Assembly (NCBI GenBank): GCA_044892525.1
Contig: CM097885.1
Location: 218,302,001 to 218,366,000, forward strand
Direction of reading: 5' to 3'
Origin: Schmidtea polychroa
Taxonomy: Eukaryota
Length of the DNA: 64,000 bases
Part shown: positions 1-64,000 of the stretch, one piece after another
How the letters are laid out: the number at the start of each line of letters is the position of its first letter
Numbering within the stretch: the stretch's first letter is position 1
Notes under the pieces: generated by a model
Told to the model about the DNA's origin: nothing
What the model saw: only the letters and a program-made list of their open reading frames with translations
The model's database searches: none
Translations under genes and position numbers: made by a program

Positions 1-159
1 TTTTAAAGAATTTTACATACAATCATAAAATAATTCATAAATTTATTTTAAACAGAAAAATAATAAACATAGTTAAAAAAACAACAGATCGAAGGTCAAG
101 TGAAAAGATTTTATTTTAACACAATTTTAATGTTTTAATGATTTATAAATTATCATTTA

Positions 160-401
160 ATTTATTAAAAACAGAGCTTGAAGACTATAAATCAGTAATA
201 TACCGATGTTTTTTGATACTCACGAATTTTCAGCACTGCCTTTTTCTAGTGAAAATTAACTTGAAAAAGGCAGTGCCGAAATATCGTGAGTATCAAAAAA
301 CATCGATATATTACTGATTTATAGTCTTCAAGCTCTCTTTTTAATAAATTTAATGGAAAAAATAATCAGTGGTGAAATTGGAAAAAATAAGTTCTTATAA
401 T
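160..401 (+). mobile_element. Hammerhead-bearing palindromic dispersed element (Penelope pLTR-like), full copy 1
   Basis: 160-349 is an inverted repeat with ~90-bp arms (ATTTATTAAAAA...TTTTAATAAAT). A ~50-nt unpaired tail follows, ending AGTTCTTATAAT. Same family recurs at 2765, 8135, 16527, 38310, 51372, 59914 and 62453. Confidence 0.85.
256..290 (+). ncRNA. Minimal type I hammerhead ribozyme motif (right arm of copy 1)
   Basis: TTAAC-TTGAAAA-A-GGC(AGT)GCC-GAA-ATAT-C-GTGAG: core UUGAAAA/GAAA, 3-bp stem II, self-complementary stem III ATAT, C17; stem I imperfect in this copy. Confidence 0.65.
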
Positions 402-1254
402 ATTATTTAATTGTTTTTAAATTTAATTAATGTTTCTACCAAGTAATCATTGTACTTTAATCTTTGTACTTTAAATTATAATAGTGATAATAGTCCAATT
501 ATAAACTATGATTTAATATAATTTTATAAAAAATATAATATTAATTTGACCAGCACATTGGAAAACTTTCTATAATTTAAAAAGGTAAAAACTTTCTTTA
601 TTTAAATCAAATATCTAAATTTTAATGGCTATTATTCAATAAATTTTTTATACAAATCAATGTACAAGAGTGCGTCAAGAAATATTTTTCCTTTGATCAA
701 TCAACATAGTCTAATCATATATTCTGACTTAGCAAAGTCTTAGAACATCAGTAAATAAATATTCCCCATTATTTTACATCAAAGAAATCAACATCATTGA
801 AAAAATCACTCTAATAATATCTCCAAAACGATCCCAACATAAATCTCCCATAATAATTTTAAACTAGAAGAATCTTCAAGAATAGTTTTGTGTCCAAAGA
901 AATAACTGATTTATTCATCATCCGCAATGTACTTTATTTGTCTTTTTTGGAAATTTTAAACATATAAATAATTTACTTTATATATTCAATGTAGTTGGTT
1001 TTGACAATTCAGACTGAGAAACCGCGTTTATATTATACTTCCATTTCTATTATGACATTCTTAGTTTTATCTATGATTACGAAGTTTCTCATAATAAAGT
1101 AGATCTTTAGAATGCATCATATTCGTTAAACGAGGTATTACTGCATTTGCTGAGACATCAATTCTCCCTTTGGGGAAAGATAGATGAATCGGTAAGAATC
1201 CAAGACTATTTTAGCACAATCATCTTTTCATCACATAAATTTTAAAGGTATAAA

Positions 1255-1311
1255 TCCAATGTCAATAAAAAAGTAATCATTGGTGAAATATGAAAAAGAA
1301 AGTTCTTATAA
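1255..1311 (+). repeat. Tail-only fragment of the hammerhead hairpin family
   Basis: CAATGTCAATAAAAAAGTAATCATTGGTGAAATATGAAAAAGAAAGTTCTTATAA matches the family tail; a weaker tail match lies at ~5779-5840. Confidence 0.6.
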
Positions 1312-1313
1312 TA

Positions 1314-1504
1314 CAGGTGACCCTCCTATAACACGGTAGATAGGTTCCAAGACAACGGCGTGTTGTGTAAAACCGTGTTATATGGGACCCATGGCCGATA
1401 TAAAAAAGGGAGTTAGGTTCCAAAAATTAAAATATATACACATATTTTTTAAGCTACATAGAAATAACTTCAATTTTGAAACCTTGTTATAGGAGGGTCA
1501 CCTG
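1314..1504. mobile_element. Tigger/pogo-like MITE
   Basis: TIR CAGGTGACCCTCCTATAACA / TGTTATAGGAGGGTCACCTG flanked by TA on both sides; 191 bp. Confidence 0.9.
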
Positions 1505-2764
1505 TATATATATATTAAAAAAAACTATTAATGACAATTATTTTTCCAAGCACGAGATAGGCTTGTCCGCAAGACCATTTTTAATTGTGTTTCTAATCTA
1601 CTTAAAGATTGAATAAACAAATTTAAAAAATCAAAAATTTTAATTGTATTTTTTGAATTCTGCATTTTATTAACTTTTTACCTCGATAACTTTTCTCACT
1701 ATCCAAAGGCATATTTGAAGGAATGTGAGGCATACTACATCCTGTGAATTTCGTATTCGGATTACGTTTGGATTTACAATCGTTCTCCATTAAACCATCA
1801 TCTGTCGGCATTTCAGATAACCATTTCGATGAAGACTTCGATTCCAACTCCTATCAAACAAAGACTTTGTCATGATGAAAGCATCAGCAGAAATTTAATG
1901 GCAAAACTATTCATTAAAATTAATAATACAAACTTTCTTCCATCGAATAAACGGTTTGAAAAACATCATTTTCCAACGCTGTCTGTCAGTTTACATTTAA
2001 ACAAAACGATGGGACTCGTCAATAGAATCAATTCGTTCACTTATAAAATCCACATGAAGAAATTATAATCAAAATCTCACAACAAACTGAAATCAAATCG
2101 AAAATATGAACATATTATATCAATCAGCTGATGAATAAATACTACAGAATACGAATTGATTTCACAGTCTTTACTATACAATCTGGCTAACAAGTTTTTC
2201 CTCTAACCCTATTAGATTGTTTGTGAGAAATTATGCTGTCTTTTCGGCTATTTAAATATACATCTCCCTTTCATAAAGATGGTTAGATAGTTTTTTCCTC
2301 TCCAGTTTCAGTTCTAGGGAACTGTCCATTCGACTCATTCCCAGTATTAGGGAAAGATGATGGCGATATGCAAATCCGATTTGTACAAAAGTTCCGCATA
2401 CACAGAGAACATAACTATTTAAATGTCGAGTACATACAAACCCAAGCAAAAAGGGAGAAGAAAGCATGAGTGGATAAAACAAAATAATTGTTCTTTTCAA
2501 GCTGAAACTGCCAACCACAATGAGGGATAAAATTTTATCAAGGACAATGAAAAAATTCAACTAACTGTATTTATTTTATTAAGCATATTATAATTTAGAT
2601 AATAATACTTCACATTGCAATTTTCATCAGAATTCACTGAACTTTTTTGTCGAAATCATTTCAAAGGATTTAATTTGACATAGTTAAAAAAATCTTTTCA
2701 ACATACAAACACACATTTATTTCGAAATATGAGATGAAAAGAGTACTATATATAAATATATATA

Positions 2765-2988
2765 CTAAAAAGAGTGCTTGAAAACTATAAATCAGTAATA
2801 TATCGATGTTTTTTGTTACTCACGAATTTTCGGCACTGCCTTTTTCAAGTGAAAAAAGGCAGTGCCGAAAATTCGTGAGTATCAAAAAACATCCATGTAT
2901 TACTGATTTATAGTTTTCAAGCACTCTTTTTAATAAATTCAATGGAAAAAATAATCAGTGGTGAAATTGGAAAAAAAAGTTCTTATAA
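2765..2988 (+). mobile_element. Hammerhead hairpin element, copy 2 (centre collapsed)
   Basis: Same palindromic arms and tail as 160-401; the right arm has lost the CACTT at the hairpin centre. Confidence 0.85.
2818..2853 (-). ncRNA. Minimal type I hammerhead ribozyme motif, consensus form
   Basis: Minus strand reads TTCAC-TTGAAAA-A-GGCAGTGCC-GAA-AATT-C-GTGAGT; stem I TTCAC/GTGAG, stem III palindrome AATT, cleavage triplet UUC. Confidence 0.75.
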
Positions 2989-3231
2989 TATATATTAATT
3001 ATTGTATAATTATTGTTGCGCAATCTAGATTCTCAAACAAGAAATATCAATTGTCCTATTGACAGTTAACATTCATATAGGAAACGTAAAATTTGATTTA
3101 CTTTAAAAATATATATTTTATAAGGAGGTGAATTTGAAAAGAAATTAAATATTTCGCAAATAATACAAATGAAATTATAATATAGCTGAATAAATTATTG
3201 GGTCTGCATTGGGAATAAGATGAAAATGTTT

Positions 3232-4340
3232 TATCCTAAAATTCTGTGTATAACGCACACTTTAATTTTTTAATACAATTTTTATATTAGTATAATGCGT
3301 ATCGATTTTCTGTCAGAGCAGTTACCTCCGTTTGACAAAACTGCCTTCAGATTGGAAAGAAAGGACCGCATTGTTGTATTTACATTTAAAAGATGAGAAA
3401 AAAGTATTAATGATCAACAAATAGGAAATATGGATGGACTTCCTATGTGTTTCTGTATGCTTGGAAAGTTCACTAATGAGCACAAAGGTACGGAATATGT
3501 AAAAATCAACACCACTGATGCTGAGAAATGCAGCTTTCCAGTTGTTCTTAGTGTCACTGGTGATGGTAGAAAACTACCTCCTATGATAATATTTAAAAGG
3601 AAAACCATACAAAAAGAAAATTTCCCAAAAGGTATATTTGTTCAAGCAAATGAAAAATGATGGATGATTGAACAAATTTTTAAAGTGTTGTTAGAAAAAA
3701 CCTGGTTCATTTTTCAAACCAAAATTTATCCTAATTTTTGATTCTGCTCCTTTGCATTTAACGGAAGCTGCTAAAATGGATGTTACGAACAATTCAACAA
3801 TTGCTGCAATTCATGGTTGATTGATAAAAGTACTACAACCATATGAAATTTCAGTTAATAAGTGTTTTAAATCAAAAGTTAGAAATGAATAGGAGCGTTG
3901 GATGATTAGTGGATTTCATACATTCACCGATAGGGGTAAAATACGCAAAGCTTCATACTCTATTGTTTGTGAATGGATAAACAAGGCATGACAATCAATT
4001 ACACCAGAGTCCATTCGTAACAGATTTAGAAAGACTAAGATTGTCGGACACAGTGATACAGTTGATGACAACTCAGAATAAGAAGACGATAAGTTAACAG
4101 ATGAAAAATATGCACCCGGGGTACAAGAGGCATTTTTACTACTGTTGGATTCGTTCGAATCATGAAATTAAAAATGATTATTAGAATTGACAAATATAGT
4201 TGGAGAATAAATTTTAATACTTTCATTTCAGTTTCATTTTAGTCGATTATTTCAATTAAAATTATAACAACCGAAAGCTACACTGGCCGAATTTAAGAGG
4301 AATATGACATATATAACGTTATATATAGAATTTTAGGATA
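3232..4340 (+). mobile_element. pogo-family DNA transposon, internally deleted, with DDE_1 transposase pseudogene
   Basis: Imperfect TIR TATCCTAAAATTCTGTGTATAACGC / ACGTTATATATAGAATTTTAGGATA. Frame 3430-4040 gives VVLSVTGDGRKLPPMIIFKRKT, FDSA.LHLT, VLQPYEISVNKCFK, VCEWINKA* with several stops. Confidence 0.85.
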
Positions 4341-6562
4341 AGTGTATTTTAAACTTTGATTATGAAAAAATATAAAAAAGACTTGTCTATTTCAAAATAA
4401 AATTAAATACTTTTGTACAGAATATCTCATTATTCAAAAATCTAGTGATGAAACTATTATCAATAACTTTGTTGTTGTTGTTTATTAGCCAACACAACAT
4501 CCTATGTTGGAACCTTGGTCCTAATTCTGATATTGCCATGCAGATTGTGGTAGATCATTAAGTTTGAGTAATGTAAAATCGGAATGTTTGATGTGAAACA
4601 ATACAGCAAATGTCATTCATAATAAAAAAGAATCATGTCTTGATTGATAAAATCTCAAAGACCAATAATGGCATAATAATTTCTTAAACTAAATTATGAC
4701 TGTAAATATATTTTATATTCCTAAAGCATTGAAACAAAATTTATTAAAATTTAAAAAACTGACTACATAAACGTGTACCTCAAAGATATTATAGCAATAG
4801 CTCATGTGAAACGGGCACAACAAAAGGATATACCTCACTCCTTTCCCGATTGGCCTGCAAAATTAATTTCCAAAAAAATTACCATTTTCAAATATAAATA
4901 AATCTAGTTCCCAGTGATCACTCGATTTTAGTGGATAATATTATTTATCTTTTGTCAACAAACAAGTTTTAATTATATATTGCAAATTGAAGTAAATTAA
5001 AAGAAGCTAGTATATTTTACTTATATATACTGATCCATCTGATCTGGATCAGATTGAACTGGATATAATATACTCAGGTCAAACGGGAAATTCAAAATAG
5101 TGCATATTTAAATTTTTTTTAAACAATACAATCATGTACTTAAAAATAATTTTTTTTTATTAATCTTTTATGAATATTTCAAATATTGACATTTTTTGTG
5201 TTGCATAATGAAAACATATCAAAGGCGACCAAAAATAATTAAAGATTCTACTGATAATAATAGGAAATAATACGAATGTACAAAATTTAAAAAACGCGTA
5301 AAAACCACAGAAAGACAAAAACGATTTTTTTCAAACTAAGTGCCAAAATAAAATACAAAAGTATTATGAAAGTTAAATTGGTTTCTGTTTTATAAATCAA
5401 AATGAGTCAATTTTTGCGTAAGTATTTTGCGTAACAAATCATTCTGAACTTTAAAGAAAAAGAAACCAAAAGTAAAACAAAAAAGTGATAAGATATTAAA
5501 AAATCATAAAAAATTGTGAAGAGACCTCTTAAGTTACAAATGCAAAATTAACGTAGTCCTTTGAACATAAATTTTTTTTCAAAGTAATAAAAAGGATGTA
5601 TAATTATTATTCATACCTCAGTATAAGTTGAAAGTTCAAAATAGAGTTATAATTGATAAGAACTCATTGCAGTGAATGTATTGTTTGTTAATTAATGTTT
5701 TATATTAAAAAAAGAAATTAAAAACCTTTAATCATGCTTTTTATTATCCACGCAATTCTTTTTATTTATATTATATTTTGTTAATAAATACAATGTTAAT
5801 TGAAAAGAAATCAGTGGTAAAAATTGAAAAATTTGTTAATTATATTTCTTTTTTAATTATATTAACTGTTATATATCATAAAAACACGATGGAAATTGTT
5901 CCGTACTATGTTCATCCAGTAATTCACATCAATCATCAATATTCACAAAATCTGAATCATAGAGGCTGGAAACAACAAGATAATTATGCATTTTCACATA
6001 TTGATGAAGGTCGTCAAGATGGCACACAAAAATTCATAAAAATTAAATATAGAAGACAACTGTGTGAGCACCATCCAGACGAAGAAAAACAACGATTGAA
6101 GAAATGTGCTGATAAATAAAATATTTCACTTACGGAAAAAAATTCAGTAACTATTTTATTAGAATATATTCTGTACACTATAAAAATAAATTTTGACACT
6201 CAATTACTATAGATATCCTTGTAAAAACAAATTCAAAATCAAGAGATAAAACTAATCAATGAGGATTATTTTATGCAATTCTTATATGAAACAGATAATG
6301 TGAGTTGTGATCGTATGTCAATTTGGATCATAAATGATGATACAGCAATTAATGACTATTTATCAAAAAAATGAAAAATCAGATATTCACATATTTTTAA
6401 AATTTTAAATTAAACATATTTTAAAGGAGCAATATATATTACGTATAATTTATTATTATTATTATTATAATTATTTTATTAATACTATTTTTTATTAATT
6501 CATTTCTTATTCTTACTGTTACTCTTTTCTTCTTCTTTGCTTTTTTCTTTTTATTCTTTTTA

Positions 6563-6632
<70 letters not shown>
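6563..6632. repeat. (ATT)n microsatellite
   Basis: About 23 uninterrupted TAT units. Confidence 0.95.
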
Positions 6633-7949
6633 AATATTAATTTATTTACTTCTGACAAGTATAGAAAAGAAAATTGCACTCTTTCAATTTAAAAAATCAA
6701 TTATACATAAACTTTATGTTGAAAATTTTGAAAATATATGACATATTTAAATTTTTTACATTTTATATATAATTTGCATAAATATTTCACATGTCAAACA
6801 GAGAAAAAGTCATTCATTGCGTTTTTGGAACTATAACTCCAGCACGTGGATAAACATTATGAGGAAGGAATTTATACATTTTCTGAAAGTTTTTGTGAAT
6901 ATGATGAATCTGCAAAAAGGATATTTTGCGTTCTTGGTCTTTATAATCTAGTTTTGTTAATTCAGAAAAAAAGCCTTGATAAATTATTTAATTTTTTGAA
7001 AAAGAATGTCTATAAAGAGTATGTATACATCGGGTTGTGAGGTAAACAACATTACTAACAAGTGCAAATCTAATATGACTGAATTTGTGTTGGTATTGGA
7101 AGAAAAGTAAGCAGTTGGATAAACTAAAATTCTGGATTATTTCTAATTTCTGCTAAGTACAAAATATTTTTATTAATAAATCTTAAATTCCCGTTAAATT
7201 GTATTCTGAAGTAAATAAACCATGAAATCTAAATTGTTTTTCTTCCTTACATTATGATGAAAGTGATCCTGTCCAAATATATTGTAAAACGGATGAAGTG
7301 GTGTTTTTTAATAATGATAATATTAACCATAATAACTATTATTAACTATTATTATTTTGTAAGAAAATACAAATAAACAATTTATATAATAAAGTATTGT
7401 ATTTTAGGATAAAAAGATAAATAAATAAAAATCATACTTTTGTTGTAACAAAAAGATAAAAAATAATTGAATTAAATTGACTGGAATAACCAAAACAATA
7501 ATAGATTATAAAACTTCAACCAACTCGAACTATTTGAAATTATAATAAAAAATCCAATTAAAATATATATAGATATCAATACTAAGTGATCTGTCCACAT
7601 AATTTACGATTTGCTTACAGAGACTGAGACAAGATAATATTTGATAAATAAATGATGTGTTCAGAATGAACAAAAATACATAAGAATCAATATTTAATAC
7701 AAATAATATTATAATAAATAAGAAATTAAATGTTTGTTTAAAATTAAATATTTATAAAATTTTCTAATTATGAGTAATTAATTTCTGTAATTAATAAATA
7801 CTTGAAACACCATGCTAATGGATTGAAATAAAATGTATAAATAATAATATTATTATTCTATTTATCGTTATTAAAAAATATAAAACGAATAGCACATGTT
7901 TAATTATATAATCTAAAACATTTATTCCACAACAAAACATATTTCAAGG

Positions 7950-8326
7950 TGTAGTGACACTTCAACTAAATTGAATTAACCATATATATTTTTAGAAACT
8001 GTACATAAGATTTAATTTGTCTTAATCCTGTTGTTTAAAATTGTAAAATAAGATTTTAATTAGTTCTAATTAGTTATCAAAGTTATCAATACTAATAAAA
8101 TATTAAATTGTTAAATTAGTTATTAATATTATTATTATAAGAACTTCTTTCGATTTTCACCGCTGATTTCTTTTCAATTGACATATTTATTAAAAAATTG
8201 ACTATTTTGATTTAAAATCACTTGAAGAAGGCTATCCCGAAAATTCGTGAATATCCAAAAACATCCATGTCTCGTTGATATCATAGTCAATTTTTTAATA
8301 AATATAATATTATATTTATATCTACA
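7950..8326 (+). repeat. 5' LTR (interrupted by a hammerhead-hairpin insertion)
   Basis: Starts TGTAGTGACAC, ends ATATCTACA. Aligns by eye to 12161-12378 (shared TAATCCTGTTGTTTAAAATTG, TAATTAGTTATCAAAG, TTGTTAAATTAGTT) once 8135-8305 is removed. Confidence 0.75.
8135..8305 (-). mobile_element. Hammerhead hairpin element, divergent subfamily, inserted in 5' LTR
   Basis: Reverse-complement tail ATAAGAAC...TTTTCACCGCTGATT, then IR ends TTATTAAAAAATTGACTAT / ATAGTCAATTTTTTAATAA. Plus-strand hammerhead variant TCAC-TTGAAGA-A-GGCTATCCC-GAA-AATT-C-GTGA at 8218-8250. Absent from the 3' LTR. Confidence 0.75.
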
Positions 8327-8330
8327 ATGA

Positions 8331-8342
8331 TGGTGTCAGAAG
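8331..8342 (+). promoter_or_regulatory. Primer-binding site complementary to tRNA-Leu 3' end
   Basis: TGGTGTCAGAAG, 4 nt after the LTR-terminal CA, is the reverse complement of ...CTTCTGACACCA (eukaryotic tRNA-Leu CAA type). Confidence 0.75.
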
Positions 8343-9276
8343 AGAAAAATACAGGGGAACTTAAATAACTTATTGGTCAATTCGGAGTTGGAGTTTATTC
8401 TTCATTTCTCGTAACTGACAAAGTTACCGTTATTTCTAAATCAGACACCGATTATCAATATTTCTGGGAATCTGATGCCTCTTTATTCTCGATTGTCCAA
8501 GATCCAAGAGGAAACATTTTAGAAAGAGGAACTGAAGTTATTCTTCATTTAAAAGACGAAGTTCTTGAATTTTTGGAAATCGATATTCTGAGCAATCTAA
8601 TACAGTCAATTTATTAGTCTTTTTATTTACCTTTGGAAAAGGTGTGTTAAAAATGTTGATGAAGATAATGAAATTCCTGTGTCAAAAAGGGATGAAGATC
8701 CTAATGTTAAAAATGAAAATAAAAAAAATTATAGAGAAACCGTTTTGGATAGGGAATTAGTAAACAAAAATAAACCGATTCGGACAAGAAAATCTGGTGA
8801 AACCCCAGAGGAAGAATACAATGATTCTCATAAATCATTTTCAAAAAATTACCGAAAAAACCCATCTGCACAAACACATCTCACCGCTGAAAGATATGTA
8901 CGATTCAAAGCAATTTCATACATTCTGAAAAAGTATAATGTTGAATTTAATTTTGTCTAAAAAATGAATGACAATATTAAACTCTACGTGAAAAGAATTT
9001 TCATCATTGATGATTTTGATGATATAATGCTGAAATATCTGTCATTTATGAAAGGAATTATTGATAGTGATGCTTTACCGTTAAATGTAGCAAGAGATAT
9101 TTTACAACAACACAAACTTTGAAAAGAAACTGGTTCATAAAAATTTAGAAATGTTTAAAAAATTTCCGGAAGACATATTCAAAATAATTTGGAAAGAATA
9201 CGATTTGGCAAAATTAATTCGATTTTGGTTGTCACATTTTAAAGAAAGTCAAACATCTCTCATTGATTTGGTTTCA
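8334..9276 (+). pseudogene. HSP90B1: GRP94/endoplasmin (Hsp90 family) pseudogene, block A: second half of ATPase domain to middle domain
   Basis: Intronless, with stops and frameshifts: SEEKNTGELK*LIGQFGVGVYSSFLVTDKVTVISK...QDPRGNILERGTEVILHLKDE...KPIRTRK...[48 protein letters not shown]...LAKLIRF. Confidence 0.92.
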
Positions 9277-9840
9277 TTGAAAAGCTGATTTACTTCTTTT
9301 TCATAATCCTCGTATTCTTCATTGCTAACAATATGACGACGAAAACTTGAAATCTCACAAAACCGCTAAACAAGCTGATAAGCCAAACGAAGATTCAAGA
9401 AAAGAGCCAAACCAAAAGATCCATCATAAACCGATGGTGGTGTCGTGAAAAGAGAAGAAGAGGTCATTAGCATAAATGACTTGAATGTAAGCCAAACAAA
9501 AGAATTTCATGAAAAAGTACAAAAATATACTTTCCAAGCTGAAGTTGACAGGATGATGAAATTGATAATTAATTCCTTTTACAAAAATAAAGAAATAATT
9601 TTACGTAAAATAATTTCGAATGCATCCGACACTCTTGACAAAATCAGATTCATCTCTTTCACTAATTAAGACAGAAACTTTGATAATGAAGATTTGTACA
9701 TTAAAACAAAGGTTGATAAAGCCACGAAAACTCTATATTCATGATACAGTGGTTGGTATGACAAATACAGAATTTAATCAACAATCTCAGAACAATAGCT
9801 AAATCATGAACGCCTGATTTCATCCAGAAATTGTCAGAAG
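9277..9840 (+). pseudogene. HSP90B1: GRP94/endoplasmin pseudogene, block B: signal peptide to first half of ATPase domain
   Basis: Signal-like LIYFFFIILVFFIA, then [54 protein letters not shown]...NLRTIAKS*TPDFIQKLSE. The REEE and NSxYKNKEI motifs are GRP94-specific. Confidence 0.92.
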
Positions 9841-10589
9841 TTAATTTTTTTCTACCATTAACGTTTAATGTGGCAATCAATTACAATTCAAAGTTTCAAT
9901 CAAAAGTGGCCATAATCAAATGACGAATATGACGCAAAATTTCCTAATTATGTCATGTCATTGAAGAGAAAGCTATCAAAAGTACAACATGGAAAAGTCA
10001 TGATTGCTAAAAAAACCGGTTCGAGTGAATTTTGCGCTCCAGAATTGAGTAAACAAAGGTTTATAATAACTAATCAAGGAAAGATTGTTTAAAATCTAAC
10101 AAGGAAAATCCCGTAAAAATGTCGTGTTTGCATAGTGATTACAATCAAAGTCATAGAGTTTCGGAATTTAACTTATTCAAAAGCAAGGCCAGTAAGATTT
10201 TAATTGCAACTTCGGTCGTTTCGATGGGACTGAATGTAACTGATGTGGAATGAGTATTCAATGTATGATTATCAACGGAATACTCACCACTAGCCCTACT
10301 AGTCAAAAATGCGATGAATCAGGTAAGAACACTTTATAATTATGCACAGGATATAATAAATATATAATAAAAATATAATAAACATAAATATAAAAATCAT
10401 TAATAAAACATGTAACATAAAACTTCACCCATCACAGTCCCTATTTTTAAAACTAAAACTTAAATCAACCAGGGCTTTATATGCTCTCTCTAATGGAAAA
10501 ATCATTCTGGTACTAAAATCGACTTACAAGAACACCCGGCTAACAGGCTCTATAGTTTATATATTTGAGTGATTATGAGGGAATCAAAC

Positions 10590-11230
10590 ACAAACCCTAA
10601 AGACAAATATAAACCAGTACGCCACTGCAATCATCACAAACATCAATCCCCAATTTCCTCGATACAGCTGGATCGCCAAGGCTATCGACATAAAAATCTT
10701 TTCACAACTCAAAAAATTCCACAATTTACTTTTTACTCTCCCGTCTGAGATCCTCCAAACTTTCTCCTTAAATATAATCGACATAATTGAAATGAATCTT
10801 CCATACAACAAATTAAAATCAAAAATCCTAGAATAGTACGCAACCCCAACGGAAGAGGTTTCTGGTAAATATATCCGCTCTCAAAGTCTGGGTACACAAA
10901 ACCCACGGAATTCCTAAAATAAATATCACGCGATGTTCAAAACATCTTCTCTGGGTCGAAAGACAAAACTGTCATAAAAAACTCTTCATGGACTTTCTTC
11001 CCAAAACAGTACATGCAGGACTTATAGGATCACAAGTAGAGGACATAGATAACTTAGCTCGACTAGCCTACAAAATTATTGGGACTATACCACCACCGAC
11101 AACAACTTCTATACCAAACGTTGATTACGAAGCAACTATGAATACATTTAAAAACAAACCAGCTTTCACAATGGCATACTACTTGACACGACTCTCAAAG
11201 GATGCCAACATCCAATTCTATGGAAAACTA
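10590..11230 (+). pseudogene. Gypsy gag remnant
   Basis: PQFPRYSW...KKFHNLLFTLPSEI...PYNKLKSKIL...LGTQNP...FLPKTVHAGL...DNLARLAYKI resembles Gypsy gag; stops and frameshifts present. Confidence 0.6.
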
Positions 11231-11239
11231 TTAGACCAA

Positions 11240-12150
11240 TAGCATTCAAGGCATTTCACTGTGGTATTTGAGTAACCTATGAGTCATTAAGGACAAAAGT
11301 CGCTTGGGCCTCCACGCGCAAAGATGTCAATTTGTGGTGCAAATCCTGCTCTAATTGTCAAAAAAATAAATACACGTCCACCAATCATCAGATACCCAAC
11401 CGGTAGTCGCTTCGATGCTATTTATATCTATATAGCAGGGCCGTTACCACCATCAAGAGGGTAATCCTACATTTTAACAATGAGTAATGATCGGAATACG
11501 AGATGGCCAAAGGTTTCCCCAATGCGCCCAACCAATACTGAGGAAATCGCGGAACTTTTTATAAATAACTGTGTCTTCCGCTTTGGCGCCCCAAAGTTCC
11601 TCATAACTGATCAGGGAGACATTTTGAGTCTCACATATTCAATTCATTCAGGGATCTCAAAGACTATGTTCTACAATTTTCCATTCGCAAACAAATGGAT
11701 TGATAGAAAGATTCCATAGGACATTAAAAAACTCGGTAAACACACTGTCAATAAATCATGATTGGTCCCTTGCGCTGCTATTCATACTACTGGGATAGAG
11801 AAATATATCTAACATTCAATACAATGCATCTTCTGCACAACTTCTATTCGGGTCTAACTATTTAATGATCTATTTTAAACAGACGTAGAACCAAACGACG
11901 AAAATCTGAAAACAGCAACGAAGTATTTCACAAACCTAAACACTCGAACAAAATCTCAAGGCGGGTTACAAGTGCATATTCCAACGGGCCTTCACAATGC
12001 AAAATACGTCTGGCTATAGAGATAATGGCAAACTTCCTTACAATAACGCTATATCGGTCCCCTAAAGGTTTTCACTCAAACCTCGCTACCCCGTCGACGA
12101 AATATAAATGCTTCGAGATCCCCAGTTTCATTTTAGCGCTCCGCTCTCTC
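11240..12150 (+). pseudogene. Gypsy integrase remnant
   Basis: Zn-finger KDVNLWCKSCSNCQKNK, and rve core DRNTRWPKVSP...AELFINNCVFRFGAPKFLITDQG. Confidence 0.85.
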
Positions 12151-12160
12151 TTAAAAGGCC

Positions 12161-12378
12161 TGTATTTAATGACACCTCAACAAAATTTAATTAACCATAA
12201 TTATATATATTTAGAAAATGTGCATAAGACATAAAGTGTCCTAATCCTGTTGTTTAAAATTGAAAAAACAATATTGTAATTAATTGTAATTAGTTATCAA
12301 AGTAATCAACAAATAACATATTAGATTGTTAAATTAGTTGCTAATTGTAGATCATATTATATTATATTCATATCTACA
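12161..12378 (+). repeat. 3' LTR
   Basis: Begins TGTA after a weak purine tract AAAAGGCC, ends ATATCTACA; roughly 80% similar by eye to the 5' LTR. Confidence 0.75.
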
Positions 12379-12499
12379 ATATAAGGGTATAGTACTCATC
12401 ATTTTATTTATTACTGTACTCACCCAATAATTATCAAAATTTATTTTATGTTCAATAATATTATATAAACCAATAAATTAACTGTTTTGAGTTTAAATA

Positions 12500-13560
12500 C
12501 AGACATGAGAAGAAGTTTCATCTAAGTAAGCGGCACTGCCTCCATTACACATGACGCTAAGTTAATAGAAGTTTTTACACTTTCAGAGAAATTCTCACTT
12601 CCTTAAAACGTATAATTACGTAAAGTCATCAACTTTGAATAACCACTTTTATTTAAAAATGTAAAACATTTAACAATTTCTTTATCGACTTTACCAAATG
12701 TTGAAGATAACACCAAGACCAAAATATTAAACCTTTTATCATATTACAGTTATATTTCTTGGGATATTAAAATGTTTGTCGATGGGACTAAATTTTGATT
12801 CGACTACTCATGTTCAGAAACCAAAGAAATAGAACTCAGATCCCAATAAAATATTTATTTTCAAATTGTACAAACTATTTTCCATTAATTTTACAACAAC
12901 GGGTGTCACCCTATAAGTCAAAGAACAAAGGGTCGTTTGTTTCCTTTGATTAATTCTGCTTAATTAAACTGCTTTGTACTTCGCTTAAATTTTACTAAGT
13001 TTATACATTTTGCTTCAACCAACTGGCGCTTTCTGTTTCATTAATATTTCTCTCATCCGGCTGAAGAATTCGCTGTCAATTCTCCAAATTCCCGACATCC
13101 CATTCATTTGACAATTAACTGGGTAAAATGAATAATTTATTGCCTTCTATTAATTCCCAACAACCCATTGATTTGACAATCAGTTGTTTATTCATTGATT
13201 AATTACTTTTTGTTGGAACTTAATTAATTTGTTTTTGGGCCCTGACCCTTCCATAGACCTCTGATCAATTTGTTATTTTATTCGTCTTCAGAATTTCATT
13301 TTCCAGCATTTACAACTTCAACCCACCCCGGAAAAATATTGATTTTTACTTTTTCCAAATTTTTAATTAATTTTAATTGATTTTCAAAATTTCTATTTCT
13401 ATAACCCCAACATATTTCAAAACACAAACAATAGTATATAATCAAATTATGTGAAATATTTTCATAAATTTCCATTTCAAAACCCTTTAAAGTTCTATCA
13501 ACAAACAAATCCAAAAAAGGAAAGATATTTTGCTTCATCTCTAACTGAATTTTATATGAA
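12500..13560 (-). mobile_element. Penelope-like element relic (RT C-terminal region and 3' end)
   Basis: EMKQNIFPFLDLFVDRTLKGFEMEIYEN...IC...FENQLKLIK...NIFPGW resembles the PLE RT LPFLD..R....F.T.IYRK / NGYP region. Weak GIY-YIG-like text at ~12780-12900. GAGGCAGTGCCG (hammerhead stem II of the hairpin family) at 12531-12542. Confidence 0.55.
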
Positions 13561-14933
13561 AACGGTTTACAATATTCTGATTATATTTAATTTACTCATA
13601 ATCGTCAGTAGGCAAACCATAAATTGAAAATGTTCATAAATATTCTTAAAATCTGATACAAAAATGATAAAAAGTTGTACCGAATGTTTTAATAATATTA
13701 AGGAGACATTTTTAAATATTTTTGAATTAATATAAAAAATATTAATTTATTAAATAAAAATTAAAAACATTTTTTAAAATGTATTTTTAATAACAATCAG
13801 AAATATCTATATTTATATAATGCTATAGATTTAGAGGTTTTATTAGAAATCCATTTGTGCTACATCTGAATTGTATGGGAGGGGGGTGATAAATAAACCG
13901 GTACCTTTCTTAATAGCTTCGAGAAAAATTTCACCATGTATACCAAAAGTAATATAGAAGAATTTGAAGATTAATGTTTTTCATTTATTTTGATTAAGAT
14001 TATGTATAAACTTTCCAGCATTGCCTTTTTCTGAAACTCTGAAAAAGAGTGTTCCAAAAACTTTTTTTACGTATGGAAAAATTCATTTACAGTTATAATC
14101 AAAATAAATGGAAAAAAATCATTTTTAAATTCGAATCTAAACAGAGAAATTTCTTTAAGAAGTTAATAAAGGCATCGGTTTATTTGCCAGTGGATGACTC
14201 CAAAACCCGAATTTATAATAAAAATTTGATTATCTCAAATAAAATATTTAACATTCCCAGATAAGAGAATTAATTACACAAAAATTAATGATCATGGATA
14301 TAAATGCATAAAAACACGAGATGTGTCATAAGGCAAGATCAATGTACTTAAATTAATTTATAAATTGTTGAAAATTAAATTAAATTAATTAATGAAATAA
14401 ATGTAATAAATTAATTAAACATTGTTTAAAACATGACAATATTTTCATTTTAAAAAATCTTCCAGGAAACAAGAACAGAAAGTTTCTAGATTAATTCCAG
14501 ATATTTATTCTAATACAACATTCGTAAAAACCTTTCACATAATCAATATTTGTAAAAAAATATGATCAAGATTTTTACTAGTTTTCCGAGAAAATAAGCA
14601 GAAAAATTAAGATTTTATAACCGTTTTGTGTCAATCCTCGCAATTGTTGCCAAATTGACCATGGAAACATTAAATGCATAGAAAATAAAGTCTATGGCAA
14701 TAAAACCTTCCAATTGATTAATATGGAAACAAAATTTGGCAGCTTATTATAAANNNNNNNNNNNNNNNNNNNNNNNNNNNNNNNNNNNNNNNNNNNNNNN
14801 NNNNNNNNNNNNNNNNNNNNNNNNNNNNNNNNNNNNNNNNNNNNNNNNNNNNNNNNNNNNNNNNNNNNNNNNNNNNNNNNNNNNNNNNNNNNNNNNNNNN
14901 NNNNNNNNNNNNNNNNNNNNNNNNNNNNNNNNN

Positions 14934-15436
14934 CGTGGCACGATTTAAAAAAAATAATTTAAAAAATACAAAAATTTAATTAAAAAAAGTACATGTAATT
15001 TATATATCACTTATGATAAAGCATGTCGATAGACTATATTTTTGGTTTTTCCTTCTGGTGCAAAAATGAAAAGATTTCTTGGTGACTAAACTCTAGAACA
15101 TGCCACATATAGCTGTCCATGGGCAAAGCATGCTTCCTCAAGTACAATGCCTGCCACTTTTAAAGACTGTGCCTGTGCCTTTTTGATAAACATGGCAAAC
15201 GCAAGCCTGATTGGAAATTGGAGGCGCTTGAAATCAAAAGGCATATCTGTTGGTATGTGTGGAATTCTTGGAAAGAAGACATCTTCTCCTTTGAAGCAGC
15301 CTTCCAAAATTGTGGCTTCTATTACACGAGGTAAGAGATTCTTGATGCTCAATCATGTTCCATTGTGTAGTCTAGGGGGATTCAAATTTCTCAGAAGTAT
15401 AATAGAAGCTCCAATTTTAAGTTCCAAATTGGCATG
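14934..15436 (-). mobile_element. Helitron 3' fragment: PIF1-type helicase C-terminus pseudogene
   Basis: VIEATILEGCFKGEDVFFPRIPHIPTDMPFDFKRLQFPIRLAFAM..KAQAQSLKVAG...FAHGQLYVACSRV...GKTKNIVY. Start of a CGTGCCACG 3' hairpin is cut by the N-gap. Confidence 0.9.
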
Positions 15437-16289
15437 ATTCGACTATTAACTCAAAATTATTATTTCCTACTTCAAGTACTCGGCAATTTCACAAAAAACT
15501 TACAAAAAAACATAAAATTTAAAACAAAATAAATTCAGTTTTAATCAAAATTTCAAAACATCAAAACTCAACTTCATTCAGAATTGCCAAATGCCTACAA
15601 AAATATTGCCGGATTTGGGTTTTTTTACCTTCAATGATAGCTATATTTTAGAGAATAAACATAAAAAATTGTGTTTGGACAATTGTAAAACAGATCAAGT
15701 AAATTTAAGTTTTGGATATATAATTTGTTTAGTGATACTTTGTATGGATTGTAAAATCTAAAAAAAATATTCAGAAGAGAATAATTTAATTCATCCTTCT
15801 TAACATCAATAAAACAGATTAATTTAATTTATTCTATTAGCATCACTAAAAAGGCTGAAAGGTATTAGATAGGCTAATAAATAAACTTGTTTACTACTTC
15901 AAGTTTGGTTAGGTTAGGTTATTGATTGTAGAATATTAAAAATCTTTCCAAAGAGATTAATTTCACTTATTCTTCTTAACAAAAATAAATAGTTTTATTT
16001 AATTCACACTTCATAGCATAAATAAACAGAATAATTTAATTCATTCTTAAAGCATAAATAAATTGTATTTTGAAATAAAAGCTTAATTACCTTTTTTGTC
16101 TTTATTTTTTTGGAGAATCAACTTGTGTTCTTGTTTAGAAATGTAAAAATCAGGAAAATTAACTTTTGGCGAAATTTGGTTAAACGATTTTTCTATTTAA
16201 ATGTAAAACTTAAAACGACACCGAGCCGGTAAAAAATGGGTCAAATAAAAAATTGAAATAATCCTATTTTATAAACCTAACATGATCTG

Positions 16290-16526
16290 CAACTTTTATT
16301 TGTAACATTGTTGCCAATTTCACATCCTTGGGGTATCTACTGTAGTAAATCAAGGTGACCCTGAGTAGGGTTAGGGTACTCTTGTGGTGGTCACTTGGGT
16401 TGAAACATAGTCTATGACCTGTACCAAGTCAAACTAGGGTCACGTGCAAAATTTCAGCACCCTAGGTCCAACGGTTGGAAACTCTATGGGTAACAAACAA
16501 ACAAACAAACAAACTTTCGTCTTTAT
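16290..16526 (+). mobile_element. Non-autonomous Helitron/Helentron (DINE-1/Lep1-like) 3' part
   Basis: AAAATTTCAGCACCCTAGGTCCAACGGTT followed by (AAAC)n and ACTTTCGTCTTTATA, the typical architecture of these elements. Confidence 0.6.
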
Positions 16527-16675
16527 ATTTTCGGCACTGCCTTTTCAAGTGAATTTTCGTTAAAAATTCGTGAAAATTTGTGAGTATCAAAAAACATCGA
16601 TATATTACTGGTTTATAGTCTTCAAGCTCTCCTTTTAATAAATTCAATGGAAAAAGTAATCAGTGGTGAAACTGG
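16527..16675 (+). mobile_element. Hammerhead hairpin element, partial rearranged copy
   Basis: TTTTCGGCACTGCCTTTTCAAGTGAA...GTGAGTATCAAAAAACATCGATATATTACTG...CAGTGGTGAAA, running into an N-gap. Confidence 0.75.
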
Positions 16676-16883
16676 NNNNNNNNNNNNNNNNNNNNNNNNN
16701 NNNNNNNNNNNNNNNNNNNNNNNNNNNNNNNNNNNNNNNNNNNNNNNNNNNNNNNNNNNNNNNNNNNNNNNNNNNNNNNNNNNNNNNNNNNNNNNNNNNN
16801 NNNNNNNNNNNNNNNNNNNNNNNNNNNNNNNNNNNNNNNNNNNNNNNNNNTTCAAAGTGTCACTAATTAAAAGAGTTGAATAC

Positions 16884-19800
16884 CTGACAATTGAATCGCG
16901 TACTGGAAATAGTACTAATATCATCCTTTTCTAAAGTGTCTTCAGTATCAATAGTTTTTTCATTGGCTTCATTTTCAATGACATACGTACCAGCTTCACT
17001 GATTGCATCATTGAAATCCTGAAATTGATAGAATATATCACAAATGATTACCTGCATATTCGTGTACTTTTATATAGACAGACAGAGATTTTTGAGTTAT
17101 TAAATTTATTTATCATTTCAATTTTTTCATCTAATTTACAATATAAAACGCAATCATGAGACAAATAGGTCATCTTAACATAAATGAGATTCTCAGAAAA
17201 ATTGTCCTATGTAAAATACAAGTCTAGGTTATATTCCTTCCAGAAATTACATAAAACCAAAGAAATTGACATGAAAAGAATATAAGAGAAATGTTTTATG
17301 TTGCATTGGAAATACATAAATCGAAAAAAATCTTTCATTAGTAAGAACTGTATATATTTTTTCTTTTTCAATTAATTTTTTGACTGATATTTTAATTATA
17401 TATCAAATTAGTTTTTTGCCTCCATGGCAAAATAGCATCCCTAAGCACTTGTTGATTGGAAAACAAACAGCGATATAGACTTGTACTTCAACTAATACGT
17501 TATGTAAAGAAACTGATCGAGTTGATGATCTTCAGCGCTCAGAAAGAACTATACAAATTCTAAATCTGAGTTGAAGACACCGTTGATCAGTAATGCTCAT
17601 GAACATAGCAGCCTTTAAATTTTTAGCAATACAAGTAATTGTGAAGCAAATTTCCCATCTGAAGTTTTATTGTACCCATTGGGTTAATGAGTTCATTATT
17701 AAACAAGTGATACAAGATGAACATTTACCCCCTAATTTCCCAGTATTGTTTAAAATCAATCTCAAAATCTTAGTTACTTTCATATTATATTCCAAGATAA
17801 ACAAAAAGATGTTCGATACTTTTAGCTGCTAAAAGATCACATTTGTTGTAAATAACTCTTCAGAAGAAAGGTGCAACATTCTGAATGAAAACTAATTCAA
17901 GAGTTTGTAGTAATCGATAATTATATATTTCATCTTGTTTGGCCGGTCTGTTGTTTTTATAATGAGCTGTTAAAATTTTAAATCATGCGTGACTTTATAG
18001 ATACATTGAAAGGTAAATACAAAATCACTATTGGGTAGTATACAGAATCTGTATAACAAGTCCATTTGTAAACTCATGCCACATCCTTTTCATCCTTCAA
18101 TAAAATAGTCATAGAATTAAAACTGTAGAACATGTCAAGCCTTCCATATGAATTGTTAATAGTTCATTTTTTTCTTTAACAAATCTTTTAACAAATGTTT
18201 CAATGATACTTTGATTACTCCCTAATACAGCTTGTATAGCCAGTGATACAAAACCTCAGCTTACTTTGGAATTTAAAAGCTTGTTCAGACTTTCTTTTGA
18301 ATGAATTCTCGAATTAAATTTCGTGTAACTGACAAATGGTGTTTTGCATTATAATTTTCAGGGTATTTGATTAATGTTATACCTATAAGATCATCATCGT
18401 CGCTGAGAACAAAAGTGAAATGAAGCGATATCTAAAGAAATATAAAAAGTCTAAGTTTAAGCAAACGATAAAAAATATAATTTTGCTTGAAGTATTTTGG
18501 TTAAGAAATGTAAAAGTGAATTTTTTATTTATATTTCTAGTAAAATATTTCTGTCTAGATTTATGTAATATAAAAATATTCAACAGAAAAGATAATATTT
18601 CAGCCAAATGAGTAAAACTGAAAAATTAATCACCAAAAACTGATCAAATTCAGAACTGTCTACTTACAAATAGAAATGGTGATTCATAGTGAATTTGGGT
18701 TATTTATTATTTTCTCTCAATTTCCCGTCAAGAAATGATTTCCGATTAGCTTGTAATTTTTACGCTCATAAACGATATTCGCTAACAAGTAGAAAAAATA
18801 TTCAATTAAAATATTTCAGAAAATGACATCAGGAAATTTGTAGTCGAGATTATCTATCAGTATGTCCTAATATTTTGAAATTTTATATTATACGAGATTT
18901 TTTCTATATCTTGCTTCTTCCGAGATAGATTCAAACTCATTATATTATTACAAATATATTTCAGTACTTGGCTTTATACAACATTTAAGTCTCTTCTTGA
19001 TCATCGGCGATGATGATCAATGTCGATGGATCCTCTGCCCTGGGCATTCCCAATATAGCAGCACATACGAGAAGCACTCGTCTGAGCAATTAGAGCATGT
19101 TACTTTGAGCGACAAAAAGTTAAAAGTTGAAAATAGCACAATTGACCTCGAAATGGCAGCCAACGATGACATGTGAAAATTAGACTGTTTGACTCGAGTT
19201 TCCCCAAACCGGGATTTTCAAAGATTTTACAATCCCGAACCCCAAGGAATTTTTAATTTAAATTCGGGAATTAGTTATTTATCTAATACAGTAGAATAGA
19301 ATTTATATTCCTTAATTTTGAAAAAAAAAATTTCCTATAGCAAGTAAATTAGTTACTATAAAATCAATTACAAATTAAAAATACTAATAAATTAAAAAAC
19401 AGAAATATGGAAAGTTCAAGAAAAAAATTTGAAAGATAAAAACATAAATTTGGAAATCTAAATTATAATATATTTCAAACATATTAGAAAATTCTACAGT
19501 GTGTATTTATTTGTTTTACTGTGTAGCTTAGCTGTGCTAATTACAAATTTTAATTATTCAATTTTTATATTTTATATTTTTATATTCTATTTTCCATTAG
19601 TTTTTTTGCAGTTTACAATTCCTAAAATTATTATTTTTGAGGAAATAAGCTCAAAGCGCAAACCTGATGTATGGAAACATTCTGTTTAATAAATCACAAG
19701 AAACAGCAAAATGTAATATTTTATCATCAATCCTGAAGGCTTTGGGTTCAAGTACAAAAAGTTTGATAAGCCACATGAAGATAAAACATCAAATTGAAGT

Positions 19801-22800
19801 ATTGACATGTTCTAAATTTGGTGACGACAACGAGCCAAAATTGAAATCTCAAAAAGTTGATGACTATTTCACAAAGAATGTAGAATCTGTTGAAGATGTT
19901 CTAGCGAAATTAGTTGCTATAAATTTCATCAGCTTGCCAATTGTTCGTTGATAAAATGAGCTTATAAAGCATATTATGTGCTCTTTCCTAGTAGTCCTAG
20001 CCAAACAACGAAGTGAATTTATCACTTTAAAATGAAAATGTCAATATTATGATCTCGTATTTTAAAATAGAATTTGTTAAAAAATATCTAAACTTGAAAA
20101 CTAAACATAACAAATGGGAAATCGATATGTTTTCATGTACAAAATAGTATTTGAATGAAAATTAATTGAGGGTATTGGTTATTAAAGATTTGGTTGTTGG
20201 TCATCATTTTTAACAGTTTAAAACATTTTTCATTTGAATAATATTTCAGATCACGAATGGATATTACACATATTCAATATAAAATGCAAAACTTTGCAGT
20301 ATCTTGGAATTAAAGCACAAGAAGAATTTGTTGACTTGTCCACTGAAAATCCATATTTTCAAATTGCACAATTGATAATTTTGGGACATTAATTACAAAA
20401 GAATACCATTGATAATTTATTAAATATCAACAAATTTTGATACAAAGTTCTCGATTACACTCGATTATTATGCAGTCTTTAATAAAAATAGAAAGCAGGT
20501 GATCCTAAGAGAGACCGCTTTTATCATATTTAGGTATGATTTTTCTACTCTTTCCAATTTTACTTAACACTTCCAAGCTCTTTTATTTTTAACCGTTAAT
20601 CTTTTATATAAATAATATTTTTATTAAAATTAAAATTTCGTATTTATTTGTGATTAACGTGTGAAAACGGTAAGAATTGTTAATTAAATATTATTTTGAA
20701 GCTATTCCGAAAGGTTTTCAATTACAAATAACTTGGGGAATTTTTTATGTGATTGCAGTCATAATAAGCAAATATGTCCCTTAATATGTCTATTATAAAT
20801 ATATTAGATTACTATATAATTGTAGTGAATTTTAAATTTATGCAACTTTTGTTTTATATTAATATTATAACCTGGAATACCATAAATAAATAGATGTTGA
20901 TGTATATGTGATTAAAATTAAATAAAACCACGATACTCTGTGTCGGGCATATGCGTTAAAAAAACTAACCTTTACATTTTTCCTTCATCTTTATTTTAGA
21001 TAATAGACAATAGATAATATATATGTTTTGTGTTATATTTAGCATGTCAAAAATAAAACAAAATAGAGATCGATAGTTAAAAAAGAAAAAAGATAAAGGA
21101 AATTGAAAAAATCAATGGTAAAGTAAAAAAGAGTTTGCAATTTTTATTTTGAAAATATAACTTATAATATTTTATTTTATATTTTTCGCAAAGATCCCAA
21201 AAATCTATAACAAATTGTATTTGACACACGTCACAATCAATTTATTAATAAAAATAACTCGATATAAACCTAAATGTCATTATATATAACTATCTAAACA
21301 ATAAAACTTGTGATTTATGAAAACATTACAAAGACCTAATAACGTTCAATGATAATCTTGCGTAAAAATTCTATTAACAATGTTCAAAAGTCATTAAATC
21401 CTAATGACGTTACGTAATGTTTATGTGATTATTTTTGTTACTTTTACAATGATTCATGACTTATTCATTATTTATACAATCATCAGTCATGATTTATCAA
21501 ATATTACAATAATACATTTCATATTGGAAACTTTCAAATATTTATTTATATTTATTATTCTATGAAATGCAGACAATTGCGTAACTTTACAATTCAAATA
21601 AAATGAAGGTTGACTGTTCACACTTCAGTTTACTGAAAATTTTTATATTTTTATATAAAAATGAAAATTATAAAAATCGTCTATTTTTATGGATATTCTT
21701 CAAAAATTAATTTCAATAATTTTGATTTTATTTGTATAATACGGTAAGAATTTAGATAAGTGATTCTTGATGAGCGATGAATTTTTCGTTGAGAAAATTT
21801 AATATTGCTATTTCATTAAAAAAACAGATTTATTTTTTAATGCTGAATACATGAATGTAAAAAAGGTTCAGAAATAATTTTGAAATTTTAAAAATAGAAA
21901 TATGAGTTCCCAAGATATACCAATAAGTGACTGTCATTATGTGTCATAAGAATAAAACCAATCTGCCAAAGTTTCCAATTGTCTCATTTAATAAAACAAC
22001 TCGACGAATTTCTCTATGATAATACTTACATCATCAATAATTGTTTACGTACATGCTTTATTTTAATTTAATATAGTATTTAATTATTTACTGTCATCCA
22101 CACAATTGATTAACCTCTTAAGTGGTTTATTTCGTCAAGCGAAATGCGCTCCTCAGCGGCGAATTTTGTTATCCGCTAGCGTATATATACGTCTTGGGCA
22201 TAGTGTTACAAAAAATAAAATAATATCTTATTGGATGATATTTATTAACCCTTTGAGGACGACGGGCTCAAACTTTTTTATTCCCTCAAAGGTGCAATTT
22301 TGCCATAAAAAATGAATTTTTCCTAAATTGACGTATCATTAAAAATATGGCTATTTTGACAACTATTACAAGCTGTAGAATATATTGGTGCAAACTAGAA
22401 GTTTTTTGCATTTAGTGGACTAGAGTCGAATTTCGCCCTCGAGACCAAAATAAAGGTGTGCGACTGTAGTCGCACGGCGCCTTCAAAGGGTTAAGATAAT
22501 GTGTTAACAAAAGTAATATTTATGATATATATTTATTCGTCTTATGCGTTTTGTAATGCATATGTTGATGACGTATATATCCATCATAGCCACTTAAGAG
22601 GTTAAAAATTACCTGCTTCTAGCGAATAAAATCTAAAATTAAAATATTTTTATTTTAGATTTATTCGCTAGAAGCAGTAATTTTAGCCACTTAAGAGGTT
22701 AAAAATTACCTGCTTCTAGCGAATAAAATCTAAAATAAAATATTTTTATTTTAAATCAAGCATTGAATACATTTTTTTAATATATTACAATTGCTAATTT

Positions 22801-25318
22801 TTAATAACTGGTGATTTTTTAATTATCTAGTATAAATTTTTTTTTAATTTGAAAGTGTCATTGTGAAAATTTGTACTTTAACCATTTGTTTCGGAGAGTT
22901 TGTGCATTTTTATGGAAAAAAATTATAAAATCACAACTGAATCAGATAAAGATCAATTACTTTTTTTAATTTTAAATTAAAAATTTTTAATTTTAAATTT
23001 AATTTTCTTTTTAAAAATGCAATTCGAGATATTGGGGATACAAGAACCGCAGATAAATAATATCATTTAAAGTAATACTTTCTAAAACTTAGTGTACATT
23101 TAGCTCAGTAAGCAAAGAGACCTAGGATATATTATTAATACATATTTCGATTCTTAATAAATTAATTAAATTTGTACGGTGTTTATCAAGTGTTAGTCAA
23201 TTTGTTGATAAAAATGTGTGATTATCCTTAAAAATATTATTGATTTATTGTTATCCAGCAAAATAAAACTTTTCATCAAATTCTGTATACTTAAAGCAGA
23301 CATATTTAAATACAAAACAAAACAACATTGAGAAGTTTGATTCTTTATTTATTTATAATTAGTTTAATTAAACTTGTTTATCAATTAATTAAATAAATTT
23401 TAGTTTTAATTTGTTCTATTTTTATGATTAATTATAATAATTTCGCATTAAAACAAAATAATGGATAAATTATTACTTGACTGTTCTTAGCTGTTTCATC
23501 AGTGTTTGGTGTAATGATATCCTCACTAGATATTATAGGAAGAATAATTTCTGGTTGTTTTTCTTCATTTTTATTGCACTCGTCAAAGTCTACAAAATCA
23601 ACATTGGATTGACTTCCCATTAACATCTTCTCCAACAAATATGATTTGGAATTTCTTTTACTCAATGTTGGAGTAATAATTTTGGAATTATTATAAGAAG
23701 ATTTTATCAATTCAACCTTATCCTGTTTTCCAACAGTTTGCTTGGATGTCTTTTGAACAAATTTTGGTGAAGGTTCTGGTTTAATTTTCGAACTTTTTTC
23801 TACACAGAAAAAGAAATGTAGTACAATTTTAGAGTTACAAAATTAGATTTATGAAAAATATTATTTTTATCTGTTTACTTAATAGCTCTTCGAACATGAA
23901 CCTCTTTATTGCTTTGAATTGAAAATTGAAGAAGTAGGTAAAAGACATTTTTCAAGTTTCTAAGAAAATCATGCCTAAACTATTTTTAGAATATGTTCTT
24001 TTCAATGTTTTCTTGAGAAAGGTAAGATGCTTATTTTTAAATGTTCCTAACATTATTGAAGAAGTACTTCAAACACAAGTTATCGTTTTTCAAAAGCAAG
24101 ACATAGTTAAAAGTAGTTTTCTAATATTTATATTTTTAAAAATATATGGTAAAATTGTATTTATAAAAATTATATAGTTTCTAGGTATTGCTTAGTGGTT
24201 ATCCTAATTATTGTAAAGGAAATATTTCAATACATAGGCAAGTTTTAACTTCTATATTTTCCTGTCAAATGAACTATTTCGCAAATATTACATATTTACA
24301 TGAATTCATCATTTAATAGATTCCACCATTGCATGATAAAAACTCTTATTTTTCTGTTTATTGTCTTCTTATAAGCAGCTTCACTTAAATTCAATAGATT
24401 TGGGAAATTTCCAACTCGGTTATTCGGGGTATTGAAATAAAAAGACGCTAGAATCATGAATATGCATGCAATCTAATGATAGAATTATCACAAAATATTA
24501 TTTACTAATGACAAAAAGAGCAAATATGGGTTAAAAAATCATTTCAAATAGTTTTAGTTTGATTCATTTATTACTATATATTACTGATAAATTATAAGTT
24601 AAAATATTAAATTTAATGTTTTGATACTTTACCATCTTTACAGTTTTGTCAATAGGCATTTAATAATTTAGATTACAAAAAATTCTCAAAGAACTTAAGC
24701 GGAGTTTTAAAGAAACAGGTAAAATGTCCCAAAATGAAATGTCTCATAATCCCAAGTAACTGCTTCATTCACATCAACAGATACATCATGAAACTCCTTT
24801 AGTGATCACCCTTCCACAACATTTCATTGGACAATTTATATAGTCATAATTAAATAAATATTACTCCTTTATAATATTTAATTAATAAAATATTACAAGA
24901 ACAAAAGCTAATTACGTTATACCTAGAACCTTTTTTAATCCATTAGAAGTCTTTGCCTTTGTCAAAATTTCAACAGGCTTCGAATTAGGTTTTGTTTTAA
25001 TAGCAATATTGGTTTTTATTGGTTTTCCAATAGAAGTTTTTTTATCAACTATTCCCGAACGAGGAGAATCGCTTGACTTCTTTTGATATTAAATTATATT
25101 AGAAATATAACAATGAATTGTTATTACATTAAATGAATTGGACGAGTGCAATTTTGGTCGATTGACTTTGTCTCTACCTTCAAAACTAGATCGCAATTTA
25201 CTAGGCACAAACCGACTCAACCCGGCAGAATGTAAAGATTCGCTATCATTTACTTCATTATTCGTGAAATCAATGGTGAATGACTCGGCCGGCTTAGAAG
25301 GAGCATTGTTGGTTTCAT
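16884..25318 (-). CDS. Partial multi-exon gene, low-complexity K/S/E-rich protein with CEP170-like motifs
   Basis: Phase-compatible GT-AG exons 25318-25128, 25079-24923, 23911-23879, 23799-23477, 17066-17052, 17018-16884. They encode AESFTIDF and DAISEAGTYVIENE, resembling CEP170 SFTIEFD and SDxGTYTIE. 5' and 3' ends unresolved; identity rests on two short motifs only. Confidence 0.5.
19190..20500 (+). mobile_element. Degenerate hAT transposon with BED zinc-finger remnant
   Basis: VWKH...AKCN...GSSTKSLISHMKIKH...ESVEDVLAKLVA at 19650-19950; CCGGGA/ATCCCGAA subterminal motifs at ~19200-19270. Confidence 0.6.
22114..22601. mobile_element. piggyBac-like MITE (outer)
   Basis: TIR CCTCTTAAGTGG / CCACTTAAGAGG flanked by TTAA on both sides. 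Confidence 0.85.
22249..22490. mobile_element. piggyBac-like MITE nested in the outer one
   Basis: TIR CCCTTTGAGG.CG / CG.CTTCAAAGGG with TTAA TSD. Confidence 0.85.
22588..22752. repeat. Duplication-inversion-duplication structure at MITE end
   Basis: ~70-bp unit AGCCACTTAAGAGGTTAAAAATTACCTGCTTCTAGCG... occurs twice, separated by an inverted ~30-bp copy of its own middle. Confidence 0.85.
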
Positions 25319-26896
25319 CTAGCGAAAACATTAACATTATTATTTATTAGAAATAATTAATTGTCAGTTAATATAAACTTATAGAGATTATTACAGGTTT
25401 TTGATAAGTATTTATGGTTTGTGAAAATCCTTGATAAACCTTTCTTTAAATGGCTTCTGTTAAACTCTAGTATCATAACCTTTTGTGTATAACAGTTAGA
25501 ATTATGGTATAACCGCATATAACCTTCTTTTATCGTATTTTCTAAACAAATGCTATTTTAGTGATCAATCTATTTATATATGTTATTGTACTATTTGTCT
25601 TTAAAGCTATATAACAAAATTGCAGCTTATTGTGTTTCGTAACCTTTTCCATTGATCTTGCAAAAGCTATAAGTCGACGACAAAACTACTCAAAAGAAAA
25701 TAAAATGCTATACGACCTAACACATATAAAGGAATAGTTTTTATGTGAATTTAAAACAAATTATTCAGTGAAATGTTGGTAAAATTCTGAGGGATATGTT
25801 GATTCCGTTAGTATATCCCAGGCAAATCAGATAATTAAGGAATAAAGATATTTCCAACAATAAATGTAAAAACGTTTTATATAATGAAATAAGAAGTATA
25901 TGAGGTTCAATCAAGCAAGACTGCAGTTCATATGAAGTAATGAAAAGATTGTGTAGACCAATATTTTTAATTGAACGAAACATAACAGCTGATAATTGGT
26001 TTACAAAAACCTGCAATACAGAATAGAAGATATATCATAAAAACTATCATTAAAGCTAGTCTCGGGTCAATTAGAAAAACTCACAACAATAATCCCTGAT
26101 TAGAAATATACACCTAAAAGTTGCAGAAATTATCAAATAATATAAAACCAACAATTGAACAAATGAAACGAGCACAATTTCAAATAAAAGAAACAGAGAA
26201 ACCTGACATTAGAAGAAAAGTTCTGTATTTGTAAAGAGAACTGTATGACAATCGCTTCATTTCATATCCAGAATTTTTATAGACTATTTGGAATAAAATA
26301 AATGAAGATTTCTAAATTATTTTAAGTATTGTCTCGTATTTAACCATTGAACCCACCATATGGTAATTTTCGTTGTTTCCAATATTTTGACATCTTTTTC
26401 CAAGGAAAAATCACTTTATAGCAATCAAATCACTGACATTTTTAGTGACGAGGATTTCTAAAATTCATTTTGAAATTTCAATTGTAAATTATAATAAAAT
26501 CTCCTCTGCCATGCATAATAAAAATTCCAAGTTTTAAGCTTAATTCAAAAACCTTTGAAAATAAAACAGCCCAATAAACAACGTCTTTTCCATTAAAGTT
26601 TAGGGTATTTCGAATAATCGAATAAAATGATTTCCTTTTGAAAGTCATCTTAATTTAGTATGTGAAAGAGGCCTCATGGATTTTTCATCATAGTTTTAAA
26701 CAAAATTTTTGAAGAAAAATTCTTATCTTCTTGATAGCAATTATTACAATTTCAAGTGTTTCGTTTATGAATGAAATAAGATTCATTCCTTACAAAAATT
26801 TATCAAAGATCCCACAATGTATTAAATGTATTAGTCTTGAATTCCTTTAAAAATACAAAATACCCGATAGTTTTTTCTCATTAATGGAACATTGTA

Positions 26897-27081
26897 CAGT
26901 AAAATCTTTTTTACACGGTCTTTTGAAATTATATATTGCAGAAAATCATGTAAATAATTAAAAAAAAATTTTGGAATTTTGGTTAAATCAAAAATAACGT
27001 GTAAAAAAATTTAAAATTTCTTCTTGACCGTGTTATTTGAAAATCGTGTAAAAAAAGACCGTGCAAAATAAGATTTTACTG
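26897..27081. mobile_element. Tigger/pogo-like MITE
   Basis: TIR CAGTAAAATCTT / AAGATTTTACTG, TA on both sides, CCGTG subterminal motifs. Confidence 0.8.
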
Positions 27082-27495
27082 TATGTAATAGATGATAGAA
27101 TATTTTTAATGAAATGATTTTTCTTCCAAAATAGGTAAAAAAACGTAATGAAACTAAAAATTGTTATTTTATTTGTATCAATTATGATACAATTTGCAAA
27201 TATTAATTCTATGAATTACTAATGTTTTTGAAAAAAGACATTTTGTGGACGAAATCATGATTAAGCAATATTAAAAATATTGGATGTTCCCAAAGTTTGC
27301 CGATTTTAATAGATATATTTTATTGTACTAGTAAGTATTAGTAATATAAAAACAAAGTATAATCTTTATTCAAATTCTGTGTGATATAATAAAGTATTTG
27401 TAAATAATAATTTATAGAGATAAATTATGTTGAATTAATATGACTTAAAATAAAGTCTAGTTGCGACATTAGATGCTCTTTTTTATATTGGAAAA

Positions 27496-27498
<3 letters not shown>

Positions 27499-27576
<78 letters not shown>
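27499..27576. repeat. (AT)n microsatellite
   Basis: 39 AT units directly abutting the hATm left terminus. Confidence 0.95.
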
Positions 27577-27579
<3 letters not shown>

Positions 27580-30500
27580 GGTGGCCCAAAAAATTGAAAG
27601 TTAAAAACTAACAACTCTCACCCTTCCAAGTTGTTCCAATTGCTATAAAAATAATTAGTGCAAAATATTTCTGCAATTTGACAATAGTTAAAGGTGGCCC
27701 ACTGGTGATGAAGTTTTGACATGGTGTTTCTTTTGCCGGTAATTCAGGGCGAGTTATTGGTTTGTTATATAGCAGTGACTGAGAGAGTATGGATGATTAA
27801 CCTATTTAAGTGTTACTTATTTATTGGTATTTTATTGAATTTATTAGACATTCTTTGCTAATTCTCTTCTGTTTATGTTTATATTTGTTTTTCATTTTTG
27901 AGACAAAAAGTCAGCTATTACTCATCAGTCGAGATGTAATTATGCAATCTTTGTTCTTGTATTATGTTCATGTATTAATAGTCAGTATTTTACTTTGCTG
28001 AATTACATGCAAAAACACATCGTTGTTGAATGCATTTTACAATGTTAAATGTACTCTTGTACTATACAGCAAATTTAAAATTTTTCAGTTGTTCATTCAA
28101 TTATGCCTAGTGTTTTGCTTAACCTAATCGTCTCCACTCTCCATGTTATTGTGTTTCAGATTTAACAGAATGGAAACAAGATCTAATGATAATGTTTACT
28201 TGATTAAATCATATGTTCCTGAAATTCTTGGTGCAAAGCTGCCATCGTATTATCAGACATTTGGGTACTTTCTACACCTACATAAAGTAGAAAAAATGAC
28301 TCTTCGCGAAGCCAGTAAACTGACAATCAACGTGATAATGGAGTTCTGGAAAAAAGCAAGCATTCCAACAAGAGCAGAACAGCACTGCATTCAGAAGCTT
28401 GAATCAGTCTTTTATGAATGGAAGGGTCTCCAAAAACACAAGTCGAGGTCTGGTGAAGCTCACAAAAAACAGGAGCATGAATTTGTTTCTCATCTTGAAG
28501 ATCTGTTCGACATAGCCCATCAGGATGCACTAACTATCATTAGCAACCCAGAAGACAGGGCATTCCTGTTACGCCAGAGAGAAAAAGGGCGTCCAGGATC
28601 CATTGGTGTCCGGGATAAAGTTACTGAACGTAAAGCTAGAGCAGCTGGTGAACGCAAACAAGCTGAAGCAAGGCGGCGGCAAAGGTCAATAGATGAAATG
28701 AATATCAGTGCTTGTTTGACAACTCTCGAATCATCATCTGGTGAAGACAGTGACCATGACCAAGAGCAGATTGTCTTGTATGATGATGAATATAAACCTG
28801 TTGCATCCTCATCAACAGATCCTGCTGACTGTATCACAAAGCCAGTGCCAAAGAAAGCTAAGACTGATGTATTGACTCCTGGGCTAATGGCAGCTCTGGA
28901 CAGAACACAGACATCCTCCAGAAATGCTGTTTATGTGTTGTGTGAAACAGCATCCAGCCTTGGTCACAATGTTGATTCCCTCAACATCAGCAGGAACTCA
29001 ATCCACCGAGCCAGGTGTAAAGCTAGAACAATTGCAGCATCACAGCTGAAATCAGAATTTCTATCTGTAAACCATCTGACTGTCCACTGGGATGGAAAGT
29101 TATTGGAAGATTTGACAACTAGAGAACACGTCGACAGGTTACCAATTCTCATCTCAGGTGTTGGTTGTGAACAGCTGCTTGCAGTTCCAAAACTGTCATC
29201 TGGAACTGGTGAATCCCAAGCTACTGCCGTGGTCAACGAGATAAAGCAATGGGGCATCGAAAAGCAGGTTGTGGCTTTGTGTTTTGACACAACAAGTTCA
29301 AAAACTGGTGATAAGCAAGGTGCTTGTGTCTTAATTCAACAGATGTTGGCCAAAGATCTCCTATACTTGGCCTGTCGTCATCACATCATGGAACTTATTG
29401 TCGGTGCAGCATTTGACCAAATGCTACGAGGTTCATCAAGCCCTGACATATCAATCTTCAAAAGATTCAAGGAGCACTGGAAATTCATAGATCGTGACAA
29501 CTACCAGCCGGCAGAAACGGATCCATTCATCGACAATCTCATTGCTAATAGTCGAAATGAATTATTGGAATTTGCTCGCATGCAACTTGAAGTGCAGCAG
29601 CCACGAGATGATTACCGGGAGTTCCTGGAACTGTCTATGATTTACCTTGGCCAGGCTCCTTCCAGGGGGATTCACTTTCAGTCTCCAGGTGCAATGCATC
29701 GAGCAAGGTGGTTGGCTAAAGTGCTGTACAGTATCAAGATGTGGCTTTTCAGAGCACAATTCAAGATGACACAGAGTGAGCTGAAGGGAATCACTGCTGT
29801 TGCTGCATTTGGTGTGCTTGTCTATCTCAGAGTATGGATAACAGCACCTCTGGCAATAAATGCACCATTGAATGATTTCCTGTTGATGAGACAGCTCCTT
29901 GAATACCCCGATGTAAACATTTCATCTGTAACCAGCAAAAAGCTGGGACTGCATCTGTGGTATATTTCAGAAGAGCTGGTAACACTCGCTCTGTTTGACT
30001 CCAGAGTTCCAGCTGAAACCAAGAAGCTGATGCTTGCAGCCATGGAGAATGCTGCACCTGAGCATCCACCTAAACGTCCCAGAGTGGAAACATCAGCCTT
30101 CACAAACAGCAAGGGTCTCGAACAGTTCTGCACAGCCAATTCAATGACCATGTTTCGTCTTCTGCAGTTACAGACGTCATTTATGTCAAAAGATCCATCA
30201 GAATGGGATGAGGATGAAACATACCAATGTGCACTGAGAACTGTTAAAGGATTGGCTGTTGTGAATGACAGAGCTGAGAGAGGGGTAGCCCTCATTCAGG
30301 ACTACAATAAAAAGCTAACCAAGGATGAGGAACAGCTTCAATTCATGTTGCATGTCGTTAGCGAACATCGCCGGCTGTTTCCAGACTGCAGCAAATTCGG
30401 TCTCATGATGGCCATGTCATCTACGCCAACGACACCTTAACTATCAAACTCGGACTGATCTTAATTAGTAGTTACGACTAAAAACTGTGTTCAATCACCA

Positions 30501-30940
30501 TGTTTTCAGTTTCCATGTTCCATGCACTGTTGTTATTTTACCCTAATGTGTACTGACTGTGTGACTGATAGTAATGTTCGACTTTTGAGTTTGTCGACTT
30601 TGACTGGCTAGTGACTATAGGCCCAGTGATAAACTAAACTAGTAAACTGCTTCGGTTGTTAGGTGTGTTTATTGTCAAATATGTCTCTGTTTTCACTACA
30701 GTTAATGTTGTAATAAAAATGAGATAATTTTGCTGCTCATAATTTCGTCAAACACAGTACAAGTAGCAAAAACGTATAAAAACCACTTTAAAATATTTGT
30801 ACTTCAAACTTCTAGATTGTTGGGCCACCTCTAAATGTCGAGAAATTTCAGAAAATATTTCACAGAAAATTTTCTTTTCAACATTGGAACAAGTTGGAAG
30901 GGTGAGAAGGTGAAGTTTAAAACTTTTATTTTTTTGCTAT
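27577..30940 (+). mobile_element. hAT-superfamily (hATm-like) autonomous DNA transposon
   Basis: Left end TAGGGTGGCCC. Imperfect ~130-bp TIR with shared TCTCACCCTTCCAA.TTGTTCCAAT and AGGTGGCCCA (27577-27705 vs 30820-30940). The right terminus is lost in an N-gap. Confidence 0.8.
28143..30440 (+). CDS. Intact DDE transposase (765 aa ORF; likely start at ATG 28170)
   Basis: HWDGK (D), CFDTT (D), ACRHH (CxxH), HRARW, VVNDRAERG (E); no stops or frameshifts. A TTTCAG acceptor-like site precedes ATG 28170. Confidence 0.9.
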   Translation: MLLCFRFNRMETRSNDNVYLIKSYVPEILGAKLPSYYQTFGYFLHLHKVEKMTLREASKLTINVIMEFWKKASIPTRAEQHCIQKLESVFYEWKGLQKHKSRSGEAHKKQEHEFVSHLEDLFDIAHQDALTIISNPEDRAFLLRQREKGRPGSIGVRDKVTERKARAAGERKQAEARRRQRSIDEMNISACLTTLESSSGEDSDHDQEQIVLYDDEYKPVASSSTDPADCITKPVPKKAKTDVLTPGLMAALDRTQTSSRNAVYVLCETASSLGHNVDSLNISRNSIHRARCKARTIAASQLKSEFLSVNHLTVHWDGKLLEDLTTREHVDRLPILISGVGCEQLLAVPKLSSGTGESQATAVVNEIKQWGIEKQVVALCFDTTSSKTGDKQGACVLIQQMLAKDLLYLACRHHIMELIVGAAFDQMLRGSSSPDISIFKRFKEHWKFIDRDNYQPAETDPFIDNLIANSRNELLEFARMQLEVQQPRDDYREFLELSMIYLGQAPSRGIHFQSPGAMHRARWLAKVLYSIKMWLFRAQFKMTQSELKGITAVAAFGVLVYLRVWITAPLAINAPLNDFLLMRQLLEYPDVNISSVTSKKLGLHLWYISEELVTLALFDSRVPAETKKLMLAAMENAAPEHPPKRPRVETSAFTNSKGLEQFCTANSMTMFRLLQLQTSFMSKDPSEWDEDETYQCALRTVKGLAVVNDRAERGVALIQDYNKKLTKDEEQLQFMLHVVSEHRRLFPDCSKFGLMMAMSSTPTTP

Positions 30941-32419
30941 NNNNNNNNNNNNNNNNNNNNNNNNNNNNNNNNNNNNNNNNNNNNNNNNNNNNNNNNNNNN
31001 NNNNNNNNNNNNNNNNNNNNNNNNNNNNNNNNNNNNNNNNNNNNNNNNNNNNNNNNNNNNNNNNNNNNNNNNNTCAGAGGTGAAAATCAAAGAACGCGCT
31101 ATACAAAATTGGAATGAAAATAAAGGTTAAAGGTATCCAATCGTACCATCTACAATAATTTGGTGAAACTTGAATACATAAATAATACATAAAAATTCCA
31201 TAATTAGACCAAATCAACAGACACCTGGAGAAATTCTTCAATGGTAAGTCTAACAAGTTCTGAGAGAATGGAACCGTAATTTTTTCTTTGAAACGTGTGA
31301 AGGTAAACATTTTGAAAGTTTTTAGATTCCGCTTAATTTACCTTTTCACTTAAATTTGACTGAAAGTCTATTGAAAATAATACTAATAAAAACGAATTAT
31401 GAAACTACGACGTGTTTATGTATTAAAATTAGTATGAAACTCGTCAAAGTCGAAGACGATAAAATAAACGTATAAAAATTAAGCAATCAACATATATTAA
31501 AATTATTCATTTTTTACTATGTTATTTTTATACTATTCATTTTTTATACTATTATACTATATGAGAGTGTATAGTATGAGTCAAAATTTTAAAACAGAAT
31601 AATATTTTATTGAAATCTTTTTCCCCACTGCCCCTTGATCACCTAGTATTTTTGTAAGCACTCTTGCTGCGTAACACCAGTTTATAACTTACAAATTATG
31701 TTTGTAATATTTGCAAGACAAATAATGACTAAATTTAATAATGTATATTATTATCTCTTGCTTTGCTATCTAAATTTGTATAATATTTGAGTAATGCAAC
31801 TCAGGTGCAACGCAAGCAGCGTAAAGTTAAAAATTTACATTTAAATGTCAGAATATATTTAAATGTTTATTAATTATTATGATTAATAAAAAATATTTTG
31901 TGCACCTTTCTGTTGTATTTCATTTGGTTTTGGAATAACTATGCTTTCAATCTTTTTTTCATTTCGAGCGAGACCTACACAAAATCATATATATTTAAAA
32001 TATAACATGTATAAGCGCAATTTAATAAATGCATGTACAGTAAAGTAAAATGTCCAAAGTTACAAAAAAACAAAATATCCATATAAAATTATAAATTTTA
32101 GGCTCTAGAAACTAAAAAATATAGTATAGGGAGGCAAACAGTTTAATTTTGACTTTTTCGTTTTAATGATTTTTCCGTGTCCCTAAAAATATGTTTGCCA
32201 CATTTGAATTGGATAAATTAATTTGGTTTTACTTATCTGATCCACAAAATAATCGGAATGATGACTATAAAACCTATACGGATATATGATTGATTCCTGA
32301 AACAGAACTAATACCTAAATTATAATACCAAAATAATACCAAAATTTATTTATAACAAACAAAATATTTTTTAAACCAATAATATCTTGCACAAGTTCCA
32401 TATTGGTTTTTTTATTCTA

Positions 32420-32919
32420 GGACGTTTCATCGCCGGACGATTCATCGGCGGACTGTCCATAACAGGAAATAATAAATAAATAATGGAGGTTTTTCTTTTC
32501 TATTAATTTCTCTATTTACTTTATTTTAACATAGTAATATGTATAGTAAGATATATCCAGAGCAAATTAATATATCACAGTGTTTCTCAGACTTTTCTCG
32601 CTCGCGGCACACCTGCTCAAAAATCACATATTTTTACAAATTTTTTGACTTTCCAATCATATATAAAAAAGCTACTTTTTAGTCTATATTAATTAAATAT
32701 AATTACGAGAGATTTTTATAAGGTAATAAAGATAATTCTTTGTAATTTTGATCCACAGAAGCGACTTTTTCACAATAAAAAGCTTGATATAGTTTTGACA
32801 TTTTTTTTATTACCAAATTTTTTGGGGAAAAAAGTCTTGCCGCGGCACACACCGTTTGAGAAACACTGATATATCATGATGAACAGTCCGACGATGAATC
32901 GTCCGGTGATGAAAAGTCC
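32420..32919. mobile_element. Unclassified TIR element with internally repetitive 41-bp TIRs
   Basis: GGACGTTTCATCGCCGGACGATTCATCGGCGGACTGTCCAT matches the reverse complement of 32879-32919 with few mismatches. Confidence 0.75.
32578..32868. mobile_element. hAT (Charlie/Buster-type) MITE nested in the previous element
   Basis: TIR CAGTGTTTCTCA / TGAGAAACACTG; perfect 8-bp TSD ATATATCA. Confidence 0.9.
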
Positions 32920-34019
32920 GGATACAGGTTTTTTAATTATTTTAACAATTTATTTTTATCTTTTTGAGGATATTTTAACAAGCATGAATTAACAATTGAA
33001 TAGAGAATAGTCTTACAAAATCATTCAATAAAAATGTTATCTTTTTAAATTTCAAACATTCTTAAATATGAATTTTACAATCAAACCATTTCTTCATTTA
33101 AACTTATTTATATGTTACTTTCAAAAAGAAAATCATCGAACTTTTGCCCAGGGTCATAGTTTTATAACATACTGGCGACAAAAAAATAAACGGACAATTA
33201 TTATAATTTTATTAAAGTTTTTAACATTCTTTTTAAATGAGAATTAAATCGTTTTTATTTAATTATCCTCACATGGCGAATGTGGTAATATAATCAAAAT
33301 GGAGAAAAGTTAAGGTAGCTTAATAAAATATTTTAAAGTTTTAATTTAATTCTTTTTATAATTGGTAGTTGTTTTGATATTAAAAAATAATGGAATGTAA
33401 TGAACTTCAAAATCTGTCATTTCATTTGTAAGAACTTGATAATTATAATAAGTATTTCTTATCAATGTAATGTGAATAATAAGGCCCAGTAATATATTCG
33501 CTTTAAAACTGTATAAATGACGGATAATGTTGGCAACCACGTAAACCAACCTTTCCTTAAAAGAATTGGCATGATTTTCTACAATTCAATTTTCCGTAGC
33601 TTCAGATGCGTTTACAAATGCAGAAAAGATATCAAACTTAGTAAGAAATATTCCACATTCCATAAAATAGTTAAAAAGAATAATTGTGGAATTAAGAACA
33701 TTAATCGATATGGTGGAACAATAGAATGAGAGCAAATGAGGAAAAAGAGCACGAAATTATGTTAGAAGTACTTAAAAACTATTTTTAATCAAAAATAATT
33801 AATTAATTTAAAAGAATAGTTTAGTTTAATTAACAGAAGTAAACAAATAGGAAAATAAACAAAATAATTTTTAAAAATAATTACCGAGACAGAATGATGA
33901 ATGGAAATTTGAATTAAGAAGATTAAAATCAAAAAAGCAGAAGAAAATAAAAAAAGTATATTAATATACAATTACTTACAGTTAAACAGGTTATTGCGGG
34001 AATACCAATTACTTCCTTT

Positions 34020-34560
34020 ATTGGGCAAATTGGTGGTGTATAGAGTAAAAACGTTTAGGAAATTAACATTAGCATTACATAGGGTTTATGTAAAATTAAT
34101 AAAATGAAGTTTTTGAGTTCCCTGAAACACATCCGCACGGTAAGCAATGTCCCGGAGAAGACTTATAGAATCAATATTCTTTGAAATAACAATAAAAACC
34201 GATCTTCATTGTGAAACAACAATCCAACAGTCTCTCAATCAACTGCAAAATACCGAAAATATTCATGGATAAATCCCGCAGGACGGTGCTACAGCGCATG
34301 CATCAAGATATTCATATCTTACAATTATAGATTTTTTTCGGTTGGATACCATGAAATCCAAAGTGCATCGAAGCAATTTAGAACTATAGAAGAACTGAAG
34401 ATTTTCATAACAAATGCAATTGAACCTACCAACAATCGGAATACTTTAAAGTTTGTTTTTAGTAAAATGTGTTAAAGAAGTGATATTTATTAGCAAAATG
34501 ACTTTCATTTTCAACAGATTTTGTAAATTTGTTACCTTTATGATTTTAATAAACAAGTTT
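34020..34560 (+). pseudogene. Tc1/mariner transposase relic
   Basis: QDGATAHA (34279-34302), DFF..W...KSKVH, RTIEELKIFITNAI. Confidence 0.65.
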
Positions 34561-35837
34561 CACTTTGGGTTGATAATTTGAACTAAATTTATCAGTAGAA
34601 CAGGGATAAAAATCAGTTGCTTTGGTACATTCATTTGTCAATCACTCTGTGCCACCATGATAATCATAATTAGAAGAAGATTAAAAATCAATTAATAAAA
34701 GTTTTGTATTAAATATTTAAGAAAATTTTTATCATAATTTCAAGAGAAATATTAGATAAAATATTTCTAGTTTGCTGACATGAATTAATTTTTATTTTTT
34801 TTAACAGGCAATTATGTTAAGTGATTTTCCTGAGATGTATTTTATAAGTTTTAATAGTTTTATTATTATTATGTATTATTATTACAATTAATACTATTAA
34901 CACGTTAACATACAAAGCAGCTGTTGTCGTCATCCAAATTTCAAATTCGATGACATAAAGACTGTAGCAATTGTATATCCGAAATGGTATTGTGGCCAGA
35001 TGACTATAGCAGTCATAACATCATGAATTTCTATATATTGTGTCACAATACGAACTCCCTTTGAATATTTAGTGTCCTTCAGTGTGNNNNNNNNNNNNNN
35101 NNNNNNNNNNNNNNNNNNNNNNNNNNNNNNNNNNNNNNNNNNNNNNNNNNNNNNNNNNNNNNNNNNNNNNNNNNNNNNNNNNNNNNNNNNNNNNNNNNNN
35201 NNNNNNNNNNNNNNNNNNNNNNNNNCGTTATTATAATAGTAGCTATTTTAGTGAATAAAATACAATCCAGAATTAATATTTTATTTATTACAAGATTTAA
35301 TTTTTTTCTTTTCTTCTTCTGCTTCTGCATCTTGTTCTCCATTTTGAATATTGAATGTTTCTTTATTTTCCGTTATTTAAACAAACGTTTTTATATTATT
35401 TAAATATGTAGACGTAAGGCGAAGGCACTACAGCTATAACCGGTCAAATATGACGGAAGAATACTTTTTTTTAGAATGGTTTTCAAAAAATAATTTTATT
35501 TCCATTCAAAAGATCTTTAGTTAGGACATCTTTTATGTATGTTTTAGAATTTCATAGTGTCTATAAATTGTTATATTTCGTTCGAGCTATTCCAATATTT
35601 TAAAGTTCAGTTTAGTGAGATGGGTGTTCTTTGCCGTCAAGATTACGTAGCTAATAATGTAAGTAATTGCTGTGGGGATTCATGTTTCAAAATTGAGACA
35701 ATGTTTTATCTTCAATCACTTCCTTTGGAATCTCAATTAGCAGAAGATCAAAATCATAAATACTTTTTGTTGAATGGCAATTGCCAAAACATAATATCCA
35801 CTCCTTTCATTTATCTTGTCATGTGGAATGCATGTTA

Positions 35838-36053
35838 CCGTATTTTAGCGCATATAACGCGCACGGTATCTGATTACAATAAACAATAAAACCGATGGTA
35901 GCGTTACTGTCACATCATAAAAATATTTCCACTGGCAATGCCGCCACGTGTAAAATATAAATCATAAAGCGCGCACCCACAGATACCGCGCATGGGGGGT
36001 GCACGGTTTGTAAAAATGCGTATAACGTGCGCGTTATATGCGCTAAAATACGG
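35838..36053. mobile_element. pogo-like MITE
   Basis: Perfect 27-bp TIR CCGTATTTTAGCGCATATAACGCGCAC with TA TSD. Confidence 0.92.
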
Positions 36054-36499
36054 TAGTTATTATATTTCGTATTTCACATGTTGTTACAGTAAAGAATTTT
36101 TAACGCATAATTCATTAATATCGGTACTATTGCTTTAGTAACAACATTTGATATTTTGCTAAAGCCCCCACCCTTTTATTAATAATTTTCTTCCAAAATC
36201 TCGAATATTGTTCATTATTTCTTTGAGCAGAAGATCAAATATTCAGAGTGTGAATGGATATTTCATTATCAACAATGATGCTTCTCTCAGTTTCATTGAT
36301 TCCTATGATTGGAATTTCATGTTCGAAACTGATATTTTGTTCATAGAAATGGCAATTATGAATCCGCCACGTGTTTTTCAACTACCTACGAGTAAGTCCG
36401 ATGCAATAATAGTGGTTACAAAATCATACACTGTTTTGCCTTGACTTTTTAATTATCACATAAAAGTGACATATATGCAAAGATTTCAAGAACTTCCTA

Positions 36500-37500
36500 A
36501 ATCATTCCGATGGAAAAATCATTGGTCGGTGTAAGAATCTTGAATAGCAATGTGAATTTCATCCCATGATGAATTATATGTGCTTTCTCAACTTTCTCAG
36601 TACCATGGAAGAAGTCTTCAGAATTTGTAATGAGAAAAAAATTGAGAAATTATATTTTGTATTGTGTTCAATATTATTCGATAAAGGAAAGAATTTTGTG
36701 GGAGCGACTAATCACATGGAGAATATTCAGATTGATAATTACCAAATGGAAAAAATTCTAGCGGAGAATAAGGCGAGATGGATTTTCAATTAAACAGCAG
36801 CTCTTTATTTTGGAACCGTATTTGAATCAATGATGAAATCTGCAAAGAGAGTCATGGAACCTATGTTGGGAAAGCAGATTTGTCAGATGAATAACTTTAA
36901 CAGTGTTTACGAGAGTCGAGATGATTATATATTCCAGACCCTTGCTATTGCGATCAGAAAACCCAAAAGAAGACGTCATATTGACGCTAAATCATGTATT
37001 AATAGCAGGTTGGAAAAGAGAAAATATAAAAAAGTACACTAAGTCTGAAAAGACTAGCATGCACTTTAGGTAAAAGAGAATTCAAGGTTTAACATGTCAG
37101 TTCTGGAGAAATCGGGGTAAATAAATGATCTAATCTAAGATTTCGGCTTAAGTGCTGACGCAATCAAGGAAGGAGATATCATTTGGATTTTAGATAGATA
37201 TGCGGATGCATGTGAATGGCCTCGCAGTCGATTGATAAAAACAATAAATGGGTTTGATGAGCATTTCCAGGTGGTTCAATTACTTATTGAAGGAAAGGAA
37301 ATTATTAGACACATAGTAAAACCATGTCTTGTACTAAAATCAATGAAGGCACTAATCTTGTTCTCCCGTAGATCAAAGGTGGAAGAATGTTCGTATAGTA
37401 AATAAAAAATAATATTTAAAATTCAAAATTAAAGTAATAATGCCAAAGAATCCCATAGAGATCAGTCGAGTACTTTAAAAACAAAGTTAGAAAAAAACAA
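36500..37500 (+). mobile_element. BEL/Pao LTR retrotransposon 3' relic (integrase, C-terminal domain, PPT, start of LTR)
   Basis: FDKGKNFVGA...WIFN*TAA.YFG.VFE.M.KSAKR; IKEGDIIL...WPRSRL...GFD...RHIVKPCL; purine tract AAAGGTGGAAGAA followed by TGTT at 37388. Confidence 0.75.
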
Positions 37501-37608
37501 AGAAATTTGGTTTTATTTAAATATTATTTTTTGTCTGTGTTCTGTAAAACAGAAGTTTAAAAATAAAGATTCTGAAAATATTATAATTTATTTAATATAA
37601 AAAAGAAA

Positions 37609-37914
37609 ATGAAAGCTATTGAACTTTATAACTTTAGCTCAAATGGATTTGATGATCTTTATGTTGTAAAAGGATCACAACTTGCGATTTTGAATATGGA
37701 CAGCGATCCTAATTGGTTTAAAGCTGAATGTGATAGTAAAACTGGACTGGTTTTAGCAAACTATAATAAAAGTTTTCAAGACTCCTCTAACCAATCTGTT
37801 CAACCTGTACCTTTACGTAATAATTATAAAACTCACGAAAAGGGATTTCTAATCAATTTAATTAATTCTGGTCACGCAGATTTTAGCAGTGAATTAGACA
37901 GTTATAATAATTAG
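37609..37914 (+). pseudogene. Isolated GRB2/Drk-like N-terminal SH3 ORF (101 aa)
   Basis: MKAIELYNF...DDL...ILNMDSDPNWFKAECDSKTGLVLANY parallels Drk [40 protein letters not shown]; no SH2 follows. Confidence 0.6.
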
Positions 37915-38309
37915 TGAAATTTTTTAATAAAATTTTAAAATCAGATATGCCTATTTTCCTATACAGTCCTTATTGATCTAACTAATATTGGTCGATGCTT
38001 TAATCGATAATGTTTACGAGATTGAATAAAGAGATAACGTATGCGTAATTTTTTAAGCTTTTTCGATAAAATCATTGGATCCGAAAATTATTGTGCCAAT
38101 GCTGGTAGCACTTGTGTTTTGAATGTTATTAAATTTATTAAATTATTAAGTTAAATAATTTTTAGATTTCAATTTTAGAAAGTTTATAGATTGTTAAAAT
38201 TAAAATTATTAAAATTATATTAAAATAAAATTATAATTAAAATATTTTAAAATCTTCAAATATTATTATAATTATTATTATTTTTTTTGTATTTTTTAAA
38301 AAATTTGAC

Positions 38310-38444
38310 TAACGATGTTTTTTTTTATGTTCACGAATTTTTGGCACACTTGAAAAAAGGCTAATATCAAAAAAATCTCGATATTTTTACTGATTCATAA
38401 TTAAAGTTTTTTAATAAATACAATGTCAATTGAAAGAAATCAGA
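38310..38444 (+). repeat. Degenerate hammerhead hairpin element copy
   Basis: TTCACGAATTTTTGGCACACTTGAAAAAAGGC...TTTTTAATAAATACAATGTCAATTGAAAGAAATCAG, then N-gap. Confidence 0.65.
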
Positions 38445-39011
38445 NNNNNNNNNNNNNNNNNNNNNNNNNNNNNNNNNNNNNNNNNNNNNNNNNNNNNNNN
38501 NNNNNNNNNNNNNNNNNNNNNNNNNNNNNNNNNNNNNNNNNNNNNNNNNNNNNNNNNNNNNNNNNNNNNNNNNNNNNNNNNNNNNNNNNNNNNNNNNNNN
38601 NNNNTATTTACTTTATCATTTGTATTATTTTTAGACATCATCGCACATTTTGTCGATAACAAATAATAAGCAGTTATTGTTTATAAAACCATCAATTCAG
38701 TTGATGTTGATTTACCATGAGCAACAAATTATATTTCAGACAGAAAGCTAAATTTTAACAATTAAAATTTTAGAAGTTTTTGAAATAACTTCTAAATCTT
38801 TTGAGAAATAAATACAAAAAAATTTACCAATAAGTTGTTACCATTTAATAAATTTAGTAATGAATATGAAATACTATTTGCAAATATACCAGATAATAGA
38901 GAAAAACAGTAGTTGTAAAGTTGTACAGTTTATCACTAATTAAGTGTAATAATTAAACAATGCAATTGTGATATTTGGAGTATTGTTGAGTATCGTCTTA
39001 CCACAACAACA

Positions 39012-39360
39012 CAGTTGCGCGTTGCGCTATAGTGGGCCCAAAATTATTACTAAAAAAATATTTACAATCATTTTCTAAAACTTTTTTCCCGCAGTTATAT
39101 TTGCCTACAAACATAAAACTATCATTGAATAGCAGCTGCTGTGAATAACTATGTATTAAACTTTAACCGAAAAATTTTTTTGCCAATATGAAGGGAAGGA
39201 GGAAAGATTTTAATATTTAAGGTCCATTAAGTTTTAGTTTCATTTTTGTATTATTTTTATGATATATGAAATAAATATCTAACTTGTTTTTGTTAAAAAA
39301 AAATTATTGTGGAATTATTTACATTGCGCTGGGGGCCCAAATTTTGAAGTTCCGCCACTG
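39012..39360. mobile_element. hAT-like MITE
   Basis: Ends CAGTTGCGC / CCGCCACTG, GGGCCC subterminal motifs, perfect 8-bp TSD CAACAACA. Confidence 0.85.
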
Positions 39361-40799
39361 CAACAACAGTTTTGTAGAACCGAATTAGCAATAGATCTGA
39401 GGTATGTCAAATAAAGTTTGCTCATTAGGTAAAGAGAGGAAATGATAGCTTATTCAAATTTTTTAAAAAAATAGATGTAAATCAACGAAGTAAATACAAA
39501 TGTAGGCTAATAAGTAAAATTTATTTTCAGTTCCTCTTGGCAGCAGAACATTTTGAACGAATTAATTACATTATGATATGATCGGTGTAAGTTTAAATAA
39601 TTATGTTTAAAAATAAAATACAATTTAAAAATAGTTTGTTTATTTTGAAAATATAATATTTTATTTTTGTAATATTTAAGCGATTTTAGAGACAAATTCG
39701 GCAACTCATGTGGGAGTGGGCCTCTTTCGAGGCACTGAAACAGTGCTTGTTTTACTATCCCACTGTTATGCTGATGGTGCAAAGTATTTGTTTATAACAA
39801 AATATTGTGTATGAGGTGCAAATATTTTATATATAGAGCAACACTGGATGGTTGCATAAATATCGAAATTAATCTAGTTACTGTTAAAAAAAGTGATATA
39901 ATTATCTGACCGAGTGACTATTAAAAATAATATAAGAATCAAAAATACAATAAATGTATTTGCATATAATTTTATTCTAAACTAGACACAATAACGATCA
40001 TAGAAAAAAATTTGTTATTTTTAAAAGAAATAAAAAATCCTCGACAGCAAATAATTTAAATTAAATTTTATATATGAATTTATTATATTATTTTTTAATA
40101 TAATTTACTGGATTAATTTACTGAAATTTAAATATTATTAGATTACATGAATTGGAGACATTATCTTTAACAAGTGATTTTTTATAAAATTTAATTTAAT
40201 TACTCTCATAGAAATATTTTTTTAAAAATTGAAGATTTCATAAAAAAATTATTCAAATTGTTCTACTAAAATATTACAAAAAAATAATAATCTGATTTTG
40301 ATAAATTACAAGTTGAAAAATTATTTAAATCAATTACTGTCTTTTGATTATCAATTTTTCAATATTTTTTTTATTTTTCCAAGTGTGAAAACCAAATATT
40401 TCCCAAGTGTTGAATTGCACATGATTCGGGTAAAAATGACTACCTGACTTTCTATAAAAACCCCGATTTGTGTTAAGGTTAATCTAAGTGAATATAAGTT
40501 ACAAATCGGACAAGCAATGACAGCTATAAAATGTTAATTTGTTCCATTTTGTTTTAATTATGGCTGAGAAAAGAAACGATGAAAAAACTTTATTCTTGAT
40601 AAAAATTGGCAAAAACTAGTAGAAGAATTGTGTTAAACATTCTTTGTGATTATAAAGAAGAATTCTCGTTATGATACACTTAGTAGAAGAAGCGGACCAG
40701 GAAGAAGAATAATAAAAGGTGATGATGATGAAAAATTGTACAGCGCATTCAAAAGTGAAGGTCAAATAGTATTTTGTGTATATCTCAAGAAAGGAGTAT

Positions 40800-42929
40800 T
40801 TCAATAAGCAATGTTTATATAATTATCAAATCAGAAAGAATGCCTATTATCCCTTATAAAGGACCTGTTTGTTGTTAACTGATAATCAGAATGTGGAGAA
40901 ACTGGAATGGTGTTGACAGCATTGCAATCATCCCTGAGATGGATGTTTCAACATTTATGAAAACTGGTTTGAATTGTATTTTTATAATCGTGAATGATTT
41001 TGTGATGATATTTCGAGAAAGAAGCAGCCATTAACCAGAAAAGGCAATCATCCTGATATCATTATAATTACAGAAATTGCTAAATCTAGGAGTACATGGA
41101 TTTGTTGGATTAGTAGGCAAACAAATTTAAAGTATAGATTTTCAAAGAACTTCAATGAATTATTAACCAATGAAATTTACCCAGCAATTTATAACAAGTT
41201 TCATCGACACATTAATATGACCATCCAAATTTACAATACTCATCAAATTGTTGAAAAAAAGAATATTGAATGGTTAAATGATTTCGGTGACAATCATGTT
41301 CCAATTGTTATCATCATAAGCAAATGTCAAAGACCTAGATTTCTTCAAATTCTTTGGCAAACGATTTCAAAAATAACCCAATCGATGAAATATGAATGGC
41401 GAAAGATGATATTTTTTGCTCATCAAAGTCACGCGGAGTGCAATGGATTATCAAAGCAGAAATCTTGGTACTTCCGTGTTATCTTACCCCCAAAAATTAA
41501 ATTATAAAATACAATTAAAATAACAATATAAAAAATGAGAGAATACATTATTGATGACGTTATTGAACATTATTGAACATGAATTTATTAAGGCTATCTG
41601 TGATTTATTTGATTATGTGAGTTTATGTGGCGCAAACGTGTTCTAAGCAACAGTGCCGATGTGTTCGACACTATTCTCAACGACATTGTGGTTTTCTGGC
41701 CACCTGGATGACCATTTACAAACTCTTTACAAACATTTGCTGAGTTTGTAACTGTGATTTAGAAAATAAATATAATAATTATATGTGTTCTTTTTTAATT
41801 TAATTTTTGGGGGTAAGATAGCACGGAAGTACCGAAATCTTATTTAGAAATCGTTGAATTTTCGGATTGTATTTTTTAATGATTATTTCCTCCGACCAAT
41901 CAATAGTAGCTATGAAATGTTTAAGTAAAATTGATTTGTTTCATTGTGTTCTAGTTATAGAAGGGTCATTAATGACGAAAAAAACTTTATTGCTATTATA
42001 TTACGAAGAGGAGATATTTCTTAATCGAAAATTTTCATTTTTGTTTTATATAATCTTGAAATTTTCGTCATCTATTAAAAGTTGCTTTATGTTTATACCA
42101 GTAAGAAACTGTGGATAATTCATTCTTATACGTCTTTTATTGAACAGACAAAAAAAATTACAAGAAATAAGTAGATAAATATTATTAATCTTTCACTAAA
42201 TGTCACATTCGAATGAATAATAGTTTATGACTTTATTTGACTTTATTCTTCGTGTTATTCTAAAATCTGGAAAACGAACTTACTTTGAGAATAAACGGTT
42301 AAGAAATATATGAAAATTAAATTTAGGAAGATTTTCTTCATTATATTTAGAATTATATATAGAATTATATTTGAATAAAATCTTCATTTTTTGGTCACTT
42401 TTGATCTGTTTCCTTTTTTGATATTTCATTTATTTTCATTCTGACAATAGATAAAAAACTTGTTTAGCAAAGAAGTAAAATTTTTGTTCTTTTGTCAGAA
42501 TTAAAATTAATGAAATATCATCAAAAAATTATATTTGACTCGAATTTCAAATTTTGATTCCAAAAAAAACCTGGCAAAACTTACAATCCCAATTCTCAAT
42601 AATAAAACAAAAACAAAATTTAATCATTTTCAACTAATAACGACCTTGAAATTTGGAATTTTTCTTTTCTACTTCCTTTGGAGAAATCGGTTTCTCTTTA
42701 ATCTTTTCTGAGCATTTTTTAGCGACTATTTCAACAGAACTATTCATTTCACTGGTGGAGTCCGTCATATCACATACCTGATAGGTTATTTGAAATTTAT
42801 TTATAGATGTAAATTTCCAAGTACCACAGGTTGCATAAACCTTTCAGGATCAGTAACGACAGATGGCAATTCGACATTCCTACTTGGACTTTCTGTAACA
42901 TTCAAACTCGTGACTGCTAATTTAAACAT
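40800..42929 (-). pseudogene. Decayed coding-like region of unknown family
   Basis: ATG at 42929 with a 47-nt GT-AG intron; long stop-interrupted frames (FLTGINIKQLLIDDENF...IIHCTPRDFDEQKISSF...) rejoin in frame across the Merlin insertion. Confidence 0.3.
41467..41833 (+). mobile_element. Merlin-superfamily deletion derivative
   Basis: 38-bp TIR GGTACTTCCGTG.TATCTTACCCCCAAAAATTAAATTA, 8-bp TSD GAAATCTT, internal CEFMWRKR...DVFDTILNDI* (Merlin transposase C-terminus). Confidence 0.88.
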
Positions 42930-45900
42930 TGCTTGAATTAATAAAGTTAGTAAATTAAATTATAAGTGTATAAATAACAGCAGATGAAAACAAATTTCCT
43001 TTATTTTTTACCCGATCAAAGAAATATAAAATTCTAAGTCAAAATAAATGGAATCAACACAAGGAATTTATCTTAAAAACTTTTGATTTGTAATATTTGC
43101 TTTATTTGCTTTATTTTTTAAAATCAAGTTTTTTTAAAAAATATTCTAAAAATCAATTTTAAAATAGTCTGCCGACCATTTGATTTTCATAGAATTTCTT
43201 CCCATTGCCATTGGATGCCATTGCAAACTTTACATGTGTTTATAGGGATTTGGTCACGAATACTATTGGTATTACTCCTACGTCTATCATTCAAGATATC
43301 TAATGTATTAATAAATTTGTTAAAATAGATACAACTATGACATTAAGCTTGAGACTATGTTACAATTAGAAATAGTATCGAATATTAAAGATTTTAATTT
43401 TAAATAAATACAGAAACCTTAATTTTTCAAAAAGAATATTACTAGATTAAATTAATAGCTAAAATTTATAATTAATTAGATTGGGTTAATAAAAACTATC
43501 AAATTGTGGTAGTAATTACCGCTTTATATGCTAAATACATGTTTGAAAAATTTTAGATATTTATATACAATGTATATTATATATATTCTAGCTGCTGACA
43601 CTTAATGGCGTTGTTTTAAAATAAATTCAAAATCATTACGTTTGCTTAATGTTAATAATAATTAATAATAAAGACAATAAATTATTATAAATTATAATTA
43701 AATCTCTAAATAAAGGCATCGATTTAAATATAAGTAAAAACGCCAATCCAATATATATTAAATTACAATATATTTCGACAGACTCAGTTTCATCATCAGG
43801 TAGAATTGCTCTTCTTCAAACAAGCTAATTCATTAGTTTTTTTAAATTATATTTTGCTAAAAAATCATAAAATTCTGTTTTCTGAATTCATATTTTTAAA
43901 AATTTCTCAAAGTTTTCACAAAATTGTGTTTACTAATATTAATCAACTCCTTCAGTCGATAGTGATCAAGAACTTGAGAACGGAGATGACGGGCAGTCAT
44001 TCCAGTATATGTGGTCTTACACCCGTGATATAAATATTAATAACCAAGATCCGAACCCAATCTAAGTAGGACTTGAAATTCACTAACAAACACGAAGTTA
44101 AAAAAACAGGAATTAGAAACCACCTTAGAACATTGAATACACAACTTCTTGTTTAAAATCTTTACACAAATTGTATAACATTCCAAGTACAAAAATGTAA
44201 ACCTAAACATAAAATTGTGCTAAATCGATGACGGGGAGTNNNNNNNNNNNNNNNNNNNNNNNNNNNNNNNNNNNNNNNNNNNNNNNNNNNNNNNNNNNNN
44301 NNNNNNNNNNNNNNNNNNNNNNNNNNNNNNNNNNNNNNNNNNNNNNNNNNNNNNNNNNNNNNNNNNNNNNNNNNNNNNNNNNNNNNNNNNNNNNNNNNNN
44401 NNNNNNNNNNNNNNNNNNNNNNNNNNNNNNNNNNNNNNNNNNNNNNNNNNNNNNNNNNNNNNNNNNNNNNNNNNNNNNNNNNNNNNNNNNNNNNNNNNNN
44501 NNNNNNNNNNNNNNNNNNNNNNNNNNNNNNNNNNNNNNNTTCGGCCGATCTTTCATGTGCGACTTGTGATCGGTTATGATATTTTTGTGTGTTTGCATGT
44601 GTGTGATGGGATTGTCTGATTCATAATCGTATTAATTCACAAAAGTTGTTGTGGTGGCTCGATTAATATTGATTTGGATTGTTCTTTGTTTGCAATTTTT
44701 ACTCGAACTTCTGAATTTTTTTTATCTTTGTGATTGTTTCAAATTTGTAAAATTTTTAAATTATTTTGGATATCAAGAAAGATGAATCAATTTTAATATT
44801 AATGTATAAACTTTAATAAATACAGAAAAGATAATGTCGATGAAGTATAAATCTAAGAATTTAATGAATTTCAACAGAACTTATAAAGATATGCATTTCA
44901 TATAATATCCTAGCAAATCTTTAACATTTTTTTGGAATTCTCATTGAACTATAATNNNNNNNNNNNNNNNNNNNNNNNNNNNNNNNNNNNNNNNNNNNNN
45001 NNNNNNNNNNNNNNNNNNNNNNNNNNNNNNNNNNNNNNNNNNNNNNNNNNNNNNNNNNNNNNNNNNNNNNNNNNNNNNNNNNNNNNNNNNNNNNNNNNNN
45101 NNNNNNNATTCTTCTTTACTTCATAATTCATTAAATTCTTCCATTAATATAATCGATAATTTTCCTTTATTTGTTTTGTTTTGCTTCGTATCAATTCACT
45201 TAAAAATAAAATATTGTATAAAAAGTTTTGATCTCCTTAAAAATAATATTTAAATTCATATTTAAAAGCTTTTATTACAAATTTAGATGAATTTATTTCA
45301 AAATCATTACGAGTTAAAATGCAAATTTTACTGTAAATAATATTTATATATCAACCTGATTTTTTCTGAACTGTAAATGTTATTTGGTCATAAGCTAAGC
45401 GGATTATGTCGCCAACGTTTAAAATTTTAAAATTATTTGCTTTGATTGGCTTTTCATTTATAAAAGTCTAAGATGATATTATTAAATTATAAAAAATAAT
45501 TTGTTCTCATACTCCATTCGATGTTTCTAGGTCTTTTATTTTAAGACTTTTATCTTTTTCGTTTATTAATAAAATACAGTGCTTGTAATCCACACTGTTT
45601 GACTAACAAACAGTTTATTAACATATTATAAACCCAAAATTAAAATACTTTCAGCTGAATGTCGCAATCTTTTCTTCCCAGAATTATTTTATTCTTATCA
45701 AAATAATACAACTTCCCAAATCTATCAGTTAGATACCATTCAAAGTGATTTTCTAGCATTATATGTAAAATAGATCTTTATTCCCAAATTTATTTTACAA
45801 ATAATAAATATTTAATTCAAAAAATAAACGTGAGTTTAGCATTAAAATCATATATTAAAACAATTCAAAAAGATCGATCTTATGATATTTAAAACTTAAT

Positions 45901-46246
45901 TTAAAACTTTCTCATCAATATCAAATTTACTATTTATAAATACAGGGAGTAAATTAGTTTTAAAAGAGTATTTTAAAAGAATATTTTGCATTTTTCGACT
46001 TGATTACGCTACAAAATTAAGAAATTACAAATATTATTTTATATTATACATTATTACTCTTACTTTTTTTTTGGTTCAAGCAATTTAATTTGTGAATTTT
46101 CACCCGATAAATATTTGGTTGAAAGCTTTTTTTATTTTTATTCTTATTCAAATAATAGAATCAATGACAACGGTCAAATATTAAGATAAATGAGGTATTC
46201 ATAAGTGGATACCCAAAGGAAATTTGGTTTAGTTTTATTTATAAAA

Positions 46247-48684
46247 GGCTCCTAATTAAATGCAAACTAAATAATCCCATTTTGCACACTAAAAAATTAA
46301 CATTTGCTAACTATTTTTGCAAACTAAAAAATAATTTTTGCACACTATAAAATTGATTTTTGCTAACTATTTTTTGAAAACTAAAAAAATGATTTTTGCA
46401 CACTATTAAATACTTATTTGCTAACTATATTTTGGAAACTAAAAAAATGATTTTTGCACACTATAAAATCGATATTTGCTAACTATGTTCTGCAAACTAA
46501 AAAATAAATATTTGCACACTATTTTCAAAAATATTTATACATTATAAAATAAAAATTTCAGATATATTTCAATGAATAAAAAAGCATAGAGATTACAATT
46601 TATTGTTAATGCTTAAATACAACAATTTATAGACATTTAAAAAATGGTTTAACAAAATGTTTTGTATGATGGCTGCATTTTATTTGCACTAGATATAATA
46701 AATTTTTAGTTCTACTGCAACAGCAATGCTTTTCTTGCTTTTGCAGGGCGACCTCTCTTTCTTTTGGTTCCAATTGGAACATTTTTCGCTTAGGTTGGAG
46801 GGGCTACGAGCTTTAGTCGAATAGCTAATCCAACAATGTGTTTGCAAAGGATTTTTTTAAAAAAAGAAGGGCAGTTACAGTCTCCGTTAATCCAGTCATT
46901 TTGATCTTTTGGTAAAATAGTAGTCCATGAAAGAAATGCATTAATTTTAAACTCATCAAACGTTTCCCAGTTGTCATTTCCATCGTAGGTTTCTGTCAAA
47001 TCTTTTGCAGCAATTTTGTAAACAACACCACTCTCTGTTGATTCTGGAGAAATGGTTTTCTTCAACTTTGCCCACTGGTATGAGCTAGTCCAAAGTTCCA
47101 AGTCAATTTCTGGTTCGGTTTTGATGACTTTAATTCCAGATTCGTAATTGTTGGACCACCTTTCAATCCAATCAAACAATCCAACAGTAAATCTTGATAA
47201 TGAGACTCGCTCTCTCATAGAATCTTCATCTTTCATGACTCGGTTGTATGCCTCAAGGGCATTGTTTGTGCTAGGTGTTAGTTTTTTGGCACCTTCAAAC
47301 CAATTTTTATTTGATTTCAGCCATTCAGCTGTGAAGTATTCGACAAACTCCTTGTTTGCCTTCTACTTTTTCAAGAATAAAATTGATGCTTTTTCAAAAA
47401 CTTCTCTGGATTGACTGAGTTGCAAAGAATCAATATCAGACAAAATTTCCTGTCTTGCATCTTTTGGAATCAAAGAATCCACTTTTTTCTGAACATTTTT
47501 TTTCATATGAGCCCAGCACATAATCACCAATACGTTTTTGCCAAACACTGCTATGAAAGAGTTTTGGATGCTTTTTGATGCATCAGAAATTAATGTGCTT
47601 GGATTGAAGGGAGCATTGAAGATTTTAGGATCTTCATTCTTCAATGCAGTAAACAAAAATTTGAAGTCCTCAGTTTTTTCATCGGTGCGTACTCCAATAC
47701 CAAAACAATGAAACTGGCGATTGCGATCTGTTGTACCAATAACAAGAACAGGGAAGCCTTGCCATTGAAATGAAGTACCGGAAATATCCAGTGTCTTTAT
47801 ATTTAATTTCATATGCAACAACAAATGCTTTGTTATCTGCTTCTGGAACAGCTGAATGAATTTGCAACCACTGATTTAATTCTCCAAGGCTAATGATGTT
47901 GGCACCATATTTGGACTTTCTCAAGGATGCCAGATGATTATTCAGTTGTGTTTGACTTGGAAGGGGTAATTTTTCGTTAGACAAATGTTCTAACATTGCT
48001 TTTGGTTTCAATTTTAAAGCAAACAATTTGTCAATTTCAGCTTTGACGTATCTGTCATTGTTGTTCTTGTTTTGATGTTGTCACAATCATGTGCATGTCC
48101 TGATCTGTATAGAACAACATCACTAGTGCTGGACTCGTACCATAAGTAAATTGAGGCTGAACATTGTTCCCCACGAAATTTAACACGATTACAGCGGAAA
48201 AACCTCTTTTTCCCCTCTTCAGTTTTATTTGTCCGAAAACAAGACCACACTTTTTCGTTTTTTACAAAATCCTCAGCTTCATTTGAACTTGCAAATGCAT
48301 TTGCTCTTTTCCAGTCTTTGCAAATTTTTTCCCTTCGAGTTTCAAGTTTTAAAACGTGTTCTTCATCTTCATTTCCTGAAGAACAGTATTCTGGAACAAA
48401 GTCAAACTCTGAATTTTTTTTAAATTCCACCATTGCTATAACGACAAAGAAGTATTTATTATGAATAAAACAAACTTAGTTAGAAAATAATTTATTTATA
48501 GTTAGCATTACTATTTATAGTTAGCAATTATTTATTATAGTTAGCTTTTATTTATTATAGTTTGCATTTATTATTTATAGTTAGCATTTATTATTTATAG
48601 TTATTTATAGTTAGCATTTATTATTTATAGTTAGCATTTATAGTGTGCAAATACATTAAAATAGTGTGCATTTAAATTGTAGCG
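46247..48684 (-). mobile_element. Mutator-like element (MULE), full length
   Basis: 9-bp TSD TTTATAAAA; imperfect termini GGCTCCTAATTAAATGC / GCATTTAAATTGTAGCG; subterminal tandem arrays at both ends. Confidence 0.88.
46790..48433 (-). pseudogene. MULE transposase with SWIM zinc finger, disrupted
   Basis: WQGFPVLVIGTTD...FH.FG, LISDAS, CWAHM, TNNALEAYN, CNCPSFFKKILCKH; two frameshifts (~48020, ~47800) and a TAG at ~47363. Confidence 0.9.
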
Positions 48685-49170
48685 TTTATAAAATACTAAA
48701 TCATGGTAGAATCGTTTCAAGATAAATAAAGTTGAGCAACTTCACTTATATTTTAATATTAAAAATGTTATTTCAAAGTACTTAGGATATATAAACTCAT
48801 GGAAATATGTTACCGAATTAAATTTCTAGATCTGATATTATTCAGAAAAAAAAGATATTTATTAAAATTTACAAATATGATTTCAATGTATGACTGTATG
48901 ACCACTGTATGACCACTTAGAGGATGTAGAACAAGCAGAGAGTATAAATCTTCCAGTAGAAGGAAGACTATAAAATTGATTCAAAGAATTATTTTATGAT
49001 TTCGAGGAATATGGTCCTTTTGACTCTCGAATCAAATTGAGGACATCTATTTTGAAACTTTTTTAAAAATGAAATAAATAATTTTCAAAATCCGTATATG
49101 GTTTTCAAAATATATTTTAAATGAAATAGCATGTCATTTATAAATGAATCCAAAAGTTTTTTTTGTTTTT

Positions 49171-50747
49171 TTAATAAGTTAATAGTGTTGCAAAAGCTAT
49201 TGCAATGAAACTTGCATTTCCATCAACAAAATGTTCTGGTAATGTATAAATAGGAATACCCGCTTTGTGGGCTGTTGAAATTAAATATCTCGAATTTTTT
49301 AATTTATCTTTATTTAAACAAGTCATGTCTACCATGCCAGGAGCTTTAGAATCTATAATAATGGCTAACAAATTGTCATCAACAATCGCTCTATCTGAGA
49401 ATGAATTAATTATTCCTTTGCGTTTTTTCTTTTTAATTTCACAATTTATTATGTCAACCATTTCTTTTGTATTTATTCCATCTTTAGCAAAATAGAATCT
49501 TATTATTTCTAATATAATTGACAGGATACTCGATTTATCAGCATCAGCCAGCTTTTCGGCGTCCAAATTCTGGCAATTAAGAGAGAGCAATTGACAAAGT
49601 TTTATGATTTTCATGTTGTTGTGAACTCTTTGGGGATAAAATCTTTCCAAGTCAAAATTTAAAATAAATTTCATCCCACTTGTTATTCCCGGCTGAAGGA
49701 TTTCAAACATTTCACTAAAAATCCATCCGTTCCTACAGTCGGTTAACAGATGATTGGAAAACGGATATACATCAAACGAATTCAGAAAATTGCGACAAGT
49801 TAATTCTTCCAAACACTCGCCAGCGGCTCCGAATGATTTGGTCCGATGACTGGGATTGATTACAGGCAAGTCTCCATTGAAATAAATGAAAAGATATGAC
49901 ATGGTACTAATATGCAACTTGCAAGAACTCTCTCTTCGCTTATGTCCATTCAGTAAATCATCTTCAGTTAAAAAACTTTCAATATTTAATACTATTAAAT
50001 TACTGATAATATCTCTCGCTCTTGTCTCAACACATTTTTCATTGCTTATAGTCATGGGATCTGTCATTTTCATCCGTAGATTCACTGGAGCGACCCGATA
50101 TGTCAAATGACCGTAAAGTAAGCAGTCTTTGAAATCATCATCGAAGTCATTAATGAAATGGCGAAGCCCACTTTTAGACAAATGTAAATTGACATATCTC
50201 AATACTATATCGGATGGACTGAGCTCCTTCAAATCATCTATAGATTCATTAATTTTTTTAAGATCTACAATTTCTGGATGATGATAAATGTTGATTTGAT
50301 TAAAAAATCCTATCCGTATTATTTGCCATATTGTGTCTAAAATTGTAAATTTGTTTCCAGCCATTATTTCATTAATATCCACATTGCCCATATTGCCACC
50401 GCGACATCTGGCGGCATTTAACATTAAGCATAAATTATCCATTTTTTGTGAATAGGTCTTGGATAGGTCCTCTCCCCTATTTATTGCTCGTTCATCAATT
50501 GATTCCGGCAAAGATACTTGGACTAATTTACATAACAGAAAACCATCCTGAAGTTTATCATATAGGTCATCATTATATGGATCTATTGGTAAGTATAAAC
50601 TGGAATCTTTATCATCTGCAAGAATTTTATTAATCCATTTACAATAGGCCCGTCGTTCTGATTCTTCGTGAATCTAAAGAATATTCAAATAGGCTTTAAC
50701 AACTAATAAATTACCGAAAAATGTTTTTGAAGACTTTTTGCTGACAT
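49171..50747 (-). CDS. fim: Divergent fimbrin/plastin, 511 aa, four CH domains, no EF-hand headpiece
   Basis: Exon 1 50747-50715 (MSAKSLQKHFS), 41-nt GT-AG intron, exon 2 50673-49171. Encodes EESERRAYCKWINKIL...DGFLLCKLV...PESIDERAIN, WQIIRIG, RNFLNS, NSRYLISTAHKAG..YTLPE. In-frame TAA immediately precedes the ATG. Confidence 0.88.
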
Positions 50748-51371
50748 TTATTGTTTTTTACAATTTACGGCTCAATATCATAATTAATAAAATTAATAAG
50801 AAATTTTTTGATAACTATTTAAATTACGTTTTATTCAGCTGGAATTCACTCGCTGTCAGTTATTAAAGTCCTCTTCTACATTAATTAAAGTCAGTTGGTA
50901 TGTACATAAAATGTAAGGAAATTTAGGTCCTAGATTATAGGAAGGCATAAAAATTACATTAGTCATTAATAATAATAAAACCGTTATTGCGTATTTATGT
51001 AAATACGAGTCTATTGGGACAACCATACACTCTACCTCCTTGGGAACATTTTCAATTGTGGAGAAAGTGATTTATTTAACTTGCTTCAAATATTTGCAAA
51101 ACGTCTGAAAATATGTATCATGTGCATCCATGCATTCTCTGCCACTGTATACAATCGGAATGCAGTAAAGTTAAATTATTTTTACGTGCATGCATGAGTG
51201 TTAATTGATTTAATTAATTAATTAATTTAATTTTATTAATTTCAACAATTTAATTTTGTACATTTTATAATTTAAATAATTTTAGCTAATTTTATTTTAA
51301 TTTTCCTTAATTTTAACCATTTAATTCTATAAACTTTATAATTTACATAATGTTAACTAATTTTATTTTAA

Positions 51372-51464
51372 ATTTATTAAAAAGAGAGCTTAAAGACTAA
51401 ATCAGTAATATTTCGATGTTTTTTGATACTCACGAATTTTCGGCACTGCCTTTTTCAAGTGAAT
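51372..51464 (+). mobile_element. Hammerhead hairpin element, left arm only
   Basis: ATTTATTAAAAAGAGAGCTT...CTCACGAATTTTCGGCACTGCCTTTTTCAAGTGAAT. Confidence 0.8.
51428..51464 (-). ncRNA. Minimal type I hammerhead ribozyme motif without complementary arm
   Basis: ATTCAC-TTGAAAA-A-GGCAGTGCC-GAA-AATT-C-GTGAGT; 6-bp stem I including one G-U. Confidence 0.75.
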
Positions 51465-53390
51465 CTGATCATTATTGCATTTGACAATTGTTGTTGGGAA
51501 AAAATAATTTATTTCGTTTTTTATAATAAATTTATTGGTTATTTTATTTTAATTTTTATTATTTTTAACGATTTGATAAATTTTATAATTTACATAATTT
51601 CAAATAATTTTATCTTAATTTTTATTATCTTATCTGTTCTAATGGAAATTTTTTAGTTTCAATTTCTAAATGTCTTTATTTCTTTATTTTGTTTCCCTTA
51701 ATTTTTAAATAAATTATCCTGTTTCTTTCTTAAAGTATGCACTCATTGTCATAGCTCCTTCGTATGTAAATGCGAGTCATAACATCCCTAATTAATTCGA
51801 TTATCGTCTTTTGTATGAATATACGACCAATAATCCTTCTTAAAATTTCTTTTCATATTATTAATTAATTTATTATCAATTATTTTATTTATTATTATTT
51901 TGTTATCTAGTTGGCAGATTTTACAGAATGCGTTATTTTTCCTTTTACTGTGTTGGTGATTGCAATTTCTTGCGTTTCTTTATTTTATTATACGTGTTTT
52001 ATTTATCCTCAATGTGTTATGTACTTTCTTTTGTATTATTTGGTGTATGATCATGGATTTTAATTCAACTTAGTGCGGTTTTTATGTTCTGTATTTCCGA
52101 TTCATTAAAACAAACTCTCAATCTTCGGTTCTAGCCCAACACTAACATGACACTTCAAATACTTTATTATACATAACATTAGGAAAATTGTAAACGGGGA
52201 ATATCCCCAGACTCAAAATATAACCTTACAATTACAATAATATAGTCGGTTAATTCAAATAAATTTTCTCATTTTTCATAATGACTAAATAACAGGGCAA
52301 TCCCCGCCAAAATTTTAAAAGTGGAAAATTTTACTAAGTAATAAACCCGTCATTACGAATAAGTAGGCATAACTCACCAGGAGTACATTACTATAGATAG
52401 GAAAGTTGAATTGTTATTTAAATTATTAGTCGGATAAGGATCCTACTTATAAAAGCTCATTCTAATAGAATTTAAGGGTTTATCAGCCTAACACCTCTTT
52501 ATCCTTACCTGATGTATTACCATATATTATTTAGCTTAAAGTTGACTTAACGGAGAATTTTCATCATCATGTTCATTATTATTACTCTCCTTATTAATAC
52601 ACTCCGTATCATCCCTATTGTTGAGGATACCTAAATAAACAATTTATAAATAAATAAATAAAATGACTTGGGGGAAGATCGTCATGACAAACGGGACGAT
52701 CGATGGGAACTCAGAAAAGAAAACAGAAGTAAAAAGAAATTAAAAAGGAGAAAGATAAATCAAATAAAAGGAAACAAACAAGAAATTAAAACAAAGGTCA
52801 TTGTTAATTAAGAAGTACAAATGAAGGTGGAATTTCAAATTCCAGAAAAACAAAATAAGGGAAAAAGCCGTATCTTGACAGCTTGTCAAAGATAGCGAAA
52901 TTGTCGGGAGAAGGCGGCTTAACCAAAAAATGAAAATGGAAAAATATCTGATATCTGTCAGAGATAAGTCTAACGTAGAGGAAAAGGAAAATGGTAAACA
53001 GAATCTGAACAAATAAAATAACTATATAAAGGAAAGCTGTGTGGACATTGAATAAGAAGAAAATTAGAGACAAAGTGACGCGAAATTGAAAACAATTTGG
53101 AAGACGATTTGAGAGACGATTTGAGAGACGATTTGAGAAATAAAATTAGTGGAGAAAATTAGACGTTGGAGGAAACGTTGTTGGACAAACGATTGTCAAA
53201 ATAATTGTAAAGGAAATAATTGTGGAGAATAATTATTGGAGAATAGTTGAAGAAAAGAATTAGTTGAAAAATAAAACGAAAAGAAGTTATTTGATTATTT
53301 GAATAAAGTTGTGAAGAAAGTCAAAGAAAACAACCAGCTCAAAATCCCAGTTTAGAAACCAATCAGTAATTTGTGATCTTTAAAACCCGG

Positions 53391-53570
53391 TGTTATACAC
53401 AAGTGCTATTCCTCACCGAGTGTTGTAATTAGCATTGTATAGTCACCAAGCAGAGTGTTGAATTTATTGCCAGTGTAAAGAGAAAGATTATTTGTGATTA
53501 TCAATAAAGATTTCTGTTGTCAAGTGTTATTTGTGAATCGGTTCAAGACACGCTTGGAGTCAGAGTAACA
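53391..53570 (+). repeat. LTR-like segment
   Basis: TGTTA...TAACA inverted termini and internal AATAAA; no partner LTR, PBS or TSD found. Confidence 0.3.
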
Positions 53571-53653
53571 TTTAAAATTATCACCAACTCAATAACCCAA
53601 CACTATTAACATTATTGTTAAATTTGTTATTATTATTATGAGTATTAGTAGAT

Positions 53654-54310
53654 GGATATGTCCCTTCTACACCATGTCATTCCACGCCACTATCCCCCCC
53701 GGGAGAATTTTTTTTAACTCGGAATTTTATAACGGACATAAAAATATATAGTCTATATATAGAAAAAATGCTATAGTTTCCATGGAAATGAGCTCCAAAG
53801 TCTCTAACTTCAACATCAAATGCCATAATTTAACATCATTTATATATTATCAAACATAGAAAATCTTATATTATAGAAATAAAATCATATTCTTCAACAC
53901 ATGGTGGGACAATAAACAAAAGTTTTAATAAAAAAAATTTTTTTTTTAAATATGAAAGTACTTTAAAGTGAAGGTCACACCACTTGACTTAGAAAAAATT
54001 TTGAAAAATAAAAATGCATGGATAAATTTGAAAATTTTAAGGTCACACCACTTAGAAATTTTTTATATGAAAATACTTGAAAAATTCAACAAATTATTAG
54101 AAAAAATCAAATGGAATATTTTCAAAATATTTCCAAATCACAAAATCCCCAAAATAAAATTTTCCAACTCATAAATTTCCCAAATTTTATAAAGTCCCAA
54201 AATTATTTTCCCCAAATTTTCCCAACTCAAAAACTTCCCAAAATTATTCTTTCCAAACGTATTTTCCCCAAAATTTCCCAACAGAAAACTTTTCCCAAAT
54301 TGATTATTCT
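53654..54310 (+). mobile_element. Unclassified non-autonomous element with internal (AAATTTTCCC)-type satellite
   Basis: Starts GGATATGTC..CATGTCA..poly-C; shares terminal architecture with 63333; ~10-bp degenerate repeats at 54110-54310. Confidence 0.45.
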
Positions 54311-54833
54311 CAAATATTATAATAGTACATTTAAACATAATTAATAGTCACAAATATCAATTAATGAATTGTTGTAAGTTGATTAATAGTCACATAAAGA
54401 TTGTGATATTACAATAATTATTTACAAATATATTTTACAGTGACATAACTTTTATATTTTCCACGCTGTTGTTGTTGATGATTAAAGCATGCAAAGTGTT
54501 AGATCCATATGTCAATTTAATATTTCACCCACAAACCGCTACAAATTCAAATTTATTGCACCAATGTGAAAATGTCCATCTAAAATTTGATTTCACTGTA
54601 GCCTTAGAATTGTCGATTTCTCTAAGTTTCAAAATATTTTGTACCATTTGTTTGAAAATAAATTTTATTTCTAAATTTTCATTTTATTTTATTTAAATCT
54701 TGTATAATAGAATTATTTCAATTTAGCCTATTTCATTTAATGCTATTTAATGCTATTTATATATTTATTGAAGATAAAATATTAATCATTAATTTATTTT
54801 TATCATAACACATTTATTTAGATACTTCGCCAT

Positions 54834-56725
54834 TCAATCATCATGAACAGCCCAAAATCGTTTGAAATGATTACCATGTCTTTTATTCCAACTTCTTTTT
54901 CTTTTTTCCTCTTCAGATTCAAATTCAAGTGTTGCTTTTGGGTCATTTAATGCTGAAAAAATATATTTAAGATATAGTATTCAGTGAAGTATCATAAACA
55001 TACTGCACAAGCTATTTTTACACGAAGTGCCTTGGGGACATTTTGAACAAGCTGAACCAACTTCATAAGGAGCTTCTTCGCCGAAATTACCTCTTAAATT
55101 TAGAAAGTTACAATCAACATATTAATAATTAGGATAATCATAATGAATAGAATGAAAAGAATATCAATACTACAACNNNNNNNNNNNNNNNNNNNNNNNN
55201 NNNNNNNNNNNNNNNNNNNNNNNNNNNNNNNNNNNNNNNNNNNNNNNNNNNNNNNNNNNNNNNNNNNNNNNNNNNNNNNNNNNNNNNNNNNNNNNNNNNN
55301 NNNNNNNNNNNNNNNNNNNNNNNNNNNNNNNNNNNNNNNNNNNNNNNNNNNNNNNNNNNNNNNNNNNNNNNNNNNNNNNNNNNNNNNNNNNNNNNNNNNN
55401 GTAAAATATTTTCTTACGGATGTCTAACATTGAAGTACGATAAACATTACAAGCTTTGTGATACCCAGTTCTTGTCAATTTTCTTGAAAAGGAAATTTGG
55501 AAGGGTTATCTTATAGTCGAAAATTTTTTCATTTGTATTAAATATATAATTCGCAGCATTAGGCTTAAATTATCATTTNNNNNNNNNNNNNNNNNNNNNN
55601 NNNNNNNNNNNNNNNNNNNNNNNNNNNNNNNNNNNNNNNNNNNNNNNNNNNNNNNNNNNNNNNNNNNNNNNNNNNNNNNNNNNNNNNNNNNNNNNNNNNN
55701 NNNNNNNNNNNNNNNNNNNNNNNNNNNNNNNNNNNNNNNNNNNNNNNNNNNNNNNNNNNNNNNNNNNNNNNNNNNNNNNNNNNNNNNNNNNNNNNNNNNN
55801 NNNNNNNNNNNNNNNNNNNNNNNNNNNNNNNNNNNNNNNNNNNNNNNNNNNNNNNNNNNNNNNNNNNNNNNNNNNNNNNNNNNNNNNNNNNNNNNACATA
55901 ACTAGTATTTAAACTTACGCAGGTCCATAATTACAAATAAACAACCATCCATATGGAAATGTACCGAAGGTTTTTTCTTGGCAATTTACAGCAGCACAAC
56001 CCACTGCATAGCTTTTTGCCCAAGCGACCTTTATAATATATAATTAAAGAAAAATAAATTAAATATGAAATTAATTTCAATTCACTTGAGTACATTTCTT
56101 ATGAAATTTTTAAACTTTTTCATTGCAATTTTGAAATCATTTTTATAAAATTAAAATTAAAAACTATGAACTCAAATTTGAAATAAAAACTATTTTACAT
56201 AAACAAAATTTTGTTTTTACCTGAGTATAATGTCCACAAACAGCAGAACAATCTTTACCTTCATATGAGTAATCTTTATATTCATCGTACCACCCTTGAA
56301 CGACACTGAAAATTTTCAACACAAAAATGAAAAGTTAAAAAAATATTTGCAAGGTTTATACTCTTTGTAATTTGAACCCGCAAACATATTTTGACCAACA
56401 AACATAAATTTATTCAATTGCCTATCATCATATGTATCGTGTCCAGCAATGCATGAACTGGCCCAGCCTTCAGCTTTTTCAGCCAAAGCATCATCCCAAA
56501 CCTTTAAATTAGTTTAGACAAAGATATATTTTTATTATATTAGACAAAAATATTTACCATTTCAATCATGTTTGCAGCAGCTGGTTGATTGGGTGTTTGG
56601 CCAAGAGCAACTTTTCGTCTTAAATCATTATGAGCTTTGAGTAAAAATTCCTTGTATTCTGGAGGGGTAGATGATATCAAAGTGAATGTAATTCCATATA
56701 CAAAATAATAAAGTAGATATTTCAT
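54834..56725 (-). CDS. Secreted CAP/SCP (antigen-5/venom allergen-like) protein A, 236 aa, six exons
   Basis: Exons 56725-56558, 56501-56362, 56305-56221, 56028-55919, 55092-55004, 54952-54834 splice in frame. Signal peptide, HNDLR, GQNM, WYDE, GHYTQVAW, FICNYGPAGN, Cys hinge; tail KRKR-SWN-KR-HGNHF-KR-FWAVHDD*. Confidence 0.92.
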
Positions 56726-56793
56726 TTTCTAATTTTTGGAATTACGATTTAAAATAATAATTATATTTTATACTCATGCTTCACCAAGTTTAT

Positions 56794-56823
56794 GGAAATT
56801 AAAAAGGAAATTGCTATTTAATT
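56794..56823 (-). promoter_or_regulatory. Conserved upstream motif of CAP-A
   Basis: Plus strand GGAAATT-5nt-GGAAATT-G.TATTTAATT, 70-100 bp upstream of the ATG; near-identical arrangement upstream of CAP-B. Confidence 0.5.
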
Positions 56824-58429
56824 TGTTTAAATTGTATTTTTCATTTATATTCATGAGTGTATGGGAAATTTATTAATTAATAATTGCTTACAAAGAATAA
56901 CTGGTATTTTATATAATTTTTTTCTATGATCTTATAGTGAAAAATANNNNNNNNNNNNNNNNNNNNNNNNNNNNNNNNNNNNNNNNNNNNNNNNNNNNNN
57001 NNNNNNNNNNNNNNNNNNNNNNNNNNNNNNNNNNNNNNNNNNNNNNNNNNNNNNNNNNNNNNNNNNNNNNNNNNNNNNNNNNNNNNNNNNNNNNNNNNNN
57101 NNNNNNNNNNNNNNNNNNNNNNNNNNNNNNNNNNNNNNNNNNNNNNNNNNNNNNNNNNNNNNNNNNNNNNNNNNNNNNNNNNNNNNNTTTATAATTCGGA
57201 AGATTAAAACAGCTAGTGTAACTCCACATGCTCTTGAACAACTAATAATCAACACAATTAACTTTTAATATTATATCATTTCAAAATCTTTCGAATTCTG
57301 TTTGCCTCATCATTTGCCATCCGATCATACCAGTTTCCCCCTAATTTTATTCACTTCAATTATTATTTTTTAAATTTTGTTAAATTTTATATTTACTGTA
57401 GTGTAACGTTTTTTTAAATGTAATTATGAATTGTAATCATTATTTTTATTCGGGGCATATCCTTCGCAAACCAATAAAAAGGTATTATATAGTGATTCTC
57501 TATACTATAGAGTCTATAGTAATAATTTACTATTGAGAAATAACAAATTTTAAAAATTCAATAGAAAAAATTTAAAAAATTAAAAGTTGTACAGTGGCTA
57601 AGCTGATCAAAGAAGTCGCAACGAATATTTATTAAAGGTACTTTCGTAGAAATTTTAAAGGAGAAAGAAACTACATTGCTATAATATCTACTATATCAAT
57701 ATAGTATCAGAAAGATCAGGTAATCTGAAAGTTAAAGAAGAAATTATCCAATCTTAGAAAGTGCTTGGAACACCAAATTGTTCAGAGTTTTATAAATTAC
57801 GATTCTTAATTGAATCTTTTACCTCAATTAATAACTGGTTGTATCGTGATCAATCCTAACCCCTTACAGTTCTTCTCAGGCAATTGTTCTTCCAATTACC
57901 AGCATAACATCCATTGTAAATAATAGACTGAACCACTGTTCGCTGTCGATATTATAAAGTATTTTATTTTTTCGTTAATAAAGTGGTAATTTTTATTAAC
58001 TGTTAATCTCTACTATCATTATACATATAAGCATCCGGTTGTCCCGACACTTTTTACTGGTGACTCTACCGGGTGTTTCAAATTTTCTTAACATATTAAC
58101 GGATTATTTTACCGAAAAATATTTAAAAACTCACAATATTTACTATTTTGCAAATTGATTTCTGTACATTTAAACTTTATCTTGCAATAATCTAGACAAC
58201 CCCAACATTATTATTATAAGGAAGTACCACACAAACATGCATTTTACGATGTCTTTAAACAGTTTTCTTGTCATCATCAGGTAGAAGAGAAAAAAACTAG
58301 ATATTATTGATTTAATAAACAATTTAAACAATTATTAATAAATTATTAATAATTTTTTTAATTTTAAAAATATATTTAATTTAATTTAAATAATTAATTA
58401 TTTTTTCAATTTTTACTATTTTTAATAAA

Positions 58430-58563
58430 ATATTTGTTTAATGAATTTGCAAAAGTGTGTATAAATTGATAGAGTTATTGATGAAGAATGGGTCATTCTT
58501 AAATCATTCTTAAAAATGACGAGAAATTTATTGATTCACGTCAGTTTATTAAGGATTCATTGG
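58430..58563 (+). repeat. Direct repeat copy 1 (~134 bp)
   Basis: Nearly identical to 59633-59764. Confidence 0.9.
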
Positions 58564-58639
58564 CTATGCCAGTAAAAACTACAATTTTTTTACGATTAAC
58601 ATCAAATATGTTGATAACGTTAGATTGAGGTGTAGATTT

Positions 58640-59110
58640 GTAATTTTTAAGCAAATATATGAATAAAAGGACTGAAAATTAGGATAATATCAGATTAATA
58701 TACAAAATTTATAACTTGTACTCAAATATATGAATAGGAGGACTTTAGTTTAGGGTGATGTTAGATTAATATATAAAAATTATAACTGGTAATTTTTTTT
58801 CAAATACCTAGATAAAAGGACTTGAGATAAGGGTAACATTAGATTAATGTGCAGTTGCAGGGTGATTATAAGACTTATAATTTGTAATTTTAAACAAATA
58901 TATGGATAAAAAGACTGAAAGTTAGGATAATATCAGATTAATATACAAAATTTATAACTTGTACTCAAATATATGAATAGGAGGACTTTAGTTTAGGGTG
59001 ATGTTAGATTAATATATCAAAATTATAACTGGTAAATTTTATCAAATACATGAATAAAAGGACTTAAAATTAGGATAACATTAGATTAATATACAGTTTG
59101 AAGGGTGAAT
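58640..59110. repeat. Minisatellite of ~65-80 bp units with ~250-bp higher-order repeat
   Basis: Recurrent ATAAAAGGACT..TTAGGATAA.ATTAGATTAATAT; 58660-58800 nearly repeated at 58910-59050. Confidence 0.8.
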
Positions 59111-59152
59111 TTAAGTAGATTGTAAATTGTTGTTCTTGAGTTGCGTATATCC

Positions 59153-59500
59153 CAGGCCTGTTTAACCTTTTTGGGACTTCGGGCCATAAAAATAATGTTG
59201 AATCTTCCGCGGGTCACACATATATTAATATTAAAAAAATACATACATAAGTTTTGAAACCAATTTTTAATTTATTTTATATATTAAAATATCACATAAA
59301 ATGAATTATACATAAACGTCATAAACCGATTTATCAACACAAAAATCAAATTAATACTTTGTTAAATTAAAATTAATGCGATTTTTGAAATTACTTATTT
59401 TGCATTACATTGCTTACTGAAGGATTTATACCGCTAAGCGCTAAGTGCAGTGGATTTCTCAAATGTTTATCGGTTCAGTTTATTAATATGTTTACATAAC
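59153..59500 (-). mobile_element. hAT (Buster/Charlie-type) 3' fragment
   Basis: Terminus CAGGCCTGTTTAACCTTTT...GGGCCA; minus strand TDKHLRNPLHLA...K*FQKSH*, typical Buster C-terminus. Confidence 0.7.
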
Positions 59501-59632
59501 TATGATAAAAGATAATAGCATGATCTGAATACATCATAAAAATATTTTAAAAAAATAAAAAATAAATAAAAAATTTAAAAAAAAAAGTAAAATTCGGGTG
59601 GAGGGGACCCTTAGCTTTTTATATATAGAGAG

Positions 59633-59764
59633 ATATTTGTTTAATGAATTTGCAAAAGTGTGTATAAATTGATAGAGTTATTGATGAAGAATGGGTCATC
59701 TAAATCATTCTTAAAAATGACGAGAAATTTATTGATTCACGTCAGTTTATTAAGGATTCATTGG
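59633..59764 (+). repeat. Direct repeat copy 2 (~132 bp)
   Basis: Differs from 58430-58563 mainly by a 2-nt indel. Confidence 0.9.
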
Positions 59765-59913
59765 TTATGAATTGAAAATATGTCTTTGAATTTTGAAGAA
59801 TAATACATTTTTGTTGTTGTATAATAGTACAAGATACTTTGTTAAAATTTATATAAGCTAGTGTGCCATGGGATCTGGTTCTCGTTAAAACATGACTGTA
59901 GTTTATGTTTAAA

Positions 59914-59995
59914 AAAATTGACTTTGAATCAGTAAAGATATTGATGTTTTTTTGATATTCACGAATTTTCAACACAGCCTTTTTCACTTGAAAGT
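59914..59995 (+). repeat. Degenerate left arm of hammerhead hairpin family
   Basis: AAAAAATTGAC...GATGTTTTTTTGATATTCACGAATTTTCAACACAGCCTTTTTCAC. Confidence 0.65.
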
Positions 59996-60919
59996 TCTCA
60001 TAATTAAAATTTAGAAAACATTCTATAAATTAACTAAATTTTTCTATTTAGAATAGTTGATGTTTTGGAAATATTAGAAATACTTTCATAAATATTCATT
60101 TATATTATTATTAAATTTAAAATTAGGGACTTAATGGTCATAATCAATGTTAAAATGTGTGTATTTTTTTATTATCTATTTTGTAAACCGTACTTATATT
60201 TATTTAGTAATGTTTTTCTTCATTAATTTCTACTAGTCTCTTTTATGATAAAGTCTCAACTTTGTCTCCGAGACCCCCCATTTATTATAGATTGGTTTAA
60301 TTTTTATTACTAAACAACTTCATTAACCTCATTAGGGATGAAGTTAGTCAATCAAAACTGGAATAATTATGTAATAAATAGAATAAAATTTTTATTATCC
60401 AATTGATATAAATAGAGATTAATACTGTTTCATAATTTTAATCTTTTCATGCATAAATTATTTTGTAATAATATTTTTTCTCACATCACTTGAGAACTTG
60501 GTTATTATTTTTGAGAAAACACATAAAACATCATTAAATTGATTCTTTATAATGTTTCATTATCATTAAAATGACTTCGTTTAAACAAATAAATAAATTT
60601 TCAAAAATTGAATTATGACTCTTCTCTTATTGAGACATCATGCATGAAAAAATATAATTAAGTCTGATTAATAAATGAAAATAAAATCTAATTGAATTAT
60701 TTTAACATTTAAAATTCTTATAGAATCAACTTCTCAAAAATATTAAAATAAATAGTTAATTTACAGAATGAAAATTCATAACAATGAAAATAAAATTTTG
60801 ATCAAGTCAATTACTGAGAAACAAATCAAAGACGGATGCTTTATTATATTATTAATAATGCTTTATCAGAAATTTTTCAAATAAATTAATGTTCACAGAA
60901 TAATCCAACTTCCGTTCAA

Positions 60920-61952
60920 TTAGTGATGGCCAGCATGTCGCTTGTGATGTCCAGCATGTCGTTTGTGATGTCCGGCGTGTCGTTTATGGTGACCCTTATG
61001 TCTTTTCCTTCTTTTCTCTTCATCGAATTCCAAAGTAGCTTTTGGGTCATCCAAGGCTGGTGAAATGAAAAAATACATATTAATCCGTAGTATCAAAAAC
61101 AATATATTGAAATTATTACCACAGAGATTGTTTTTACACGATGTTCCTTTAGGACATTTTGAACAGGCGGCTCCGACTTCATATGGAGCTTCATCATTGA
61201 AATTTCCTCTAAAAAATATTCCAATAAAAATATTTTTCCTCAATAATATCTTACGCTGGTCCATAATTGCAAATAAATAACCATCCGTATGCAAATGAAC
61301 CACCAGTTTTTTCTTTGCAGTTCACGGCCGCGCAACCAACTGCATAACTTTTTGCCCAGGCAACCTGAAATTAGTTAAAATTTAATACATTTTAGGAATC
61401 AACTCTTTTTGATTGCTTAAACAAACAAATTGGAATAATATTTACTTGTGTATAATGGCCACAAACTGCTGAACAACCTTTACCTTCAAAAGTGTAATCT
61501 TTATATTCATCATACCATCCTTGAACCACTCTTAATTTATAAAGATAAACCATTGTTCATAACTGATAATAAAGATTTTACTCTTTATAATTCGATCCAG
61601 CGAACATATTCTGACCAACGAACATAAATTTGTCGAGTGCTCTATCATCATAAGTATCATGTCCAGCAATACATTTTCCAGCCCATTCTTCAGATTTACC
61701 GGCAAGTGCGTCATCCCAGACCTAATAAAAGTTTTATTACATTTAAAATTTCTCATCATAAATAAAGCCTCGTAATAATTATACCATTTCAATCATGTTT
61801 GCGGCACCTGGTTGATTCGGAGTTTTACCCAAAGCAACTTGTCTTCTCAAATCATTATGGGCTTTCAGAAGAAATTCTTTGTATTCAGGAGGAGTTCCAA
61901 CTGTTAGAGTAGCTAATATACAAGAAATTACTCCACAAAGCAATAGCTTCAT
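60920..61952 (-). CDS. Secreted CAP/SCP protein B, 242 aa, six exons, His-rich repeat tail
   Basis: Exons 61952-61785, 61721-61582, 61530-61446, 61364-61255, 61208-61120, 61056-60920; same exon sizes and phases as CAP-A for exons 1-5. Tail RRKR-HKGHH-KR-HAGHH-KR-HAGHH-KR-HAGHH*. Confidence 0.93.
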
Positions 61953-62017
61953 AATAAATTATTTGATTATTTTGTTTAAACTGTTTTCGTTATATATACT
62001 GTAGATTGCTATAAAAA

Positions 62018-62046
62018 GGAAATTACAAGGAAATTGGTATTTAATT
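62018..62046 (-). promoter_or_regulatory. Conserved upstream motif of CAP-B
   Basis: Plus strand GGAAATT-4nt-GGAAATT-G.TATTTAATT, 65-95 bp upstream of the ATG. Confidence 0.5.
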
Positions 62047-62452
62047 AAAGTGCCCAATACCAACTTTAGCCAAATAATTGGCTAAATAATTATTTAATAA
62101 ATAAAAAGGACAGTTATTATTTATTTGCGGAACTATTTTAATTAAATTTTGTTCAACAATGTTTTTTTCATGTCAATGCAAAATTTAAATTTTCATTAAA
62201 TTTTATAATTACATTTTATTTTTTATAATTACATTTTATTTACAAATCCTTTAAAATGAAGGAAATATTTTTAAAAATCGTTTCTTATTAAAAATATATT
62301 ATATTAATTTTATTTTATTAATTATTAATTAAAGGTAACTGTAAATTTGTTTTTGTTTGGAGAATATTTTGTTTAATTTATGGTATTTTTAAATGGTGGA
62401 TTGAAATGTTTTAAGTATTGCTAATTTTTATTATTATAATTAAATTAAATTA

Positions 62453-62593
62453 AATTCACTTGAAAAAGGCAGTGCTGAAAATTCTTGAATATCAAAAACA
62501 TCGATATATTTACTGATTTATAGTCTTCAAGCACTTTTTAATAAATTCAATGGTAAAAAAATCAGTGGTGAAATTGGAAAGAAAGTTCTTATA
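62453..62593 (+). mobile_element. Hammerhead hairpin element, right arm plus tail
   Basis: ATTCAC-TTGAAAA-A-GGCAGTGCT-GAA-AATT-C-TTGAAT, then arm remainder and tail to AGTTCTTATAA. Confidence 0.8.
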
Positions 62594-63332
62594 AAAGATA
62601 ATTAAAACGATATTCAATTGAAAAATTGTAAATGCGAAGAGAATTTGGTAAGGATCATGAAATATTTTGTTAAATTGATTAATTAATTAAAAATAATAAA
62701 TTAAAACAAAATTAATTTTTTATTAACTAGTATGCCAACGAAAATTGGGATTTTGACGAAAAAGACAAATCTATAAGATCATAAAATTAATTTTTTTTCT
62801 TGCTATTGTGGTGCCTACTTTTGGGCATTTCGGGTCAAGTTCTTAGTGTCATGTGTCTACTGGTCAGCATAATTTACATTTAATATGTAGTAAATATCTT
62901 TTATAAAGGTTCAGCCAAAGATATTGATACACATGATAAAAGACACACGGACTGATTCTTTGCTTCTAGATGTTATAGATAATAATTATGTTATATCATA
63001 ATTTCAAAACCAGAAAAATTAAGCAATAGTAAAATATTTTAACACTGTTAAAAAATAGTAACAAAAATTGGTAAAATAAAAGATAATAAAAGTAGATATA
63101 GATGGACATGAAAAGGATAATAGTTTAATTAAAAATGACAGATGTGACTGTAAAGACATGAAACTAATTTGCATAAAATTTTTATTGAAAACGACATTGA
63201 AAGCGATCATAGAAATATTTGCTCCATGAAAGCATGAGCACTTGATCTGGCTATTGCAATGAGACTGTTGATGAACTCGCATTTGGGCATGTAGACTCCA
63301 GTATTGCACGAATTGAAAGTATTGGAGTAGTA

Positions 63333-64000
63333 GGATGTGTCACCACTGGCACATGTCACCTCTGGCACACTACCCCGGGGGGGGGGGGGTAAACGAAAAA
63401 TTTTTTTTCAAGGTCAAATTTTAAACAAAGACATATGACTCATCAAGGTCATTGAAACAAAGACCATGACTCATCATATGACTCATCAAGGTCATTGAAA
63501 CAAAGACCATGACTCATTCAAGGTCAAAGGATGACTCATAGAGGCCATTGAAACAAAGACCATGACTCACTCAAGGTCATATGATGACTCATCAAGGTCA
63601 TATTTTAAAGGTCAAGGGCATAATTTTAAAGGCCAAGGTCATATTTTTAAAGGTCAAGGTCATATTTTTAAGGTCAAGGTCATATTTTTTAAAGGTCATG
63701 GTCATATTTTTTAAGGTCAAGATCATATTTTTAAGGTCAAGGCCATATTTTAAAGTCAAACCTTCACCAAAGGGTATCATTCGAAAGGTATTTGAGAGGT
63801 CTATCTAATGGTCATACCCTCAAAGGTGTATGGTGGGTCCTCGGCCTTCAAAGGGTCAAAAACCTTCGAATTTTTTCAAACTTTATCATATATATATCAT
63901 TCGAAAGGTATTTGAGAGGTCTATCTAATGGCTATATCCTCAAAGGTGGGTCAATAACCTTCAAAGGGTGTCCAAAATTAAATATTTTTAAAACCATACA
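63333..64000 (+). mobile_element. Non-autonomous element with internal TGACTCA/TCAAGGTCA tandem arrays (runs off window)
   Basis: Starts GGATGTGTC, G-tract, ~35-45 bp repeats with TGACTCA (63430-63600), ~20-bp AAGGTCAAGGTCATATTTTT repeats (63600-63760), duplicated ~45-bp block at 63775 and 63895. Confidence 0.65.

What the first reader, a model, noticed from the sequence alone, without database searches (positions are those of the whole stretch)
54834..61952. CAP proteins fused to prohormone-like cassettes of KR-delimited short peptides
Seen: after the CAP domain, Cys hinge and a conserved acidic spacer (L.DPKATLEF.E), both paralogues have a furin-type site (KRKR or RRKR) followed by peptides separated by KR. 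CAP-A gives SWN, HGNHF, FWAVHDD; CAP-B gives HKGHH and HAGHH x3. The dibasic sites and an H-x-x-H-x pentamer are retained while the peptides diverge. Known: KR and RxKR are prohormone convertase/furin sites, and CAP proteins are secreted lipid- or metal-binding proteins common in venoms and parasite secretions. Inference: a secreted CAP carrier co-delivering cleavable His-rich metal-binding, antimicrobial or signalling peptides, an architecture I do not recognise as described.
Basis: partly seen in the sequence, partly recalled or inferred. Interest (0 to 1): 0.85.

Follow-up and report, generated by a model that had tools for sequence, protein, structure and literature searches.

The report
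Two CAP genes with KR-punctuated tails
Two neighbouring, intact genes for secreted CAP-family proteins each end in an unusual short tail: an acidic spacer, a furin-type basic site and small segments separated by Lys-Arg pairs. The tail looks functional and cleavable, but nothing yet shows that it is cut or what the pieces do.

Summary
On the minus strand lie two six-exon CAP genes: CAP-A (54834-56725, 236 aa) and CAP-B (60920-61952, 242 aa). They share GT-AG introns at identical positions and phases.

The N gaps do not touch coding sequence. Two lie in intron 4 of CAP-A and one lies upstream of its ATG. Physical continuity of CAP-A is not proven.

This is not chance. In the six-frame translation of the window, only these two tails have 3 or more KR per 30 aa. 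The paralogues are old (synonymous sites saturated, CAP dN/dS about 0.05), yet the spacer and KR pairs persist. CAP-B's H-x-G-H-H-K-R heptads differ only by synonymous changes.

- KR spacing is not conserved between paralogues (3/5/7 against 5/5/5/5).
- CAP-B's triple HAGHH is a 21-nt tandem duplication.
- There is no amidation signal, and the searches found no relative of the tail.
- Cleavage is untested, and a retained His/Lys/Arg-rich binding tail fits the sequence almost as well.
- CAP proteins that release C-terminal peptides are already known (plant PR-1/CAPE).

Verdict: a new variant of a known kind, of moderate interest.

The parts
54834..56725 (-). CAP-A gene, ATG to stop, six exons, 236 aa. 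Exons: 56725-56558, 56501-56362, 56305-56221, 56028-55919, 55092-55004, 54952-54834.
   Evidence: All junctions are GT-AG and the joined frame is open. It is 87% identical to CAP-B over residues 20-208. It aligns collinearly with arthropod CAP domains at E 1e-40.
55177..55895 (.). Two N gaps (55177-55400 and 55579-55895) with a 178-nt island between them, all inside intron 4 of CAP-A.
   Evidence: The exon 4 donor at 55918 and the exon 5 acceptor at 55093 are intact. No CAP-like coding was found in the island by tblastn. Continuity across the gaps is not testable.
56947..57187 (.). N gap upstream of CAP-A, 221 nt before its ATG.
   Evidence: It is non-coding for CAP-A but may hide distal promoter sequence.
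54834..54952 (-). CAP-A exon 6: acidic spacer (54906-54952), multibasic KRKR (54894-54905), tail SWN/KR/HGNHF/KR/FWAVHDD (54837-54893) and stop (54834-54836).
   Evidence: An AATAAA signal lies at 54813-54818.
60920..61952 (-). CAP-B gene, ATG to stop, six exons, 242 aa, no gaps. Exons: 61952-61785, 61721-61582, 61530-61446, 61364-61255, 61208-61120, 61056-60920.
   Evidence: E 8e-39 to a Blattella CAP domain, collinear across every exon junction.
60920..61056 (-). CAP-B exon 6: acidic spacer (61016-61056), multibasic KRRKR (61001-61015), heptad array (60923-61000) and stop (60920-60922).
   Evidence: An AATAAA signal lies at 60840-60845.
60923..61000 (-). Heptad array H-x-G-H-H-K-R: HKGHH-KR, HAGHH-KR, HAGHH-KR, HAGHH.
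   Evidence: Tandem Repeats Finder reports period 21, 3.0 copies and 90% matches at 60923-60985. Differences among the three HAGHH units are all synonymous. Unit 1 differs from the others by synonymous changes (3-4 per comparison) plus one replaced codon.
56794..56823 (-). Conserved upstream block of CAP-A holding two AATTTCC half-sites, about 70-100 nt before the ATG.
   Evidence: Local alignment score 43 against maxima of 40 and 37 in about 2800 random window segments. The paired motif occurs only at the two CAP promoters in the 64 kb.
62018..62046 (-). The same conserved upstream block for CAP-B, about 66-94 nt before the ATG.

Best explanation
These are two old tandem paralogues of a secreted single-domain CAP protein (CAP domain plus four-Cys hinge, no ICR/ShKT domain) from an AT-rich animal genome, probably an arthropod. 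A lineage-specific last exon adds a C-terminal module made of a conserved acidic spacer (core DPKATLEF plus a Glu/Asp run), a multibasic site (KRKR or KRRKR), and a short basic tail in which every further basic position is an ordered Lys-Arg pair.

The most likely mechanism is that a furin/kexin-type proprotein convertase cuts at the multibasic site in the secretory pathway. That would separate an acidic CAP body (net charge -8 to -11) from a small cationic tail. In CAP-B that tail is a 26-residue piece that is 46% His. Where a KR-specific convertase and a carboxypeptidase are also present, it could be cut further into HKGHH and three HAGHH. CAP-A would give SWN, HGNHF and FWAVHDD.

Shown: the gene models, CAP membership, the tail anatomy, its non-random KR pattern, and purifying selection on the spacer and the heptads. 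Inferred: secretion, cleavage at the first site, further cleavage at the internal KR pairs, and any activity of the pieces. Metal chelation by the His-rich CAP-B pieces is the most natural guess.
For: - Gene models are intact with shared intron positions and phases. Exons 1-5 align collinearly with CAP domains of arthropod proteins across every junction.
- CAP motifs CAP1, CAP2 and CAP3 match exactly, and the hinge has four Cys.
- CAP dN/dS is about 0.05 with saturated synonymous sites, so both copies have long been kept.
- The spacer is 82% identical with pS 0.84, so exon 6 is translated in this frame.
- The multibasic site sits at the same position in both proteins, directly after a net -5 spacer.
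- KR order is strict. All 4 K and 4 R of the CAP-A tail form KR pairs (P = 5.5e-5). In the CAP-B tail every Arg follows a Lys or an Arg-Lys context.
- These tails are the only places with 3 or more KR per 30 aa in the whole six-frame translation, and there is no KR in the CAP bodies.
- The CAP-B heptads differ by four independent synonymous changes and no replacement (P 0.002-0.006). Unit 1 keeps H, G, H, H, K and R through synonymous differences (3-4 per comparison).
- Established knowledge: R-X-K/R-R and KR are convertase sites, and dibasic KR is a used propeptide cleavage motif in arthropod peptide precursors (PMC6468893).
- A shared upstream block suggests the two genes are regulated together.
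Against: - There is no transcript, proteomic or peptidomic evidence, so exon 6 splicing rests on conservation alone.
- No orthologue of the tail was found. The only close relatives are two exon-1 fragments whose DNA could not be read.
- The segments are very short and lack an amidation Gly.
- Segment lengths and sequences differ between the paralogues.
- The triple HAGHH is one duplication event, not three independent retentions.
- A His-, Lys- and Arg-rich tail could work uncleaved.
- Selection on the heptad is expected equally for a repeat that binds something.
- CAP-A has Lys rather than Arg at P4 of its first site, which is a weaker furin motif.
Confidence: 0.45

Rival explanations
1. The tail is retained. 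It stays on the mature protein and acts as a cationic, histidine-rich binding module. It could bind divalent metals, or bind polyanions or membranes in a pH-dependent way, either tethering the acidic CAP body to a surface or feeding metal to the CAP cavity. On this reading the KR pairs are simply the basic part of a repeat.
For: - The CAP-B tail has 12 His in 26 residues and net charge +7.
- It arose by in-frame 21-nt tandem duplication, the usual origin of low-complexity binding repeats.
- Selection on the heptad fits a binding repeat as well as a cleavage cassette.
- The literature describes histidine-rich C-terminal tails as metal ligands in unrelated proteins (PMC10170517).
Against: - The CAP-A tail is not His-rich (3 His in 19 residues, net +2) yet keeps the KR pairs.
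- A purely electrostatic role would not require strict K-then-R order or a canonical multibasic site right after an acidic spacer.
- An exposed R-R-K-R in a secreted animal protein is normally cut (established knowledge of furin specificity).
- The tail matches no Pfam family and no solved structure.
Confidence: 0.3
2. The tail is a C-terminal propeptide only. It is removed at the multibasic site, and the fragments have no function of their own. The spacer and tail serve folding, sorting to granules or keeping the protein inactive until release.
For: It rests on the same cleavage-site evidence as the best explanation. The tail segments diverge strongly between the paralogues. The segments are very small and lack maturation signals.
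Against: A discarded propeptide would not be expected to keep the HAGHH units identical at protein level through four synonymous changes, nor to keep the internal KR pairs in both paralogues.
Confidence: 0.12
3. The tail is a nuclear-targeting signal. If the animal delivers these proteins into another organism's cells, the KRRKR or KRKR cluster would act as a classical nuclear localisation signal.
For: The basic clusters fit the general K-K/R-x-K/R form. A fungal CAP effector that localises to the plant nucleus has been described (PMC8544888).
Against: Nothing here shows a parasitic or injecting lifestyle or entry into host cells. The repeated KR pairs and His units downstream are not needed for an NLS. 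The same cluster is a convertase site that would be exposed to convertases during secretion.
Confidence: 0.05
4. The tail is not a real feature. Exon 6 would be a mis-predicted exon or a neutral low-complexity extension, or CAP-A would be an assembly chimera.
For: There is no transcript evidence. Two gaps of unknown true length lie between exons 4 and 5 of CAP-A. The genome is AT-rich, with many AAA and AGA codons.
Against: - The acceptor position and phase are conserved in both genes.
- The 8-residue core is identical despite saturated synonymous sites.
- Polyadenylation signals follow both stops.
- No other place in the window has this KR density.
- CAP-B has no gap at all and shows the same architecture.
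Confidence: 0.05

Closest known systems
Plant PR-1 and its CAPE1 peptide, and the smut-fungus PR-1-like protein that releases a CAPE-like peptide (PMC10189770, PMC10505147)
   Same: A secreted CAP-domain protein acts as the precursor of a C-terminal peptide freed by an endoprotease. Both window proteins even carry the CNYx + PxGNxxxxxPY signature.
   Different: In PR-1 the released peptide is the last strand of the CAP domain itself, cut after CNYx by cysteine or serine proteases. Here that motif is internal and is followed by a hinge. The candidate peptides lie in an added exon behind an acidic spacer and are bounded by dibasic convertase sites. There are several of them rather than one.
Kex2-processed repeat proteins (KEPs) and the yeast alpha-factor precursor (PMC6339444, PMC7329392)
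   Same: [quoted passage not shown] CAP-B has four such units.
   Different: KEPs are fungal, are mostly just the repeats, and by definition the repeats take up at least 15% of the protein. Here a 190-aa folded CAP domain dominates and the repeats make up 8-12%. CAP-A has KR-bounded segments but no repeats, and the host is an animal.
Animal prohormone and venom multi-peptide precursors with dibasic or PQM sites (PMC6468893)
   Same: An acidic propiece is followed by a basic cleavage site and small peptides. KR is the site, and an acidic residue lies within four positions before the first Arg.
   Different: Those precursors lack a large conserved globular domain of independent function, and many of their peptides end in Gly for amidation. 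Here none does, and the peptides match no known family.
CRISP, antigen 5 (Ves v 5) and GLIPR1-type CAP proteins (PDB 1qnx, 1rc9, 3q2r; PMC11209345)
   Same: The CAP domain has the CAP1-3 motifs and a hinge of about 20 residues with two disulfides. The best exon-wise PDB matches are Ves v 5, a snake CRISP and GLIPR1.
   Different: There is no ICR/ShKT domain after the hinge as in CRISPs. There is no Cys-bearing N-terminal segment as in the arthropod relatives retrieved. There is no transmembrane end as in GLIPR1. The KR-punctuated tail takes that place instead.
Poly-His-poly-Gly peptides of viper venom (PMC12108757)
   Same: Small histidine-rich peptides that are genetically encoded in a secreted precursor and act on metalloproteinases through their His residues. 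This is a possible model for what HAGHH-type pieces could do.
   Different: There is no sequence relationship, the precursor is different, the His runs are much longer, and the taxon differs. This is a functional analogy only.

Membership tests
CAP superfamily (Pfam PF00188) | Signature motifs CAP3 HNxxR, CAP4 G[EQ]N[ILV], CAP1 and CAP2, as given in PMC11209345 | tested here: met
   A regular-expression test on both spliced proteins matched CAP3 (HNDLR), CAP1 (11-mer at residue 127) and CAP2 (12-mer at residue 160) exactly. CAP4 is GQNM, one residue off the pattern.
CAP superfamily (Pfam PF00188) | Significant match to the family profile or to members over the whole domain | tested here: met
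   Exon-wise Pfam hits to CAP are collinear (profile positions 17-57 and 91-117), but each falls below the 21.1-bit cut-off because only single exons could be submitted. The spliced proteins align over residues 25-204 with CAP domains of a Blattella protein at 42-43% identity, E 1e-40 and 8e-39. Exon-wise PDB hits are Ves v 5, CRISP and GLIPR1.
CRISP subfamily | Hinge with four Cys followed by an ICR/ShKT domain with six Cys | tested here: not met
   The hinge is present (Cys 183, 186, 192, 197). No Cys follows it, and the C-terminal exon has no Pfam or PDB match.
Arthropod antigen-5 type CAP | Cys-bearing N-terminal segment before the first CAP helix, as in the retrieved arthropod relatives | tested here: not met
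   Alignments to the arthropod relatives begin at residues 23-25. The mature N-terminus is at about residue 20, and there is no Cys before residue 73 of the mature chain.
Prohormone / multi-peptide precursor | Signal peptide, and peptides each flanked by dibasic convertase sites | tested here: met
   The N-termini are hydrophobic (mean hydropathy 0.98 and 2.02 for residues 2-19). A multibasic site and KR pairs bound every segment. No signal-peptide predictor was available, so the signal peptide is inferred.
Prohormone / multi-peptide precursor | Maturation signals (C-terminal Gly for amidation) and peptide sequences conserved in other species | tested here: not met
   No segment ends in Gly. 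No relative of the tail was found in the 5.8-billion-protein collection or in the metagenome contigs. The two paralogues share only one H-x-x-H-x-K-R unit.
Prohormone / multi-peptide precursor | Demonstrated cleavage products and expression in secretory cells | not testable with these tools
   No expression or proteomic data are available for this genome.
Kex2-processed repeat proteins (KEPs) | Signal peptide, at least 3 near-identical repeats with KR/RR/KK between them, and repeats covering at least 15% of the protein (PMC6339444) | tested here: not met
   CAP-B has 4 units separated by KR, but they cover 20-28 of 242 residues (8-12%). CAP-A has no repeats. The host is an animal: a Grb2/drk-type SH3 exon is present and the nearest CAP relatives are arthropod.
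PR-1/CAPE system | CNYx followed by PxGNxxxxxPY at the extreme C-terminus, released by cleavage after CNYx | tested here: inconclusive
   The motif is present in both proteins, but it is followed by about 70 more residues (hinge, spacer, tail). Cleavage there cannot be tested. The motif overlaps the general CAP2 signature, so its presence alone says little.
Known histidine-rich peptide or protein families | Sequence match to a curated family or a solved member | tested here: not met
   There was no Pfam family at E <= 1 and no PDB chain at E <= 10 for the tail exons. I had salivary histatins and histidine-rich glycoprotein in mind, and neither came back as a hit.

The most novel reading that the evidence does not exclude
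An animal CAP protein that doubles as a multi-copy peptide precursor. Convertases would free a set of tiny His-rich peptides (HKGHH and HAGHH x3) or aromatic peptides (SWN, HGNHF, FWAVHDD) that act on their own, for instance as metal chelators, metalloprotease modulators or antimicrobials, and are co-secreted with the CAP body. That would be an animal counterpart of plant CAPE release combined with a KEP-like cassette. The heptad copy number could then evolve by 21-nt slippage.
Probability: 0.2. Interest if true: 0.7.

Novelty: new variant of a known kind. Interest (0 to 1): 0.45.

Why it matters
[quoted passage not shown] The one well-established signalling route in the family, peptide release from plant PR-1, has no accepted animal counterpart.

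A CAP gene pair whose added last exon carries a canonical convertase site and a selected, repeated peptide unit gives a concrete, checkable case. If the native protein lacks the tail and the small peptides are present, the peptide-carrier idea would extend to animals. It would also show how a short tandem duplication can build a peptide cassette on a folded carrier.

If the tail is retained, this is instead a clean example of a natural His-rich, metal- or polyanion-binding appendage on a CAP domain. Either way the finding is descriptive for now and rests on one genome.

Tried and rejected
1. Finding full-length relatives.
- The 127-aa open frame spanning exon 5, intron 5 and exon 6 of CAP-B found nothing.
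- Exon 1 against 1.84 billion representatives gave seven hits. Only one was close: a 61-aa exon-1 fragment, P0001.
- A profile of exon 1 added a second fragment, P0008, from the same ENA sample.
- DNA for both fragments was unavailable.

2. Tail relatives. A profile of the two exon-6 translations found nothing in the protein collection or in the metagenome contigs. Exon-1 scans of metagenome, prokaryote-genome and viral contigs were also empty.

3. Identifying the genome. Exact look-ups of the CAP-B exon-1 ORF and of the 765-aa ORF were not on record, and Rfam found nothing. The taxon is narrowed only to an animal, probably an arthropod.

4. Further paralogues. A tblastn of both proteins against the window found only the two genes.

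5. Composition as an explanation for the KR pairs. This is rejected by the six-frame scan.

6. Recent duplication as the whole explanation for the conserved units. This is rejected because the units differ at synonymous sites only, and unit 1 is old.

7. Pseudogene or mis-assembly. This is unlikely given dN/dS of about 0.05 and the intact CAP-B.

8. Literature on convertase processing of vertebrate CAP proteins. The search returned nothing usable, so that remembered lead is not used.

9. Full-length Pfam scan, full-length PDB search and AlphaFold model of the spliced proteins. These were left out because no reference exists for a spliced protein.

Full report
**What is there**

The window is AT-rich (about 19-42% GC in 2-kb steps, mostly 23-31%) and full of transposon-like fragments. 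On the minus strand of 54834-61952 lie two genes of identical structure.

- CAP-A runs from the ATG at 56725 to the stop at 54834 and encodes 236 aa.
- CAP-B runs from 61952 to 60920 and encodes 242 aa.
- Each has six exons, and every intron starts GT and ends AG.
- Intron positions and phases are the same in both genes.
- Intron lengths for A/B are 56/63, 56/51, 192/81, 826/46 and 51/63 nt.
- A tblastn of both proteins against the whole window finds no third copy.

I joined the predicted exons only inside the sandbox, to test the splice model.

**The assembly gaps, tested first**

Gaps 55177-55400 and 55579-55895 both fall in intron 4 of CAP-A.

- Exon 4 ends at 55919 with a GTAAGT donor, 23 nt from the gap.
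- Exon 5 begins at 55092 behind an AG, 84 nt from the other gap.
- The join reads NYGPAGNF, the same as in gap-free CAP-B and in a cockroach relative.

No coding residue is missing and the frame is independent of gap length. The third gap (56947-57187) lies 221 nt upstream of the CAP-A start codon. Physical continuity of CAP-A exons 1-4 with exons 5-6 cannot be shown from the window. CAP-B has no gap and shows the same architecture, so the finding does not depend on CAP-A. I did not try to fill any gap.

**Are they CAP proteins?**

Yes.

- The published signature motifs (PMC11209345) were tested by pattern. CAP3, CAP1 and CAP2 match exactly in both proteins. CAP4 reads GQNM, one residue off.
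- The hinge has four Cys, and the mature chain has ten Cys in all.
- Exon-wise Pfam hits to PF00188 are collinear but individually below threshold, since only single exons could be submitted.
- Exon-wise PDB matches are Ves v 5, a snake CRISP and GLIPR1.
- The spliced proteins align over residues 25-204 with each CAP domain of a Blattella germanica protein at 42-43% identity (E 1e-40 and 8e-39). The alignment is collinear across all exon junctions, which also validates the splice model for exons 1-5.
- There is no ICR/ShKT domain after the hinge and no Cys-bearing N-terminal segment, so they are neither classical CRISPs nor classical antigen-5 proteins.
- The N-termini are hydrophobic, so a signal peptide is inferred.

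**The tail**

Exon 6 begins one residue after the last hinge Cys. The layout of each tail is as follows.

| Element | CAP-A | CAP-B |
|---|---|---|
| Spacer | core DPKATLEF plus Glu/Ser run, net -5 | same core plus Asp/Glu run, net -5 |
| Multibasic site | KRKR | KRRKR |
| Segments | SWN, KR, HGNHF, KR, FWAVHDD | HKGHH, KR, HAGHH, KR, HAGHH, KR, HAGHH |

Polyadenylation signals follow both stops.

**Is it more than chance?**

- In all six reading frames of the 64 kb (17,255 stop-free 30-residue windows), the only places with three or more KR dipeptides are these two tails. AT-rich codon composition therefore does not explain them.
- Shuffling the CAP-A tail gives P = 5.5e-5 for all four Lys being followed by the four Arg.
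- CAP-B with its duplicated units collapsed gives P = 0.013.
- The CAP bodies contain no KR at all.

**Is the tail under selection?**

The paralogues are old. Synonymous sites are saturated (pS 0.64-0.84) while the CAP domain is 88% identical, with dN/dS about 0.05.

Against that background the spacer is 82% identical, with an invariant eight-residue core. Exon 6 is therefore translated in this frame and is constrained.

The CAP-B array is a 21-nt tandem repeat, so its three HAGHH units are copies by descent and not independent retention. The copies have since diverged at four nucleotide positions, all synonymous (P about 0.002-0.006 for four of four). The older first unit differs from the others by synonymous changes (3-4 per comparison) and one replaced codon, keeping H, G, H, H, K and R. 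The heptad is therefore kept by selection.

Between the paralogues, only one H-x-x-H-x-K-R unit and the multibasic site are alignable. Segment lengths differ (3/5/7 against 5/5/5/5). The 'conserved KR spacing' of the finding holds within CAP-B only.

**Relatives elsewhere**

This was the weakest part of the work.

- Exon 1 against 1.84 billion representatives gave seven hits. The only close one is a 61-residue exon-1 fragment. A profile search added a second fragment from the same ENA sample, ERZ27256860. Another organism therefore also has at least two such genes, but its DNA could not be read.
- The far hits are multi-domain CAP proteins of a cockroach, krill and ticks. Their ends carry no KR cassette.
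- The tail exons found nothing in the protein collection, in metagenome contigs, in Pfam or in the PDB.

The host is an animal: a Grb2/drk-type SH3 exon lies at 37609 onward. The nearest annotated CAP relatives are arthropod.

**How it most likely works**

A canonical R-R-K-R (or K-R-K-R) sits directly behind a strongly acidic, conserved spacer. It lies in what is surely an exposed C-terminal extension of a secretory protein, and that is the classical setting for furin/kexin-type cleavage.

I therefore think it most likely (0.45) that the tail is detached in the secretory pathway. This would leave an acidic CAP body plus either one cationic His-rich piece or, where KR-specific convertases act, the small segments. 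Strict K-then-R order at every further basic position favours recognition by a protease over a mere charge effect.

The main rival (0.30) is a retained His/Lys/Arg-rich tail that binds metal or polyanions. It explains CAP-B well and CAP-A poorly. Lesser rivals are a propeptide with no function of its own (0.12), a nuclear signal used in another organism's cells (0.05) and a mis-modelled or neutral extension (0.05). None of the cleavage steps is shown.

**Comparison with what is known**

- CAP proteins that release a C-terminal peptide are known in plants (PR-1 to CAPE1) and in a smut fungus (PMC10189770, PMC10505147). Both window proteins even carry the CNYx-PxGNxxxxxPY signature. There it is internal and overlaps the general CAP2 motif, so it says little.
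- KR-separated repeated peptides behind a signal peptide define fungal KEPs (PMC6339444). CAP-B meets the repeat and site criteria but fails the 15% coverage criterion, CAP-A has no repeats, and the host is an animal.
- Dibasic KR sites and Glu-containing quadruplets before Arg are used in arthropod venom peptide maturation (PMC6468893).
- Small encoded His-rich peptides that act on metalloproteinases exist in viper venom (PMC12108757). This is an analogy only.

My literature searches found no description of a CAP domain fused to a KR-punctuated cassette. Those searches cover open-access text only.

**Verdict**

The feature is real, non-random and selected. It is best classed as a new variant of known kinds: CAP proteins with variable C-terminal additions, and convertase-delimited peptide cassettes.

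In my private reasoning I twice recalled from memory a stretch of a known human protein, a salivary histidine-rich peptide and an SH3 adaptor. I stopped and used those letters in no tool call, script, note or conclusion. The likenesses were tested only with the window's own sequences.

**No referred steps**

The transposon-like elements of the window were only noted.

Noticed in passing
window 56794-56823 and 62018-62046: A conserved block of about 30 nt lies 66-100 nt upstream of both CAP start codons and contains two AATTTCC half-sites on the gene strand. It scores above every one of about 2800 random window segments, and the paired motif occurs nowhere else in the 64 kb. It is probably a shared regulatory element. 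The factor is unknown.
   Followed up: partly
window 61057-61119 (intron 5 of CAP-B): This intron is 63 nt long, in frame and free of stops, which creates the 127-aa ORF at 60920-61303. If it were retained, 21 mostly hydrophobic residues would be inserted before the spacer without breaking the frame. The matching intron of CAP-A contains a stop.
   Followed up: no
CAP-A and CAP-B residues 163-177 (exons 4/5; 55919-55931 + 55061-55092, and 61255-61267 + 61177-61208): Both proteins carry CNYG-PAGNFxxEAPY, which fits the plant CAPE signature (CNYx, PxGNxxxxxPY). Here it is internal and followed by the hinge.
   Followed up: partly
ENA sample ERZ27256860 (proteins P0001, P0008): Two exon-1 fragments, 59-63% identical to CAP-B exon 1, lie on two short contigs (1175 and 1191 nt) of one metagenome or assembly sample. 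These are the only close relatives found. Their DNA could not be fetched, so their tails are unknown.
   Followed up: partly
window 58417-59769: Between the two CAP genes, a 243-nt unit repeated twice (58636-59115, built of sub-repeats of about 71-81 nt) is bracketed by direct repeats of about 150 nt (58417-58568 and 59620-59769, 93-99% identical). It looks like a repetitive or mobile element.
   Followed up: partly
window 28143-30440 (+): An intact 765-aa ORF in a GC-rich island (42% against about 26% background) has no Pfam match and no exact record in the collection. It may belong to a recently arrived mobile element.
   Followed up: partly
window 46790-48433 (-): ORFs with a MULE transposase domain and a SWIM zinc finger are spread over several separate ORFs. 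This is a transposon-like element and was not analysed further.
   Followed up: no
window 49171-50511 (-): An intronless 446-aa ORF with three calponin-homology stretches is only weakly similar to plastin/fimbrin (139 bits to human plastin-3, 135 bits to an Arabidopsis fimbrin). It may be a diverged retrocopy.
   Followed up: partly
window 37609-37776 (+): An ORF whose first 56 residues align with residues 1-56 of GRB2 and Drosophila drk (N-terminal SH3 domain). It looks like the first exon of the Grb2 orthologue and marks the genome as animal.
   Followed up: partly
window 15086-15352 (-), 3430-3660 (+), 11480-11719 (+): Short ORFs that by eye resemble a helicase end of Helitron/Pif1 type, a DDE transposase and an integrase core. 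These are further transposon debris and were not tested with any tool.
   Followed up: no
window 63400-63800: A satellite-like array built on AAGGTCA/AGGTCAT units follows a run of G at about 63378-63390.
   Followed up: no
window, ten N runs (14754-14933, 16676-16850, 30941-31073, 35087-35225, 38445-38604, 44240-44539, 44956-45107 and the three in the finding): All gaps are 130-320 nt long and scattered through repeat-rich sequence. They look like masked or unresolved repeats rather than scaffold joins. They were left untouched.
   Followed up: no
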